Shown here: in pieces, positions 1 through 64,000 of the stretch
How the letters are laid out: the number at the start of each line of letters is the position of its first letter
Numbering within the stretch: the first letter of the stretch is position 1
Notes under the pieces: model-generated
Seen by the model: the letters and a program-made list of their open reading frames with translations, nothing else
What the model was told of the DNA's origin: nothing
Database searches by the model: none
Program-made: the position numbers and the translations under genes
Origin: Neoechinorhynchus agilis
Lineage: Eukaryota; Animalia; Acanthocephala
Assembly (NCBI GenBank): GCA_051530055.1
Contig: CM121342.1
Coordinates: 12,477,480 to 12,541,479 of the forward strand
DNA: 64,000 bases
Direction: 5' to 3'

Positions 1-358
1 TGTTTAATAGATTAGTGGAATTAATGGGTAAAAAACTAGAAGAGTTATTGTAAAAGATTGTAAGAATTGAAGAGTTGTATTTAAAATATTTACAGTTAGA
101 ATTAAGATTAGAAAAAAACCAGATTTTAGACAAGAAAAGTCTTGTTAAAAAAGAAAAAAAGGTTCCGTATCTATATTATTTCTAAAGAGAATACTATTAA
201 GCTTATTTAGCAAGATACGAAAAAAGGAAAGCCTATTTTCAGGAGGCCGGCCTCGTGCGAAAAAACAAATGGAACCCCCTAAAAAGATTTTTAAAACTTT
301 GGAGATAAAAGGAGAAGAGATGGAGAGCCTGTTTGCTCTTTTGATGAAGATAACTGTA

Positions 359-2480
359 GTTTAAAACTACCGATCAGCGACGTGTTTAACAACATTTGGA
401 AGATGCGTGGTTTTCGCAATAACGAAAATTGCGCCCGAACGGAAAACGATAGTTTCGAGTATCCGAGACCTCCAGATCCTCCTTACGACCGTGGAGGAGT
501 TGAAGCTATAGATGTGGATCAGGCACAAGCTGAAACAGGTCAGTATTTTCAGGTTCTTATATCCCGGTTTTAAGGGTCGCTTTTATGGCAAAGTTATGGA
601 TGAGGCGGGTCCGGGCATTCGCAAAGGATAGATAATAGGCATATCTCGTTTACCCAGGAAAGAGGATGATTTTGGGATTAGGGTGAGGATATAGGATATG
701 GCGGAGTTTTCCCTCGATGATCTTACTATTATCTATTATAGGGATGATCTAGCTGTTAAGAAATTGGAGGGGGTAGAAAATATCTAATTAAAATAGCCTT
801 TCTGGCGAAGTGGTCCGCCCTGCTAATCTTCATGGAAGTAGAAGGTAAAAACCTGTTTTAGTAACTGCTAAAATCAAAATATAAAATATACGGATATTTC
901 AAGAAGAGTTACAGCGATGGTGTTTAATCCACCCCTATTATGTCGGAGGAAGACTCTAAGAACTTTGAAAAGGTGTTTGGCCTCATTCCTATTAGATATT
1001 TACGCAAAAATCAGGGACATGAGACTTATGCTTTACTGGTTACAGGAACCCAAGATCGGCTTGATACAGTTCGAGGCAGGAAGTTTGGATTTATGGCATA
1101 CTGGATGAAGTCTGGTTCTTATCAGATTGAATCTATTCAGAATTTTGTGCTAAGACAATGCTCAAAGTGTTGCGAATGGAGCCATACCGGATTTCAGTGT
1201 AGAAGGGGGAGGTGATTGACATGAGTAACCTTTATTCGTAAACCTTCGAACAAAACACAAACACACCTTGGATTTTTGTTCACTAAATGAGGCTGTTTCC
1301 GAAGCAGCGAACCGCCACTTGGTGACGAATTATTTTATAAAGAACCAAGAAGGTCCCCTCCGACATTGTTCAATGGTGGAGGTCGAGGAACGAGACCTCG
1401 GACAACGGCTCTTCAATTTGCTTGAAAGCCACTAACGTTCTGAATAAGGATAATATGATCGGAATTGCTAAGGCTATGATCTATGCCCTCCCTGAGGAAT
1501 GGACGCGCATTAACCTTTTGAAACGAATTTTCCTTATTAAAAAGAGGGGAAAAAAGGTTACAGCCGGAGGAGATGTTCGCCCGATATCTATACAAAACTC
1601 ATTGGTTTCCATTTATGAAAGGGCCCTAGCCAAGTCTCTTTTACAGTTTGCCTTGGACAATGACTGCATCGATCGGAGATGCCATGGATTTCTACCTCAT
1701 AAATCTGTACATACGGCAATGACTGAAATTATAGCTAACTTTAATTTAAATCCGAAAGCAATGAATATTTTAATATCTTTTGACTTATAATCTCATCGCG
1801 AGGGTACACAATACCATGAAATCTAAAAAGTTCCTTTTCCAAGACGACACTTCCCAACAAATCTATAACCAGACGAGAGGAGTGCCGCAAGAGTCGCCGC
1901 TCTCACCCATACTTTTCTGCTTGGCCTCCCAATTCCTTATTAAGAACTGCACTGTCTGCAATGATTTGACCTTATATGCAGACGAGTTCACTGCGGTAAT
2001 CAAGGAATCGAACTGCCTAACTGCCATAAATAAATTAGCAGAGTTACTGGAATATCTTAACTCCACTCTTCCACAAATGGACTTATCACTTAACCCACAA
2101 AAAAACGCAATTTATTTTAAAATCCAGATCAGTAGAGGGGAAACGACGGGTCCACGACTTTTATAATGCATTTTTTAATCTGACATCTTCATCTATTTTT
2201 AATAAGATTTCGGTTTTGGGCTTCACACTCACTTCTAATATGTCTCCAAAGTATGACCTCAGCAAATTCAAAAGGCTCTTACGCGTTGCTAGTCTGAAAG
2301 CCAAAAGAGCTTCCAAACTCGGACTCGTCCGCACAACTGCAAAAGTATCTGGAATTCTTGGGCCATTTCAGGCCTAGTCTTCTATTCGAGAGGCAGACCT
2401 TAGCAAACTCCCTTACTCCTGGGCACACAACGACGACTGGGCTAAAAAAGCACAAAAATGGACAGCAATGATCTGAAGGC
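359..2480 (+). mobile_element. Decayed, internally deleted and chimeric non-LTR retrotransposon (divergent I/Jockey-group-like family): ORF1 fragment plus RT
   Basis: ORF1 N-terminus RPPDPPYDRGG (382-573); zinc knuckle QCSKCCEWSHTGFQC (940-1215). RT motifs RPISIQN, CHGF, ISFD, RGVPQESPLSPILF, YADE (1422-2166); thumb VLGFTLTSNMSPKYDLSKFK near 2210 matches KILGHTFTANLSPRLDLNKMK at ~40330. Frameshifts and stops throughout. Confidence 0.8.
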
Positions 2481-2519
2481 AACTACTTGATCACATGTTT
2501 CACACCATTTAACTACGAT

Positions 2520-2760
2520 CCTTACTGCCTTCTTCGAATAAATATTATTATTTCATCTACCTCAAAAATCGACGTAGTCATCTTAACAGAAACCTGACTT
2601 ACCCCTTCAACAGCAATCCTTCCCGGGTACTCTTCCATAAATACCGCGAAGACCGTCCAGGGGGGTCTCAATTTACTTCCAACAATTGCTACTATACTTT
2701 TTATGGCGTCTATCACCCTCCTGCCTCTCGTCATGAGTCCTCTTTGGCTCACTTGATTTT
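2520..2760 (+). mobile_element. Apurinic-like endonuclease fragment of an L2/CR1-like LINE (decayed)
   Basis: Reads SKIDVVILTET*LTPSTAILPGYSSINTAKTVQGG, resembling DILVITETWLSP...RSGG in the LINE at 32822-33385. Confidence 0.6.
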
Positions 2761-3321
2761 ATGATATCCACATAGACCGCTGTTGGATGTTCATTTAATT
2801 CTTCATTGCGGATACAAAGTGGGCAGCGTTCCTAATTATATATTCTTTTTTATCCTGTCCGATTGTAACTTATGCCTGCGACGATTTATTGTCGTAAATG
2901 GCACACAACAACTCCAAATCAACATCTTTGAAAAACTAATCAACTGATATATGCAATAAATAATAAGAATTTTGCGCTTTTGAAGGCAATAAAGCATTCT
3001 GCTCTCGTCCACGAGAGAGATGTATTCGAAACCCTCGACAATCTTGGTAACGCAAAGCAGTCTTTGTTAACGTCGAATATCAAAAATACCGGCCAACTCA
3101 TATCTGAAATATTGCGAAATCAACTAAAATGAAAAATTGAAGTATTCTTCGATGTGAACTTTGATTTTATCGTTATTAAATATTCACGAATCCGGTTTCT
3201 CTTTTTTGGTCACCGATAGATTAACTGTTTAGCGCGGTAAATGGACAGCATGAAAATTGTTTGCTTTGAGCTTCAATTTTTAAATCGTTGAAATCGATGA
3301 AAATAAGATATCCTCCACACA

Positions 3322-3474
3322 TGTGATAAAAGTGGTCATCCGTAATCGATCGTAAATGCGTGCATATGATCGATTACATTATCGATCGGTTTAGTACCTG
3401 TTTGCACAGTTAAACTGTCGTTAATTATTCGAACGTTATTTTTTTGTTTAATAAAACTCTCCAGGTGCAGTACA
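3322..3474 (+). repeat. 5' LTR (~153 bp, TG...CA)
   Basis: About 90% identical by eye to 7093-7244; contains aataaa. Confidence 0.9.
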
Positions 3475-6400
3475 ATTTATTAAACAAAAAAACAAGCTGA
3501 ACAACAAGAAGCAAAGACATTCATGTCAAGTACGCTCGAGACAACCATGTTTAAAGTTGCCGATAATCTATTGAAACCCGATAGATTACTCACAGTACCA
3601 AGCGATAGCAACTCTCATGAAATATTCGAACACTGTTTTACGACTTTTGAGAATTATATCGAAGATCTTGAAATTGATGACAAAAGAAAATTGATTCGTT
3701 TGATAAACTGCGTTGGATCGAGGGTGTATTCTCAAATCAAATCTTGCAAAACATATGAAGAGGCAACAAACTGTTTAAAAAAAGCATACTGCAGAATCAC
3801 AAATGTCGTTGCAGCGAGGTAACGACTAATAACTCGAAGACAGGCTGAATAAGAGTCCATAAGGGATTACGTGACCGAACTTAAATTATTAGGTAATAAT
3901 TGCCAGTTTAAGGACATAAGCAATAAGGGAGTCATTAATTGCTGGGCTATGCTCCGACAAAATGAGACAAAAGCTGCTCGAAAAAGCGAATATATCCTTA
4001 GAGGAAGCGATTCAGCAGGCATATATTATGGAACAAACTGAAGCCGATTGCCGCTATTTCAATACCAATTAATACAATTACATCGAAAAAAATGAAACCA
4101 ACCACTGCAACCGTATTCAAAACGAAATTACGGAATCACTTAACAACCATCAAACCAAAGCTCCTGAATGTCTAGCAGTCAATTACAACAAACAAACGTG
4201 TTTTTTCTGTGGGAATAGACGCCATCTCAGATCAATATGCCCTGCAAAAGATTCCAAATGTAACAAATGCTAGAAGATTGGCCATTACTCAAGAGTATGT
4301 AGGTCCATGTCAAAGATAGCCGCAATCTCGTTACAAGCAATTGAAAATAAATTATCGTCGAACTTCGCAAACAATCACAATAAATAACAAAGACAATTTT
4401 TCTGTTCGATACTGGAAGTTCTCAGAGCTTTATCGATGATCAGCTCGTAAAGCAACTAAACCTCAAAATGATATACAGACAAATGCCGGTAAGATTAGCT
4501 TCTGGCGATATAGAACGGAGCACGACCGGAATAACCCGTTCCGACATTAAATACAAAGGGATTATCTATGAAAATGTCGAACTGTATGCGCTTAAAAATG
4601 TATGCACCGATATAATTTTGGGAATATCATTTATGAATAAGTTCAAGGAAGTAAAATTCCTTTTTGATGGAGATGGATCGCTTGAATGCACGGCAATGGA
4701 TGGAGAGATGATTCCTCGTCTTTTTGCGAATCTCAATCAGGGTTGTCGACCAATAGCGGTCAAATCAAGGAATTATAGTCAACTCAATAAAGTCTTCATT
4801 AAAGAAGAAGTTAAACGTATGTTATCGGAAGGAATAATTACCCACAGTCAGTCTCCTTGGCGGGCGCAGGTATTGATTGTTCGAAGTAACGCAAGTAAGC
4901 CTCGAATGGTGATTGATTATGCATCAACAATCAACAAATATACTGAACTCGATGCATACCCTCTTCCAAAAATCGACGATCTAGCCCGAGAAGTAGCACA
5001 ATATAAATATTTTATAGGTCATCGATCTTCGACATGTATACCATCAAATACCAATCAACAGGCTGGATAGGATTTCTACAGCTTTTGAAGCGAATGGTGG
5101 TCTTTATGAATTTACCCGGATTCCATTTGGTATCACTAACGGCGTAGCGGTTTTTCAGAGAATAATGAATTCGATCATTGATAAAAACAAGCTGAAAGGT
5201 ACCTATGCATATTTGGACAATATCACAATTTGTGGATCTACAATTGAAGAGCACGATGCAAATTTAAACAATTTAAAAAAAATCGCAGAAGATCTTGGTT
5301 TGGCATTCAATGATAAAAAATACATTTTCAGGACTAATCAGATAGCAATGCTGGGATACCTAATTTCTTACCAGAGTATAAACCCGGATCCTGAAAGGAT
5401 AGAAAGTCTTTTGGCATTAAAACCACCAACAGATAAGACTAGTTTGAAACGTTGCATGGGAATATTTTCGTACTATTCCAATTGGATATCTGACTTTTCA
5501 ACCAAAATCAACCCGATCATTCGTACCACGGAATTCCCGTTGAATCAAGAATCATTAGAAGCTTTTGAATCTATCAAGCAGGAAATCGGGAATGCTGCTC
5601 TGAGCTGTCTGAATCCGACTGGACAATTAGTCTTAGAAACCGATGCTTCGGACGTTGCCATCGCTGCTGTCCTGAGTCAAAACGGAAAACCAATAGCTTT
5701 TTTCTCACGCACTCTTTCACCTGCAGAAAGAAAACATCCTGCGATTGAGAAGGAAGCTCAGGCAATTGTAGAGAGTGTACGAAAATGGAGACACTGGCTA
5801 ACTGGAAGGGCGTTTTTGATCATTACTGATCAACAATCTGTATCTTTTATGTTCAATATCAATCACAACAATAAGATTAAGAACGACAAGATCGAAAGAT
5901 GGCGTGTAGAGTTATCCTGCTACAAATTCGAGATCAAATACCGACCAGGTCGATTGAATGTCAGTGCAGATGCTTTTTCAAGATTAGATTGCCGTGCCAC
6001 TAATACGAAGGATCTAATTTATATACACAATGAATTGGCTCATCCTGGTGTGCAGCGGCTGGTCCACTTTGTGAGAACCAAGAACCTACCATATTCCTTA
6101 AATGATGTGAAACGTACTTGCGAGGAATGCTCGATCTGCTCTGAATTCAAACCTAGATTTTATAAACCGCCAGATCTGCACGTAGTAAAAGCTACCAAAC
6201 CTTTTGAGCGTTTAGTGGTTGACTTCAAGGGACCGATACCGAGTTCGACAAACAACAGATTTATATTTCTTTTGGTAGATGAGTTCTCACGGTTCCCGCT
6301 AGCGTTCCCATGTAAAGACACTTCAAGCCGGACTGTTAAGACTTGTCTACAGCAAGTATTTACTTTATTTTGGACTTCCGGAATACACTCACAGCGACAA

Positions 6401-7092
6401 TGGAAGTTGTTTTCACTCCGAAGATACTAGATCTTTCCTGTCGGACCTAGGAGTCGCGAATAGCTATTCCAGTCAGTATAATCCGCGTGGTAACGGTCAG
6501 TGTGAGAGATATGTCGGAATATTGTGGCGAAACGTCAGAATGCTACTAGCGTCAAAATCTCTGCCCCTAACAGAATGGGAAACCGTTTTACCAATGGCGC
6601 TTCATGCAATGAGGTCGTTACTGTTTACTTCTACGAATTCCACTCCTCCTGAACGATTATCCAATTTCCCTCGAAAGTCACGATGTACGAATCTCTTTCC
6701 AACTTGGCTCAGAAAAACAGGTCCAGTTTGGCATAGAAAACCGTTTTGCAATAGCAAGTATGACGACCGAATGAAGCAAGTCGATCTTCTAAACGCCAAT
6801 CATGGGTATTCTACAATCCAATTCGATGATGGGCACAAAAGTATTATATCAACTAAAGAGCTAGCCCCATATTCAAACAACGATCAAGAGTCGGAAGACG
6901 GAGAGATATCCCACTTATCACCTAACAACAATGCACCACAAGATTACGAAAAGGAAGAAACTGAGGACGAAACGTATGCTGGAACAGACAAATTATCTCT
7001 AGAGTCACCAACCGCTATTCAACAACCTCGGAGATCGTCGCGAATACGAAAACCTCCAAGATACCTGGAGGAAAATTATAAATGGGGGAGAA

Positions 7093-7244
7093 TGTGAACA
7101 AAGTGGTCATCCGTAATCGATCGTAAATGCGTGCATACGGTCGATTACATTATCGATCGGTTTAGTACCTGTTTGCACAGTTAAATTGTCGTTAATTATT
7201 CGATTGTTGGTTTTTGTTCAATAAAACTCTCCAACTGCAATACA
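7093..7244 (+). repeat. 3' LTR (~152 bp)
   Basis: Follows the polypurine tract and matches 3322-3474. Confidence 0.9.
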
Positions 7245-7636
7245 ACACGAAAAAAAATGGCTGTGACCTTTACAAAAAAAGCAGCGGAAAAATTTATTGG
7301 TTAGAATGTGACACAAGCATTGTGGAAAAATCATGTTTATGTGGGGGATGATGAGCAAAGAATTAAATTTTGCTACTAAATCTTTAAAACGACTGTTATA
7401 AGAAGATGATACTCATCAAACTTAAAACATTTTGACTCAAAAATGGCACACAAACACTGCAAATTAAATAAATAATTTTTATAAACATCAGACGAACATC
7501 TTTCAACCGTAATGACTTTGCTATACATAATCATCGACTTTTTTGGAATCCAAAGTGCGACGATTGCTCACGTGATTATCGCGCGTCAGCGGGTCATTGG
7601 AATATTTTCCTAATTTTAAACAGACAAAAAAACAGT

Positions 7637-8685
7637 TGTGGCGAGTACGCCAGAGGTCCACCAATCGATATGCACGCATGGTGCATGGTGTACAACTAGA
7701 AAACAGAGCGCGTCGGTTTTTTTTGTGTTGAACTACATTGGTGACCCCGACGCTTGTTAGCGAAGCAACAAGATATGGACAGGCATCGATTCAAGCGGTA
7801 AGCATGAAATTGCCACCTTTTTGGACCGAACAACCCCAAGTGTGGTTCGTACAAGCTGAGGCTCAATTTGCACTGAGGAGCATTACAGCAGATCGAAGGA
7901 CCGCTGCTGCCAGCATACAGAGGACCCTACAGAGTAATCGAAGCCGGTGAAAAATATTTCACGATTGATTATGGAGGACGCAACGAAACGATTGCGATAG
8001 ACAGGCTGAAACCCGCGCATTGTGACCCTTCCTTTACAGTCGAATCCGACACACCACGCAAGCGAGGTCGGCCACGGAAGAAGACTTAGCGGAGCCTCTT
8101 GGGGGGAGCTGTGTTGCGAGTACGTCAGACGTCCACCAACCGATATGCACGCATGGTGTATGGAGTACAACTAGAAAACAGAAAGCGTTGGGTTTTTGGG
8201 TTGAACTACATGGGTGACACCGACGCTTGTTAGCGAAGCAACAAGATATGGACAGTCAGGCATCGATTCAAGCGGTAAGCATGAAATTGCCACCTTTTGG
8301 ATCAAACAACCCCAAGTGTGGTTCGTACAAGCTGAGGCTCACTTTGCACTGAGGAGCATTACAGCAGATCGAAGGACCGCTGCTGCCAGCATACAGAGGA
8401 CCCTACAGAGTAATCGAAGCCGGTGAAAAATTTTTCACGATTGATTATGGAGGACGCAACGAAACGATTGCGATAGACAGGCTGAAACCCGCGCATTGTG
8501 ACCCTTCCTCTACAGTCGAATCCGACACACCACGCAAGCGAGGTCGGCCACGGAAGAAGACTTAGCGGAGCCTCTTGGGGGAAACTGTGTGGCGAGTACG
8601 TTGGAGGTCCACCAATCGATCTGCACGCATGGTGCATGGGGTAGAACTAGAAAACAGAGCGCGTTGTTTTTTGTGTTGAACTACA
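7637..8685 (+). mobile_element. Tandem-array TRIM-like non-autonomous LTR element (LTR-int-LTR-int-LTR) derived from a CsRn1-clade Gypsy
   Basis: Three ~100-bp LTRs (7637-7737, 8112-8210, 8588-8685; TGT...ACA); PBS tggtgaccccgac (tRNA-Trp type); gag N-terminus VSMKLPPFWTEQPQVWFVQAEAQF joined to integrase C-terminus PAYRGPYRV...IAIDRLKPAH; G-rich PPT; 4-bp TSD CAGT at 7633-7636 and 8686-8689. Confidence 0.9.
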
Positions 8686-10500
8686 CAGTGTCGAAAAAAC
8701 CCAGAATCGAGTTTAACAGCGCCCGCAAGTGGTCGCGACGTTTGCTGATCAGAAGATGATTTAAAAAACTGGATGCCTGAACTCTGCCAGGACGAACAAA
8801 GATAAAAGTCAAAAGAAAGGTGGTCACAAAATCAGAATTGGAGCAGAAGGAACTCGATAGGAAAAATACAGAGAAAGGGATTTTTGAGAATTTGGATGCT
8901 ATACTTCTAGAATTTAAATAGCTGATTCAACATGAACACTGGAACGCTATTGTAAACAACAGCGCTCAATCTTTGGCATACAAACATTTTCGCAATCAGC
9001 TACAAGAATCCTACAAATACGAAAATGAAAATCCTCCTAAGTGTAAACACTTTGGTTTCTTTTCCTGTGTAATATATTCACAAAAAGATGAATAATGGCA
9101 CCGCTCTATTATTGGCGCCGAAAATTCATATTCAGTTACAGTACCGGCATTTATAATGGACGAAGGTCGTACTGAAACCGCCCCACTGTCAAGTATTCAG
9201 CCGCTAAAGAATAAATTCTGCCAAATTCCAAGATTCGCATCAAAGTGCAAACTTCTGGGCATCAAACCGCTTCAAAATGAGAACGAAGAAAAGAAATGGT
9301 AAAAAGATGTCGTGAACAGTTTTCTATTAGCAGTAAACCACGGAACGCTTTTTGGTTAATTTTTAAAAGTCAACGATAAGGAAGGTTGTTGGCAACAACT
9401 TCTTAAATCGAATCTCGTGAAAGAACCCAATGAGCAACTTTCATGTTTCATTCCGTTTGAGCTTGAAATGGACATAAGAAAGAACCTGGAGAAAAGAAAT
9501 CCGTTTACCCGCGAATATATGACCGGAGAAACCGTCGAGTGTATTATCACGGCTCTTAGCTTGATTAATTCGGGATACGTTCAAGAATATTCAAAACCGG
9601 CACCCTACACAAACTTGAAAAAGAGTTACAGGACACCATTGAGAAAGACACATCAGTCGATTTGGATTTCCAAAACGGCGATCAGTGAGTCTTCACGGAA
9701 TCGATTCCGTCTTCTCCTAGACATTCCACCCGCAACCCCATATAGCGATGAAAGCCATGGCAAAACGGCGTACTTGGGCAGCAAACTCTCGCAACAAATT
9801 CTCTTACAACTCGAAAAGTCCTTTGATTACACTAATTATGGCCACGATAAAGAACTTCTCGAAAAGACAATAACTTGGAAGATTACGTGTAAAAAAACAT
9901 ACTCACGTGCATTGGGCCGCAAAGACGCTACCACACTTTTTCGGCACGAATGTAAAAATCTAACACCAGCTCCACGATAGCTCGAATCATTGGAGAATAA
10001 AAAAGAGCGACGTGGGGAACGGCAATGCAGCTTTAGATAGCGGATGGCGATTTGGAAAACACAAAAACGACAGAATTCTATTCCGTTTGTGAATTTGGCG
10101 CACATTTAAATTTTAGGCGTAATTTTTTTTAATCGAAAAAATTGATTTGTAAAAGGTAGTAATGTAATCTGCGTGTTCAAAGTCTCTAAAAAAAGAAGCG
10201 ATTTTATTCGTTTCAAAACATGGCCGAAACCGCAGCCGAAGGATCATTAAGTCTTCCACCATTTTATGGATAAGAAATGCAGCGGACTTTTTGCCGCAGC
10301 CGCAATCGTAATCAATTAATTTTTGACGGAACGAACATTGAATTATTTTTTAATGTGCCACTCAAGGAAAAATAGTTCATGAATTATCTACTGATTTCGC
10401 AATAAAACAGAAAGCGACCGTATTCTGCTCGTTCGTTTGTGATGCTTCAGTTTTTCATTATTGAAGGCGAAAAGATGTGAAGTCCAAAACGCTTTTTGCC
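8686..10500 (+). repeat. Segmental duplication copy 1 (direct repeat of ~40806-42940) carrying an extended-Tudor pseudogene
   Basis: High identity to 40806-42940; this copy has deletions near 8965 and 9390 relative to copy 2. Confidence 0.92.
8965..9980 (+). pseudogene. Extended Tudor-domain pseudogene, copy 1 (5' deleted)
   Basis: WHRSII...FIMDEGRTE...LKNKFCQIPRFASKCKLLGIKP...W*KDVVNSF; in-frame TAA at 9300-9302; internal deletion. Confidence 0.7.
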
Positions 10501-10729
10501 TGCGTGATTTCGGTTGCAGACCAGTGAGGGCTGAAAAATTACAAACTAACTGCAAAGAATTTAGTTTGTAGTAATTCAAGCTGAATGGGCAATGCTGAAT
10601 ATTATACGCATTTAAATTAATGATCGCAAAAGAAAAATCCTGCATTCTGCGTTATATTTCAGTATAAAATGGCTGGATAATTTACTTCATTATCGATGTT
10701 CCTAAGCTTAATTTTCCTGGAATTCACTT

Positions 10730-11130
10730 AGAGGCAATATTGTCGGACAAGCATATCGATAGGTGTAAGATGACTATTTTTACTATACATGGCTGAATTA
10801 TGGACACACACCGGCTGAGCCACGTATAACAACAACATTTCTTTGAACTTTTCTCTCACTTGAGAGGTTGTTCTTTTCAGCATTGTCAGCTTTCGTCTTC
10901 GTTCTTCTCCTTTCCGAGCGTCTTGAGATCGCCGCTCGTACTGTGCTTCCACCTCTTCTTGTGCATCCCTCTTCTCCTTTTCCCCTCGAGCTCGATTCTC
11001 CATGCGCTCTTCACCCAGGCGTCTTCATCTACTTGCGTCATATGCAGGTGCCATCGCATCCACCTCTTAACGATTGTCTCCTCGATCGGCTCGACATATG
11101 CTAAAATCGAAAATCTTATATTAGGCTAAA
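10730..11130 (-). mobile_element. 3' remnant of an RTE-clade LINE (ORF C-terminus plus 3' tail)
   Basis: Minus frame VEPIEETIVKRWMRWHLHMTQVDEDAWVKSAWRIELEGKRRRGMHKKRWKHSTSGDLK matches the RTE C-terminal RRLRW.GH...GKR.RGRP..RW pattern. Confidence 0.7.
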
Positions 11131-11151
11131 TTGGCGAAGTTTGTACATTTC

Positions 11152-11480
11152 GCAGTTGTGCCGAGGTGGTGAAGCGGACTAGAGCTTTTTCTAATCGCAG
11201 TTTGTTGGGTTAAAGGGTTCGAATCCGTTACTGCTGATGACGCACACTACCAAAGGGAACGAAATACCGCGATGAAGGCAAGAAACTTACTGGTGAGTCC
11301 CGACTCCCCGGGAGGTATCTGAGAATCCGGAGGGATGTTCAAAGTTATGACCGTACGGTACTGGGGCATTGAGCGCAGACCAACGCTTCCTTGACCGAAA
11401 ACAGTAGGTTTGTGTGTCCATAATTCATCCGGTCATCTTAGACTTATCGATGAAAAAGTCAACCGGCTGAGCCACGCATA
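11152..11480 (+). mobile_element. Putative tRNA-derived SINE (degenerate tRNA-like head 11152-11234)
   Basis: A-box-like gccgaggtggtgaag; B box ggttcgaatcc (11216-11226); gcagt/actgc acceptor-like ends; no canonical 7-nt anticodon loop. The 3' part (tgtgtgtccataattca...gtcatcttagacttatcgat) matches the 3' tail of the RTE remnant at 10755-10810. Confidence 0.5.
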
Positions 11481-14400
11481 AAAAGATGCAAAAATCCAAT
11501 TTAAGTATTTTTTCTAATATATTTATAACTCCAAATATAATATCAATATGCGCATCACGAGTTGATTATGCTTAAGATTTGAAGGTCAACAACATGTTTT
11601 CGCAACCTGTTGTTGCGGAGGGAACAAGACGGACACTGCCTTCGCTAGATTATGTATTCTCTTGTCTGTCGATTCTTTATTTGGTGCATTTCTGTAGACA
11701 GCGGAGTTCCAATAAGATCAGTCAGCTCGATCACCACTGATCCTAAAAAGGGTCAATCGACATGGCACACAAGTAGCGAACAGCCCCTGGAGGACAAACG
11801 CAAAAGGTTATCCGAAAATATCTTCATTATGGTTAATTTTCGAATGAGCCGCATATTTCAGTAGTTTGATAGACTCAATCAAAGTTCGATTCGACAATCT
11901 ATAACCTTCAGCTTCGTATCGTGATTAATTATTAATTTACCACGACATAATAATTTCATTTCTAATAAAAAACAAAGGGTAATCTAATCTCTTGAGACGT
12001 TATAATATGCCTTTTTTCGATGGTTCTAAGATAAGAACATTTTGCGGTAATTGGTAAATTGATTGGATGATCCTAAATGAATTTCGATAACATGTAGTTA
12101 CTAATTCAACTTTATGAAACGCCGTAACCATCTGAGAGAACATGATCTAATCCTTTACGAACATTTCTACCATTATTTATTCTTTAAACTCTTTGATTGT
12201 AATTAGTCGTAGTCTTCCCATTTGACAGGATGCCGGGTCGGTGATGAAGAGCACCATGACTATGAAATCTATAGGGAAAGTTTTTCATTTCTCTCCATAT
12301 ATATGTCTCAATTTTACTAACATTTAAAAAGATAATAATCAATTAAGCTTTTTAACTAATTGTTGTTTAAAAGATTTTGTATTCATTTCGCAGATGCCAA
12401 GCAGCATTATTCAACAAATAACTTGTTTGTTCAAATCCATTCTTTGTTCAAATTTCATACCCGTGGCTTTCTAGGTCAGAATGCAATCGAAAAATGATCG
12501 GAAATTTCGATTGTTTCTTCACGAATTGAACATATTCGATTAGCGTTGCATTTTTATTGTTCATTCGCAAAATCCACATATAAAAAGGAAAAATAATCGC
12601 AAAATCACATAAGATTTATGAATTCATTGGCTTTAATCTATTTTCTTGATCCTTTACTGTAAACTCAAAAACAGCACCATTTTTTAACATGAACTTTCAT
12701 TTAAGCTTTGAACAGCGAATTTTTACCCATAGATTTAAAACTACAAATGATTTCTTAAAAATTCGCTTTTAATTGGTCCAATTTCGTCATTTATTATACA
12801 GTAATTAGAGATAATAGTTAGCTAAGGAAATGCTAAAGATAAGGAAACATCAATAAATACAAAAAAATAAATAAATGTTAGTGTCAAATGTTCATTCATC
12901 ATTTCTGGAATCGGATTGAAGTGCTGCTTTATTTGCTATGACAAAATCAAGCACAACATCGCCTAAAATCCGCTTAGTTTGTCCTAAATGCTGCCTGCGA
13001 TTTGAATTGATTCTGGCTGAGGTCGCGGGAGAACGAAGCTTGATCTCCGTATCTTTTAAACAGAGTTCTTCATTCGGTAAGTTATTCACTAAATTTTGCA
13101 TTGTTGAAAGATATTATTCAATTGCAGCAAATATCGACGAATAGGGATGAATTTGCTAAAGAAATGTGCTTTACCATAAAGTTGATATCGATTTGACTTT
13201 GATGAATATGTGAAACTTGATCAAATGGATTGAGTTTCAGTTAATTGAACTTAAAGCTTTTTAGTGTCTAGGGAGAAATATTTGCGTCGCTTTTAATGAT
13301 ATAGAGCCAAAATCATGATAATAATATTTAGTTGGTAAAAGTATTTTCTTATAGCTTTAAAAATCGATCTTGTCAAAATGCCGAAAACTTGAATGCTTAC
13401 ACATTGTTTCAATAGGACAGCAAAGAACAGTTTGACTTTAGGTTGACGGTTATTGCACGGATAGGATTTCCCGATTTCGTGAATATTCTTTCTATCAAGC
13501 TTCGAATACCTGACATCAATAGATTTTTAGAAATATATTTAAACGGCCGTAAATCTCTTATTTACTGCGACTTAAATATTGCGTTCTTCGAATAGTTAGT
13601 AAAACTTAGCTGCTTTATGTTGTTATCGCAAAATAATAACAATCTTCTACCCTTTTTTTTAATTTTTTTAAAGAAGTCAAAGTTTTTTTTGTTTTTTTTT
13701 AAAAATTAAACGACCAAGATTAATGTAAGAATAAAAATATTGCATGATTTCGTGTAAAAAACCCGCCCATGAAACGGTTGCTAAAACCTCGTTTCGTTAA
13801 TATTCTACCCATCAAGCATAAAATATTTGACATCAACAGATTTATTAGAAATATCTTTTAGCGGTCGTAATTTTTTTATCCATTTCGATTTGCAATACAA
13901 TTAGAATTTTTTCCCTTAAATTTGTCGAAAAGATTGATCGCAAAAATTATTGTTAGAATGAAAATATTGAATGCTACTGGAAGAGAGTTAACTTGACCTG
14001 TTTCCATTAAATATACCCAAACTGTAAGCTGAATAAAAACGTTGTTGAACAACATGTAAAAAGGAGCCTATTTGCTGTAAAGGCAAAAAATTTGAAAGTA
14101 TAGATATATTTAATCGGAGGATGCGATATGATGGCTAAACATTATGTGCGAAAATCGTTACTATTCGTTTAGACATTGACGAAGAAAGGCTCTGAAATTG
14201 CAAAAATTTATGTGATCAACGCTATAAAAGCTCATGTAAAAATTGCACTATTAACTTAAAGAGCAAGCACACTTTTTTAATAGTTACCGTCTTGTTATTC
14301 GTATATTTGAAGCCAATCGCATGTATTATCGAACAGATTGGGCATCACCGTTAATTAACTTTGGTAAGTTAACTATAACGGATTCACCCAACCGATCGTC

Positions 14401-14539
14401 GAGGTTTTTTTGGGTGCCGCAATTCCCTCACTTTATAATAAATCTTACAATTTTATTGATCACAAACGATATTATTTTGTTCACTGACAATGTTTAACAT
14501 ATTCTCTTGTTTTATTGAGGATTGCATTCGGGTGGTAGG

Positions 14540-14708
14540 ATATGTTGCTATTTAGGTTGCTTGTCGACGACATCCGAGGGAGATCGCGTTAAAGACAAAT
14601 ATATTTCGACAGATTGAACTGACAATGGCAGATTCAATCAGTCGAAATATACATTTGTCTTTAACAACCCCTCCCGGGTGTCAACATACGACCTAAGCAA
14701 TAACATAT
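14540..14708. repeat. Imperfect ~170-bp foldback hairpin (MITE-like)
   Basis: gttaaagacaaat.atatttcgacagattgaa pairs with ttcaatcagtcgaaatatacatttgtctttaac; outer atatgtt/aacatat ends; flanking TA possible. Confidence 0.65.
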
Positions 14709-14711
14709 TCT

Positions 14712-14796
14712 CTTCTTTCAGGTCCCCAACTTTCTTTCAGGTCCCTAACTTTCTTTCAGGTCCCTAACTTTCTTTCAGGTCCCTAACTTTCTTTCA
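14712..14796 (+). repeat. 19-bp minisatellite (ctttctttcaggtccctaa) x ~4.5
   Basis: tcagg recurs every 19 bp from 14718. Confidence 0.95.
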
Positions 14797-14799
14797 CGA

Positions 14800-17108
14800 T
14801 GATCGGACTTGATGTTACTGATTCTTGTCTTTCACGTAAAAGAAGCAGCTCCGGCGGCCAGACAGCTACTGATAGTAGCCTGTCAACGCGGATCAGTGTG
14901 CCGCTCCACTTAGTGATGTGGCAGCGAACAGGAGCAACAAAATCCATCAGTGCAACGGAAAAAGAGAGGGCGTCGTAGCTCTCGCCGACGACTTGAGCGT
15001 CGAAATGAGCGAAACTGTCGCCGGACGCAACGAAAGCGTCAGTCGAAGTTCATCACCGTGGTGGGTACGGACTGTTCAGGTGACGCTGACAGCCGTGAGC
15101 CCTTTGGCCCAGCTATTTCAGATAGAAGAGGACTACGAATCAGATCCCTGAATTGTAGGAGTCTGCGAGCGCAATGGCGTAGGGGAACCCTGACCAAATT
15201 GGCAAGGGACGCCAGAATGGATCTTGTGTTTTTACAAGAATTGCGCATGAGAGGCCAGTCAGACACAGACGTAAATCAGGAGGATTTAGGAGGAGGTTGG
15301 TCATTATCTTACCTATCTGCGGACAGTCTAGAAAATGGAGGTGTGGGCGTTTGTTTATCACCCCGCCTCCGAAACTCAGCACTATGCAGTATTATAACTG
15401 GCTTTTGGCGTATATTAACCGACCTCCTCGTCGTATGAAGAGGCGGTTGAAGGATTTTACGGAAATCTAGCCGAAGCATTAGATGATGTACCGAACAGAG
15501 ACACCCTACTAATAGCCGGTAACTTTAACGCGATTTTACCGCATTCCGAAAGATCGCTATATGTGTTGAAAGGCGAGAATCGGAATAGCCGGCACTTGGT
15601 TGAGGCGCTGGAGCGGCATGATCTCGTGTCTGCTAACACTTTATTCCGGAAGCGTCCGTGGCAGAGGTACTGAGGTTTGAATCTATTGCCAGAAAAATCA
15701 TACCGATAATGAATGGCATAATGAATGGTGGCTCAGTACCTCAAATCTGACAAACGGCGCATTTAACAATGACCCCCAAGAAATGCTGCTCGACAAAGGT
15801 GGAGGACTACAGAGGTATATCCTTGATGTCCAACACGGCAAAACTTTTCAGCAGCATTTTGAGACGCCGAATTCAGCCAATCCTCGAACCGTTTCTAAGA
15901 ATTGAACAGAACGGCTTCAGGAAAAATCGAGGCACCACAGAGCACATATTGGCTTTGAGGAGGATCCTCGAGGAGGCACGAATTCATCAAACGGATGTGA
16001 CGCTGGTATTTGTTGATTTCCGTCGAGCTTTCGATTCGGTAAATCGAACGATGATTGGCGGTATCTTAAAGGAGTATGGAGTGCCGCCGATCATTGTCAC
16101 GTCCGTTATTGCATTATATAAAAACACAAGGTCCGCCGTAAAGACAGCTGACGGTTTGACAGAATACTTTTCCACCACTTCAGGTGTTTTGCAGGGCGAC
16201 ACATTGGCTCCCTTCCTCTTCATCTTGGTGCTTGATTGGGTAATGAGATGGGCACTACCGAATGATGAAGATGGATTTCTTCTGTTGAGGAAAAGAGGTC
16301 GTAGGTATCCTGAGATACGCGCCTCCTACATGGCATATGCCGACGACATCGTATTGATGTCCTCAACAGTCGAAGGAGCTCAACGCATGCTAAATAAACT
16401 GTGCGAGAGGGCGAGTATGATTGGTCTGACCATCAACTCGAAAAAGACGGAATTCTTGACGATTGCGCATGTCGCGCATGCAGTCTCTGGCGAAGGGCCG
16501 AATAGCGTTGAGCATTTAAAACTGATAGAGCGGTATGTCTATCTGGGAGCTGTCGTTCCTGAGGTGAGTGCGGATGTCAGCCGACGGAGAGCTATAGCTT
16601 GGAGAGCAATGGGGCAATTTAAACCACTGTTTGACAGTGAGTCTTTGCCAGATGAACTCCGTTCGCAGCTGTTCAGGACTCTAATTGAGAGCATTCTCTA
16701 CTACAACGCAGAGACCTGGATACTGTCACCAACGGCGACGAGGCAGTTGGACCAAAATCATTCATCTCTCTTATGTGCGGCGTTCAAGGTCAGATAGTCA
16801 GATAAAGTGACCAACAAAGCACTGCATAAGAGTGCCGAAGTCCAACCGCCCAGTGAATATTCGCGCCGCAGACGACCGCAGTTCACGGGCAATATAATTC
16901 AGTCCGAGGCATCTTGCCCACAGGTCGTGCAACAGTTCCTTTTCTGTAAGCCAACGACATTGTATCGTAAAGGCAAAGGGAACTGTCGTACACACGATGA
17001 CCTGATTTTAAGAGACGCGAATTTCGCGCATAACAGGACTGCTGTGGTGTATTTTAGATCCCTTGCGGAGGAAAGTACCGTTACATACAATACAAAATAC
17101 AATACAAT
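14800..17108 (+). mobile_element. RTE-clade LINE, near full length, frameshifted and internally deleted
   Basis: APE motifs LNCRSL, DLVFLQE, GGVG, AGNFNA; RT 15769-16797 (DYRGISL, QNGFR, VDFRRAFDSV, GVLQGDTLAPFLF, YADD, YVYLG); (ATACA)n-like tail at ~17084-17108. Confidence 0.88.
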
Positions 17109-17544
17109 TGTCAAGAAAATTCCGTTTGAATTAACAATTGTTTATTTTATAGATTGATCAGAAAGCAGTGTTTTGAGTAATGTAAATTTCAGTTTTTGTT
17201 CTTACGCGGTTGTCGGTTCGCTGCCGAAATCCATTGATGCAGCTAAGTTTAAAAAGAATGATGGTGGCCTTTATCTTTTGCTAGGCGTAATACGTAAATT
17301 CTTGTTTTTTCGTAATTTCAAAATCGCCGTACGCTTTCTATTGCTCCGCTCGTTTTGCTTGCGTCGTTCTTTTCTTTGTCGGACGAATCGAGCGACTCTG
17401 AAGCGGATGGTAGAACCTTAGTAATGACGAAAAACGTCTTAGCGCCTCAATGTGAGTAATTTTTGTCAAAATTATCGAAAACGTCGTTTTCCAACTTTTA
17501 AAAGTTTACTTTTATTTCGGTTATAATTAGTGAATCTAGGACCA

Positions 17545-18406
17545 ACAACGTTAAGATGGTTAAACAAAAAAATCGCCCCCAGTATCAACTCCGACAAATA
17601 AATTTTCACATTGCGACAACAGGAAATGGTTTAAAGTCCCGATCACCAAAATGAAAGAAGAAACGGGCAGAATACAAATGACAAATCACAGCTTAAAGCG
17701 AATTGCAAATATACAGACAACTCCTTCGATGCGCCCTTAATCCTATCGACAATACAGAGCACGGGGAGGGAACGCGCTGGTTCAGACCGAAACGTGAAGA
17801 TTGTGTCAACTTAGCAATTAAAAGATCGAAGAAAAAGTGATAGGATATCAATACTTAAAGACGTCAATATAATTGTAGTTCAACGGGAACGGCATTGCTT
17901 CTAGTCTGAAAAGAAAGCAATAACCCCTTTTGGATACTGGAGGCCACAACTTTAAGATGGTTACACAAAAAAAATCGCCTCTAGCATTCACTCCAACAAA
18001 TAAACTTTCATATTGCTACAACGGGAAATTATTTAAAGTCCCGATCACCAAAGTGAAAGAAGAAACAGGCAGAATACAAATGACAAATCATAGCTTAAAG
18101 TCAATTGCAAATATACAGCCAACATTATGCGGGCTTCGGAAATTCATTGATAATTAAAGAAATTGATATTTCGCAAGGCGAAAAGATAGTACTTGATTCT
18201 GAACGTTCGTCATTGCACAATACAAAACCTGGAAGAGAGATGTAACGATAATAAAATGGGCACAGACCGAAATGTGAAGATTGTGTCAACTTAGCAATTA
18301 AAAGATCGAAGAAAAGGTGATAGGATCTCAATACCTAAAGACGTCAATATAATTGTAGTTCAACGGGAACTGCATTGCTGCTAGTCTGGAAAGAAAGCCA
18401 TAACCC
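17545..18406. repeat. Degenerate ~400-bp tandem duplication (two copies)
   Basis: aagatggtt...aaagtcccgatcacc...caaatgacaaatca...gtgaagattgtgtcaacttagcaattaaaagatcg occurs at 17553 and 17954; the second copy is ~80 bp longer. Confidence 0.85.
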
Positions 18407-18815
18407 AAGTCCTCGAAGCTGTAGCAAATAATAAGTTCAAAATAAAAAGTAAGATTAAGCATGCTTTGAGAGATCATATAATTAACGGAAACTTAGTCAT
18501 TTGTTGGACTAAGAATGGCTAAAATTAAAATATCTATAGGTAAAATCCACGGTCAAGCAGTGGTGCAGAGTAATCTGGCTCATTCGATATTAAAAACGAA
18601 AGCTTTCCGGTATTTTTATCTGAACTTAGCGTTCCACTTTTCGAAAAAAACACTTATCCTGCAAATGCTAAGGGAGCTATGGCGAATTTGTTTAAATAAG
18701 CTGTTAATTCACACCACCGCTCTTAATAACTCAGCTGCCGTCCTGTGAATTAATGGGTTATTTAAATGTGGCAAATGATGCGAATTCAATAACAATGAAA
18801 GGAAGACGAGGTTTA

Positions 18816-20498
18816 TCAATCAAAGAAACAAGCCTTACCATTTACTCGCTTGCATCCACAATTTTCATTGAGAATGAATTCACCGAATGTGGTATTTTTC
18901 GCTCTAGTTCCTGACGACTGACTGTTGGAATGATCCTTATTATCGAAATTATACTTATTAAGAGGAGCATAGATACGATTGCGTTCGGTTGCCTGAAAAG
19001 TGAACAGCGAAATTTGATGGATTTCAACCTGTCGCATCGAAGTCAATATCACGTTGATTGCGTCTAAAGTAACGACCAGTTCTTCTCGTTTTGGCAAGGG
19101 TGAAGGTACTGGACCGGATTTTGCAGAATTCCCCGATTTATAAAAGCGATTCTTGAACGCATGTCGCTCCACTGCAAAATATACGAAGGCCATATTAATC
19201 AGATCAATCTCAGCGGCCGTAGCCACCTTTAAGTGCCTGCCCTCGATACATTTCACGACTAATGATTCCGGGCACGTTCTGATTGGGATCACCAATGGAT
19301 CATTAACATTTGCGCGTACACACGGAACCGTCTTTGGTGGATTGGACAATTTTACAAATCCGATAGAAGACCTATTGGAGTGAATTGATGCCAATATTTC
19401 CTTATATCTCTTCAACACACTAGCCTTAGGGTCGTCAATGGATAAATACTTAGTGTACAGAATTTTAGGCGAACATATGAGAAGATGATGCAGGTTCACG
19501 AGATGACAGCCTTCGTAAAGCAGATCGGCTTCAACTTTCGACGTTCGGATTAATCGATTTAATTCATTAGCATCTTCCTTGCTGGCCCGCATGGACAATG
19601 ATTTGAATATGGACATTGCTGAAACATGGCATTTTAGACCAAAAATAGAACCGCTATCGATTGTTGGCAATCCGTCAAACATATTGTCAGTAATTACGCC
19701 ACATCGAAGCAAAATTTGAAGAGGAACGTATATTCTCATTGTTAATGGTAAAATACATAATTGCATATTATGAACCGAAACGACCTGATTTCCCTTTTGA
19801 ACGAATGGGATGAATACATTGTTTATCTGTACCCATCCTGTATGATTTTTGGATACACTTGAATCGGGCATTTGATTTATAGGAAGAAATGATGTAGCGT
19901 TTTCCATGGAAATTGGTTTTACTGGAACTTTAGCAGTGCGTGAGCTCGAAAAGATCGTGAAACTTTGTTTCGGAATCCAAGAGGATGGTTGTTTTACTGT
20001 CGACTCATGCCCGATTTGTCCATGTTTTGGCTCAACTCGCAATGGAATTCGAAACTTAATATCATTGGATGAAGGTTGAATGCGAACGTACGCAGGCTTG
20101 GTCGAATCACGCAAGGAAATTAGTTTTGATAAAAATGGTAAGAACTCGTCATATTCAAGGAGAACGTCGTCATTCAGAAATTGTTTTATTGTATGAGCAC
20201 CTCGTTCGTTTAAACGTTCAGCGAGGTGAAAATCACAAATGTGCTTTAAAAGTAAAATTTCCGCCGCTGTCGGTTTGTAAGATTGCAAAGGCTCAATAAT
20301 ACCCACACTTTGCGATTGGACAAACCGACTCCATGATATATCAGTGAACACAAGAACCTCCACGAGCAGCTTCGACAAATATCGACTTTCACCTTTTCGT
20401 AATAAGACCGGTAGGTTAGCTTCCGCCAATTTATCCCAATAGAACTGTCCTACTTTGCTGCGACGGTCATCGACACAATCTGCATCTTGATTGGTCAT
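18816..20498 (-). CDS. Intronless 560-aa protein of unknown function with three diverged internal repeats
   Basis: Long uninterrupted ORF in otherwise stop-rich DNA; recurring pattern (G-W/F-V-x-I/L)...P-x-V/L...Y-L/V-S/P...A-T/S-x-x-E/D-x-x-L-L/I-N...L-V-x-L; no TE motifs recognised. Confidence 0.8.
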   Translation of the reverse strand: MTNQDADCVDDRRSKVGQFYWDKLAEANLPVLLRKGESRYLSKLLVEVLVFTDISWSRFVQSQSVGIIEPLQSYKPTAAEILLLKHICDFHLAERLNERGAHTIKQFLNDDVLLEYDEFLPFLSKLISLRDSTKPAYVRIQPSSNDIKFRIPLRVEPKHGQIGHESTVKQPSSWIPKQSFTIFSSSRTAKVPVKPISMENATSFLPINQMPDSSVSKNHTGWVQINNVFIPFVQKGNQVVSVHNMQLCILPLTMRIYVPLQILLRCGVITDNMFDGLPTIDSGSIFGLKCHVSAMSIFKSLSMRASKEDANELNRLIRTSKVEADLLYEGCHLVNLHHLLICSPKILYTKYLSIDDPKASVLKRYKEILASIHSNRSSIGFVKLSNPPKTVPCVRANVNDPLVIPIRTCPESLVVKCIEGRHLKVATAAEIDLINMAFVYFAVERHAFKNRFYKSGNSAKSGPVPSPLPKREELVVTLDAINVILTSMRQVEIHQISLFTFQATERNRIYAPLNKYNFDNKDHSNSQSSGTRAKNTTFGEFILNENCGCKRVNGKACFFD

Positions 20499-21449
20499 CT
20501 CAAATATAAATCACTTTCAGAAAACCTATGTTTGAAGATTGAACTGTTCATATTGGTTGCTTTATGGCGAAGAAATTAAAATGATAAAGTTAATAAGTTT
20601 CAAACAACCTTGATAAAGGCGTACAAGATTGTGCCTTCGTAATATGGGATTTTAAAATACCATAAAACAACCAAGAAATACCTTTGGAGAATGGGTGGCA
20701 TTTTATATGTCACCAACTTCAAAACTCAAGTCACAAAATGACTACTCTAAGCCAATTTACGACTTTACTTCGCGGCGCCCATCTTACATTTCGCCGATCG
20801 ATATCGAACGAGATAAAAATTAGCGATGGGAGAAGCTCATTAGAGAAACGCGTAATTCGACACAATTGAAACGCTCAAAGAGCATCTACAACCCTTAAAG
20901 CAAACTAAACCCAAGAAACTGTCGTAATCATAAAATGGCACCAATTATGCATGTCACAAAAGTTTTCAATAAATCAATAGGAATATAATTCTTCTGTACT
21001 AAATCACACAAGGAAGAATCTCAACCTGCACCAAATCAATGTGTTCATGGATTATGTACTGTTCAATTAGAGTTTCAGCGATATTGCGCACCTACAAGCA
21101 ACAAGACTTCTGATTTTAAAACATGGTCGCATGTTGTATCACTATAATCCAAACGAATGCTACTGCGAGATTCGTTACATCAAACATTTCTTTTCATGGT
21201 TAAAAACGATCAAGGAAGAGAAGGAACGCGTTAAATTGGTGTCGTGTTTTGTGGGCCCTGAATACTGTGACGGATTTTCTCTTTATTGATCGTTTCTAGT
21301 GCACACCCAATCATATCTCTTATCAGTTGCATAATGCACGCTCTCTCTCGATTTCGCGCAATATTTCAATGCGTCGAGCGAGCCGAAAACACAAATTAGA
21401 AGATTCATGCCTATCGGAGCCACCCGAAAGAAGCAATTAGTCAAGTTAA

Positions 21450-22600
21450 TCCCCAAAATCTAGTGGTTTTAAGTAATCGCTTGTCCGTTCTCAGTTTGAG
21501 TGTGGTTTTGGATAGTAATGGGTTACACTTCAATAAGAACTTTAACCCAAGATTGCCTAGACCCAAAGAGGATTATATCATACGAATTAAAAAAGAAAAC
21601 CTGGGTTGTATTTCTATAGGCAAAGTTAAAAAAATTACTTCATAAGATATCTCTCCCCAAATAAACTAGAAAATGCCAGACTATCAAATCAAAAAAGTTT
21701 TGCGACAAAACCGACGTTGTTGACATCCTTTGTAAGCTACGAAGGGTTAATGATGTTTTCGAGAATGTTGAAGGAAAATTCCGTCGAATTCAATGATATT
21801 TCAAGGAAATCAACTTTATTGTTTTTCAACATGCCATACAATATGCAGCAGGAAGATTTTAAGAGGTTTGAAAGTATTTTTGGCCTAAAGCTAATTAAAT
21901 ATCTGCACCAAAATCCGGACAGGCCACCTTACGTACTCCTCGTGCGAGGAACACAGAATATAATAGACAAATTAAAAGGACCTTCCGAATGAATTATGGC
22001 TCATTTAATAAAGCTTTCATTCCCAAAAGATAGAACAATATATGACTTCATTCTAACACAATGTTCTCAGTGGGATCATATTTATACCCAATGCAAAAAT
22101 GAAATTAAGTGCGAAATATGTGCCGAATCTAGAAAGGACAAAAAATTATGCTGTAATTGCGGAGGGCAACATGAGGCATTCCGGCGTAACTGTCCTGCGG
22201 CAATGAAATATTTTAAAGGAAGTGAGAAAAAGGCAAATCAAGGGAGAAATGAATTGATCAATAGGAGTTTCCCTACCCATACATGCCCAAATCAGGGATA
22301 CGTAAATTCAAACTCGCAGGAAAATATAATTAAAGAGCTTGTTCAACGGGTGAAATTATACAAGAATCGGCTAGAACCCTTACTCTAAAAATTGAAGAAA
22401 AAGATAAAACAATTGAACAATTTAAAAAATCAGGTGATAATAAGATAGAGGATGATAGTAGGATGGATACCGAGGAAGATATAGAAATAAGGCATTGCCC
22501 TAGGGAAATATTTAGAAGTGATTTAAATTAGGAAGATATGGGTGAAGATGGCCACCCAGGAAATCAACATTTTTATAGTGAAGTTATGGGTGTCCCAAAT
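21450..22600 (+). mobile_element. ORF1 (gag-like) remnant of the same divergent LINE family as 359-2480, 35633-40720 and 54686-56650
   Basis: EDFKRFESIFGLKLIKYLHQN...YVLLVRGTQ is homologous to EDSKNFEKVFGLIPIRYLRKN...YALLVTGTQ; knuckle CCNCGGQHEAFRRNCP. Confidence 0.75.
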
Positions 22601-22609
22601 AATGAATTA

Positions 22610-23565
22610 TGATAGAAAACAAACATGGCTTCGTAATTACTTCTAACACATCGAAAGCCGTGGTTGAAGCACAGAACACTGCCCAATCGTTCAAAAAGTT
22701 AGAGGAGATCATGACGGTATTCGGCCAAAAGGTTGCAATTTTACGATGCGAACGGTGGGTATGGCTGTTGTATTAGCAATTAAACAAAGTCATCCGGATG
22801 TTGACCTTGAGTTTTTCGGTTATATAAAACAAGGATAATTTGAACGCTCTTTGTTTTGCTCACCTCGGTCGTACACAACGGATCAACCAACCCGAAATGA
22901 CCCAGCCTTCTAGGAGATTTAACCAGCATGTTTATCCCATTGTAATGAAACATATGAGGAAGGCTGTAGAAAGTCAGCCTGAATACCAACAAAGATTAGA
23001 CGAGCTCGTACGACAAATATATATCGGTCAAAATATGTGCGTCACTGATCTTAAGACGTTTTTGCTTACTCTATTGAATCGGGCGTATTTTGGACAAGCT
23101 CGTAAAAAACAAAACGCTCAGCCTTACGCCGATAATATGCAACACCAAAGCGGACAACATAACTATTATGAGCCGCTCCCAGATTTAGGCCCCTTATGAA
23201 TCGCCCACCGGCCCGCAATATCAACAGCAACAATATTCGCCACCTTCGTATTATTCTCCATCTTATCAACAAACTAATCAACAGCAATGCGATCAACAGT
23301 CTCAAACGCGATATTTCCAGTATCCGTATTCAAAATAGGGAGTCACTCCGCCGCCCCCTCCCACGAGGCCACCTATCAGATACCAACTTAGCGGACAACC
23401 TCCAATTGTTATTAGGTCATATTCCAACCCAACATACAACAGACCGCCATCAATTGAATATGATGATCTTGATATTGTCCCAAATACAAGAAATAAATTT
23501 ATTTTTGCGTGGGCCAACAATAATACAGGCGGATTAATTAGTCCGTGCGTTCATTAAAACCCACT
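22610..23565 (+). pseudogene. Disrupted ORF with a helical (possibly gag-like) N-terminal part and a Q/P/Y-rich C-terminal tail
   Basis: ORF 22840-23199 continues after a frameshift near 23192 as PYESPTGPQYQQQQYSPPSYYSPSYQQ...K*GVTPPPPPTRPP; the gag resemblance is weak. Confidence 0.35.
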
Positions 23566-23732
23566 TCAAAAGCTCACAAGTTTCTGTGATTGGTGTTATT
23601 CTGAAGACGACCGTTTTTCCTTTGACGGCCATAAGAACAGTGGATTATTTCACGTTCCGGTGGTCACCCCTCATTGATACGAGAGCGAAACTCGTGGTTG
23701 CGGCATTTTTACCTTTTTTTACAGGATTTTTA

Positions 23733-23872
23733 TTTATTAAAATTTACAAGTTTTGGAAGGTAATGTTCTGTGTAGCCGCGGTTTTCCTCACGCTGGCAGC
23801 ATTCCCTCGTTGGACTGTTTGGGAGATGTTTTGTTTAAGGGATGCTGTCGCACGCGGGTCCCTTTTCATCGC
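23733..23872 (-). mobile_element. 140-bp 5'-truncated copy of the 3' end of the CRE-like element at 24598-25770
   Basis: Identical by eye to 24598-24737; encodes KQNISQTVQRGNAASVRKT...QNL* followed by aataaa. Confidence 0.9.
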
Positions 23873-24597
23873 AAAAATTCTCTGCGATATTCGAATTGCG
23901 AAAATTCCGAAAGGAGATCTCATTTCTTCGCTACTGATTAGCTGATTGAGCACACCGTTTAACCGTACCTTAAAAGATGGACGAAATCTATTGTCCTACC
24001 AAGGATTATTGACTGATACGAATCACTGGCGATCCGAGATCAGGAGCATTCGTCCCAGCAAGCAAAATTGTTTTGTTAAAAACTTCTAACAAGTTGTTGA
24101 TGTTACATGTTGTAGATTCCGACTTGTGATGCCGTCAATGTGAAAGATCAATGAATATTTAAATCAAGAAAATAGCGATTATAATATAAAGGTTCTCATT
24201 AAGTTTATATGTGCAATACAATCATTCATAATCACGTCACTTTTAGCGATTCCCTGCAACTTAAGCCGCATTCACGATCTTCACGCATTAATATTTGATT
24301 CGTATACATTTCTTGGAATTGAGTTGATCTGCTGTTTTGCTGAGAGAATTTAGAATTCTGCTTTTGAACATAAAAATCCGCAACAAGAAACCTTAAGCGT
24401 CCGTTGATGTTAAACTCCAATCGCCTTATGGTCGCTATTTCACCTTTTAAAACAACAGACAGCAATCCGCTCAACATTGTCGATTTATAAGATGGCATAT
24501 ATTAATATATAGGGTTTGTCTACTTGATCAAAATGAAGCAAAATCGCGGGTTTCTGTAATCAAAGTCAAGGTCTCAGATTCCTCGGTTTATCAACTT

Positions 24598-25770
24598 TTT
24601 ATTAAAATTTACAAGTTTTGGAAGGTAATGTTCTGTGTAGCCGCGGTTTTCCTCACGCTGGCAGCATTCCCTCGTTGGACTGTTTGGGAGATGTTTTGTT
24701 TAAGGGATGCTGTCGCACGCGGGTCCCTTTTCATCGCTCTCGACCTCCTTGCTATACCTGAAACCAGCTGAAGTGCGGATTCTCCGAGGGCCCCGAACGT
24801 TTCGATCCCGAAAGGCACAAAATATAAGCTCTCCTTCAGCTCAACGTATTTTGCCGCTTCAAGACGCTCTGCTGCGGTCGCTACAGCACCGGGGACTTTA
24901 CTGGCTAAATCAGCGAACAACCTTGGCCATGGTGTCGGTGCAGGTTGCATCCCATAAGAGGCACTTCCCTCGGCTTCAAGCGAAGACTGACACACTATCT
25001 GGGCGTTTACCACCAGACCTACACAGATTGCTCGGCTCCAAGATGTTTGAAATGTTGATGGAGGTCAGGGCTCTACTCAGGATCGCGTTGGTTTCGGCAT
25101 GTCTAGCGACCGTCCGGCTGACCGAATGCATGATAGAGCATGTAATCTTTGGGAGTCTACTTGCGAGGCACAGCGACATTCGTATGGGAAGCAGATGGGG
25201 GCACCCAATCTCAGAGAAAGCTATCCGGAATGTTTCGTTGTCCAAAAGAGTCCCCAACTTTTCGGCCGGGATAGCTTTCAGCCCGGCGGCGGACTCCTTC
25301 GTAGAGCAAGCCATGTGTTGCGAACGCGACCTCTCGTCCAGTTGGTCTAGAAGTGATTTTTGAACCTTCTGCACCATCGGTAAGTCCCACGATGACTGCT
25401 TTTGGTACTTCTGGAGTATTGTTGCTTGTCCTACTTTAGGGGTCCACAAGGAGAGAGCATTATTAAAATGCTCTTCGTTAGACTCCGGATAGATCTTAAG
25501 GGAGTTCTCTCGACTAGCCGAAATCGAATAAAGAAAGGCCGGCAATGCGACGTCCTCCATGAGTCTGAGTCCTGAACCTCCGTAGTTGGAGGGTAACGTC
25601 ACTTGTTTCTACGAGGAATGGTCGAAATCGATATTTACGATTTGGCTGAGCTTATTCCGAAGAAGATCATCCAGACTCGATAGATCATCCTTGCACGCGA
25701 AGGCGGGTGCAGATCTCAGTCTGTGCAAAACTTTGGGATGTAGAGGCAATTTTTAATCAAAAAACGGCTT
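24598..25770 (-). mobile_element. 5'-truncated CRE-clade non-LTR element (RT thumb plus restriction-like endonuclease)
   Basis: LPSNYGGSGLR..ALPAF, RHAETN, LEPSNLCRSGGKRPD, FVPFGIETFGALG, QRGNAASV; frameshifts. Confidence 0.88.
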
Positions 25771-26619
25771 CGTGAGACTTTAGCTCTGAACATCTATCAC
25801 ATAGTTAAACGTTAAAAATCATCAAGTGTTAAAGTGGCGTAATTTCATGCCGGTTAATAATTTAAACACGGCCACATATACACAATAAAAATTAATTTAA
25901 CACGCACATTGTCCTTATTTTGATACATTTTATCGGAAATTCCGTAAGTCCATCCAAGTACAAGAACAAGAATGGGTGATGGATTAATCACAAGTCTGCC
26001 AGTTTTTCCCTGCTACCTTTAGAGCTAGAAATAGTTAGAAAAAACCCGCACAAATTCGTAAATTGCTTACGGAGAAGTGAGATTCAAAACGTGAGAAGGA
26101 CGATGTTATCGAAGTTGATGGCGATACGCGAAAGTATATCTGTTGGAAATCTTCTTATAGGGTTAACCGCTAATCCTAAGAGCGAGCTGAACTTCAAGAA
26201 ATGCACATTAAAAAAACTAACAGGCAACCTGAAGAAGTCCGACGAGACGGATCAAGAAAGGCAGAGGCTTAGAAATTATTTTACAGAAACAAAGCGAGAA
26301 TCCCAGTCTAAAAACAAGTCTTTCAAGTCGAGTAAATTGTAAATGAATGTACGAATAGTAATTTATTTAGAGAATTTAAATTCGGGTCTAACCCGTGCTT
26401 TTTTCCTTTTTGTATTTATAAAATCGATCATATTATTCACAGCCAAAAAATAATACATTGGAAAAGGATAATAAAGCGATGTTGATTGTAACGAAATTCA
26501 TGTGGATGGCATTTTTTAAAGTAACCGTTCGTTTTGAACTTCGTTTGGTCACTATGATCATGTAGATTTTAAGGGAACGTTTTTAACTTCCTTGGTCGTT
26601 CAAATCCTTTTCCGTTAAT

Positions 26620-27900
26620 CAATTAAGACAGTCTAACTCGCTCAAATCATATATTAACCATAATTTATAACGTGATCCGTTTTTACCTCGTTCAGCGCGA
26701 CAATCGACGCGTATCTGAGCGCTTATGTTCGTCAAATCTCGTCTTAGGATTTCAGCTTGTTTGGCGAGTGTAACTGCTGTTTCAATGGCTACAAGAAACT
26801 TTGTAGACAACAGCCTTTTCTCTATTTCATGGTATTTCCGGCAAAATTATGTTCCCCATTGTCATGGAGGGTCGGAAGTCGAATTGACATTTTATTGACA
26901 GACGGCTTCTCTTAACGATCTTTGAGATTTTGTTTCGCCAAAGTTGGTCTGTGGGCCTATGTCCGAAAAACCAATTCGTATTTCCATTCTGGCTCGCAGT
27001 CATTTCGTTTGAGTAAGTGTATCTTGCATGGTCCGCTTGCTGAAGCGCTGAATAAGGGCATTTCTTGGATATTTTAATTGAATTTAAAAAGATGTAAAGA
27101 ATTGATATTAAGAGCTAAAATACGCCTAAACTTTCCTTATCGAACGAAACTTTCATTTTGGGTTTGTCAGTCTTATTCCGTACTTTCCTTGAACGCTTTC
27201 TAATTCCCATCTTGGCTACTCGTTGTGTCGATCAATGTTAATTTTCTCGTAGAAGAAACTTCATTTATATCTTTGATTTCTAACGAACAAATTAGCAATT
27301 TTTGTCGATCGAATATCGAACTTTTCGCAATTTTTTGCTCTTCATTGCTTTTTTCTTGAATTCTCTTCTAATACACAAGATGACAACTCGTTATATCTAT
27401 CGATCCTACTGTTTCCGTTTAAGAAATTATCTTAAACCCGATGCCTTTCAACAAACGAACTATCACCTTTTTTATCAATCGAGTCTTACTTTTTGTGTTG
27501 TTTACTCATTGTTTGCCTTTTTATTGCACGTTTTGCGGGCACCCACATTGACCAGTCGTTTTGTCGATCACGCCATTTTCGATCGAAAATTATTATTTAC
27601 ATCCTGCCTATTTTTCCTACCCTACATATATTAGGCTGTGAAAAATATCCTCAATAGCATTTGATATCTTCTAGCTGTTAAATTCGAATGCTTAGGTTTT
27701 TCTGTGTCACCTTTTGTGGCGAAGAATTTTGTTCCGTTGATTGTGGAAGCCTTTATCTATGCGATACTGGTGCTCTTTGCAATCTTGTCAAGTGATCCAG
27801 TTCTTTTGATCATTACAAAGTGAGTTAGTTTGAGGGATAAATAATCTGAAATGCTGCTAAACCTTCACGATATTTGTTAATAGTTTATTCTTTCTAAAAT
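26620..27900 (-). mobile_element. Decayed Penelope-like element: thumb, linker and GIY-YIG remnant (left arm)
   Basis: Mirror of 48840-49700; EKAVVYKVSCSH*NSSYTRQTS*NPK.RFDEHKR near 26820-26720. Confidence 0.7.
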
Positions 27901-27919
27901 TGAAATTTAAATCAATTTA

Positions 27920-29365
27920 TCATCTTCCAATGCCGAAATGAAAAAGTTTTGATATCGTGAAATTGCTATTTAAGGCTACAGCCTTTTTCAGCTCCTTTCT
28001 CGGTGAAACTCCGCTCGGAAATTCCTCTTTTGGACGCTTCTCCACTATCCTTTTTCCCTTCCATTCGTACGGATAATTGATAGAGGGAATGAAGAAGGTT
28101 GAAAAATGATCAAGAAGAGAATTAACAATTCCTTCATGAGACATTTGAGCTCGTGAACGCGTGGAATTTAAAAGGGCAAGATTTTCCTTGATTTTGGTAT
28201 CGATCCACACAAAGGAGGTTTTGTCCAAAGAGATGAGAAAGCTTGAATAAAGTTTCCTAAGTGGTGGAAGTACAATATCGACGGACAATTTGTTTCCCGT
28301 AAGATTAAGAACGTTAAGATTTTCTAAGAATATAAAGGCATCATCCGGAATGGATTTGAGTTGGTTATTTGCAAGATCCAGGGATTGCAATCCTCGCCAG
28401 TGTGAGAAATCTGATTGCACTATTTTTATGATCGAATTACTGGCCAGTGACATGATCCTAATAGTATTATTAGTAAGTTGACCTCCTCGAGGGAACACTT
28501 TCAAATGTCCATCAACAAATTTTAAGGTTTGTAGATTGTTAAGAGTATCATTCAACTTGGATGCATCATATCTGTGGTCAACTGAATTTTCAATAGTTAT
28601 TGTTTCCATGCTTGAAATCTTCTGCAAAACTTGCATTCCATGATCAATCATAGATAGCAAAGAAATGTGAATTTCTTTAAGATTACCTAATTTAAGCCCT
28701 TGTTCAATATTCACTGCGAAAATGTGATTGTCTAAAGCAGAAAGTATCTCTAAACTCTCAAAGCAACTTCTTGATGAGAACCGTAATATTTCAATCAGGT
28801 TTTGGTCGAGGTAAAGTTCTCTTAGTTTGCAAAAGTCAACAAGTTCATCCAAAGCACTCAAATGGTTTCTTCTAAGATCGAGTATTTCTAATTGAGGCAG
28901 CATCGTTCCCAATTTGTTGTCGAGATGGATGATATTGCTTTCCGTCAGATGGAGTTCCTTCGTTAGACATTCGTGATGCAGACTGATGTTCGGAATGTCC
29001 ATCTGAGTCACGTACACTGCTTTCACGTTGCTAATAAAATCGATCGATTGGTAGAATGGAATAGCATTGTAATGTTTTACGAATAAGTAGGTTAAATTAG
29101 GAAATACGCGTTTTAAATTTATTGGAATGTCGTCAATTGAAACTCCAGATAAGAATAGTACATAGACGTGAGCTTCGTCGACTCCATGAATTGCATCAGT
29201 TAAGTTTGGAAGTACATTACCGGAATTCGAACTACTAAAATCACAATTTATCATAATTATATCGGCTGTATTGTATATTATTTCACATTTGTCAACCGGT
29301 TTCCTATTCGACTGATTTAAGAATTCGAGAATAAAGAGAAGTTGTGAAACGGATAACATCTCCAC
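27920..29365 (-). CDS. Leucine-rich repeat protein (extracellular Toll/Slit-type LRRs), copy A; first ATG at 29359
   Basis: LEILDLRRNHLSAL, LRELYLDQNLIEIL, LQSLDLANNQLKSIPDDAFIFLENLNVLNLTGNKL; N-terminal hydrophobic stretch and a Cys pair; no LRRCT, TM or TIR recognised. Confidence 0.9.
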   Translation of the reverse strand: MEMLSVSQLLFILEFLNQSNRKPVDKCEIIYNTADIIMINCDFSSSNSGNVLPNLTDAIHGVDEAHVYVLFLSGVSIDDIPINLKRVFPNLTYLFVKHYNAIPFYQSIDFISNVKAVYVTQMDIPNISLHHECLTKELHLTESNIIHLDNKLGTMLPQLEILDLRRNHLSALDELVDFCKLRELYLDQNLIEILRFSSRSCFESLEILSALDNHIFAVNIEQGLKLGNLKEIHISLLSMIDHGMQVLQKISSMETITIENSVDHRYDASKLNDTLNNLQTLKFVDGHLKVFPRGGQLTNNTIRIMSLASNSIIKIVQSDFSHWRGLQSLDLANNQLKSIPDDAFIFLENLNVLNLTGNKLSVDIVLPPLRKLYSSFLISLDKTSFVWIDTKIKENLALLNSTRSRAQMSHEGIVNSLLDHFSTFFIPSINYPYEWKGKRIVEKRPKEEFPSGVSPRKELKKAVALNSNFTISKLFHFGIGR

Positions 29366-29374
29366 GGTTACTTT

Positions 29375-29793
29375 TTAAGCTCTTACTAAACTCGCTTATG
29401 CGTTTTATATTGCAGTTTTTCTCAACGTCAAAGGTAAATGCAGACTTTCCACGGGTGAATTAAGCACAACTTATGCACAGAGTTGTGGTACGCGCCCTAA
29501 AACTCACAATATGACTTCCCGTGGTCTATGAATCTGTCAAATGAATACGTTGACTAAACCTAAAACGTATGGTTAGAACTTACTTTTCAGAGCTATGAAA
29601 ATCCAAACCATCAATGCACCGCAAACAGGTAGTGACATCGCCGTGAAGTTTCAAGAAAGTCGTCTCTCACTCAAGCATGTAGACGCCGGCGAATTTCGGA
29701 GTCAATGGCAAGCCCACCGCTAACTCATCTGTTTGATCGAAGAACGTGATTTCGAATTCAAATGAGGTCATACTCGTGAACCGTTAAATTGGG
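29375..29793 (-). mobile_element. Decayed PLE RT motifs B'-C-D (left arm)
   Basis: Reverse complement of 46960-47380. Confidence 0.75.
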
Positions 29794-30936
29794 GCAATGA
29801 TTGGTGATTCGGCCCATAATTCAATCGTTTTAGACTGTGGGGCATTGGTTAAGAGAGCACTAACATCTACTGCGAACATTCTACATTGCTCGACGTTTAG
29901 TTTCTCGATTTGAACCGTAAACGTTGGGCCGTACCTAATGTGCAATGTGGCCGTTGCAATGATTTAGGATTCGGCCGATAATTCAATCGTTTTAGACTTT
30001 GGGGCATTGATGAAGAGAGCATTAACATCAACTACAGACATTCTATATCGCACGGCGTTTAATTCATCTATTTCACGCGCAAACGTTGGGCCGCACCAAA
30101 TGTGCAATGTGACTATCTCAAGGATTCGTGATTCGGTCCATAATTCAATCGTTTTAGATTGTGGGGCATTGGTAAATAGAGCACTAACATCTACTGCGAA
30201 TATTCTACATTGCTCGACGTTTAGTTTCTCGATTTAAACCGTAAACGTTGGGCCGTACCTAATGTGCAATGTGGTCGTTGCAATGATTTAGGATTCGGCC
30301 GATAATTAAATCGTTTTAGACTTTGGGGCATTGATGAAGAGAGCATTAACATCAACTACAGACCTTCTATATTGCACGGCGTTTAATTCATCTATTTCAC
30401 CCGCAAACGTTGGGCCGCCCTAAATGTGCAATGTGACTATCTCAAGGATTCGTGATTCGGTCCATAATTCAATCGTTTTAGACTGTGGGGCATTGGTAAA
30501 GAGAGCACTAACATCTACTGCGAACATTCTACATTGCTCGACGTTTAGTTTCTCGATTTAAACCGTAAACGTTGGGCCGTACCTAATGTGCAATGTGGCC
30601 GTTGCAATGATTTAGGATTTGGCCGATAATTCAATCGTTTTTGACTGTGGGGCATTGGTTAAGAGAACATTAACATCAACTGCATACATTCTATATTGCT
30701 CGACGTTTAGTTTCTCGATTTGAATCGTAAATTTAGGGCCGTACCTAATGTGCAATGTGGCTGTTGCAATGATTTAGGATTCGGCCGATAATTCAATCGT
30801 TTTAGACCGTGGGGCATTGATGAAGATAGCATTAAACATCAAGTACAGACCTTCTATATTGAACGGCGTTTAATTAATCTATTTCACGCGCAAACGTTGG
30901 GCCGCCCTGAATGTGCAATGTGACTGTCTCAACGAT
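29794..30936 (-). repeat. 162-bp satellite array, ~7 monomers, derived from PLE RT
   Basis: cgtttt anchor at 29826, 29988, 30150, 30312, 30474, 30636 and 30798; truncated at 30936 by a LINE. Confidence 0.97.
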
Positions 30937-33380
30937 CTCCGGTTATTAAGGAAAGATTGGGCTTGGGGAAAGAAAGATTTTTGGTAGAGGGTGGTACGAG
31001 CGAGCGGGATGAAAAAGGTTGGGGTTACGGGTGTTTACGAAGGAAGAGTATTTAGAGATGAAGGAAGAAAATTGTGGAAGTGGTTGGAGTAGACGGAGGG
31101 CGTTTTTGGGGAAAATGGAGTGGAGGTGGGCGTCGAGGGGAGGGAGTGAAGTCCCGCTTATTCTAGCTGCTCTATTGTGGAAGGTATCGAGGGAATGGAG
31201 AGCATTGACGGAAAGGGAGAGGAAAGTGGGGACAGCGTATGTAAGGATAGGAAGCATGACAGAAAGATAAAGTGAGCAGGGTGTTTAGGGGATACGCCGA
31301 GACGCCGGAGGAGTTTGAGAAGGTAAAGACGAGGGCTTGCTTTTGAGAAGGTAAATGAAATGTGGGCATCCCATTTAAGGTTTTCTTGGAAAGTCATGCC
31401 CAGTATTCGGAGAGAAGTGGAGCGTTGGGTGGGGAGAGGGAGAGGCGCAGGGATAAGATTGCGCTTGGAGATGTGGGGGACAAGCTCAAAAGATTTGGAT
31501 AAATTTAGGGAGAGGTTTAGGGTGGAGGGCGAGGAAATGAGATGGTTGATCTCGTCCATGGTTGTGGAGAGGGAGCGAGAGGGAGATGCGATGGTAATGA
31601 CTGTGTGTCATCCGTGTAAAGAAAATATTTGGTAGAGGGAGCAAGGGGATGGAGGTCATTTAGAAAAATGCCAATGAGAAGAGGGGAAAGTACGGCGCCT
31701 TGGGGGACCCCTTTAAATATGGGCAGAGAGGAAGAACATGGAGCTCCACATTGGATATATTGTTCGCGGTTGGAGCGGAAAGAGGAAATCCAAGCGACTC
31801 AAACGCTCTGGAAATATCCAGTTGCACGAGACCGGCGGTTGATGCTAGACTGGAATTAAAGCTGCGTACAAGATGCAGAGGAGAACATTTTACGGAAGAA
31901 GGGAAGTAGGAGGGTTTTAAAACATTTTTCTAAGATTTTTGAGAAAGGTGAGAGGATAGAGATGGGACGAAAGGATGTGGGGGAAATCGGCTTGTCGTTT
32001 TTGGGTAGGGGCACGACACGGGCTTCCATAAGACACGATGGCAAAGAGCTCAGTAGAAAGCTAAGGTTCGTTATGTGCATTAGAGTATCGATAAGTTCCG
32101 GGATGGTGAGACGAATGGTCCAATTTGGGATAGTCGAATTATAGGAAGATTTGCGGGACAGGCGTTTTAGGATCCCTAGGATTTCGAGAGGGGAAACTAA
32201 GAAAGGGCATGTATGAATGGGCGGATCAGAAGGTGAGAAGGGAGGTTGGGACCGTGGAGAGGTTTTTATTCATGGTGTTGAGGATTGAGAGGAGATCAGA
32301 TTTGGGGAGAGATGCGAAACAGGTGGATCTAACAAGACCAGTGACATTTTTTATTTCACGCCACCAGTTTCGATAGGGGGCGGACGAAAGACGAGATGAG
32401 AATAATAATTTGCGGGCTATACGGATTCGTTTTGTCAGTGTGGAGTGGAGGGAGGGGTAAGCAGGATTATCTGACCGGAAAGCTTTGGTGACCTGGATTT
32501 GAAGGGTTTTTAGAAAAGGCGAGAACCATGGAGGGTCGCGGTTCGAGATTCGTATTGTTTTGCGAGGAAAGGAGACCTTCATCGCAAATTCTATTAGATT
32601 TAACAAAGAGCCCATTGCAATCGAGGGGTCGGGCCAAAGATGATAGAGCGGTTTTGCGCGATAAGAGAATTGACACATGCGGCAAATGCGTGGGTATGAT
32701 GATCACGCTTATCCCAGACAACGTAGGGATAGAAAAAGGAACGTTTTTGAGGTGATGTGGGGGAGAGAAGGATGGAACAATGGTCAGACGAGGCGATCGG
32801 GGGAAGTTCGGTAGTGCACGATTATTGCCTGATGTTTGAGAAAATTTGATCAAGGCGACAGGAGAAGCGTGTAGGGAAGGTAACGAGTTGGGAGAGACAA
32901 GAGAGCGAGTGCGGGATCGGTAGTTTGTTAAAATCGCCCAACATGATGAAGTGATCGGGGGCAGTGGAAAGTAGGTCAGTAAATAGGTGGTCTATTTGTT
33001 GAAGTGTGTTGGGGATGTTTGAGGAAGGAGGGTGATAAAGGCCAGCGATAGAAATCTCACGTTGGCCATTGCAGAGGGGGAGATAAAGTTGGATGTGAAG
33101 CCATTCAGCATCGTCGGAGATGAAAAGGTAGGGTGAAGAGCAATGGTAAGGGAGAGAGGCGCGGATGAAGATCGATATGATTCCCCCGCTTCGGAAGTCC
33201 CTTGTAGGGTGAATAGCTTGAAAGTTTGAAAGGAAGGCAGATAATTTGCTATGGGGTGAGAGCCATGTTTCCGTGATTACAAGGATGTCGACGTTGCAAG
33301 AAGAGGCAACTATATGGAGCTCATCCAGTTTGGGGAGGATGCTGCGGATGTTAGAATAAAAGATTATTGGAAAGGGATAA
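30937..33380 (-). mobile_element. L2/CR1-group LINE ORF2 remnant (APE-RT), decayed
   Basis: YSNIRSILPKLDEL, DILVITETWL, GLYHPP, GDFN, LDQIFSN; RT ARVVPLPK..SFRPISILSPFSKILEK, GVPQGAVLSPLL, LRILGMTFQENLKWDAHI. Confidence 0.88.
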
Positions 33381-35630
33381 GCCACTTACTCATGGTAGCA
33401 ACACCCTATGGACTCTACATATATACTAGAATGCCATTCGGCATCAAGAATGCTCCAAAACTTTTCCAGAGATTTATTGATGGGGCTATAAAGAATATTC
33501 CCAATGTGGGGGCTTATATCGACGATATAATTTGGTCAGGAGCATTTAAAAAATTTGCATTGCGTAATGGAACGACTGCAGGCAGTTGGGATGCGAATCG
33601 AGGCAAAGAAATGTAAGATTTGGCAAACTAGTGTTGAATATTTGGGACATCGTATTGAAGGCAGAAAAATTCAGCCGACGAGAAAAAAAGTTATGGATTT
33701 GGTGAACGCTCCACCTCCACGAAATGTAAAGGATTTGAAAAGCTTTCTAGGAATGATTAATTTTCAGGAAAGATACATCCCTAACTTGCACTCCATATGT
33801 GCGCCGCTGCATACTTTGACTCGAAAGGGTATAAGATATAGATGAGAAAGAGACACGATTGCCTGTTTGTTATGCTTCGAGAGTTTTGAGCAAAGCCGAG
33901 AAGAACTATGCGACAATAGATAAAGAGGCAGTAGCCGTTATTTTCGCACTAAAAAGGTTCCACATGTATATATTCGGTACACAATTCCGATTGGAAACCG
34001 ATCACAAACCACTTGAATACATTTTTGGTAATAAGCGAGAGTTATCTAAGATAACGAGTCAGAGGCTGGCACGATGGGTTACGATATTGGGTCAGTATGA
34101 TTATACGATTCAAGCGATCAAAGGGGTAAATAACGTGATTGCCGATTGTTTATCGAGACTGGCCGCAAAAGATGATGCCGAAAAATTAGCGAGGAGCGAT
34201 CCTGAAATAGATATGATAAAGGAAATAAAGATCGATAGAATCGAGTTATCCGAAACAGTAATTCGAGAGGAAACGAGCAAAGACCAGCAGTTAAAGCGGA
34301 TCAGACGATATATTCGATACGGCTGGCCTAAATTAGTGAAATCTGAAGATGCAACCATGTTCAGGAGAACAGAGGAGATAAGCGATTCTAAAGGTATCCT
34401 AATGTTACTCGACCGAATGGTCATACCTGCAAAGTTAATAGCGTCCTGAATATACTTTACGAAGATCATCCAGGTCGAGACGCAATGGTCGCGTTGGCAA
34501 GACATTATGTATACTGACCAAATATAGACGCTGATGTTAAAAGAAAAGTAAGTCTTTGCGACGCGTGCCAGCGAGGTCGACAGAATAACCAAGAATTACC
34601 TTTAATAATGTGGGACTGGCCTGGTAAGCCGTGGCATCGATTGCATATAGACTTAGCTGGACCAGTTCGAGGAAACAGTTTCCTAGTGTGTGTGTCGATG
34701 CTTGCACAAAATAGCCAGAGGTGTGGAAGATGGAAAAAGAAACGACGACCAGGAGCATTCTAGTGAAACTCGAAGTGTTTTGCACGATTTGGAGTGCCAC
34801 ATTCGATCGTCTCTGACAACGGACCGCAATTTATATCAAATGAGTTCCGAAACTTCTGCAGAAAGCATCAAATCAAGCACATAAGATCGAGTCCCTACCA
34901 TTCCCCCCAACGGATTGGCCGAAAGGTTCATTGGAACATTAAAAAGAAGAACCGAAGGTTTGAGAACAAATTAAAGCACTGTACTGGAGTTTTTGCAGGC
35001 ACATCGAAGTACACCTCATGTGTCGACTGGAGTTGAACCAGCGAAAATAATGACAGGTAGACGACTACGAACGATGCTCGACAATGTTAAACCGTCTATG
35101 CAAGGTCGAATGGAAGATCGAAACAAGAAACATGAACAAGATTCGTGGGAGAATAGAACAATGCGTGTTTTCGGAGAAAGTGAACCGGTATGGTACAAGA
35201 GGAATAAAGAAGATAATTGGATGAAGGGAAGGATAAAGAAAATGAATAGTCCGGTGTCTTATACAATAACCGGAAACCACGGAGGAGAGCGACGATGTCA
35301 TGGTGACTATATCCGAAAACGAGAAATCTCAATGAGCAAAGAAGAGCAAGAAGTAGGTAAGTGCGACAAGACTCGAGAAATCGACGAATCCAAGGTCAAA
35401 GAAGAACCAAAGATTACAAGCGAGGAACAAAACGAACCGGAACCAGCGGAATTGAGACGCGGGACACCAATACGAAGACAAACCATCAGACTTTTCGATG
35501 AGTACTTGGGTCGCAGAGGGGAAGGAGATGTGGTAGAACGTCAGTGATACGCATAGTACGATCGATAGTGTGTAGTGCATGTACGTTTGAACATTGTGGT
35601 TTGACACTTAGGAACGGATAATTGGTCACT
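33381..35630 (+). mobile_element. 5'-truncated Ty3/Gypsy (Mag-like) element: RT C-part, RNase H, integrase, PPT and partial 3' LTR from 35529
   Basis: RMPFGIKNAPKLFQ, YIDD, PVCYASRVL..AEKNYATIDKEA, TDHKPL, GWP, SDNGPQF.S.EF, TPH..TG..PA; PPT gaggggaaggaga followed by TG. Confidence 0.9.
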
Positions 35631-35632
35631 CC

Positions 35633-38600
35633 ATGCGCAATTTTCGTTGTAACGAAAAAAGCGTTGTTTCTGGTGATTTCCTTTCGCGACCTCCCGATCC
35701 TCCTGATGATCGTGGAGGTTTGGATGTCGGTGGTTCACTAAGCTCTAACAACTTGCGAATTCCAATGTCCTTGGAGAAGCGAGAGCAGTTGCTCTCTGAT
35801 CTCCTGGTAAACAATTCCCAGTTGACATCGACAAAGCAACAATTTCCAAAATCAAATTCTCGAAATTACTTTTCTTTACATTCACCACCTCCCACCAAAT
35901 TCCAGCTTTTGTCCTTCCTCGACCGTCGCCATCACGCTGGCAGCATTGCCCCGTTGTACTGCCAGCGAGATATTTTATCGAAGAAATAAGCCTGCTCTTG
36001 AGTCTCCGGTTGCCTCTCTCAATTTCTTCGAGAGATCCTTGAGCAGAGAGAGTGCCGAGCTGCCGAGCGCTCCATACGTCTCTACCCCAAAGGGGACAAA
36101 ATAGTGAGCCCTCGATAGCTGCATATATTTTCGTACCTTCCTCCCTTCCGCTGCACTGGCGGCACCACCGGCGATTTCGAGGGAGTAGGGGATGTTGCTG
36201 GCTGCGAGGGTGTCCACACACGTGGCGTCCCAGAGAAGGCATTTGCCCTCCCGCCACGGCAAGACCGAAATTCCATCGGGCCTACGGCCGTCTAGTCTGC
36301 AGAGGTGGGCGGGTTCCAGGATGTTCGGGAAGTTCGCCGTTCTCAACGCCCGAGAAATTACGTTATTGATTTCAGAATGGCGTGAAAACCTTCCTGCTGA
36401 CCTTCTGCAGACGAGACCGTGTCGCCCGAAAGCATCAACCAAAGACCCACATCGACAGCGATGGGGCGTGCATATCGGGAGACCGAGTCTTAAGGATACT
36501 GCGATCCTCGTCACCTCGTCAGTAAGAAGAGTTCCCACAGATGCCAGAGGAACAGCCTCCAACCACGCCCCAGATTCTCGTGTTGAAACTGCCAACAGTC
36601 TAGCTCGGACGACCCCATCGCGAGAACCTGAAAGAAGAGAGCTGTGAGCTCTCGCGACAAGAGGTCCGTCCCAGATCGACTGTCTGAGGCCATTCACGGG
36701 AACTTGGTTAGCGCCTGTCTGCTGGCACCATTCCTCAACCGCCACCACGAAATCCCGGTCAAGACAAAACTTTTCTTTCAAAATGTTCTTCGAGACTGGT
36801 AGGCTCCCCTCAAACGATCCAAGAAAGGCCGGCAAAGCAAGGTCGACTAGTGCCCGAATTCCCAATCCCCCAGATGACACAGGCAAAGAAGCTTGTCGCC
36901 ACGCCTCATCTGAGAGCTGGACATTTAAAATACGCTCGAGGCAAGCCCTCACCTTATTGTAGAGCGTTGCCAATCCTTACCGACAAAAAGACGGCCTTTC
37001 ATAGCCATTTTTAAATCCAAACCTATCCTTCCCAAACAAATCATGTACGACCAAGCAGTAAGTCCGTGGACTCGGACCTCCAAGAACGATGGTATTAAAA
37101 GGATCGATCACATATTACGCCGGCAATCTACGAATCTACCTGACTTCACACAATTGGTTGGATCACTTTGTCAAGTTTTCGAAATCTAACCTCCCTAAAG
37201 AAGTCTACGATATTACGTCCAGTTCTCAAAAAGTTCAATTTCTAGTTAAAGGTGTTGAACCTTCTCTCAGCAAACAAGAACGGAACGAGTTCGAACAAAC
37301 TTTTGGATGCAATATAAAGTTCTAAACTCAAGAAGGACGGGCCAACCTATTCCTATTGCCATGGTAGAAGGACAATGGAATGTGCGTGATGAATTATGTT
37401 CTCAACAATTTTGCTCCTTCAACTGCTTCGAAATTAACTTCGTGATGAAATAAAACTATGAGCAAGATGATTTCATCTTTCCGCAATGCAATATCTGTCA
37501 GCAATGGGGCCATTGGTGCCAACGCTGCCCCAATCCTTCTCACAAAAAAATGTTGTCACTGTGGGGATTCCTCTCACGGTTCGGATCAATGTACCAATTC
37601 AAATAAACATTGCTCAAATTGTCAAGGACAGCATTCGTCTTTTTACAAAGGATGCCCACAATTCAAAAATTACTGGGCCTGGGCTCAGAATTCTCGTATT
37701 AACGCCGTGGAAAAAGCTCATTACTACAACTAAGCAAGTAGCGCCTAAACTCAATTCATTGCTTCCAAGACCCTCCTTTCGACAAGACGCCAACTCTAAC
37801 TTCTCAGGATTTTCCGGTAAAGTGCCCTCTACTCAAGTGGTAACCATGGAGGTGTTAGAGAGCAAATTAGATGAAGCTTGTAACAAGATTCTAATGATTA
37901 TGCAAGCTCGTTTTACGGAGGCAATGCTGGCTTTTGAAACAAAGATGAGCGTCTTAATTGATAAGTTAATGAACATTCAGACTATTTTTTCCTCGTGTTT
38001 ACCAGAACAAAGCTCTGCAAAACTCAAAAGAGCGAATGTGTCTGGCGAGGTTGCACGAGCAGCTAAAAAGCCGAATGGTGGCTCTCGCTCACAGCACGAG
38101 GATGATGTTGTAATGGATGAAGATCAATCAACTTCTGAATTCGTTGCAAGAGTAATTGAAACCCAATCCAGGCTGATCAACAACGGAACAGCCAATTTGA
38201 TTTCAAATGTCAATGCGAAGAAACTTTGACTCGATGGCTCAGGAGAAGGTAGGCAATGTTAAGGTGTTGCAGTGGAACTGTGGGGGTGCGACCAACCTTT
38301 TTCAGCTCACTCGATATTTACCAGGAATATCCATAGCTCTAATTCAAGAGTCAAAAAGCGTTTTTAATTTAGAGCAACTATATGTTCATCTAGCCCTTTT
38401 AAAGTTTTCGGTTTTTACATCTTTCGTTCATCCTCCCTATGGACTTGCCACACAAGGCCAAATTTCCATTTCTCAATCTTCCCTTGTTCCCTCACTGATC
38501 ATGTCCTATTCCTCTGAGGAATTGTCTTACAGTATTTTTAAAATACTTTTCAAAAAGAACTATCTCTCTTGCGGTAAAAGACAAAATCAAATGGCTCCTA

Positions 38601-40720
38601 GGGGCTAACATCGATCTTATTGTGGGAGATTTTAATGATCCATCCTTTAAATGGTCTCGGGCCATTGTTAACGCTATCAATCCTTCCCATTCTCTTATCA
38701 TGCCTAACAATCCTTCCTTTCACAATATGTCTACCAACAAACACTCCTTTTTGGATCTAGTAATATTAAAGAAAATTTTAAACCTTTCAATCGAATATGA
38801 TCGCCAAGTCTCCAATTTTGTCCTCTTAGGACACGACATCTTGATTTGGTACATTGGTCCCTTTGACAAGCTGCGCAAAGTGTATCACTTATCCCTTTTA
38901 AATTTACCGCTTTTTCGGCTAGTTTGCGAGAAAATTTTCTTACACTTAGGTTCTGATTGCAAGTTGTCAGATATTTTACCTTTAGCAAACTCCTTAGTTA
39001 ATAAAGCCGCTAATTCTTTCTTATGTCACACCCTTAAAACCTTCTCTCGCCCTTATGTGAGCCGATCACTTCGTTTTCTTGGACACCAACTCTTTGTAGC
39101 CCAACGCGCTGGGGATACCATTCTATGCAAACCCTATCAAGTTTTCTATGGGCTGCCCGTTGTCGACAGCGACAACGAAGGGATGCTGATTTTCTTGCTA
39201 CACTCAATCCTTACTCTTAAAACTGGTGGCGTACCTTTTCTAATAAGGGTAAAGTACCTTGGAGATAAAAAAATTACGGCTTGGTTAAAATCCTCGACTT
39301 TCGAGGATATTCTTACTCAAACTTTTGACTCCAATTCAGCCCGTCAATTTGTTTTCGTAAGCTAATACGTAATCGTACTGATATCTCTTTAAATGACATT
39401 CTCGAAGTTTGGTCCACAAATCCGAAATTGGGTTCGGCTAACGGCTACCCCGGGACGAAAATTTTCACCTTGCTTCCTAGGGACTGCATAATCCTCTTTG
39501 CAAAGGCTATACTATGCTGTTCGCCATACGCGTGGAGGGATATCAATGTTTCTGGACGCATTTTCTTGGTCAAAAATGGCAGGAAGGCTATTGTTGAACC
39601 AAAGAACGTTCGTCCAATCTCGCTTCAAAATCCTCTAGTTAGCATATATGAACGCACCCTTGCAAATAGGTTGAGATCTTTCATTAATGAACATAATTGC
39701 ATCTCTCCGAACTGTCATGGCTTTCTAAAAGGGAAATCAGTTAATTCTGCCCTTGCAGAGGTTTACTCCAATTTTTCCTGCTCTAACCAGCCCATGCGAG
39801 CCATTCTTGCCGTGGACATTTCTCAAACTTTTGATAAGATTTCTCTTTCTTTTATTATTGAAATGCTTGAATTTTTCAGTCTATCTCACAATTTAATAAC
39901 ACGTATCCACAATATTTTATTTGCAAAATCCTTTTACTACGAAGACGACGCCTCAAAGACACTTTACTACCCGTCCAATGGTGTTCCGCAGGGGTCGCCT
40001 CGGTCACCCATTCCTTTCCTTATGGCATCACAATACTTGATTCAGAATTTTAAAGTTCGGGCCTCGCTCACCTGCTACGCGGATGATTTTACTTTTGTCA
40101 TCTCCACTCACAGAGCAGCTAGAATGAAACTCCTGATTGAGCAATGTATTGATTTTCTTAACTCCTTTTTACCTAAAATGAACTTATCGTTGAATAAGTC
40201 GAAATGTTTACGCATTTTTAAAGTTCGCTCAAGCAGAATTATGAAAGATTTAAAATCCTTTTTCAACAATTTAATGAACAACCCTGACACCTCTTCTTCA
40301 GGTTTTACGAATACACCCCTTAAAATTAAAATATTGGGTCACACCTTTACTGCTAATCTCTCGCCTAGACTAGATTTGAATAAAATGAAAAAATGATCAC
40401 TTTAGCATCGAAAAAGACGAAGCGCGCCGTTACTCTCGGGTTAAACGCTAATCAATGGCAAACTATTTATAAAAGCTGGAGCATTCCTGGCCTGGTCTTT
40501 TTCTCTCGAGGTCGCCCCCCGGAACAAGAAGCTTTACTCATCAAAACGTTCTGCGGTAACCTTATTACCCTGTCTTTCTCCTGGTCCGGAGAATTGAGGA
40601 TCTTCTGCAACAGTAGACTTATGAGATGGTCTAGTTGAACGATACTGATTAGTTGTTTTGGTTTTTTTTCTCATACTGCCACATGATGAATAAATCTGTA
40701 TTATTAACACTTAGAAAAAA
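35633..40720 (+). mobile_element. Near full-length divergent I/Jockey-group-like LINE (ORF1 knuckles, APE, RT), frameshifted and interrupted by a CRE fragment
   Basis: ORF1 RPPDPPDDRGG; CCHCGDSSHGSDQC and CSNCQGQHSSFYKGCP; ORF2 ATG at 38234, 4 nt after the ORF1 stop; KVLQWNCGG, IALIQE, GDFN; RT RPISLQN, CHGF, AVDISQTFDKI, GVPQGSP, YADD; aataaa at ~40688. Confidence 0.85.
35908..36970 (-). mobile_element. 5'-truncated CRE-clade element inserted into ORF1 of the LINE at 35633
   Basis: 332-aa ORF with SLPVSSGGLGIR, ESGAWL, CRCG..HGLVC (CCHC), RHSEIN, RPDG, WDATC, VETYG; LAVQRGNAASV beyond the stop. Confidence 0.9.
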
Positions 40721-41168
40721 ACATAGAGTTAGTAGAAGCATTCCGGCATCACCAACAAACGCTACCATGGATAAAAATCTCGGATAAAAACAATTAAAAA
40801 ATAAACAGTGTCGAAAAAATCTAGAATCGAGTTTACCAGCGTCCGCAAGTGGTCGCGACGTTTGCTGATCAGAATATGATTTAAAAAACTGGATGCCCGA
40901 ACTCTGCCAGGACGAACAAAGAAAAAAGTAAAAAGAAAGGTGGTACAAAATCAGAATTGGTGCAGAAGGAACTCGATAGGAAAAATACAGAGAAAGGGAT
41001 TTTCGAGAATTTGGATGCTATACTTCTAGAATTAAAATAGCTGATTAAACATGAACAGTGGAACGCTATTGTAAACAACAGCGCGTGTGCTTTATTTTCT
41101 CTTTTTCTGTGCAAATTCTTTTGCTAATCAACCACTTTCCATTAAATACACAACCTTTTGCACTAATA

Positions 41169-42437
41169 ATGAAGTTTTTAGAATTAAGACGAGCGACTAA
41201 CGTCGTCAAAGTCACCGATCCTAGTGAATTTTATGTCCGCCGGAAAGATCAACCTTTGGCATACAAAAATTTTCGCAATCAGCTACAAGAATCTTACAAA
41301 TACGAAAATGAATATCCTCCTAAGTGTAAACACTTTGGTTTCTTTTCCTGTGTAACATATTCACAAAAAGATGAATTATGGTACCGCGCTATTATTGGCG
41401 CCGAAAATTCATATTCAGTTACAGTACCGGCATTTATAGTGGACGAAGGTCGTACTGAAACCGCCCCACTGTCAAGTATTCAGCCGCTAAAGAATAAATT
41501 CTGCCAAATTCCAAGATTCGCATCAAAGTGCAAACTTCTGGGCATCAAACCGCTTCAAAATGAGAATGAAGAAAAGAAATGGTAAAAAGATGTAGTGAAC
41601 AGTTTTCAATTAGCAGTAAACCACGGAACACTTCTTGGTTCATTATTAAAAGTCAACGATAAGGAAGGTTGTTTTGAAGTAACTTTAAAAGACTTACAGA
41701 TTCAAGAATATGTTGGCAACAATCTTCTTAAATCGAATCTCGTGAAAGCACCCAATGAGCAACTTTCATGTTTTATTCCGCTTGAGCTTGAAATGGACAT
41801 ATAATAAATGACCTGGAGAAAAGAAATCCGTTTACCCGCGAAGATATGACCGGAGAAACCGTCGAGTGTATTATCACGGCTCTTAGCTTGATTAATTCGG
41901 GATACGTTCAAGAATATTCAAAACCGGCACCCTACACAAGCTTGAAAAAGAGTTACAGGACACCATTGAGAAAGACACATCAGTCGATTTGGATTTCCAA
42001 AACGGCGATCAGTGAGTCTTCACGGAATCGATTCCGTCTTCTCCTAGACATTCCACCCGCAACCCCATATAGCGATGAAAGCCATGGCAAAACGGCGTAC
42101 TTGGGCAGCAAACTCTCGCAACAAATTCTCCTACAACTCGAAAAGTCCTTTGATTACACTAATTATGGTCACGATAAAGAACTTCTCGAAAAGACAATAA
42201 CTTGGAAGATTACGTTTAAAAAAACATACTCACGTGCGCGAACTCTCGCAACAAATTCTCCTACAACTCGAAAAGTCCTTTGATTACACTAATTATGGCC
42301 ACGATAAAGAACTTCTCGAAAAGGCAATAACTTGGAAGATTACGTTTAAAAAAACATACTCACGTGCATTGGGCCGCAAAGACGCTACCACACTTCTTCG
42401 GCACGAATGTAAAAATCTAACACCAGCTCCACGATAG
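41169..42437 (+). pseudogene. Extended Tudor-domain pseudogene, copy 2
   Basis: VVKVTDPSEFYV...WYRAII...FIVDEGRTE...LKNKFCQIPRFASKCKLLGIKP...W*KDVVNSF (consensus W-S-x-E-A-x-x-x-F); premature stops at 41583 and 41802; internal duplication. Confidence 0.78.
42111..42370 (+). repeat. 130-bp tandem duplication inside Tudor copy 2
   Basis: aactctcgcaacaaattc at 42111 and 42241; single copy in the 9.8-kb paralog. Confidence 0.93.
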
Positions 42438-42834
42438 CTCGAATCATTGGAGAATAAAAAAGAGCGACGTGGGGAACGGCAATGCAGCTATAGATAGCGG
42501 ATGGCGATTTGGAAAACACAAAAACGACAGAATTCTATTCCGTTTGTGAATTTGGCGCACATTTAAATTTTAGGCGTAATTTTTTTTAATCGAAAAAATT
42601 GATTTGTAAAAGGTAGTAATGTAATCTGCGTGTTCAAAGTCTTTAAAAAAAGAAGCGATTTTATTCGTTTCAAAACATGGCCGAAACCGCAGCCGAAGGA
42701 TCATTAAGTCTTCCACCATTTTATGGATAAGAAATGCAGCGGACTTTTTGCCGCAGCCGCAATCGTAATCAATTAATTTTTGACGGAACGAACATTGAAT
42801 TATTTTTTAATGTGCCACTCAAGGAAAAATAGTT

Positions 42835-43391
42835 CATGAATTATCTACTGATTTCGCAATAAAACAGAAAGCGACCGTATTCTGCTCGTTCGTTTGTGAT
42901 GCTTCAGTTTTTCATTATTGAAGGCGAAAAGATGCGAAGTCCAAAACACTTTTTGCAATAAAGTCAATGTTACATTCAGCGCTTACCCTTTAAAAAAATT
43001 GCGATTAATTTCCAAAATTTACTCAAATGCTCGTGAATTATCTGCTCCTTTTGAAAAATTAACAAGCAAGAAAACAGAAAGCGACTGTATTCTATTCAGT
43101 CGTTTGTGATGCTTCAGTTTTATCGTTATTGATGGCGAAAAGATGTGATGTTCAAAATGCTTTTTGCAATAAAGTCAATGTTACATTCAGCGCTTACCAT
43201 TTAAAAAAATAGCGATTAATTTCCAAAATTTACTCAAATGCTCGTGAATTATCTGCTCCTTTTGAAAAATTAACAAGCAAGAAAACAGAAAGCGACTGTA
43301 TTCTATTCAGTCGTTTGTGATGCTTCAGTTTTATCGTTATTGATGGCGAAAAGATGTGATGTTCAAAATGCTTTTCGCAATAAAGTCAATG
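42835..43391. repeat. ~210-bp tandem repeat, ~2.5 copies
   Basis: gaaagcgac anchor at 42871, 43081 and 43292; a partial single copy at ~10400-10500. Confidence 0.92.
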
Positions 43392-43394
43392 CAG

Positions 43395-43920
43395 CAAGAG
43401 ATGTTATCTTGCCCATACTGAGAACCTCTGGCCACTTCGAGTTGGCATCTACCACCACTAACCACATTTTGCTTTGACTTGGACCCGCTAGATCAATGTG
43501 TATCCTATCCCACAGTCTGCTAGAAAGTGGCCATGTACCTGGTACCGCTTTTGTTATGGCAGGTCTACATTCCTGGCATTGCTGTCACAATCCCACGAAT
43601 TTTTCAAGATCTGCGTCGATTCCAGGTCACCATATGTGATATCTTGCTAACGACTTCATTCCTGATATCCCAGAGTGACCAGTGTGCAGATAGGATAGAA
43701 CGCTATTTCGAAGAGTTTGGAACAATGACTCTGCCTAGCCAGAGAATGATACCATTTTCTACCGCCAATTATAGCTTTCGGCTCTTGAATAGCAGCAACT
43801 CCTTCGACACTTTATCCAGCCATCGGCATTTCACATAACGTTTGACTAGCATGAGTGTTGCTTCTTCCCTCGTTGCCTGTTGAAGCGATTCCACAGATAG
43901 ATTAAATTCATCTAAGCTCG
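43395..43920 (-). mobile_element. Decayed Gypsy (Mag-like) integrase N-terminal remnant
   Basis: LQQATREEATLMLVKRYVKCRW...LAVENGIILWLGRVIVP with multiple stops. Confidence 0.7.
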
Positions 43921-43968
43921 ATGTATAACATAATACTTTTATTTTTTGTCATAATGCAAAGGGCGTTT

Positions 43969-46959
43969 GATGTTAGTGCTCTCTTTGCCAATGCCCCACA
44001 GTCTAAAACGATTGAATTATGGACCGAATCACGAATCGTTGAGGAAGCCACATTGCACATTAAAGGCGGCTCAGCCTTTGCGCGTGAAATAGAGAAATTA
44101 AACGTCGATCAATGTAGAATGTTTGCAGTTGATGTTAATGCTCTCTTCATCAATGTCCCACAGTCTAAAACGATTGAATTATGGGCCGAATCACGAATCG
44201 TTGAGACAGCCACATTGCACATTAGGTACGGCGCAACGTTTGCAGTTGAAATCTAGAAAATAAACGTCGAGCAATGTAGAATGTTCGCAGTAGTTGTTAG
44301 TGCTCTCTTAACCAATGCCCCACAGTCTAAAACGATTGAATTATCGGCTTAATCCTAAATCATTGCAACGGCCACATTGCACATTAGGTACGGCCCAACG
44401 TTTACGGTTCAAATCGAGAAACTAAACGTCGAGCAATGTAGAATGTTCGCAGTAGATGTTAGTGCTCTCTTAACCAATGCCCCACAGTCTAAAACGATTG
44501 AATTATCGGCCGAATCCTAAATCATTGCAACGGCCACATTGCACATTAGGTACGGCCCAACGTTTACGGTTCAAATCGAGAAACTAAACGTCGAGCAATG
44601 TAGAATGTTCGCAGTAGTTGTTAATGCTATCTTCATCAATGCCCCACAGTCTAAAACGATTGAATTATCGGCTTAATCCTAAATCATTGCAACGGCCACA
44701 TTGCACATTAGGTACGGCCCAACGTTTGAGGTTTAAATCGAGAAACTAAACGTCGAGCAATGTAGAATGTTAGCAGTAGTTGTTAGCGCTCTCTTAACCA
44801 ATGCCCCACAGTCAAAAACGATTGAATTATCGGCCAAATCCTAAATCATTGCAACGGCCACATTGCACATTAGGTACGGCCCAACGTTTACGGTTTAAAT
44901 CGAGAAACTAAACGTCGAGCAACGTAGAATGTTCGCAGTAGATGTTAGTGCTCTCTTTACCAATGCCCCACAGTCTAAAACGATTGAATTATGGGCCGAA
45001 TCACGAATCGTTGAGACAGCCACATTGCACATTAGGTACGGCGCAACGTTTGCAGTTGAAATCTAGAAAATAAACGTCGAGCAATGTAGAATGTTCGCAG
45101 TAGTTGTTAGTGCTATCTTCACCAATGCCCCACAGTCTAAAACGATTGAATTATCGGCTTAATCCTAAATCATTGCAACGGCCACATTGCACATTAGGTA
45201 CGGCCCAACGTTTACGGTTCAAATCGAGAAACTAAACGTCGAGCAATGTAGAATGTTAGCAGTAGATGTTAGTGATCTCTTAACCAATGCCCCACAGTCT
45301 AAAACGATTGAATTATCCGCCGAATCCTAAATCATTGCAACGGCCACATTGCACATTAGGTACGGCCCAACGTTTACGGTTCAAATCGAGAAATTAAACG
45401 TAGAGCAATGTAGAATGTTCGCAGTAGATGTTAGTGCTCTCTTAACCAATGTCCCCCAGTCTAAAACGATTGAATTATGGGTCGAATCACGAACCGTTGA
45501 GACAGCCACATTGCACATTTAGGGTGGCCCAACGTTTGCGCGTGAAATAGAGAAATTATACGTCGATCAATGTGGAATGTTTGCAGTTGATGTTAATGCT
45601 CTCTTCATCAATGCCCCAAAGTCTAAAACGATTGAATTATGTGCCGAATCCTAAATCATTGCAACGGCCACATTGCACATTAGGTACGGCCCTAAATTTA
45701 CGATTCAAATCGAGAAACTAAACGTCAAGCAATATAGAATGTTTGCAGTTGATGTTAATGTTCTCGTAACCAATGCCCCACAGTCAAAAACTATTGAATT
45801 ATCGGCCAAATCCTAAATCATTGCAACGGCCACATTGCACATTAGGTACGGCCCAACGTTTACGGTTTAAATCGAGAAACTAAACGTCGAGCAATGTAGA
45901 ATGTTCGCAGTAGTTGGTTAATGCTATCTTCATCAATGCCCCACAGTCTAAAACGATTGAATTATCGGCTTAATCCTAAATCATTGCAACGGCCACATTG
46001 CACATTAGGTACGGCCCAACGTTTGAGGTTTAAATCGAGAAACTAAACGTCGAGCAATGTAGAATGTTAGCAGTAGTTGTTAGCGCTCTCTTAACCAATT
46101 CCCCACAGTCAAAAACGATTGAATTATCGGCCAAATCCTAAATCATTGCAACGGCCACATTGCACATTAGGTACGGCCCAACGTTTACGGTTTAAATCGA
46201 GAAACTAAACGTCGAGCAATGTAGAATGTTCGCAGTAGATGTTAGTGCTCTCTTTGCCAATGCCCCACAGTCTAAAACGATTGAATTATGGACCGAATCA
46301 CGAATCCTTGAGATAGTCACATTGCACATTTAGGGCGGCCCAACGTTTGCGGGTGAAATAGATGAATTAAACGCCGTGCAATATAAAAGGTCTGTAGTTG
46401 ATGTTAATGCTCTCTTCATCAATGCCCCAAAGTCTAAAACGATTTAATTATCGGCCGAATCCTAAATCATTGCAACGACCACATTGCACATTAGGTACGG
46501 CCCAACGTTTACGGTTTAAATCGAGAAACTAAACGTCGAGCAATGTAGAATATTCGCAGTAGATGTTAGTGCTCTATTTACCAATGCCCCACAATCTAAA
46601 ACGATTGAATTATGGACCGAATCACGAATCCTTGAGATAGTCACATTGCACATTTGGTGCGGCCCAACGTTTGCGCGTGAAATAGATGAATTAAACGCCG
46701 TGCGATATAGAATGTCTGTAGTTGATGTTAATGCTCTCTTCATCAATGCCCCAAAGTCTAAAACGATTGAATTATCGGCCGAATCCTAAATCATTGCAAC
46801 GGCCACATTGCACATTAGGTACGGCCCAACGTTTACGGTTCAAATCGAGAAACTAAACGTCGAGCAATGTAGAATGTTCGCAGTAGATGTTAGTGCTCTC
46901 TTAACCAATGCCCCACAGTCTAAAACGATTGAATTATGGGCCGAATCACCAATCATTGC
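43969..46959 (+). repeat. 162-bp satellite array, ~18.5 monomers, derived from the motif-A segment of a Penelope-like RT
   Basis: aaaacg anchor at 44005, 44167, ... 46922 (19 hits, all 162 bp apart except one at 163); monomer reads ATLHIRYGPTFTVQIEKLNVEQCRMFAVDVSALFTNAPQSKTIEL, usually with stops. Confidence 0.97.
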
Positions 46960-47380
46960 CCCGATTTAACGGTTCACGAGTATGACCTCATTTGAATTCG
47001 AAATTACGTTCTTCGATCAAACAGATGAGTTAGCGGTGGGCTCGCCATTGACTCCGAAATTCGCCGGCGTCTACATGCTTGAGTGAGAGACGACTTTCTT
47101 GAAACTTCACAGCGATGTCACTACCTGTTTGCGGTGCATTGATGGTTTGGATTTTCATAGCTCTGAAAAGTAAGTTCTAACCATACGTTTTAGGTTTAGT
47201 CAACGTATTCATTTGACAGATTGATAGACCACGGGAAGTCATATTGTGAGTTTTAGGGCGCGTACCACAACTCTGTGCATAAGTTGTGCTTAATTCACCC
47301 GTGGAAAGTTTGCATTTACCTTTGACGTTGAGAAAAACTGCAATATAAAACGCATAAGCGAGTTTAGTAAGAGCTTAAAA
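46960..47380 (+). mobile_element. Decayed PLE RT motifs B', C and D, continuing in frame from the last satellite monomer
   Basis: TSFEFEITFFDQTDELAVGSPLTPKFAGVYMLE*ETTFL (B'), CLRCIDG (C, from RYVDD), FAFTFDVEKN (D). Confidence 0.8.
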
Positions 47381-47387
47381 AGTAACC

Positions 47388-48833
47388 GTGGAGATGTTAT
47401 CTGTTTCACAACTTCTCTTTATTCTCGAATTCTTAAATCAGTCGAATAGGAAACCGGTTGACAAATGTGAAATAATATACAATACAGCCGATATAATTAT
47501 GATAAATTGTGATTTTAGTAGTTCGAAATCCGGTAATGTACTTCCAAACTTAACTGATGCAATTCATGGAGTCGACGAAGCTCACGTCTATGTACTATTC
47601 TTATCTGGAGTTTCAATTGACGACATTCCAATAAACTTAAAACGCGTATTTCCTAATTTAACCTACTTATTCGTAAAACATTACAATGCTATTCCATTCT
47701 ACCAATCAATCGATTTTATTAGCAACGTGAAAGCAGTGTACGTTACTCAGATGGACATTCCGAACATCAGTCTGCATCACGAATGTCTAACGAAGGAACT
47801 CCATCTGACGGAAAGCAATATCATCCATCTCGACAACAAATTGGGAACGATGCTGCCTCAATTAGAAATACTCGATCTTAGAAGAAACCATTTGAGTGCT
47901 TTGGATGAACTTGTTGACTTTTGCAAACTAAGAGAACTTTACCTCGACCAAAACCTGATTGAAATATTACGGTTCTCATCAAGAAGTTGCTTTGAGAGTT
48001 TAGAGATACTTTCTGCTTTAGGCAATCACATTTTCGCAGTGAATATTGAACAAGGGCTTAAATTAGGTAATTTAAAAGAAATTCACATTTCTTTGCTATC
48101 TAGGATTGATCATGGAATGCAAGTTTTGCAGAAGATATCAAGCATGGAAACAATAACTATTGAAAATTCAGTTGACCACAGATATGATGCATCCAAGTTG
48201 AATGATACTCTTAACAATCTACAAACCTTAAAATTTGTTGATGGACATTTGAAAGCGTTCCCTCGAGGAGGTCAACTTACTAATAATACTATTAGGATCA
48301 TGTCACTGGCCAGTAATTCGATCGTAAAAATAGTGCAATCAGATTTCTCACACTGGCGAGGATTGCAATCCCTGGATCTTGCAAATAACCAACTCAAATC
48401 CATTCCGGATGATGCCTTTATATTCTTAGAAAATCTTAACGTTCTTAATCTTACGGGAAACAAATTGTCCGTCGATATTGTACTTCCACCACTTAGGAAA
48501 CTTTATTCAAGCTTTCTCATCTCTTTGGACAAAACCTCCTTTGTGTGGATCGATACCAAAATCAAGGAAAATCTTGCCCTTTTAAATTCCACGCGTTCAC
48601 GAGCTCAAATGTCTCATGAAGGAATTGTTAATTCTCTTCTTGATCATTTTTCAACCTTCTTCATTCCCTCTATCAATTATCCGTACGAATGGAAGGGAAA
48701 AAGGATAGTGGAGAAGCGTCAAAAAGAGGAATTTCCGAGCGGAGTTTCACCGAGAAAGGAGCTGAAAAATGCTGTAGCCTTAAATAGCAATTTCACGATG
48801 TCAAAACTTTTTCATTTCGGCATTGGAAGATGA
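47388..48833 (+). CDS. Leucine-rich repeat protein, copy B; first ATG at 47394
   Basis: 481-aa ORF (479 aa from the ATG) with 8 amino-acid differences from copy A and no disruptions. Confidence 0.9.
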   Translation: MEMLSVSQLLFILEFLNQSNRKPVDKCEIIYNTADIIMINCDFSSSKSGNVLPNLTDAIHGVDEAHVYVLFLSGVSIDDIPINLKRVFPNLTYLFVKHYNAIPFYQSIDFISNVKAVYVTQMDIPNISLHHECLTKELHLTESNIIHLDNKLGTMLPQLEILDLRRNHLSALDELVDFCKLRELYLDQNLIEILRFSSRSCFESLEILSALGNHIFAVNIEQGLKLGNLKEIHISLLSRIDHGMQVLQKISSMETITIENSVDHRYDASKLNDTLNNLQTLKFVDGHLKAFPRGGQLTNNTIRIMSLASNSIVKIVQSDFSHWRGLQSLDLANNQLKSIPDDAFIFLENLNVLNLTGNKLSVDIVLPPLRKLYSSFLISLDKTSFVWIDTKIKENLALLNSTRSRAQMSHEGIVNSLLDHFSTFFIPSINYPYEWKGKRIVEKRQKEEFPSGVSPRKELKNAVALNSNFTMSKLFHFGIGR

Positions 48834-48839
48834 TAAATT

Positions 48840-49700
48840 GATTTAAATTTCAATTTTAGAAAGGAATAAACTATTAACAAATATCGTGAAGGTTTAGCAG
48901 CATTTCAGATTATTTATCCCTCAAACTAACTCACTTTGTAATGATCAAAAGAACTGGATCACTTGACAAGATTGCATAGAGCACCAGTATCGCATAGATA
49001 AAGGCTTCCACAATCAACGGAACAAAATTCTTCGCCATAAAAGGTGACACAAAAAGACCTAAGCATTCGAATTTAAGAGCTAGAAGATATCAAATGCTAT
49101 TGAGGATATTTTTCACAGCCTAATATATGTAGGGTAGGAAAAATAGGCAGGATGTAAATAATAATTTCCGAATAAATTCTTTACATCTTTTAAAATTCAA
49201 TTAAAATATCCAAGAAATGCCCTTATTCAGCGCTTCAGCAAGCGGACCATGCAAGATACACTTACTCAAACGAAATGGCTGCGAGCCAGAATGGAAATAC
49301 GAAATGGTTTTTCGGACATAGGCCCACAGACCAACTTTGGCGAAACAAAATCTCAAAGATCGTTAAGAGAAGCCGTCTGTCAATAAAATGTCAATTCGAC
49401 TTCCGACCCTCCATGACAATGGGGAACATAATTTTGCCGGAAATACCATGAAATAGAGAAAAGGCTGTTGTCTACAAAGTTTCTTGTAGCCATTGAAACA
49501 GCAGTTACACTCGCCAAACAAGCTGAAATCCTAAGATGAGATTTGACGAACATAAGCGCTCCGATACGCGTCGATTGTCGCGCTGAACGAGGTAAAAACG
49601 GATCACGTTATAGATTATGGTTAATATATGATTTGAGCGAGTTAGACTGTCTTAATTGATTAACGGAAAAGGATTTGAACGACCAAGGAAGTTAAAAACG
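48840..49700 (+). mobile_element. Decayed PLE thumb, linker and GIY-YIG remnant (right arm)
   Basis: KYPRNALIQ (~49205), FRPSMTMGNIIL (~49400), EKAVVYKVSCSH*NSSYTRQTS*NPKMRFDEHKR (~49458-49560). Confidence 0.72.
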
Positions 49701-50058
49701 TTCCCTTAAAATCTACATGATCATAGTGACCAAACGAAGTTCAAAACGAACGGTTACTATAAAAAAATGCCATCCACATGAATTTCGTTACAATCAACAT
49801 CGCTTTATTATCCTTTTCCAATGTATTATTTTTTGGTTGTGAATAATATGATCGATTTTATAAATACAAAAAGGAAAAAAGCACGGGTTAGACCCGAATT
49901 TAAATTCTCTAAATAAATTACTATTCGTACATTCATTTACAATTTACTCGACTTGAAAGACTTGTTTTTAGACTGGGATTCTCGCTTTGTTTTCGTAAAA
50001 TAATTTCTAAGCCTCTGCCTTTCTTGGTCCGTCTCGTCGGACTTCTTCAGGTTGCTTG

Positions 50059-51050
50059 TAAGTTTTTAGCACAGATTCATCCTCGGTTTCTTCACACGAG
50101 AGCCGCGAGAGTACATCCGCCATGTTATTCTCCTGTCCTTTTATATGTTCCAAGACGTATTTGTACTGTGAAAGTATCAATCTCCAACGCACTAATCGGT
50201 GGTTTACTACTTTTCGCAAATCTCTCTTATCGCCGAATACCTAATTCAGTTGCTTATTGTCAGTTTTCAGCACAAATTCACGGCCGGCCAGAAACATGTT
50301 GAATTGGGTGACTCCGGGCACCAGAGCGAGTGCTTCTCTATCGATTTAGCATATTTTTGCTCCGCGGCTTTCAATGTTTTGGACGCATACGCTACTGGTC
50401 GATACATTTCTTTGTGTGCTTCTTGTAGTAGAACAGCGCCGACTCCTCGCTCACATGCATCACAAATAACCTGCAATTTACTCTGGCGTCAGCCAAAGCA
50501 TCCTTGATCTTTTTGATTTGGTTTGTCATCTCATCTAACCATGCCCATACACATTTCGAACTGGTCAGTTTATACAAACCTGCACACTTGGCTTGTATAT
50601 TTGGTAGGAACTTCTGCAAAAAGTTTACCGATCCAAGAAATGCTCGGAGTTCTCTTGCATTCGTTGGTGTTTTCATGTTTTGAATCGCTTTGATCCTCTC
50701 GTTACTTGGTCGAATTGAATTGTTATCCAAAATATGGTCCAAAAACGACACTTGTTGAAGAAAAATGCATTTATTTCCTCTTATTCGCATTCCAGCTTTC
50801 TGCAGCCCTTTTAACACTTCTTTCAATCTGTTTAAATGACTATCAATATCTGCAATCAACTGTTCCATATAGCGCTGGAACATTAACGGCGCTGCTGAAA
50901 CCCCGAATGGAAGCTGACAATATCGAAAATATCCGATGGGTGTGGCGATTGTCAACATAAAACGTGAATTCGGTTCCACCGTCATCTTTAAGTATGCCTC
51001 TTTTAAATCTAGTACTGAATATTTCTTTCCATTAGCAGCCAGCAACATAA
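50059..51050 (-). mobile_element. Gypsy RT/RNase H fragment with internal deletions (YxDD segment missing)
   Basis: LDLKEAYL, YCQLPFGVSAAPLMFQ, LRAFLGSVNFLQKF, CDACERGVGAVL, RPVAYASKTL, RLVRWRLIL. Confidence 0.88.
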
Positions 51051-51799
51051 AATTCGCTGCTGTTAAACTGGGAGAGCAGCATCCGTCTCAGAGGGTAGCA
51101 AAAGGCTAAAGAAAGAAATTATTTCGTTCCCTTTGGTCGTCGAGACACTGGGATCGTTTGGTACCGCGGAGCAGCACCTGGCCCAGGAATTGTCGAAGAG
51201 TGAGATGAATTACTGACGATGCGAAAGTCGGAGCATTTCTCCTGCAAAACTTAAGCCTGGCTGTGTAACGGGGAAGGACGCTGCATCCGCCCTTTCGACC
51301 ACTACACCAGGACAGTAGTTGAGTAATCTAAAGCATGGGCGTGAATGTTTATAAACTCTTTTTGATTAAAAAAATATCAGATAATTTTCGCAATTGTAGC
51401 ATCTACGCCATAGAACTTAAATAGATCATTGTTGCATATAAGGAGCTTGAGAGATTTGATTAAAATTGCTAGAATTCCCCGTTTACTCGGATGATAAGTG
51501 TTCAGCCTTCACGAGGGAGCCTTGCTTCATTAGCAATCTAAAACGATTTTAGTTGTTTTGTATTTAATTGCTCGAGTACGTTGAATCGCTATTCCCGAGG
51601 TTCGCAGAACGAATGCTCGCTCCTTGCGTTGTGTGGCGTTTTTAATTGTTGTTTTATTTATGTCCGTTGTCCTACAAAATGAGTCCCATCTTGCTTCGTC
51701 GATCCATGGAATGAAAAACTAGCAATAAAACAACAAAAGCTTCCATAACAAATGATTAGTTAACGAACCAACCGGCACGTTTTTTAGGATCATTAAGGG

Positions 51800-54680
51800 T
51801 ATCCATTCCCATACAATCACCCCTTACCAACAATTTTGGTGGCCAAATAACAAAAATTAGGGAACACGCACACCGTAACGCGGCGGAGACAAAAAAATTA
51901 AATAACGAAGTTCAAGCTTGCTAGCTTCCCAATGCACGACATATTATGGCTTGGTCTGCTCGCTGCATTTCCTTCAATATTTCGCAAATCCGCTCTGCTG
52001 ACTGTCATGATTGCGCACACACGATGTCTATATTCTAACTCGACAATCACACCTCGCATGTACACTCATATAAATATAACTCAAACGTTCTTCGTCGATC
52101 AATAACGTAATACAACTGTACATCACTGCGCACATCACTGCATCCTCTCCCTCGCCGACTTCACATATTCGTCGTAAGGAAGTACCGGTTAACCTCGAAC
52201 TCTGCTTCTTCTAGGCATCATCTCATCCTGATCTGTCTCTACCATTGGAATCCTTCCGTTGTTGACTTGGTAGTTCGCTGTAGTTCCCTCTTCCATTCCT
52301 CTTTCTTGTCATCGATTTGTGTTCATCTTCTCCTCGTTCTTCCTTGCACTATATTTAATTTCGCGACTCCTCTGGATGACCCTCCGCTACTTCACTATCG
52401 CAACGGGCTCCCGCTCCTTATCTTGTGCGCTCAGAGCATAATATGCTGGCCCTGACGCTTCCTTGATCACTCTCTTGGTCCATACTTGATCTCTCGGGGA
52501 ACGGTAAAATACCTTATCTCCCTTTTGAAATAAACGTGATTGAGACCTTTTATCGTGCCATTTTTTCTGCTTACGCATATTCTCATTCATCGTTGGTTCC
52601 AAAGACGGCCTCATTCATAGTCGTTTGTGGTGAGTTTCTATAGCTCAGCAAAAATCGATGGACTACCAATGACCTATCGTTGCTCTTAACGAATAAAGCG
52701 CTCGTTTTTAACGTTTTGATGAATCTTTCCACTAGTCCATTGGTTTTTGGATGATAGGGAGAACCTGTCACGCGCTTGATCCCATTCGCCCTGCAAAAAT
52801 CTTTGAAATTCGTGGAAACGAATTGCGGACCATTGTCGCTGACAATTGTCTCAGGAACTCCCCATCTCGCATACGCTTGTCTCAAACTGACTATCGTTGC
52901 CTGAGATGTAAATCCCGTACCGGATGTCCACATCTCCGGATATTTTGAGTATGCGTCAATCGCTACTAGATACATTTTGTTTTCCACCGGGCCGGCCAAA
53001 TCAACGTGAACTCGCTTCCACGGGCCCGGTGGAATGTCCCAATTTAGAAGCCGGATTTCGGGTACATTCAGCCTTAGCCTTTGGCATTCAGCACATGTAC
53101 TCACTCTGCGTTTTATATCGTTGTCCATCGAAGGCCACCAGCAGTAGTAACGAGCCACGGCTTTAGTCGCTGCTTCGCCCGCGTGTCCATGCATCATGTC
53201 CAAAAATTGTTTTCGAAGATTCTTTGGCACTATCACCCCTTTGAAGCCACATCGCAATCCCATTTTCCAATGATGACTCATCTTTTCTTTGAAAGTATGA
53301 TTTATATTCCTAATCGACTTTTACCGGCCATCCTGATCGAATGAACTGTTTGATTTTAGTGAGCTCCATGTCTTTCTTCGACTCACTCGTTAAACTTTGC
53401 ACCGAGATTCTGAAACGATCCATCTTCTCTTCTTGAATAATGTTTATAGTATCGTCCGTTTGACCCACATCCCCCATCTTCACATCGAACATCCTTGACA
53501 GAGTATCTGCTATCTGATTGTTCTTGCCTTTTATATGTTGTTGTGGTAGCTGGCATCAGTAGATCGAAAAATCTACTGTCGCCGCACAAGAATGGGTTTT
53601 TTATTCAACATAGCACGGGAAACGTTAACATGAACCTTATGGCGTCGTTAATGGTCACTACAATGTTCGATTTTATAATTGTATTGTTGTAACTTGAGTA
53701 ACCATCGCACCAACTGACTATTCGTCATCTTTGGTAAGTCTCGTCTTTCGCCAAAGATAAATTTCCGTGGCTTATGATCCGGATGAAATTTTTCTATTCC
53801 GAAAACAATCGATAAAGCCTCCCTCTCAATAGGGACATAATGCTTTACCGCTTCGTTTAGTAATCTCGATGCATATCCAATCGGTTCTACTTTATCCGCA
53901 CCCATATCGTGAAAAAATGCCGCGCTTAGTCCCCGTTCGCTGGCGCCGCACATCAACAACAATGATAGTTTGTTCGAGTATGTCACCAATCGTTCTGGTC
54001 GCTTCAATGCTTCCTTCACGCACAGAAACGCGTGCTTGTGTTCCGAATTCCATATCCATTTCGACTTGGGCACATTAACGAGTTCGTACAGTGGCGCACA
54101 CCGAGATTGAAAATTCGCAACGAATTTGGCGCGGAAATTGGCTAACCCGAGGAAAGAACGAAGCTCCGCTGCGTTCCTGCGTTCCGCTGCATTAACTAAA
54201 GCAATCGTCTTCGATTCGGTGGGCATTATACCTTCCTATCAGATGCGGCATCCTAAATACTGTACTTCTTTCCTCATTATTTTGCATTCGATGCTACCAG
54301 TCGCCTGAACACTTCCTCCAATTTATTCTGGTGCTCTGCTGGGTTCGTTCCTCCAACAATAATATCGTACATATAAGCGCCGACCCCTGAAATGTCATCC
54401 AATAGTTTGTCGATCATCTTCTGAAAGATCGTTGGCGCTGCGCTTATCCCAAACGGCATCCGCAAGTATCGATAGTAACCCTAGGGAATGGTAATCGTCA
54501 GCGACCGACTAATTTCCTCACTCATCTTTAGTTGGAAATATGCCTCTCTTAAATAGATCGTGGTAAAAATCGAACATTCAGCTGCATTCTGCACCAGATC
54601 CTCGAAAGTCGGCATTTGATATTCGTCGTAGTCCAGGAAATTATTAAGCGTAACTCGAAAATCCCCACACAATCTTAAAT
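51800..54680 (-). mobile_element. 5'-truncated Gypsy (Mag-like) element: RT, RNase H, integrase, PPT and a 3' LTR starting at 52142
   Basis: CGDFRVTLN, RMPFGISAAP, PIGYASRLL, GHAG...WWPSMD..C..C, VHVDLAGP, VSDNGPQF, YHPKTNGLVERF; PPT ggcgagggagagga followed by TG; LTR end not determined. Confidence 0.88.
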
Positions 54681-54685
54681 TTAAA

Positions 54686-56650
54686 TTACTCTTGCAGACT
54701 ACTACTAGCGGGGTCGCCCACTCTATATGCTCGTTTGCACCTATCTCCCTCAGGACTCACAGGACTGTTTTTCTTCGATAACAATTTTTTAATTACGCAA
54801 TCTACTACGCCTATAAAAGGGTCTCTCATCTTGAGGTGCAAGAAAATGAAAACATCATCCGCGTAACTCAAAAACGGGCATTTGAAACTTTTTTGAAATG
54901 CTTCATAATACCGATCATCCCGACAACAAACATAGTGCGTGCTAACGGAGACCCTTGTGGAACCCCGTACATTGAGAAAAATTGATTTTTGTCAGGATCT
55001 AGTACCAGAATATAGGATTTAGATTCCATAAGGAACTGAATCCGTTTCAATAATTTATCAGGGAGTTTCAGCTCTTTATAAACATCATAAAATAGTTCCA
55101 ACTTATCGCGTCAAACGCTTTATTGATTTTCGACCTGCAATAAGGTTTTATTAACACCCCCATATTTTTTGTTTAAGTTTGTTAGGTCCATAAACAGAGA
55201 ATCCACCCCGTATCCTGGGACAAACCCATGAAAGCTTTGTGGGATTAAGCGTCTCTTTATTATTACCTCCAGTAATTCAGAATTCGTCACCTTCTCCAAT
55301 AAGGACACAATGGGGTTTTGAATGGAAATGAAATGCACATCTCCCGGGGATTGAATTTTCCCCTTCGTTTTTGGGGTGATTGTTTTCCGAACAACATTGA
55401 TTATCTGAAAACAACGAAACTACCAACCAACAAACGCCAAAAAGGTGCTGCCCTAAAATGCATTCCACCACCTCGGATATGAAATGCTCCCAATCCAGTT
55501 CGTTGCTTTCAACTTCCAGTCCACCCATTTTTTAAAATTTACGTTCCAAAAAGCTTTGGATCATTTGCCGGTTCTATCTAATGCATCTCTGTCCCTAATC
55601 TCTGTCCAAAATCATTGCCGCTAGCCTCCGCTATTCTAGAAAAAAACGAAACTTTCGGTTAGCTAGTTTAGAAAGGCGGAAACGGCGTGTGTGGGCAAAA
55701 GTCACCAAGTGGCGGTGCGCTGCTTCGGAAACAGCATCATTTAGTGAACAAAAATCCAAGGTGTGTTTGTGTTTTGTTTGAAGGTTTACGAATAAAGGTT
55801 ACTCATGTCAATCACCTCCCCCCTTCTACACTGAAATCCGGTATGGCTCCATTCGCAACACTTTGAGCATTGTCTTAGCACAAAATTCTGAATAGATTCT
55901 CATCCAGTATGCCATAAATCCAAACTCCCTGCCTCGAACTGTATCAAGCCGATCTTGGGTTCCTGTAACCAGTAAAACATAAGTCTCATGTCCCTGATTT
56001 TTGCGTAAATATTTAATAGGAATGAGGCCAAACACCTTTTCAAAGTTCTTAAAGTCTTCCTCCGACATAATAGGGGTGGATTAAACACCATCGCTGTAAC
56101 TCTTCTTGAAATATCCGTATATTTTATATTTTGATTTTAGCAGTTACTAAAACAGGTTTTTACCTTCTACTTCCATGAAGATTAGCAGGGCGGACCACTT
56201 AGCCAGAAAGGCTCTTTTAATTAGATATTTTCTACCCCCTCCAATTTCTTAACAGCTAGATCATCCCTATAATAGATAATAGTAAGATCATCAAGGGAAA
56301 ACTCCGCCATATCCTCCATCCTCACCCTAATCCCAAAATCATCCTCTTTCCTGGGTAAACGAGATATGCCTATTATCTATCCTTTGCGAATGCCCGGACC
56401 CGCCTCATCCATAACTTTGCCATAAAAGCGACCCTTAAAACCGGGATATAAGAGCCTGAAAATACTGACATGTTTCGGCTTGTGCCTGATCCACATCTAT
56501 AGCTTCAACTCCTCCACGGTCATCAGGAGGATCTGGAGGTCTCGGATACTCGAAACTATCGTTTTCCGTTCGGACGCAATTTTCGTTATTACAAAAACCA
56601 CGTATCTTCCAACTGTTGTTAAACATGTCGCTGATCGGTAGTTTTAAACT
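54686..56650 (-). mobile_element. Internally deleted copy of the divergent I-group-like LINE; 55701-56650 is an inverted near-identical copy of 359-1326
   Basis: RPPDPPDDRGG, FEKVFGLIPIKYL; RT remnants ISIQNP, FHGF, GVPQGSPL, YADD. Confidence 0.82.
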
Positions 56651-57100
56651 AAAGTTTTGGTACCTTTCATGGTGTTGGGCGCGCGGAGATATAGTTAAGG
56701 TCTCAAGTGTAAAACGTCTTTTGAGGTTTTGCTCTCTCGCCACAAAATACGTGCAATTAAAATCTGCACGATGTTGTAGAGTATCTTGTCGATTATCTTT
56801 TGCGGCGGAGATTCTCTTCTTGATGCCCCGCAGGTTCAATGTTTATCTTTTTCTTGAGAGTGTTTTCGATTGTGATTAATTTATTGTGGTACAACAGAAC
56901 TCCAGTCTTCGTCTTCAATAGCGAGTGGATCGACCAATAAGTTTTATCTTTGATCAAGTTCTATCTTTCGAAGGTAACAGAATCTAAAGGCTAATTTGTG
57001 TTGCGTGGCCGGTAATCACATCTTTGGATTGCACAGTCTATTATCAAGCGAGGATATCCCTTTCAATTCTTCGGCGATCCTTTCCGTTTCTTTATGCAGA
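56651..57100 (-). mobile_element. Decayed PLE remnant (thumb and GIY-YIG C-terminus)
   Basis: LHKETERIAEELK.GYPRLIIDCAI; QHRADFNCTYFVAREQNLKRRFTLETL resembles KHRADFGDTYFLEKEK-NLKRRLVLEAL at ~63920-63997. Confidence 0.7.
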
Positions 57101-57101
57101 A

Positions 57102-57510
57102 CTGCACATTAAGGACGGCCCAACGGTTGTTATTGAGATCTAGAAACTAAACGTCGAGCAATATAGAATGTTCGCAGAAGATATGAATGCTCTCTTCACC
57201 AATGCCCCACATTTTAAAACGATTGAATTATCGGCTGACTCATCAATCATTGCAACGGCCACAGTCCACATCAAGGACGACCAAACATTTGAGGTTGAGA
57301 TCAAGAAACTAAAGGTCGATTAATATAGAATGTTAACAGTAAATGTGAATGCTCTCTTAATCAATGCCGCACATTCTAAAACGATTGAATTATCGGCTGA
57401 CTCACGAATCATTGCAACAGCCACAGTGCACATTAAAGGCGGGCCAACGTTTTTTGGTTGAGATCTAGAAACTAAACGTCGAGCAATATAGAACGCTTGC
57501 GATCGATGTG
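57102..57510 (+). repeat. Third, more diverged cluster of the 162-bp PLE-RT satellite (~2.5 monomers)
   Basis: aaaacgattgaattatcggc at 57216 and 57378; reads LHIKDGPT...KLNVEQYRMFAEDMNALFTNAPHFKTIEL. Confidence 0.9.
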
Positions 57511-57559
57511 AATGCCCAACTTTAGCAGTTTTCAGGCATGAGGGGGAGATGCCATATTA

Positions 57560-58880
57560 AAAGCTGAGGTTTATGATGTGGGTAAGAGATTCGAGAAGTT
57601 CGGGGATGATGCAGCGAAGAGCCCAGTTTGGGATTGCTAGACAAGAAATGATACGAAAAATCTCCAACTTATCAGCGAGAAACATCCTTGACCCACTGGT
57701 CATCTAGAATATTCGGAGATGATCCCCTCGTGCACCTCGTCAGAATTTTCGGTTGATGTTGTTAAGACTGCCGTTTCTTCGTTCGCAAAAGGATCAGCAC
57801 ATGGGCTTCGGCCTCAGCACCTAAAGGACATGATGTCCTTCTCCGTAGGTGATTCATCTCGTGTTCTCCTTAACGCATTGACTGGGTTAGTCGTCGTTTT
57901 CTCTGGAGACAACTTGTCTTCCAAAGCGATAGAATTGTTTTTTGGCGCTTTCTGCGCTTTAGAAAAGAGGGACGATGGGATTCGTCCCATCGCGATTGGC
58001 TCTACATTGAGACGACTAACAGGGAAAGTGATTTTTAGGCGAGTCTCAGAAGGTGTTGCTGAAATTCTTTGTCCAGTTCGACTAGGTTGCTGCACACCTT
58101 GCGGGCCGGAAGCCATGGTCGACGCACTCCGTACATTTGTTATTGAGAACGTCAAACCGTGTGTGATCCTAAAATTAGGTTTCTCGGAACGCCTTCAATT
58201 CCGTTAATCGCGACTCTCTCTTAAAAGCTGTCAGAGATCACGCACCGGAGGCTTAAGGTTATTTTAGAAATTCGTACGGAGCTGCGACCCCTCTTGTATT
58301 CAACGATCACATCATTCCTTCCGAAAGAGGCGTTCAACCGGGAGATCCGTTAGGTCCCATTGGTTTCGCGCTCACCGTGAACAAATTAGCACATTCTTTT
58401 GATGCGGAATTCAATGCCTAGCACTTGGACGAAGCTACGCTGGGAGGCGATCCCCAGGTAGTTCTTGGTGACCTGGAGAAAATCAAGATGGGGGCAAGTA
58501 AGCTAGGCATTGAATTGAGCACAGAAAAGTGCGAAATTCTATTCTGTAACATAGATAGGGGCCCTGCAAAAGACGTAATAAAGCGCGACTTTGAAAATGT
58601 TGCACCCGGGATAGAAACGATCGACCTAGACCGGCTTAAGCTTTTAGGCAGTTGCGTCTTTGATGGGAAGCGAAATTATCGGTGCTTTGAGATAGGGTCT
58701 GTGAGCTTGGATCACGCGAGGCTCTGTTCTTGATAAAGAACACCCTCCTCATCCATAAGTTCCTTTATGCTCTACGCACTGCGTCGTACAGCTTGGCAAG
58801 CTAGATAACAGATTGAAGGACTGTCGTGAGCAAGTTTTAAATGTCCAGCTGTCAGAAGAGACGTAGCTACGCAAAGTTAA
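57560..58880 (+). mobile_element. Decayed CRE-clade RT fragment
   Basis: GLRPQHLKDM, GIRPIAIGSTLRRL, GVQPGDPLGP, LDEATLGG, EKCEIL; stops and frameshifts. Confidence 0.82.
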
Positions 58881-58969
58881 TTCGTCACTTAAAGAAAAAT
58901 TGTTGGACCCGGCTACTATGTTCGGGATTGACTACTCATTCGACAATAAAGAATTTTTAAGACTTCGCG

Positions 58970-61700
58970 TTTTTTTTAATAAATAATCTTTTTATTGTTT
59001 CTTTTTAAAGGACAATTTTAGGATTAAATCGTCCCCCGGACGCTGACCGCATTTTCTCGTTGGATTGCGAGGCTTATTCTTTGGATCAGGAAAATCCTCT
59101 CGCGTCGCTCCCCTGTTTGTGCTGCAAGTCGTCTTCCGAGTTCGGCACAAAAGCTTCGTGCCGAAGATCCCAGCGCCCCTTGTGTTTCCACGCCGAAAGG
59201 AAGAAAAATGTAATTTTGTTTGAGCTCATTGTATTTCTCCGCTTTCCTCCTTTCGGCGGCACTCGCTGCTCCTCCCGTCTCCGCTAAAGCATCTTGCCGG
59301 TTGGACAGGGCGAGTGAGTCCACGCATGTTGCGTCCCAAATTAGACTCTTCCCTTCTTTCCAAGGGAAAACGGTTATACCGTCGGGACGCTTACCATCCG
59401 AGCGACAGAGGTGATTGGGCTCCAGGATGGTTGGAACGTGGATCGAGTTCAGAGCTCTGCTAATGATCGCATTGAGCTCTGCGTGCCTTGGGAAACGACC
59501 GCTCGATCTCTTGCAGTAGAGTCCATGTCTCCCGAGCACGTCAACTTTTATTCCACATCGGCACTGGTGTCGGGCACAGGTTGGAAGTCCTAAACGTAGA
59601 GCGACGGCTATTCGAACTGTCTCGTCGTCCAGCAAAGTTCCCAAAGTACCAATTGGCAAAACGTTCAACCATGCGCCTGACTCCTTCGAGGAACTGGCCA
59701 CAAGTCTAGCTAAGCCTAAACCTCCGTATTTGATCGGAAGGGCAGCTTGTTGCCAAGCTTCATCAGTGATGGCGCAGTTCGTTACCTTCTCAAGATGCTT
59801 TTTCATCAAACCATCTAAGTCAAGGAGACGTTTAATGTGTCGGAAGTACGGGGCTGCTCTCATCTTGAACATAAGCTTCGGTATGTATAGGCAGTTTCTC
59901 ACCAAGAAGAAAGCTTTGTGTGCATTCAATTCTTGAACCCGGGAGCACAAAAGATCCAGTTTAGGAAGCTCTTTTTCTATCTCGCGATCTATGTTCGCCT
60001 CCAGGACGCAACTGCCGAGAAGAGTGAAGCTTTGCCGGTTGATTAATCTTATTCCTGGGGCAACGGATTCGAAGGACTGCATTATATCCGCCATGCGAGA
60101 ATGTGAAATATTTAGTGGCAATAGTTCACACTTCGCGGGATTGACACGTAAGCCCAATTCCGCAGCAGAAACAAGCAGGGATTGCAGGTCTTCTAGAACC
60201 GTCTTTGGGTCACCGCCCAATGTCGCGTCATCCAAGTACCAGACGTTCAAACTTGCCTTGAGCTTACGAGATATTCCATTGGTTGTTAAGGAAAATCCTA
60301 TGGGGCCGAGAGGATCGCCTTGTTGCAGGCCTGTTTCGGACCAAATGGTGTGCTCGTTGAAATGTAGAGGTGTCTTAGAAGCATACGCCTTCACAAAGTA
60401 TTCATAGGCTTCAGGTAATTCTCGAGCAATGGTACTTAGCAAGGCTGTTCGATCGACTGTATCAAAGGCGTTCGAAAAATCGACTTTTAGGACAACCGTT
60501 GGGGTGGCAGAGGCGTCGATATAGGTACGTGTGGAGTGCACTATCGTTTCTGCTCCACATGGAGTACAGCAGCCAAACTGAAAACGTCTGAGTTGCTCAC
60601 TTAACCTTTCGCTCAGTCGCTTACACAAAATCTTCCCTGTCAAACGTCTTAGAGTGCAGCCCACAGCTATCGGACGAATATCTCCGTTTGATTTGGAAAG
60701 GGCGCAAAGAGATGCCGAGAATAAAAATTCGTTGCTTCAAGTGGGAGAGGTCCATTTATGATTTCATCGACCACATTAACGAGCTCGGTTTCGAGCTTCA
60801 TTCCCATCACTCCCGTTCCAAATCCCAACATATCCTTGATGTGTTGGGGTAGAAGTCCGTCGGATCCATGTCCCGACCCATTGGGGAACGAGGATACAGC
60901 ACATCTAAGTTCCTCCCGCGTGCACCTCGTCGATTGACGCGACTTTTCCGGTATCGGGGGCAAAATCGGTGGCAAAGCTGAAGGATGCTTACTTCTCAAC
61001 GCCTCCAGTGTCGAGCGGTCGTTGTCCGCAAACGTAGCCGTGGAACTGAGTAACCTGACCGCTCCACGGACATCTGCGTCTGCCAATTTGGCAGAAATCC
61101 TATTACTCAAATTATAAGGACGGCCGAAGGGTCCTTCTGGACGTTTCTTGGTAAAGTTTGATTATTGTAACTTTTCGTCACAGCCTCCTCAAAAAGTCGA
61201 TCAAAATTGGTTATCCGCTGCTTGATGGTGGTTGTGAGGTTGGACTCGGGGTCACGGCTAGTACTCAGAACCAATTTTGGAAAGGCGAATAAACGTGAAT
61301 AGTTTGTATTCGTCGGTTCAGATAGGCAGTTTGCCAGCAGCTTCGAGAACATTTCACAGCAGCTATTCCTGGCTCCTTTTGGAATCCTCTTCAAGACCGT
61401 TTTTGGAAGATATTGTAAGAGGCGCTTCATCACATTTTGAGTTTCGAGACTGTCGATGATAAAAGGTTTGTCCAACACTGGTGGAAGGGAAGATCCAGGG
61501 CATCGAGATCGTACCGGGCCATGTTTTCGAATGAGTCCACTTATCGTCACGCCTATGACGTGATCGCATACAGTACAGCGAGTCGAAATCGAAAGCGAAG
61601 TGGGCGGAGGGAAGAGATCTGCCTCATTACTGAGGAATGAATTTGTTTGTAAGTTTTTAATACGAAGAAAAATCTGTTGTTATCCCACGATCGAAGGTTC
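58970..61700 (-). mobile_element. Near full-length CRE-clade element (N-terminal zinc finger, RT, RLE), frameshifted
   Basis: CTVCDH..GLIRKHGP..RCPGS; VDFSNAFD, GLQQGDPLGP, WYLDD, CRCG...HGLYC, RHAELN, RPDG, WDATC, VETQG; aataaa and an A-tract at the 3' end. Confidence 0.92.
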
Positions 61701-63074
61701 TTGGAATATTTAATGAAAAAATCCGTACTTTTAAAGATTAGTTCTCAAATCGCGCAGACCATTCTGTATGTTTTGAACTGGATTGATTTGCATCCGTTTA
61801 GCCGTATAGCGAAAACGGCTAGCTGGAAGCTGGCTTTGCCTCGGTAAAGCGCGGAGTTGGGGCATCCTTCTTATGTTCATCAGTTAAATTTAATGGATGT
61901 CTATTTTCTAGATAAACAAACTGAGATGTTAATTGTCGAGGAATTAAATAATGATGTTGTCTCAAATGTGGATTAAGGGAAAATCTGCTGCAGTGCTCTT
62001 TTAAATTCAAAACAGTGCTAGACTTGCGATCCCGTGATATTTTCATTCCACTTTTTCAGTTCGTTCATCTTCACTTAAGAAAAAATAGCTTTAAAATTAC
62101 TGTCTTTGCCATATCGAAACTCCTATAAGATTGGGCTATATTCCATATTTATTTTCGACGAAATTGTGGTAATATATCGACATGGAACGTCCAGGATCAT
62201 ATCATTGAGCCCATTCTGAACACAATCGTGTCCGTAAACTCCTTCCAAATAAATCTTTTGTTGTTGAAATCTAAAAATAAAATGAGGTGCAGAATATGTG
62301 GCATAAATTTTACAATGTGGGCATGAACTCACCCAGATTGCTAACCTTAAGATATTTTTTCACCTTAATCAAAAACTAGCGATGAACCATGACAGTTGGC
62401 GAAAGCACTTAAGGATTCTTAACGTAAACTATAAGAAGACGTTATGCTTTGCCCACGATTTTATTCTTCTTATCCACAGCGGGTAAGTTTAAAATCTGAT
62501 TTACAATAAATCATATGTCGATATTAGACGCTAACAAAGAAATTTTGAGAAAACCTTGAGCAGGCTATCTTAAAAGCAATTTAGAATCGTCCCAATTTGA
62601 AGCGTGATAAAAAGCTCATGCTTATAAAGTTATTTATCAGTTTTACAGACAATATATTTGATGCAATTAAAAAACAAGATCTGTTAATCAAAGTTTCGTA
62701 AATCTTACATGAAAAATAATATTCATGTTAGTCACTGTCAAATTGTTGTTAAGTTTTTTCCAAAAATTGTTGCACACGTTCAATGTACTCTTTTCACTAC
62801 ACTGCCAATTTTAAATTTGATATTTTGTAGTTAATCGTTCGAAGAAAAAGAACTAATAATTGAAGATCCGTAAATCCCGAGCTAACAATTAAATTTGCAT
62901 CTGATCTTCGCTTTTTTCGTCTATCTCCTATGATTTAAAACTTGATTTTATAGACCTAATAAATACTAATATTGCGAAATAAAATTTTCTTCCAAATAAA
63001 GAAAATATTTAACAAACTGAATAAAATCAAGAGAATTATGAGAAAATTTTAATTAACTCCTTCAAAATCTCGTA

Positions 63075-63325
63075 GCAGAAATCATTCACACCACCGCTCT
63101 GGATCACTCAGCTGCCGTCCTGGTAGAAAAATTAACACAGATTGCAGTTATATAATCCAGGCCAGCTGGTAAATCTTATTCTGTGTTTACTTCTGGTCGT
63201 TCTTCACGGCTGATAATTTTTTCTTGCGCACCTTGCACACCAATGTGGGTCAGGGAAGCGCATAAAATCACTTTCCCTGACCCAGATCGGTCGGCTGTGT
63301 GCTCAATAAAAAATTATCAGCAGTG
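63075..63325. repeat. Small structured repeat (SINE-like) with a 12-bp perfect hairpin
   Basis: tgggtcagggaa (63246) pairs with ttccctgaccca (63273); 63084-63122 matches 18707-18745 at 34 of 39 nt. Confidence 0.4.
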
Positions 63326-63599
63326 AAAAAAGCCAGACGTAAACAAAAAACTAGTTTAATTCATCAGATAAGCAATTGAAGCCGATGACAAATTTAAAGT
63401 CACGACTAAGATTTAACTTTATGATCTCATAAATCACCTATTAAGTTTAATCCGTTGAAAACCTGTGAAACGACATCGATCGATAGGCAGAAAATAATGA
63501 TGCCATTTCCTTTTAATATATAAAGAATGTGACCTCCTGGTCACGCACGGGTCGTGGATTATGGAATTTAAAAAGTCCATCAAATCAACTGGTGATCAA

Positions 63600-64000
63600 A
63601 TCTATTTATGACGCTGCAGAGCCTGTATGCTTCGAAAGAGTGCACTTCATTGATGACACGAATCAAATGATCTACTCCATTATGAGAAATAAGGTTAGAA
63701 TTCGTCTATACAATACTAAAGAAATCGTTCTCAGAAGCACATTAAGGAGGAGGGGTAAACTGAGCCGACTGATGGGATATATAGAATTCATTGTGAACAG
63801 TGTGAGAAAGTCTATATCGGACAAACGTTGCAAGGCATTGAGAAGAAGGTCGCTCAACATAAGCAAGCCTGCAGTCGATTTGAGCATTCCTCGGCAATCT
63901 CCAATCATCAAGAAACCTTTAAGCATCGCGCGGATTTTGGTGACACTTACTTTCTAGAAAAAGAAAAACTTAAAAAGACGTCTTGTTTTGGAGGCCTTAC
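63600..64000 (+). mobile_element. PLE linker plus GIY-YIG endonuclease, running off the window end
   Basis: DGIYRIHCEQCEKVYIGQTLQGIEKKVAQHKQ...SAISNHQ...HRADF from ~63772; frameshifts on both sides. Confidence 0.85.

Follow-up and report, generated by a model that had tools for sequence, protein, structure and literature searches.

A stretch of 64,000 nucleotides from the acanthocephalan Neoechinorhynchus agilis (the window) contains an array of about 3 kb in which a 162-bp unit is repeated head to tail, and the translated unit resembles part of a reverse transcriptase (RT). What is this repeat made of, how did it arise and does it have a function? We consider, with a probability of about 85 %, that the unit is an internal 54-codon RT piece of a canonical Penelope-like element (PLE) with a C-terminal GIY-YIG domain, corresponding to the stretch immediately 5' of motif A (SFDVxSLFTNxP) plus motif A itself, and that the array is a by-product of DNA repair and replication working on the remains of transposons in a genome very rich in them. 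In another acanthocephalan, PLEs make up about 15 % of the transposon content (PMC7943196). The N. agilis DNA covered here is the 64-kb window plus about 30 kb from other loci (L001-L003). The main locus comprises the following features, in window coordinates:

43969-46959, plus strand: main array, 18.5 monomers assigned to the motif A segment of a PLE RT, non-coding
46960-47142, plus strand: unique sequence, putative 3' continuation of the dead PLE RT, from motif B' (FFDQTDELAVGSPLTPKFAGVYM) to the start of motif C (LRCID)
47143-48920, plus strand: inserted host-gene segment (LRR), 1.78 kb, 90 % nucleotide identity to L002 9770-11526
47394-48833, plus strand: intact, intronless LRR ORF, ACOME3_007607 (Pfam LRR_8, E 3.7e-19)
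48921-50067, plus strand: presumed 3' part of the PLE copy, ending at the sharp boundary of an inverted duplication at 50067
49335-49595, plus strand: decayed GIY-YIG endonuclease remnant (PLE profile 454-537, 13.7 bits, E 6.5e-6)

TRF delimits the main array to exactly 43969-46959 with a period of 162 bp and 18.5 copies (86 % matches, score 4310), the same extent, period and approximate copy number that a first-pass annotation of this DNA had given. The monomer peptide described there is recovered by slicing the array at 162 bp and translating it, which yields monomers such as DVSALFTNAPQSKTIELWAESRIVETATLHIRYGATFAVEI.KINVEQCRMFAV; the commoner translation reads ...ELSAES*IIATATLHIRYGPTFTVQIEKLNVEQCRMFAV. 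The period had also been called strictly frame-preserving, and this has to be corrected: the monomer at 45913 is 163 bp long, with a surplus G near 45917, and it shifts the last 6.5 monomers out of the frame of the first 12. The final partial monomer reads in frame into the flank as ...TSFEFEITFFDQTDELAVGSPLTPKFAGVYM...CLRCIDG, as had been noticed up to CLRCID. The left edge of the array lies mid-monomer, next to unrelated sequence.

Monomers of the main array are on average 87 % identical in pairwise comparison, with a range of 77-100 %, and form at least two subtypes whose mutual identity is 77-80 %. The identity matrix shows recurring blocks of two to three monomers with 98-100 % identity. 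In the organization of their monomers, which stand head to tail (18.5, 7 and 2.5 in three arrays) with signs of concerted evolution and higher-order structure, the arrays resemble satellite DNA; they measure 3.0, 1.1 and 0.4 kb.

The source of the monomer was sought by an exhaustive protein search (phmmer, about 1.84e9 target proteins, E <= 1e-3) with the last monomer plus the 3' flank as query; stop codons, of which 46960-47142 holds two in frame, were written as X. All seven matches are PLE-type proteins, the best at E 6.4e-7, and all contain SFDVESLFTN(I/V)P, Q(I/V)DGVAMGSPLGP and RYVDD. Relatives of one match (P0002) carry RVT_1 followed by a C-terminal GIY-YIG domain. An independent PLE profile, which we generated from 83 RVT_1/GIY-YIG proteins without the window sequence, aligns over its positions 172-293 with 46823-47137 (31.0 bits, E 3.7e-11), and tblastn with positions 238-295 of the PLE consensus finds 46960-47142 at E 1e-7.

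Every monomer falls on one and the same segment of this profile, the one with motif A ('ytlkDtFdFvnkvs...mvSFDVeSLFTNiP..ETIei'), where it matches at 172-213, the whole unit corresponding to about 166-213. Single monomers score 2-11 bits each; individual scores being low, it is the consistency of the monomer matches and the colinearity of the 3' flank that make the case for a PLE. A profile built from monomers only also aligns with the PLE profile (hhalign, Prob 89 %, P 2.1e-6). For comparison, LINE and LTR RTs present in the window reach at most 4.3 bits on the PLE profile, and PLE fragments give the window peptide 38-42 bits, where those LINE and LTR RTs give it 0 bits or less. The motifs typical of PLE RTs, A (SFDVxSLFTNxP), B' (QxDGxAMGSPLxP) and C (RYVDD), follow one another in the order first described, motif C being cut after RCID. 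The phmmer, profile and hhalign results agree with the origin from a dead PLE RT proposed in the first-pass annotation. Taken together, these comparisons support the view that the monomer is the motif A segment of a dead PLE RT and that the 3' flank continues this RT through motifs B' and C.

More general searches were negative. Pfam gives no RVT_1 match with the monomer, the dimer or the monomer plus flank; RVT_1 is blind to this fragment because it is short and decayed, and a PLE-specific profile was therefore required. A search of PDB sequences (E <= 10) gave chance-level matches only, with no TERT chain among them. A word-index homology search of 5.8e9 clusters with the composite peptide returned no close relative of the monomer or its PLE lineage, and no intact or single-copy parental PLE of that lineage; because such a parent was not found, we infer the exact boundaries of the parental unit. 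Rfam detects no family at its gathering threshold in the window and none at E <= 1 in 41000-51000, hammerhead included, and self-BLAST of the window shows no direct repeat of the element ends that could be a pLTR. The missing pLTR and hammerhead are expected because the copy is old and truncated, and have no bearing on the origin of the RT.

Downstream, the RT is broken within motif C (RCID|G) by the LRR segment. This segment brings about 250 bp of the LRR gene's own 5' region, and its similarity to L002 covers both the body and the 5' region of an LRR paralogue, ACOME3_007916, located 1.1 Mb away and 87 % identical in amino acid sequence. The LRR ORF has 479 codons for amino acids (the annotated product has 466 aa) and starts about 430 bp downstream of the main array. 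The peptide FTFDVE at about 47320, which had been listed with the in-frame continuation of the last monomer, lies within the segment common to L002 and is rejected as PLE motif D/E.

On the far side of the LRR segment, the decayed GIY-YIG remnant lies at a colinear spacing from the RT: without the LRR segment, about 160 profile positions correspond to 415 bp. The profile search finds no match in 48921-49334, where RT motifs D/E and the thumb would be expected. Because this part is undetectable, the RT and GIY-YIG remnants could be two PLE fragments; we presume, from their colinear spacing on one strand, that 48921-50067 belongs to the same PLE copy as the RT remnant.

Two further arrays of the same monomer, absent from the first-pass annotation, lie elsewhere in the window. 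They and their surroundings are as follows:

29794-30936, minus strand: second array, 7 monomers (TRF, self-BLAST)
26212-29793, minus strand: inverted paralogue of 46960-50067, RT remnant included (self-BLAST 98.3-98.7 %, profile matches)
27920-29365, minus strand: LRR gene copy in the inverted paralogue
26683-26943, minus strand: GIY-YIG remnant in the inverted paralogue (profile match)
27107-27582: 476-bp indel in the inverted paralogue
57103-57515, plus strand: third array, 2.5 monomers (TRF, BLAST)
56997-57102, plus strand: left flank of the third array, candidate parental RT upstream of the unit

By TRF, a dimer period of 324 bp fits the second array better than 162 bp (89 % versus 80 %). 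By self-BLAST, this array is paralogous, in inverted orientation, to the 3' end of the main array; on the inner side it adjoins the 3' end of a LINE. Its last five monomers are 99.4-100 % identical to 46238-46959, its first two resemble monomers located elsewhere in the main array, and this mismatch points to unequal exchange. The inverted pair stands head to head, 13 kb apart, around a spacer built of LINE and LTR elements, and both copies end sharply at one 3' point (50067/26212). A link between the 476-bp indel and a 476-bp tandem repeat at 7637-8685 was considered and dropped: the two are unrelated and their equal length is a coincidence.

Monomers of the third array are about 80 % identical to those of the main array, and junction comparison shows that both arrays have the same monomer-to-monomer junction, AATCATTGCAACGGCCACA. 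The third array starts at the 5' breakpoint of the unit (..ELHIKDG), and its right side is cut by LINE sequence. Its left flank may be the parental PLE RT 5' of the unit, judging from 'WPVITS...' against 'RPIiS' of motif 2, and alignment to the PLE profile reaches position 135 only when this flank is joined to the monomer (10.9 bits). The flank alone does not match the PLE profile even at E <= 100 and resembles the monomer at shuffle level, so we do not accept it as proof of the parental 5' junction.

From these observations the following history can be proposed. An in-frame tandem duplication of the RT segment would have occurred within a PLE copy, possibly by replication slippage, end-joining or RT template jumping with microhomology of at most 2-3 nt; besides this microhomology, the junction holds about 10 nt of unassigned sequence. 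The gaatcac.aatcattgc repeat, suggested earlier as the substrate of the amplification, is rejected: each unit has a single copy, within the portion that is colinear with the 3' flank, and no counterpart is seen on the sole candidate 5' parental flank. The duplication next expanded and was reshuffled by unequal exchange or slippage, as shown by blocks of several near-identical monomers, an A-B dimer pattern of 324 bp and the paralogous arrays differing by two monomers. Array-bearing sequence would then have reached at least two loci, since the third array has an identical junction, either by retrotransposition in trans or by DNA duplication. Insertion of the 1.78-kb LRR-gene segment into RT motif C would have followed, and later the 3' part of the array with its flank would have been duplicated in inverted orientation (about 98-99 % identity), with LINEs and LTR elements inserted around it.

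The step in which the arrays spread admits another explanation, which we regard as possible but unlikely: the array would sit within a non-autonomous PLE derivative mobilised in trans, now or formerly, and retrotransposition rather than DNA-level duplication would have spread the arrays and possibly the embedded LRR gene with them. The inverted pair combines a common 3' end with different starts in the array (7 versus 18.5 monomers), the pattern that 5' truncation leaves, and the third array has the same junction at a separate site. The head-to-head arrangement is also suggestive, as a PLE insertion often has, at its 5' end, a second copy that is inverted and 5'-truncated (PMC8557442), and the LINE and LTR elements of the spacer could be later insertions. 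Against this, the pair is 13 kb apart and not adjacent, and target-site features, pLTR and hammerhead were not found in the window for the array-bearing copies. Nor does the word-index search contain an annotated protein close to the PLE lineage of the monomer. The pair is explained equally well by an ordinary segmental duplication in inverted orientation, or by a haplotype put in the wrong place when the reads of pooled worms were assembled (PMC12690905), and the main and third arrays are 10 kb apart on the same strand, where local DNA duplication could also account for them.

A more ambitious version would be that the whole series of array, RT remnant, LRR gene, GIY-YIG remnant and common 3' end may constitute a mobile non-autonomous PLE derivative and, separately, that the 162-bp repeat may be a major satellite of N. 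agilis; we hold this to be distinctly improbable. If true, a mobile unit would have brought the RT-derived array, together with a host LRR gene, to further sites, the head-to-head pair would be a typical PLE insertion structure, and the locus would exemplify gene transduction and the seeding of a satellite by a Penelope-like element. Only if the repeat is abundant or the whole unit mobile would a new mechanism or a long-standing question be opened.

It is very unlikely that the repeat is a functional satellite, whether a major centromeric or heterochromatic one with a nucleosome-sized unit or a regulatory repeat of the LRR gene. The unit of 162 bp does lie within the typical range for satellites, and the dimer higher-order structure and homogenised blocks are satellite-like; the arrays are nevertheless short (0.4-3 kb) and set in ordinary transposon debris, monomer divergence reaches 23 %, and the only dyad present is weak, imperfect and 11-12 nt long. 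As to regulation, each of the two duplicated copies has an array directly 5' of its intact LRR gene, and these genes differ at 15 nucleotides with a pN/pS of 0.31. At L002, however, the monomer is absent and no array occurs within 10 kb of the LRR paralogue in either direction; the LRR gene therefore does not need the array.

We give still less credence to an assembly artefact, either of the array or of the inverted copy. For this genome, ONT, HiFi and Illumina reads of pooled worms were combined in a hybrid MaSuRCA assembly that also involved haplotype purging and Hi-C scaffolding (PMC12690905). Assemblies of this type are prone to errors in tandem and inverted repeats, and the difference of about 1-2 % in the inverted copy is compatible with an allele. 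Artefactual expansion would yield near-identical units, whereas the monomers are individually distinct (77-100 %) with subtypes in an ordered pattern, the second array shows them in the same order, and there is also a third array that has diverged. The N. agilis genome paper does not mention satellites or Penelope (PMC12690905).

Twelve of the 18 monomers have an in-frame TAA at codon 22, several have further stops, and the longest ORF within the main array is 111 aa. Variable sites are spread evenly over the three codon positions (26/25/24, chi-square p 0.96). Because of the stops, the frameshift and this even variation, the array is dead, non-coding DNA without coding constraint. A host gene in which the 54 residues form a repeated domain of the encoded protein, as a unit length divisible by three, a few open subtype-A monomers and the ATG-started ORF of 111 aa at 43921-44256 might suggest, is rejected as next to impossible given the stop common to most units, the 1-bp frameshift, the lack of codon-position bias or third-position excess and the lack of a close protein among the 5.8e9 clusters. 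Judging from this neutral-looking evolution, the array most probably has no function, and we return to its reading as an RT piece amplified within PLE debris.

Transposon-derived satellites mostly have LTR, TIR or UTR sources, and coding-region sources are rarer. The N. agilis array is an ordinary kind of transposon-derived repeat, since both Penelope-related and transposon-ORF-derived satellites have already been reported. Its interest is that of a clean, still-attached example of how the coding core of a retrotransposon gives rise to a tandem repeat: the 3' side is still joined to the RT and a second locus probably keeps the 5' start, so that origin, unit phase and unequal exchanges can be read directly. 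For acanthocephalan annotation, the repeat stands just upstream of an annotated LRR gene that is itself a duplicate inserted into transposon debris.

The first-pass annotation had supposed that no satellite built from the PLE RT core was known. We likewise found no published satellite mapped to the motif A segment of a PLE RT; in its wider sense the claim does not hold, as Penelope-related satellites and satellites from L1 and CR1 ORF2 are published (PMC11955569, PMC11846391, PMC9659126). PROsat of Phodopus roborovskii and Pvc20 of Phoca vitulina derive from L1 ORF2, and the chicken HinfI/CR1 repeat from the 3' UTR and part of ORF2 (PMC9659126). As in these cases, the sequence that was amplified head to tail, and then evolved as non-coding DNA, is a short stretch from inside a retrotransposon ORF and not an LTR, TIR or UTR. 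Unlike these LINE-derived repeats, the N. agilis source is the RT motif A segment of a PLE, seen in three short arrays.

Penelope-related satellites have been described in the Harttia catfish (HviSat02-2707, PMC11955569) and in the flea beetle Omophoita octoguttata, where they include many OocSat families and all of superfamily SF1 (PMC11846391). The N. agilis arrays are likewise tandem repeats with similarity to Penelope sequence. Those satellites were recognised by nucleotide similarity to transposon libraries (PMC11955569, PMC11846391), whereas the N. agilis unit is placed residue by residue on the RT core and has kept its connection with the remainder of the dead element.

Canonical EN+ PLEs (PMC8557442) share with the N. 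agilis copy the ordered RT motifs A, B' and C, a GIY-YIG domain downstream on the same strand (here a remnant), a start that looks 5'-truncated and a head-to-head inverted partner. The N. agilis copy differs from them in its dead ORF, its 18.5-fold internal amplification and the interrupting LRR segment, and in that pLTR and hammerhead were not detected. Non-LTR retrozymes and related hammerhead repeats (bioRxiv 10.64898/2026.07.22.740005; PMC4209133) also repeat in tandem over a few hundred bp and are linked to PLEs, but derive from ribozyme-bearing terminal repeats and not, as here, from the RT coding region; a retrozyme with one hammerhead per unit is rejected on the Rfam result, which for the array plus flanking sequence holds up to E <= 1. 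Finally, repeats in the 3' UTR of Ogre elements gave rise to satellites (PMC7004042), and oyster Helentrons carry satellite-like arrays (PMC7492417). Those arrays arise in non-coding parts of LTR elements and Helitrons, unlike the one described here, but they too are short arrays within transposon copies, found at several loci with one unit phase, which fits an array that was born in a transposon and then dispersed.

The main array (array 2, 43969-46959, plus strand) is reported by TRF with a period of 162 bp, 18.5 copies, 86 % matches and a score of 4310, limits identical to those of the first-pass annotation, whose monomer peptide was regained when we sliced the array at 162 bp and translated it. 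The periodicity is imperfect: one monomer, at 45913, has 163 bp, so that the last 6.5 units are read in another frame. The monomers fall into at least two subtypes, with 77-80 % identity between them and a mean pairwise identity of 87 % over all monomers. Subtype A (...ELW(A/T)ESRIVE.ATLHI..) is open in some units and subtype B (...ELSAES*IIATATLHIRYG..) carries an in-frame TAA in every case. An unremarkable, weak imperfect dyad occurs once per monomer (e.g. 44555-44596, GCCCAACGTTTA / TAAACGTCGAGC, 83 % complementary, 18-nt spacer). Three further features are considered here, the two arrays having been overlooked in the first reading:

29794-30936, minus strand: array 1, seven units of the same monomer
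57103-57515: array 3, 2.5 units, about 80 % identical
49335-49595, same strand as the main array and downstream of it: decayed GIY-YIG remnant, E 6.5e-6

The monomer had been proposed to be the motif-A segment of a Penelope-like element (PLE) reverse transcriptase (RT). Pfam RVT_1 did not detect the fragment and a word-index homology search gave zero matches. An exhaustive phmmer search of 1.84 billion proteins, using the last monomer plus its 3' flank (198 aa, X at stops), returned seven matches at E<=1e-3 (best E 6.4e-7), all of them RT fragments with SFDVESLFTN(I/V)P, Q(I/V)DGVAMGSPLGP and (R/K)(Y/F)VDD. Relatives of one match, P0002, have both RVT_1 and, C-terminal to it, a GIY-YIG domain; canonical EN+ PLEs, those with a GIY-YIG endonuclease, are defined by this architecture (PMC8557442). 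We built a PLE profile from 83 P0002-related proteins, window sequence excluded, and used it to search all six reading frames of the window. Positions 172-293 of the profile match 46823-47137 (31 bits, E 3.7e-11) and positions 172-213 are matched by every monomer at 2-11 bits apiece. A profile made from the monomers only aligns with the PLE profile over 46 columns (hhalign probability 89 %, P 2.1e-6). With PLE fragments the window peptide reaches 38-42 bits, compared with <=0 bits for the LINE and LTR RTs found in the window. The comparison of RT classes proposed earlier thus comes out for PLE over these LINE and LTR RTs, which reach <=4.3 bits on the PLE profile; for telomerase, a PDB search gave no chain at E<=10. 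The unit corresponds to the segment 'ytlkDtFdFvnkvs...mvSFDVeSLFTNiP..ETIei', with catalytic motif A at its end, and the flank beyond the last monomer is, as had been claimed, further RT sequence containing motifs B' and C. On these results the central inference of the first-pass annotation is right, and the PLE origin of the array is confirmed.

The three codon positions hold near-equal numbers of variable sites (26/25/24, chi-square p 0.96), so coding constraint has been absent since amplification; the array is dead, reshuffled DNA. Monomer blocks at 98-100 % identity reappear 5 and 8 units further along, and an A-B dimer repeat lies at the array 3' end. For array 1, TRF fits a 324-bp period better than 162 bp (89 % versus 80 %), and its sequence is 99.4-100 % identical to the last five monomers of array 2 before two units are skipped. 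These patterns are signs of unequal exchange or slippage.

Amplification had been proposed to run through a gaatcac.aatcattgc repeat at the monomer junction, an idea that does not hold: this sequence is found once per unit, within the portion that is colinear with the 3' flank. The unit resembles the 3' flank as far as ...AATCATTGC, and similarity to the left flank of array 3, the sole candidate 5' flank, begins at TGCACATT. The ~10 nt between these limits (AACGGCCACAT) are of uncertain source, with microhomology of <=2-3 nt. Arrays 2 and 3 have an identical monomer-to-monomer junction, so the initial tandem duplication occurred once, its product then reaching a second site. Array 3 begins at the 5' breakpoint of the unit with a reading frame continuous from the left flank, which suggests that this edge is the preserved parental 5' junction; the left flank alone gives no PLE signal. 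On the right, array 3 is truncated by LINE sequences in both orientations (57516-60664), among them an open 546-aa RT ORF (59024-60664, minus strand, RVT_1 E 6e-21) that may come from a young element.

PLE sequence ends at 47142, within motif C (between RCID and G). The following segment, 47143-48920, shows 90 % nucleotide identity to 9770-11526 of L002, a locus 1.1 Mb away, and contains an intact leucine-rich repeat (LRR) ORF (47394-48833, 479 aa, annotated ACOME3_007607, Pfam LRR_8 E 3.7e-19). Its paralog at L002, ACOME3_007916 (87 % amino acid identity), lies in a gene-rich region beside GST, IF-2B, Med10 and ADH genes. The window LRR copy thus sits, together with roughly 250 bp from its 5' region, inside the dead PLE RT, splitting motif C, and the peptide FTFDVE (~47320), previously read as PLE, falls in the LRR gene's own 5' region within the L002-homologous segment. 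With the 1.78-kb LRR segment taken out, 415 bp separate profile position 293 from the GIY-YIG remnant (position 454) against an expected ~480 bp, so it is plausible that the RT and GIY-YIG remnants are one interrupted PLE copy; no PLE signal is detectable in the 415-bp interval. Both LRR genes are intronless, and the window copy may stem from retrocopying or DNA duplication. Directly upstream of the paralogous gene, on the same strand, L002 holds a better preserved PLE 3' half (7918-9345, plus strand; profile positions 328-459 at 52 bits, GIY-YIG positions 473-570 at 15 bits) without nucleotide similarity to the window PLE. That an LRR gene and a PLE are neighbours at each of the two loci may be a coincidence, the genome being rich in PLEs.

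Array 1, the RT remnant, the LRR gene and the GIY-YIG remnant are all included in 26212-30936 (minus strand; copy 1), an inverted copy of 45817-50067 (plus strand; copy 2) of ~4.3-4.7 kb at ~98-99 % identity. Each copy has an intact LRR gene (27920-29365 and 47388-48833), with 15 nucleotide differences, 8 of them non-synonymous (pN/pS 0.31). The copies stand head-to-head, ~13-15 kb apart with LINE and LTR debris between, have a sharp 3' end in common and differ by a clean 476-bp indel (27107-27582, sequence unique in the window; empty site 49171/49172). They could be an ordinary, real inverted duplication or a haplotype misplaced in the assembly of pooled worms. Alternatively the head-to-head pair could reflect the inverted 5'-truncated partner copy typical of PLE insertions (PMC8557442).

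Two ORFs of the window are identical to N. agilis proteins and place it at ~12.5 Mb in the 16.4-Mb record CM121342.1 (assembly GCA_051530055.1). The window is crowded with LINE and LTR-retrotransposon fragments, a load that agrees with the ~66 % repeat content of another acanthocephalan, in which PLEs make up ~15 % of transposon content (PMC7943196). The N. agilis genome paper mentions neither Penelope nor satellites (PMC12690905). A minus-strand LINE at 30937-34000 (apurinic-type endonuclease ORF 32822-33385) is strongly GC-skewed (plus strand, +0.33 to +0.36), and its C/T-rich 3' end adjoins the inner end of array 1. Segments 40799-43391 and 8679-10499 belong to a common repeat family (93-99 % identity), the copy beside the main array having internal tandem duplications (130 bp x2, 42111-42367; 211 bp x2.5, 42856-43391). 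Other tandem repeats occupy 7637-8685 (476 bp x2.2, 92 % matches) and 14713-14796 (19 bp x4.4). A second PLE GIY-YIG remnant (63705-63968, plus strand, profile 473-554, E 5e-6), whose 'YRIHCEQCEKVYIGQT' core is better preserved, has no nucleotide-level relationship to that at 49335-49595. The ORF 9417-9980 has no Pfam match; ORFs 18816-20498 (minus strand) and 37486-38229 (plus strand) match N. agilis proteins exactly and lack Pfam domains. The 247-aa one of these two clusters with near-identical 'hypothetical proteins', five members in all from two chromosomes, and so is probably an unclassified repeat.

Transposon-derived satellites are well documented, with LTRs, TIRs and UTRs as main sources and a few cases derived from LINE ORF2 (PROsat, Pvc20 and the chicken CR1 repeat) (PMC9659126). 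Penelope-similar satDNAs have been described from Harttia catfish (PMC11955569) and the flea beetle Omophoita (PMC11846391). PLE-linked tandem hammerhead repeats (retrozymes) are distinct from the N. agilis array, in which no ribozyme was found. In the literature we found no tandem repeat that had been traced to the motif-A segment of a PLE RT.

Follow-up and report, generated by a model that had tools for sequence, protein, structure and literature searches.

How does an intact, intronless LRR gene come to lie between the pieces of a dead Penelope-like element (PLE), and is it a working gene? The question is raised by a stretch of 64,000 nt, hereafter the window, on chromosome CM121342.1 of the fish parasite Neoechinorhynchus agilis (Acanthocephala). 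A preliminary description had proposed that an LRR cDNA or exon was captured by, or retroposed into, a PLE and is kept open by selection, with a neighboring satellite as a possible regulatory element. The features on which the following account is built are collected in Table 1. The surroundings in the window contain many unrelated transposon fragments, together with LTR and LINE ORFs, and the genome paper of N. agilis mentions neither the gene IDs nor LRR nor Penelope.

Table 1. Features of the window; positions are counted from its first nucleotide.
Feature	Position	Strand	Remarks
Possible N-terminal region of the dead PLE (weak)	43566-43888	+	Aligned to reference PLE residues 106-213
Satellite of 162-bp units, 18.5 units	43969-46959	+	TRF
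PLE RT remnant	46960-47142	+	Motif B′ (VGSPLTPKFAGVYM, 47036-47077); motif C-like "RCID" at the junction
Upstream part of gene unit	47143-47393	+	BLASTN homology edge to L001 at 47143
LRR gene, copy 2	47394-48833	+	479 codons and stop
3′ UTR-like end of gene unit	48834-48920	+	AATAAA at 48865-48870
286-bp stretch without assignment	48921-49206	+	Where PLE motifs D/E and thumb (~333-339 bp) are expected
PLE remnant: end of thumb, linker, GIY-YIG endonuclease	49207-49682	+	Frameshift-aware alignment to L001 PLE
Copy 1 of inverted segmental duplication	26212-30922	-	Matches 45831-50067
Copy 1, GIY-YIG	~26596-27071	-
Copy 1, gene unit	27834-29610	-
LRR gene, copy 1	27920-29359	-	479 codons and stop
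Copy 1, RT remnant	29611-29793	-
Copy 1, satellite	29794-30922	-

The LRR Gene and Its Family

The LRR ORF is real and, as had been described, 1.44 kb long and open in both window copies; read from a GTG (47388 on the plus strand, 29365 on the minus strand) instead of the ATG, it has 481 codons. The two coding sequences differ by 15 nt and 8 aa, and the product of copy 2 matches the hypothetical protein ACOME3_007607 (100% identity across 97% of the length). Tandem LxxLxLxxNxL repeats forming a solenoid, by which LRR proteins are defined, are found both by Pfam (LRR_8, 3.7e-19) and in the AlphaFold2 model, in which an N-terminal hydrophobic helix is followed by an LRR solenoid at about residues 24-360 (pLDDT 70-90) and a C-terminal tail of low confidence (pLDDT < 50). 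The helix (residues 2-17) is compatible with a putative signal peptide. Foldseek neighbors of the model include Toll/TLR, LGR5, SHOC2, and bacterial LRR proteins (E ~1e-8), which are generic LRR ectodomains. Pfam finds no TIR or any further domain in the protein, and no TM-like segment is evident in its tail. The product would be at most a secreted LRR protein and no receptor of the Toll type. Its probable role in the parasite is to bind ligands, either as a secreted protein or at the surface.

A protein search with the LRR product returned only the window protein and one N. agilis paralog (87% aa identity), located 1.1 Mb away on the same chromosome, between GST and eIF2B genes, at a locus designated L001. 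The LRR genes thus appear to be a three-member, lineage-specific family on one chromosome.

Comparison with L001 delimits what has been copied. Positions 47143-48920 of the window match L001 9770-11526 at 90% (BLASTN), with no homology past either edge, and in this 1.78-kb gene unit the CDS is preceded by about 250 bp, which include a TATA region that is almost invariant, and followed by a 3′ UTR of 87 bp. The TATAAAA box (47344-47350) lies about 200 bp inside the 5′ edge. Over the 57 bp through the ATG, a three-way alignment shows one substitution and one 1-bp indel between window and L001; the distal upstream part is 22% diverged, with 4 indels. From this conservation, the copied unit appears to carry a core promoter (the TATA region), and no PLE similarity is found in its upstream part (z ≤ 0 by frameshift-aware alignment). 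At the other end, homology to L001 breaks off sharply 50 nt past AATAAA, and neither poly(A) nor any other A-run is present at 48920 or at L001 11526.

At L001 the LRR unit is present without the PLE and the satellite of the window, and the promoter is kept with no satellite nearby. A different, better-preserved, 5′-truncated PLE on the same strand ends 360 bp upstream of the paralog there, and the block of PLE plus gene is bounded by inverted copies of an unclassified repeat, R. As candidates for R, a hammerhead-bearing PLE terminus and a tRNA-derived SINE were considered, for which Rfam and ARAGORN gave nothing; Rfam at E ≤ 1 was likewise empty over L001 7300-12100 and window 10800-11900. 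That a same-strand PLE adjoins the gene unit at both known loci is more than would be expected if PLEs were uninvolved.

Remnants of a Penelope-Like Element

The PLE pieces were aligned with a custom frameshift-aware protein-versus-DNA aligner, with dinucleotide shuffles and genomic segments as nulls. Such remnants are beyond the sensitivity of phmmer run on X-masked translations of six frames. Stop-masked PLE pseudo-proteins had no Pfam match up to E = 10, and a composite PLE pseudo-protein had none in a word-based protein search.

Upstream of the gene, a stop-free 38-aa piece translated from 46970-47083 has PLE RT matches at E = 3.2e-4 among 1.84e9 proteins, and the upstream stretch with motif B′ aligns to the reference PLE with z = 8.3, none of 200 shuffles being as good. 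The residues "LRCIDG" (47129-47146) follow motif B′ by 18 residues (19 in the reference), at the position expected for RYVDD, and it is within this RT motif C, at 47142/47143, that the PLE sequence ends and the gene unit begins. Downstream of the gene, the alignment to the L001 PLE scores 108 where shuffles give 42.7 ± 6.1 (z = 10.7), the best of 90 other genomic segments reaching 58, and the GIY-YIG portion alone (49455-49682) gives z = 9.7, with the nuclease motifs VVYKVSC (49467-49487) and RFDEHKR (49539-49559). This nuclease region was found only with the PLE of L001, from the same genome; with the vertebrate-type reference PLE, z was -0.8.

Both pieces lie on the plus strand, collinear and degraded, and they are as stop-ridden as had been described: the RT remnant has 2 in-frame stops, and the downstream alignment, over some 160 codons, has 7 stops and 4 frameshifts. 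What joins them is harder to trace. In the 286-bp stretch past the gene unit, two PLE queries gave z values near 0 or negative for the thumb (z = 14.1 in a control on the L001 PLE), and the sole BLASTN match of this stretch within the window is copy 1. Motif D/E candidates picked by eye, at 47215-47260 inside the unit and at 48925-48985 past it, failed shuffle tests. Of the ordered, same-strand series of domains given in the preliminary description, motif A (in the satellite), B′, and a C-like motif upstream, and the linker and GIY-YIG downstream, are recovered, but motif D and the thumb are not. The locus resembles an EN+ PLE in its PLE-type RT core motifs and in a same-strand, C-terminal GIY-YIG downstream of the RT; motifs D/E, the thumb, and a single intact ORF are not found at the window locus. 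A common origin of the two remnants in a single, interrupted PLE is likely rather than proven, because about 110 residues (D/E and thumb) are absent between them. Upstream of the satellite, the weak alignment listed first in Table 1 (z = 2.7, with 1 of 100 shuffles as good) is suggestive only of the N-terminal region of the dead PLE. No further copy of this PLE family, lacking the insert, was found within the window.

A Satellite Derived from the Reverse Transcriptase

Each satellite unit (54 codons) corresponds to about 25 codons preceding PLE RT motif A plus motif A itself (FAVDVSALFTNAP). The unit aligns to residues 276-318 of the reference PLE with z = 5.9 (0 of 100 shuffles as good), tblastn yields PLE matches once per repeat unit, and the array runs straight into the remaining RT. 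Taken together, these matches identify the satellite, on sequence grounds, as an amplified fragment of the PLE RT. Satellites that arise by internal tandem amplification of a transposable element are a general phenomenon, and a 162-bp unit that is recognizably PLE RT around motif A is nothing unusual among them. A third array of this RT-derived satellite (57105-57493) adjoins neither PLE nor LRR sequence. The distance of some 430 bp between satellite and ATG, given earlier, is accurate (435 bp from the end of the array), but the regulatory role proposed along with it is unsupported, given that the satellite is a piece of amplified RT and that L001 keeps the promoter with no satellite nearby.

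Inverted Segmental Duplication

The two window copies of the gene belong to an inverted duplication of at least 4.3 kb, with self-BLAST identities of 97.8-98.3% and per-region divergences of 0.8-2.2%. It has unique outer flanks and contains no Ns, and copy 1 includes an extra 476 bp at 27107-27582. In principle, a 98% inverted duplication could be an assembly artefact from uncollapsed haplotypes.

Selection on the LRR Gene

The openness of the ORF in both copies had been read as a sign of selection. Both are indeed open, but as recent duplicates that differ by 1-2% (15 CDS differences, P(no stop | neutral) = 0.56) their shared openness says nothing about selection, and the true test is provided by the L001 paralog, at 87% aa identity. 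In this comparison across paralogs, which the preliminary description had itself suggested, dN/dS between window and L001 is 0.45-0.48, falling to 0.065 in the LRR core (codons 301-400) and rising to about 1 at the CDS ends. The probability of no stop after 103 neutral substitutions is 0.019, and that of a synonymous count at least as high as observed is 0.012. Against L001, there are 0 indels in the 1440-bp CDS and 6 in 315 bp of noncoding sequence of the unit (Fisher p = 3.5e-5); by substitutions, the CDS has diverged by 7.2% and the noncoding part by 16.2%. This pattern of substitutions and indels indicates that the LRR gene is under purifying selection, so that the earlier claim stands in substance, although its evidence comes from the third paralog and not from the two window copies.

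Selection could still have acted at L001 alone, if the window ORFs were young, non-functional duplicates that have not yet decayed and L001 were the sole working gene. The 0.56 probability given above, the dN/dS of about 1 at the CDS ends, and the transposon-rich location would all agree with this, as would the core of the putative signal peptide, in which copies 1 and 2 have a glutamate and the L001 paralog a valine. Substitutions alone cannot assign selection after the split to the window lineage; the lack of indels, however, argues for it, as a neutral window lineage would be predicted to have acquired about 13 indels per 1440 bp at the noncoding rate and has none (one-lineage P ~1e-6), with the caveat that indels may accumulate faster in AT-rich noncoding DNA than in coding sequence. 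With the core promoter nearly unchanged as well, and a dN/dS of 0.41 between copies 1 and 2 (small numbers), we consider non-functional duplicates highly unlikely.

How the Gene Came to Lie between the Remnants

The capture of a cDNA or exon by a PLE, as proposed in the preliminary description, is unsupported. The unit begins some 200 bp before a conserved TATA box and is therefore not a processed mRNA; it also splits the RT catalytic motif, so that no autonomous element could have brought the gene there. No TSD is found at the junctions of either locus, no direct repeats frame 46960-50100, so that pseudo-LTR-like termini are absent, and Rfam gives no hammerhead ribozyme match at the gathering threshold across the window. 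A LINE-mediated processed retrogene would share with the unit the lack of introns, the discrete extent, and a defined 3′ end after AATAAA, but the window unit has neither poly(A) nor TSD and includes the sequence before the TATA box.

We therefore lean, with little more than even confidence, toward a functional, compact host gene that lies beside an inert PLE and its satellite and was copied as a segment reaching from promoter to 3′ UTR. The mRNA of this gene, intronless and about 1.5 kb long, would be transcribed from a TATA-box promoter and end past the AATAAA signal; it would encode a hydrophobic N-terminal segment resembling a signal peptide, an LRR solenoid of about 340 residues, and a C-terminal tail under little constraint. 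The 1.78-kb segment would have been copied, as DNA, between the gene-rich L001 and the transposon-rich window locus, where the gene unit and the unassigned 286 bp would have taken the place of about 330 bp of PLE, which covered RT motifs D/E and the thumb. A later event duplicated at least 4.3 kb, from part of the satellite through RT remnant and gene to the nuclease remnant, and the two copies lie inverted about 17 kb apart. PLE pieces and satellite would then be inert neighbors, neither vehicle nor regulator of the LRR gene. Ordinary DNA-level or segmental duplicates are likewise gene-sized units under purifying selection with their own promoter and terminator, and a recent inverted duplication (1-2% divergence) likewise takes neighboring repeats along; what sets the present case apart is that the unit fits the gene unusually closely at its edges and that a PLE adjoins both loci.

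The PLE adjacency, on the same strand at both loci, would be explained if a PLE RT had moved the LRR gene together with its promoter, either through a read-through transcript ("orphan 3′ transduction") from the PLE upstream of the gene at L001, 5′-truncated on insertion, or through template switching from PLE RNA to an LRR-containing RNA. The sharp 3′ edge of the unit past AATAAA resembles a transcript end, its 5′ edge is arbitrary, as in 5′ truncation, and the replacement of about 330 bp of PLE in place of a clean insertion fits template jumps. PLEs are known to spread intron-keeping genes, one of them an LRR gene (PMC3846280), and PLE RT initiates internally and does not require poly(A) (PMC11167929). 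On the other hand, the unit is not surrounded by pLTR-like direct repeats, TSD, PLE "tail," or hammerhead motifs, and the L001 PLE has neither the RT half nor any known promoter. Moreover, whereas the gene unit is 90% identical between the two loci, the PLEs that flank it there are only distantly similar as proteins and not at all as nucleotide sequences, so that PLE sequence did not travel with the gene. The stops and frameshifts of the window PLE also exceed what the age of the gene copies would lead one to expect, but stop density as an argument for a PLE older than the gene insertion is not decisive. On balance, dispersal by a PLE seems to us rather unlikely.

A further possibility is that there is no nesting, and that the upstream RT with its satellite and the downstream linker and GIY-YIG are two independent PLE insertions that flank the gene by chance. 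The joining residues are undetectable even though the thumb is well conserved among distant PLEs, as in the control above; the downstream piece has the shape of a 5′-truncated insertion, typical of PLEs (PMC8557442); the third satellite array stands alone; and unrelated transposon fragments crowd the surroundings. Yet both remnants are on the same strand and in the correct order, the 286-bp gap is near the length of the missing PLE segment, and chance agreement of strand, order, and spacing would come to about 1% by a rough estimate. In addition, the 3′ truncation of the upstream piece coincides exactly with the edge of the gene unit, an outcome that is not produced by PLE insertion alone. This makes independent insertions improbable, and the copying of a promoter-bearing DNA segment into one PLE remains our preferred account.

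Relation to Known Systems and Implications

Terminons and Athena elements are EN-deficient, telomeric PLEs with accessory ORFs, which have no GIY-YIG and keep their RT intact with the extra ORFs outside it. The window shares with them a PLE-related RT and a non-PLE ORF on one strand, but its element is dead and has a GIY-YIG, and the ORF unit sits inside the RT catalytic motif. The PLE-mediated dispersal of host genes in bdelloid rotifers, which includes an LRR gene and retains introns (PMC3846280), is closer. Both A. vaga and N. agilis are Syndermata, a host gene lies beside an EN+ PLE, and one of the A. vaga cases is an LRR gene; the moved gene kept its introns there and the unit kept its promoter here, both of which point away from processed cDNA. 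The A. vaga gene, however, has PLE pseudo-LTRs on either side, with a TSD of 8 bp, and an empty allelic site was shown; the window unit has neither flanking repeats nor TSD and breaks the PLE coding region at RT motif C, and the flanking PLEs differ between the paralogous loci of N. agilis.

It is doubtful that the PLEs of Acanthocephala disperse whole, promoter-bearing host genes, as those of the related bdelloid rotifers do, and that the LRR unit moved in this way from the side of one PLE into another. To our knowledge, PLE-driven copying of intact genes has so far been documented essentially in bdelloid rotifers. If the PLE adjacency did reflect the mechanism, a second, parasitic syndermatan lineage would be added, again with an LRR gene; a general route by which host gene families are expanded by PLEs would be suggested, the parasite would have gained new expressed copies of a secreted LRR gene, and the reasoning that an intronless gene is a processed retrocopy would be weakened in PLE-rich genomes. 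Under the account that we prefer, the locus would exemplify, without surprise, a young, lineage-specific LRR gene family growing in a transposon-rich region of a parasite genome, and also a satellite born from a retrotransposon RT. For annotation, the LRR gene is to be treated as real and the PLE as dead.

The LRR gene and its paralogs

The ORF present twice in the window encodes an LRR protein that is 100% identical, across 97% of its length, to the hypothetical protein ACOME3_007607 of N. agilis (Acanthocephala); the source contig, CM121342.1 of GCA_051530055.1, measures 16.4 Mb. Pfam detected LRR_8 (3.7e-19) and LRR_4 (1.4e-12) and no other domain in this protein. Its AlphaFold2 model (mean pLDDT 64.7) comprises an N-terminal helix (residues 2-17), a solenoid (~24-360, pLDDT 70-90) and a tail (<50), and its Foldseek neighbours are generic LRR ectodomains and adaptors (Toll/TLR, LGR5, SHOC2 and Leptospira LRR proteins; E ~1e-8). 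Since the best match beyond N. agilis is only 24% identical (E = 1.9e-8), the family is lineage-specific. A third paralog, ACOME3_007916 (P0002; 479 aa, 87% identical to the window protein), is located 1.1 Mb away at locus L001 between GST and eIF2B genes. The analysis covered three loci of the genome.

The two window copies form a single inverted segmental duplication (98%, as read from a MaSuRCA hybrid assembly with purge_dups; the window contains no Ns), in which self-BLAST pairs 26212-27106 with 50067-49172 (98.3%) and 27583-30922 with 49171-45831 (97.8%). The copies diverge least in the gene 5′ region (0.8%) and the CDS (1.04%, 15 sites), and more in the 3′ PLE region (1.7%), past that region (1.9%) and in the RT remnant (2.2%). 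The probable original is copy 2; only there does the sequence go on 5′ into the whole satellite and a possible N-terminal part of a PLE, and the satellite of copy 1 adjoins a LINE. Copy 1 alone contains 476 extra bp (27107-27582), with a palindromic right junction (ATTTTCGA before and TCGAAAAT after the breakpoint), no clear TSD and no identity found. The length of this insertion equals the period of an unrelated tandem repeat at 7637-8685, to which no similarity was found.

Selection on the coding sequence

Could the window copies be young duplicates without function? Their being open in both copies, previously read as a sign of selection, carries no weight, because neutral sequence would still lack a stop after 15 substitutions with P = 0.56. 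Comparison with L001 is the informative one: dN/dS (Nei-Gojobori) is 0.475 for copy 2 and 0.448 for copy 1 against L001 and 0.405 between the window copies, dropping to 0.065 across the LRR core (codons 301-400), with values of about 1 at either CDS end. In a neutral simulation using the observed ts/tv ratio, 103 substitutions left no stop with P = 0.019, and the synonymous count reached that observed with P = 0.012. No indels separate the three CDSs (0 events in 1440 bp), whereas the noncoding part of the shared gene unit has 6 in 315 bp (Fisher p = 3.5e-5), and ~13 would be expected in the CDS if the window lineage alone were neutral; substitution divergence is 7.2% in the CDS versus 16.2% in the noncoding part. 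On the strength of dN/dS, the simulation and the absence of CDS indels, the ORF is kept open by selection, as the preliminary description had proposed, with a moderate relaxation at both ends; that the window copies are young duplicates without function is quite improbable.

PLE remnants and the satellite

A real, selected LRR gene sits in dead Penelope-like element (PLE) debris and was duplicated together with it. Stop-masked PLE translations gave no match by Pfam or word-based protein search, and a stop-free 38-aa piece (46970-47083) gave two among 1.84e9 proteins (E = 3.2e-4 and 5.2e-4). The database protein P0014 carries the motifs YGLPKIHKP...RPIVS, SYDVSALFTSVP and AAMGSPVSPIVANLYM, and its 6,753 relatives contain RVT_1, HTH_animal and DUF8422 domains. 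A 723-aa reference PLE, assembled from the database proteins P0041 and P0094 and a further locus, L003, was aligned to the DNA by a frameshift-aware dynamic programme, with dinucleotide shuffles as the null. Motif B′ (46985-47077) was recovered with z = 8.3 (0 of 200 shuffles as good), and 43566-43888 matched the N-terminal part weakly (z = 2.7). The string LRCIDG (47129-47146) lies 18 residues past motif B′; the reference has 19 before RYVDD.

Downstream of the gene the vertebrate-type reference failed (z = -0.8), and the PLE of L001 matched 49207-49682 with a score of 108 (z = 10.7; shuffle null 42.7 ± 6.1; top score among 90 other genomic segments 58), across 4 frameshifts and 7 stops; the GIY-YIG nuclease part alone reached z = 9.7. 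Motifs A, B′, C, linker and GIY-YIG of the preliminary description are therefore confirmed; motif D and the thumb are not, 48921-49206 giving z ≤ 0 with both PLE queries (positive control, reference thumb against L001 PLE, z = 14.1). The 5′ part of the gene unit showed no similarity to PLE. Separately, 63765-63941 (+), within an ORF at 63529-63957, weakly resembles the L001 GIY-YIG part (phmmer i-Evalue 1e-4, tblastn E = 0.069); the resemblance could mark a further PLE remnant or be fortuitous.

The 162-bp satellite unit (54 codons) arose by amplification of part of the PLE RT and continues straight into the remaining RT (46790-46915 against pre-motif A and motif A, z = 5.9; 0 of 100 shuffles). 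Arrays hold 18.5, 7 and 2.4 units; the last (57105-57493, ~80% identity) has different flanks, with neither PLE nor LRR alongside, so the satellite spread independently of the gene. The regulatory role once suggested for it is unsupported, because the L001 paralog, which lacks such an array, has retained the promoter of the window copies.

Origin of the arrangement

Nucleotide homology between window and L001 is limited to 47143-48920 against L001 9770-11526 (90%), with abrupt edges. The 5′ edge cuts RT motif C between RCID and G, AATAAA (48865-48870) precedes the 3′ edge by 50 nt, and poly(A), TSD and flanking direct repeats are all absent at the edges. Over the 57 bp through the ATG (TATAAAA at 47344-47350) a single substitution and a 1-bp indel separate the two loci, whereas the distal 190 bp show 22% divergence and 4 indels; the unit therefore includes a conserved core promoter, which rules out a processed-mRNA copy.

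We lean towards a DNA-level copy of the gene into a PLE relic. Several features argue against capture by the element, as first proposed: the unit splits the RT catalytic motif; ~110 PLE residues are missing, with the gene unit plus 286 unassigned bp in their place; terminal repeats, TSD, tail and hammerhead motifs are absent; and L001 holds the same unit but neither the window PLE nor the satellite. PLE-mediated transduction or template switching is a rather unlikely route, although it has a precedent in A. vaga, where Penelope elements copied intact host genes, one of them an LRR gene (PMC3846280); likewise, in N. agilis an LRR unit lies near a PLE at both loci, that of L001 being a different, well preserved, 5′-truncated element that shares the orientation of the unit and stops 360 bp 5′ of it. 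However, the PLEs of the two loci have no nucleotide similarity to each other and the gene units are 90% identical, so PLE sequence did not move with the gene. That the upstream and downstream pieces are two unrelated fragments is less likely still.

Other contents of the window and of L001

Transposons abound in the window, and duplicated blocks give the region a patchwork structure.

Features of the window and of locus L001
Feature	Position	Strand	Remarks
LRR ORF copy 2	47388-48833	+	481 codons; 479 from ATG
LRR ORF copy 1	27920-29365	-	481 codons; 479 from ATG
LTR-retrotransposon pol fragments	4468-7097, 50392-53281		Pfam
LINE RT and endonuclease ORFs	15769-16797, 32822-33385, 59024-60664		Pfam
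ORF, 560 codons	18816-20498	-	no Pfam match
Tudor-domain ORF	41058-41585		Pfam 1.3e-15; partly overlaps start of 41-kb repeat copy
Direct duplication	8966-10499 and 41249-42956		96-99% identity
211-bp tandem repeat	42856-43391		after 41-kb repeat copy, just 5′ of PLE and satellite
Inverted repeat pair	352-1326 and 55701-56656		95% identity; spans most of window
5′-truncated PLE	L001 7870-9409	+	motif E, thumb, linker; GIY-YIG open ~105 codons; far better preserved than window PLE
Repeat R, unclassified	L001 7494-7741 (rc), L001 11556-11652, window 11204-11484		

The L001 PLE contains an internal 320-bp inverted duplication (8166-8485/9004-8685, 98.8% identity) and repeats 58 bp of its start in inverted orientation after the nuclease (7914-7971/9551-9495). 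Inverted copies of repeat R bracket the PLE-plus-LRR block of L001; R carries GGTTCGAATCC (tRNA box-B-like) and CTGATGA/CGAAA; Rfam (E ≤ 1) found no hammerhead ribozyme in it, and ARAGORN no tRNA. A long tandem array (L001 1-3744; period ~105 bp, units 75-89% identical) lies ~6 kb 5′ of the LRR paralog.
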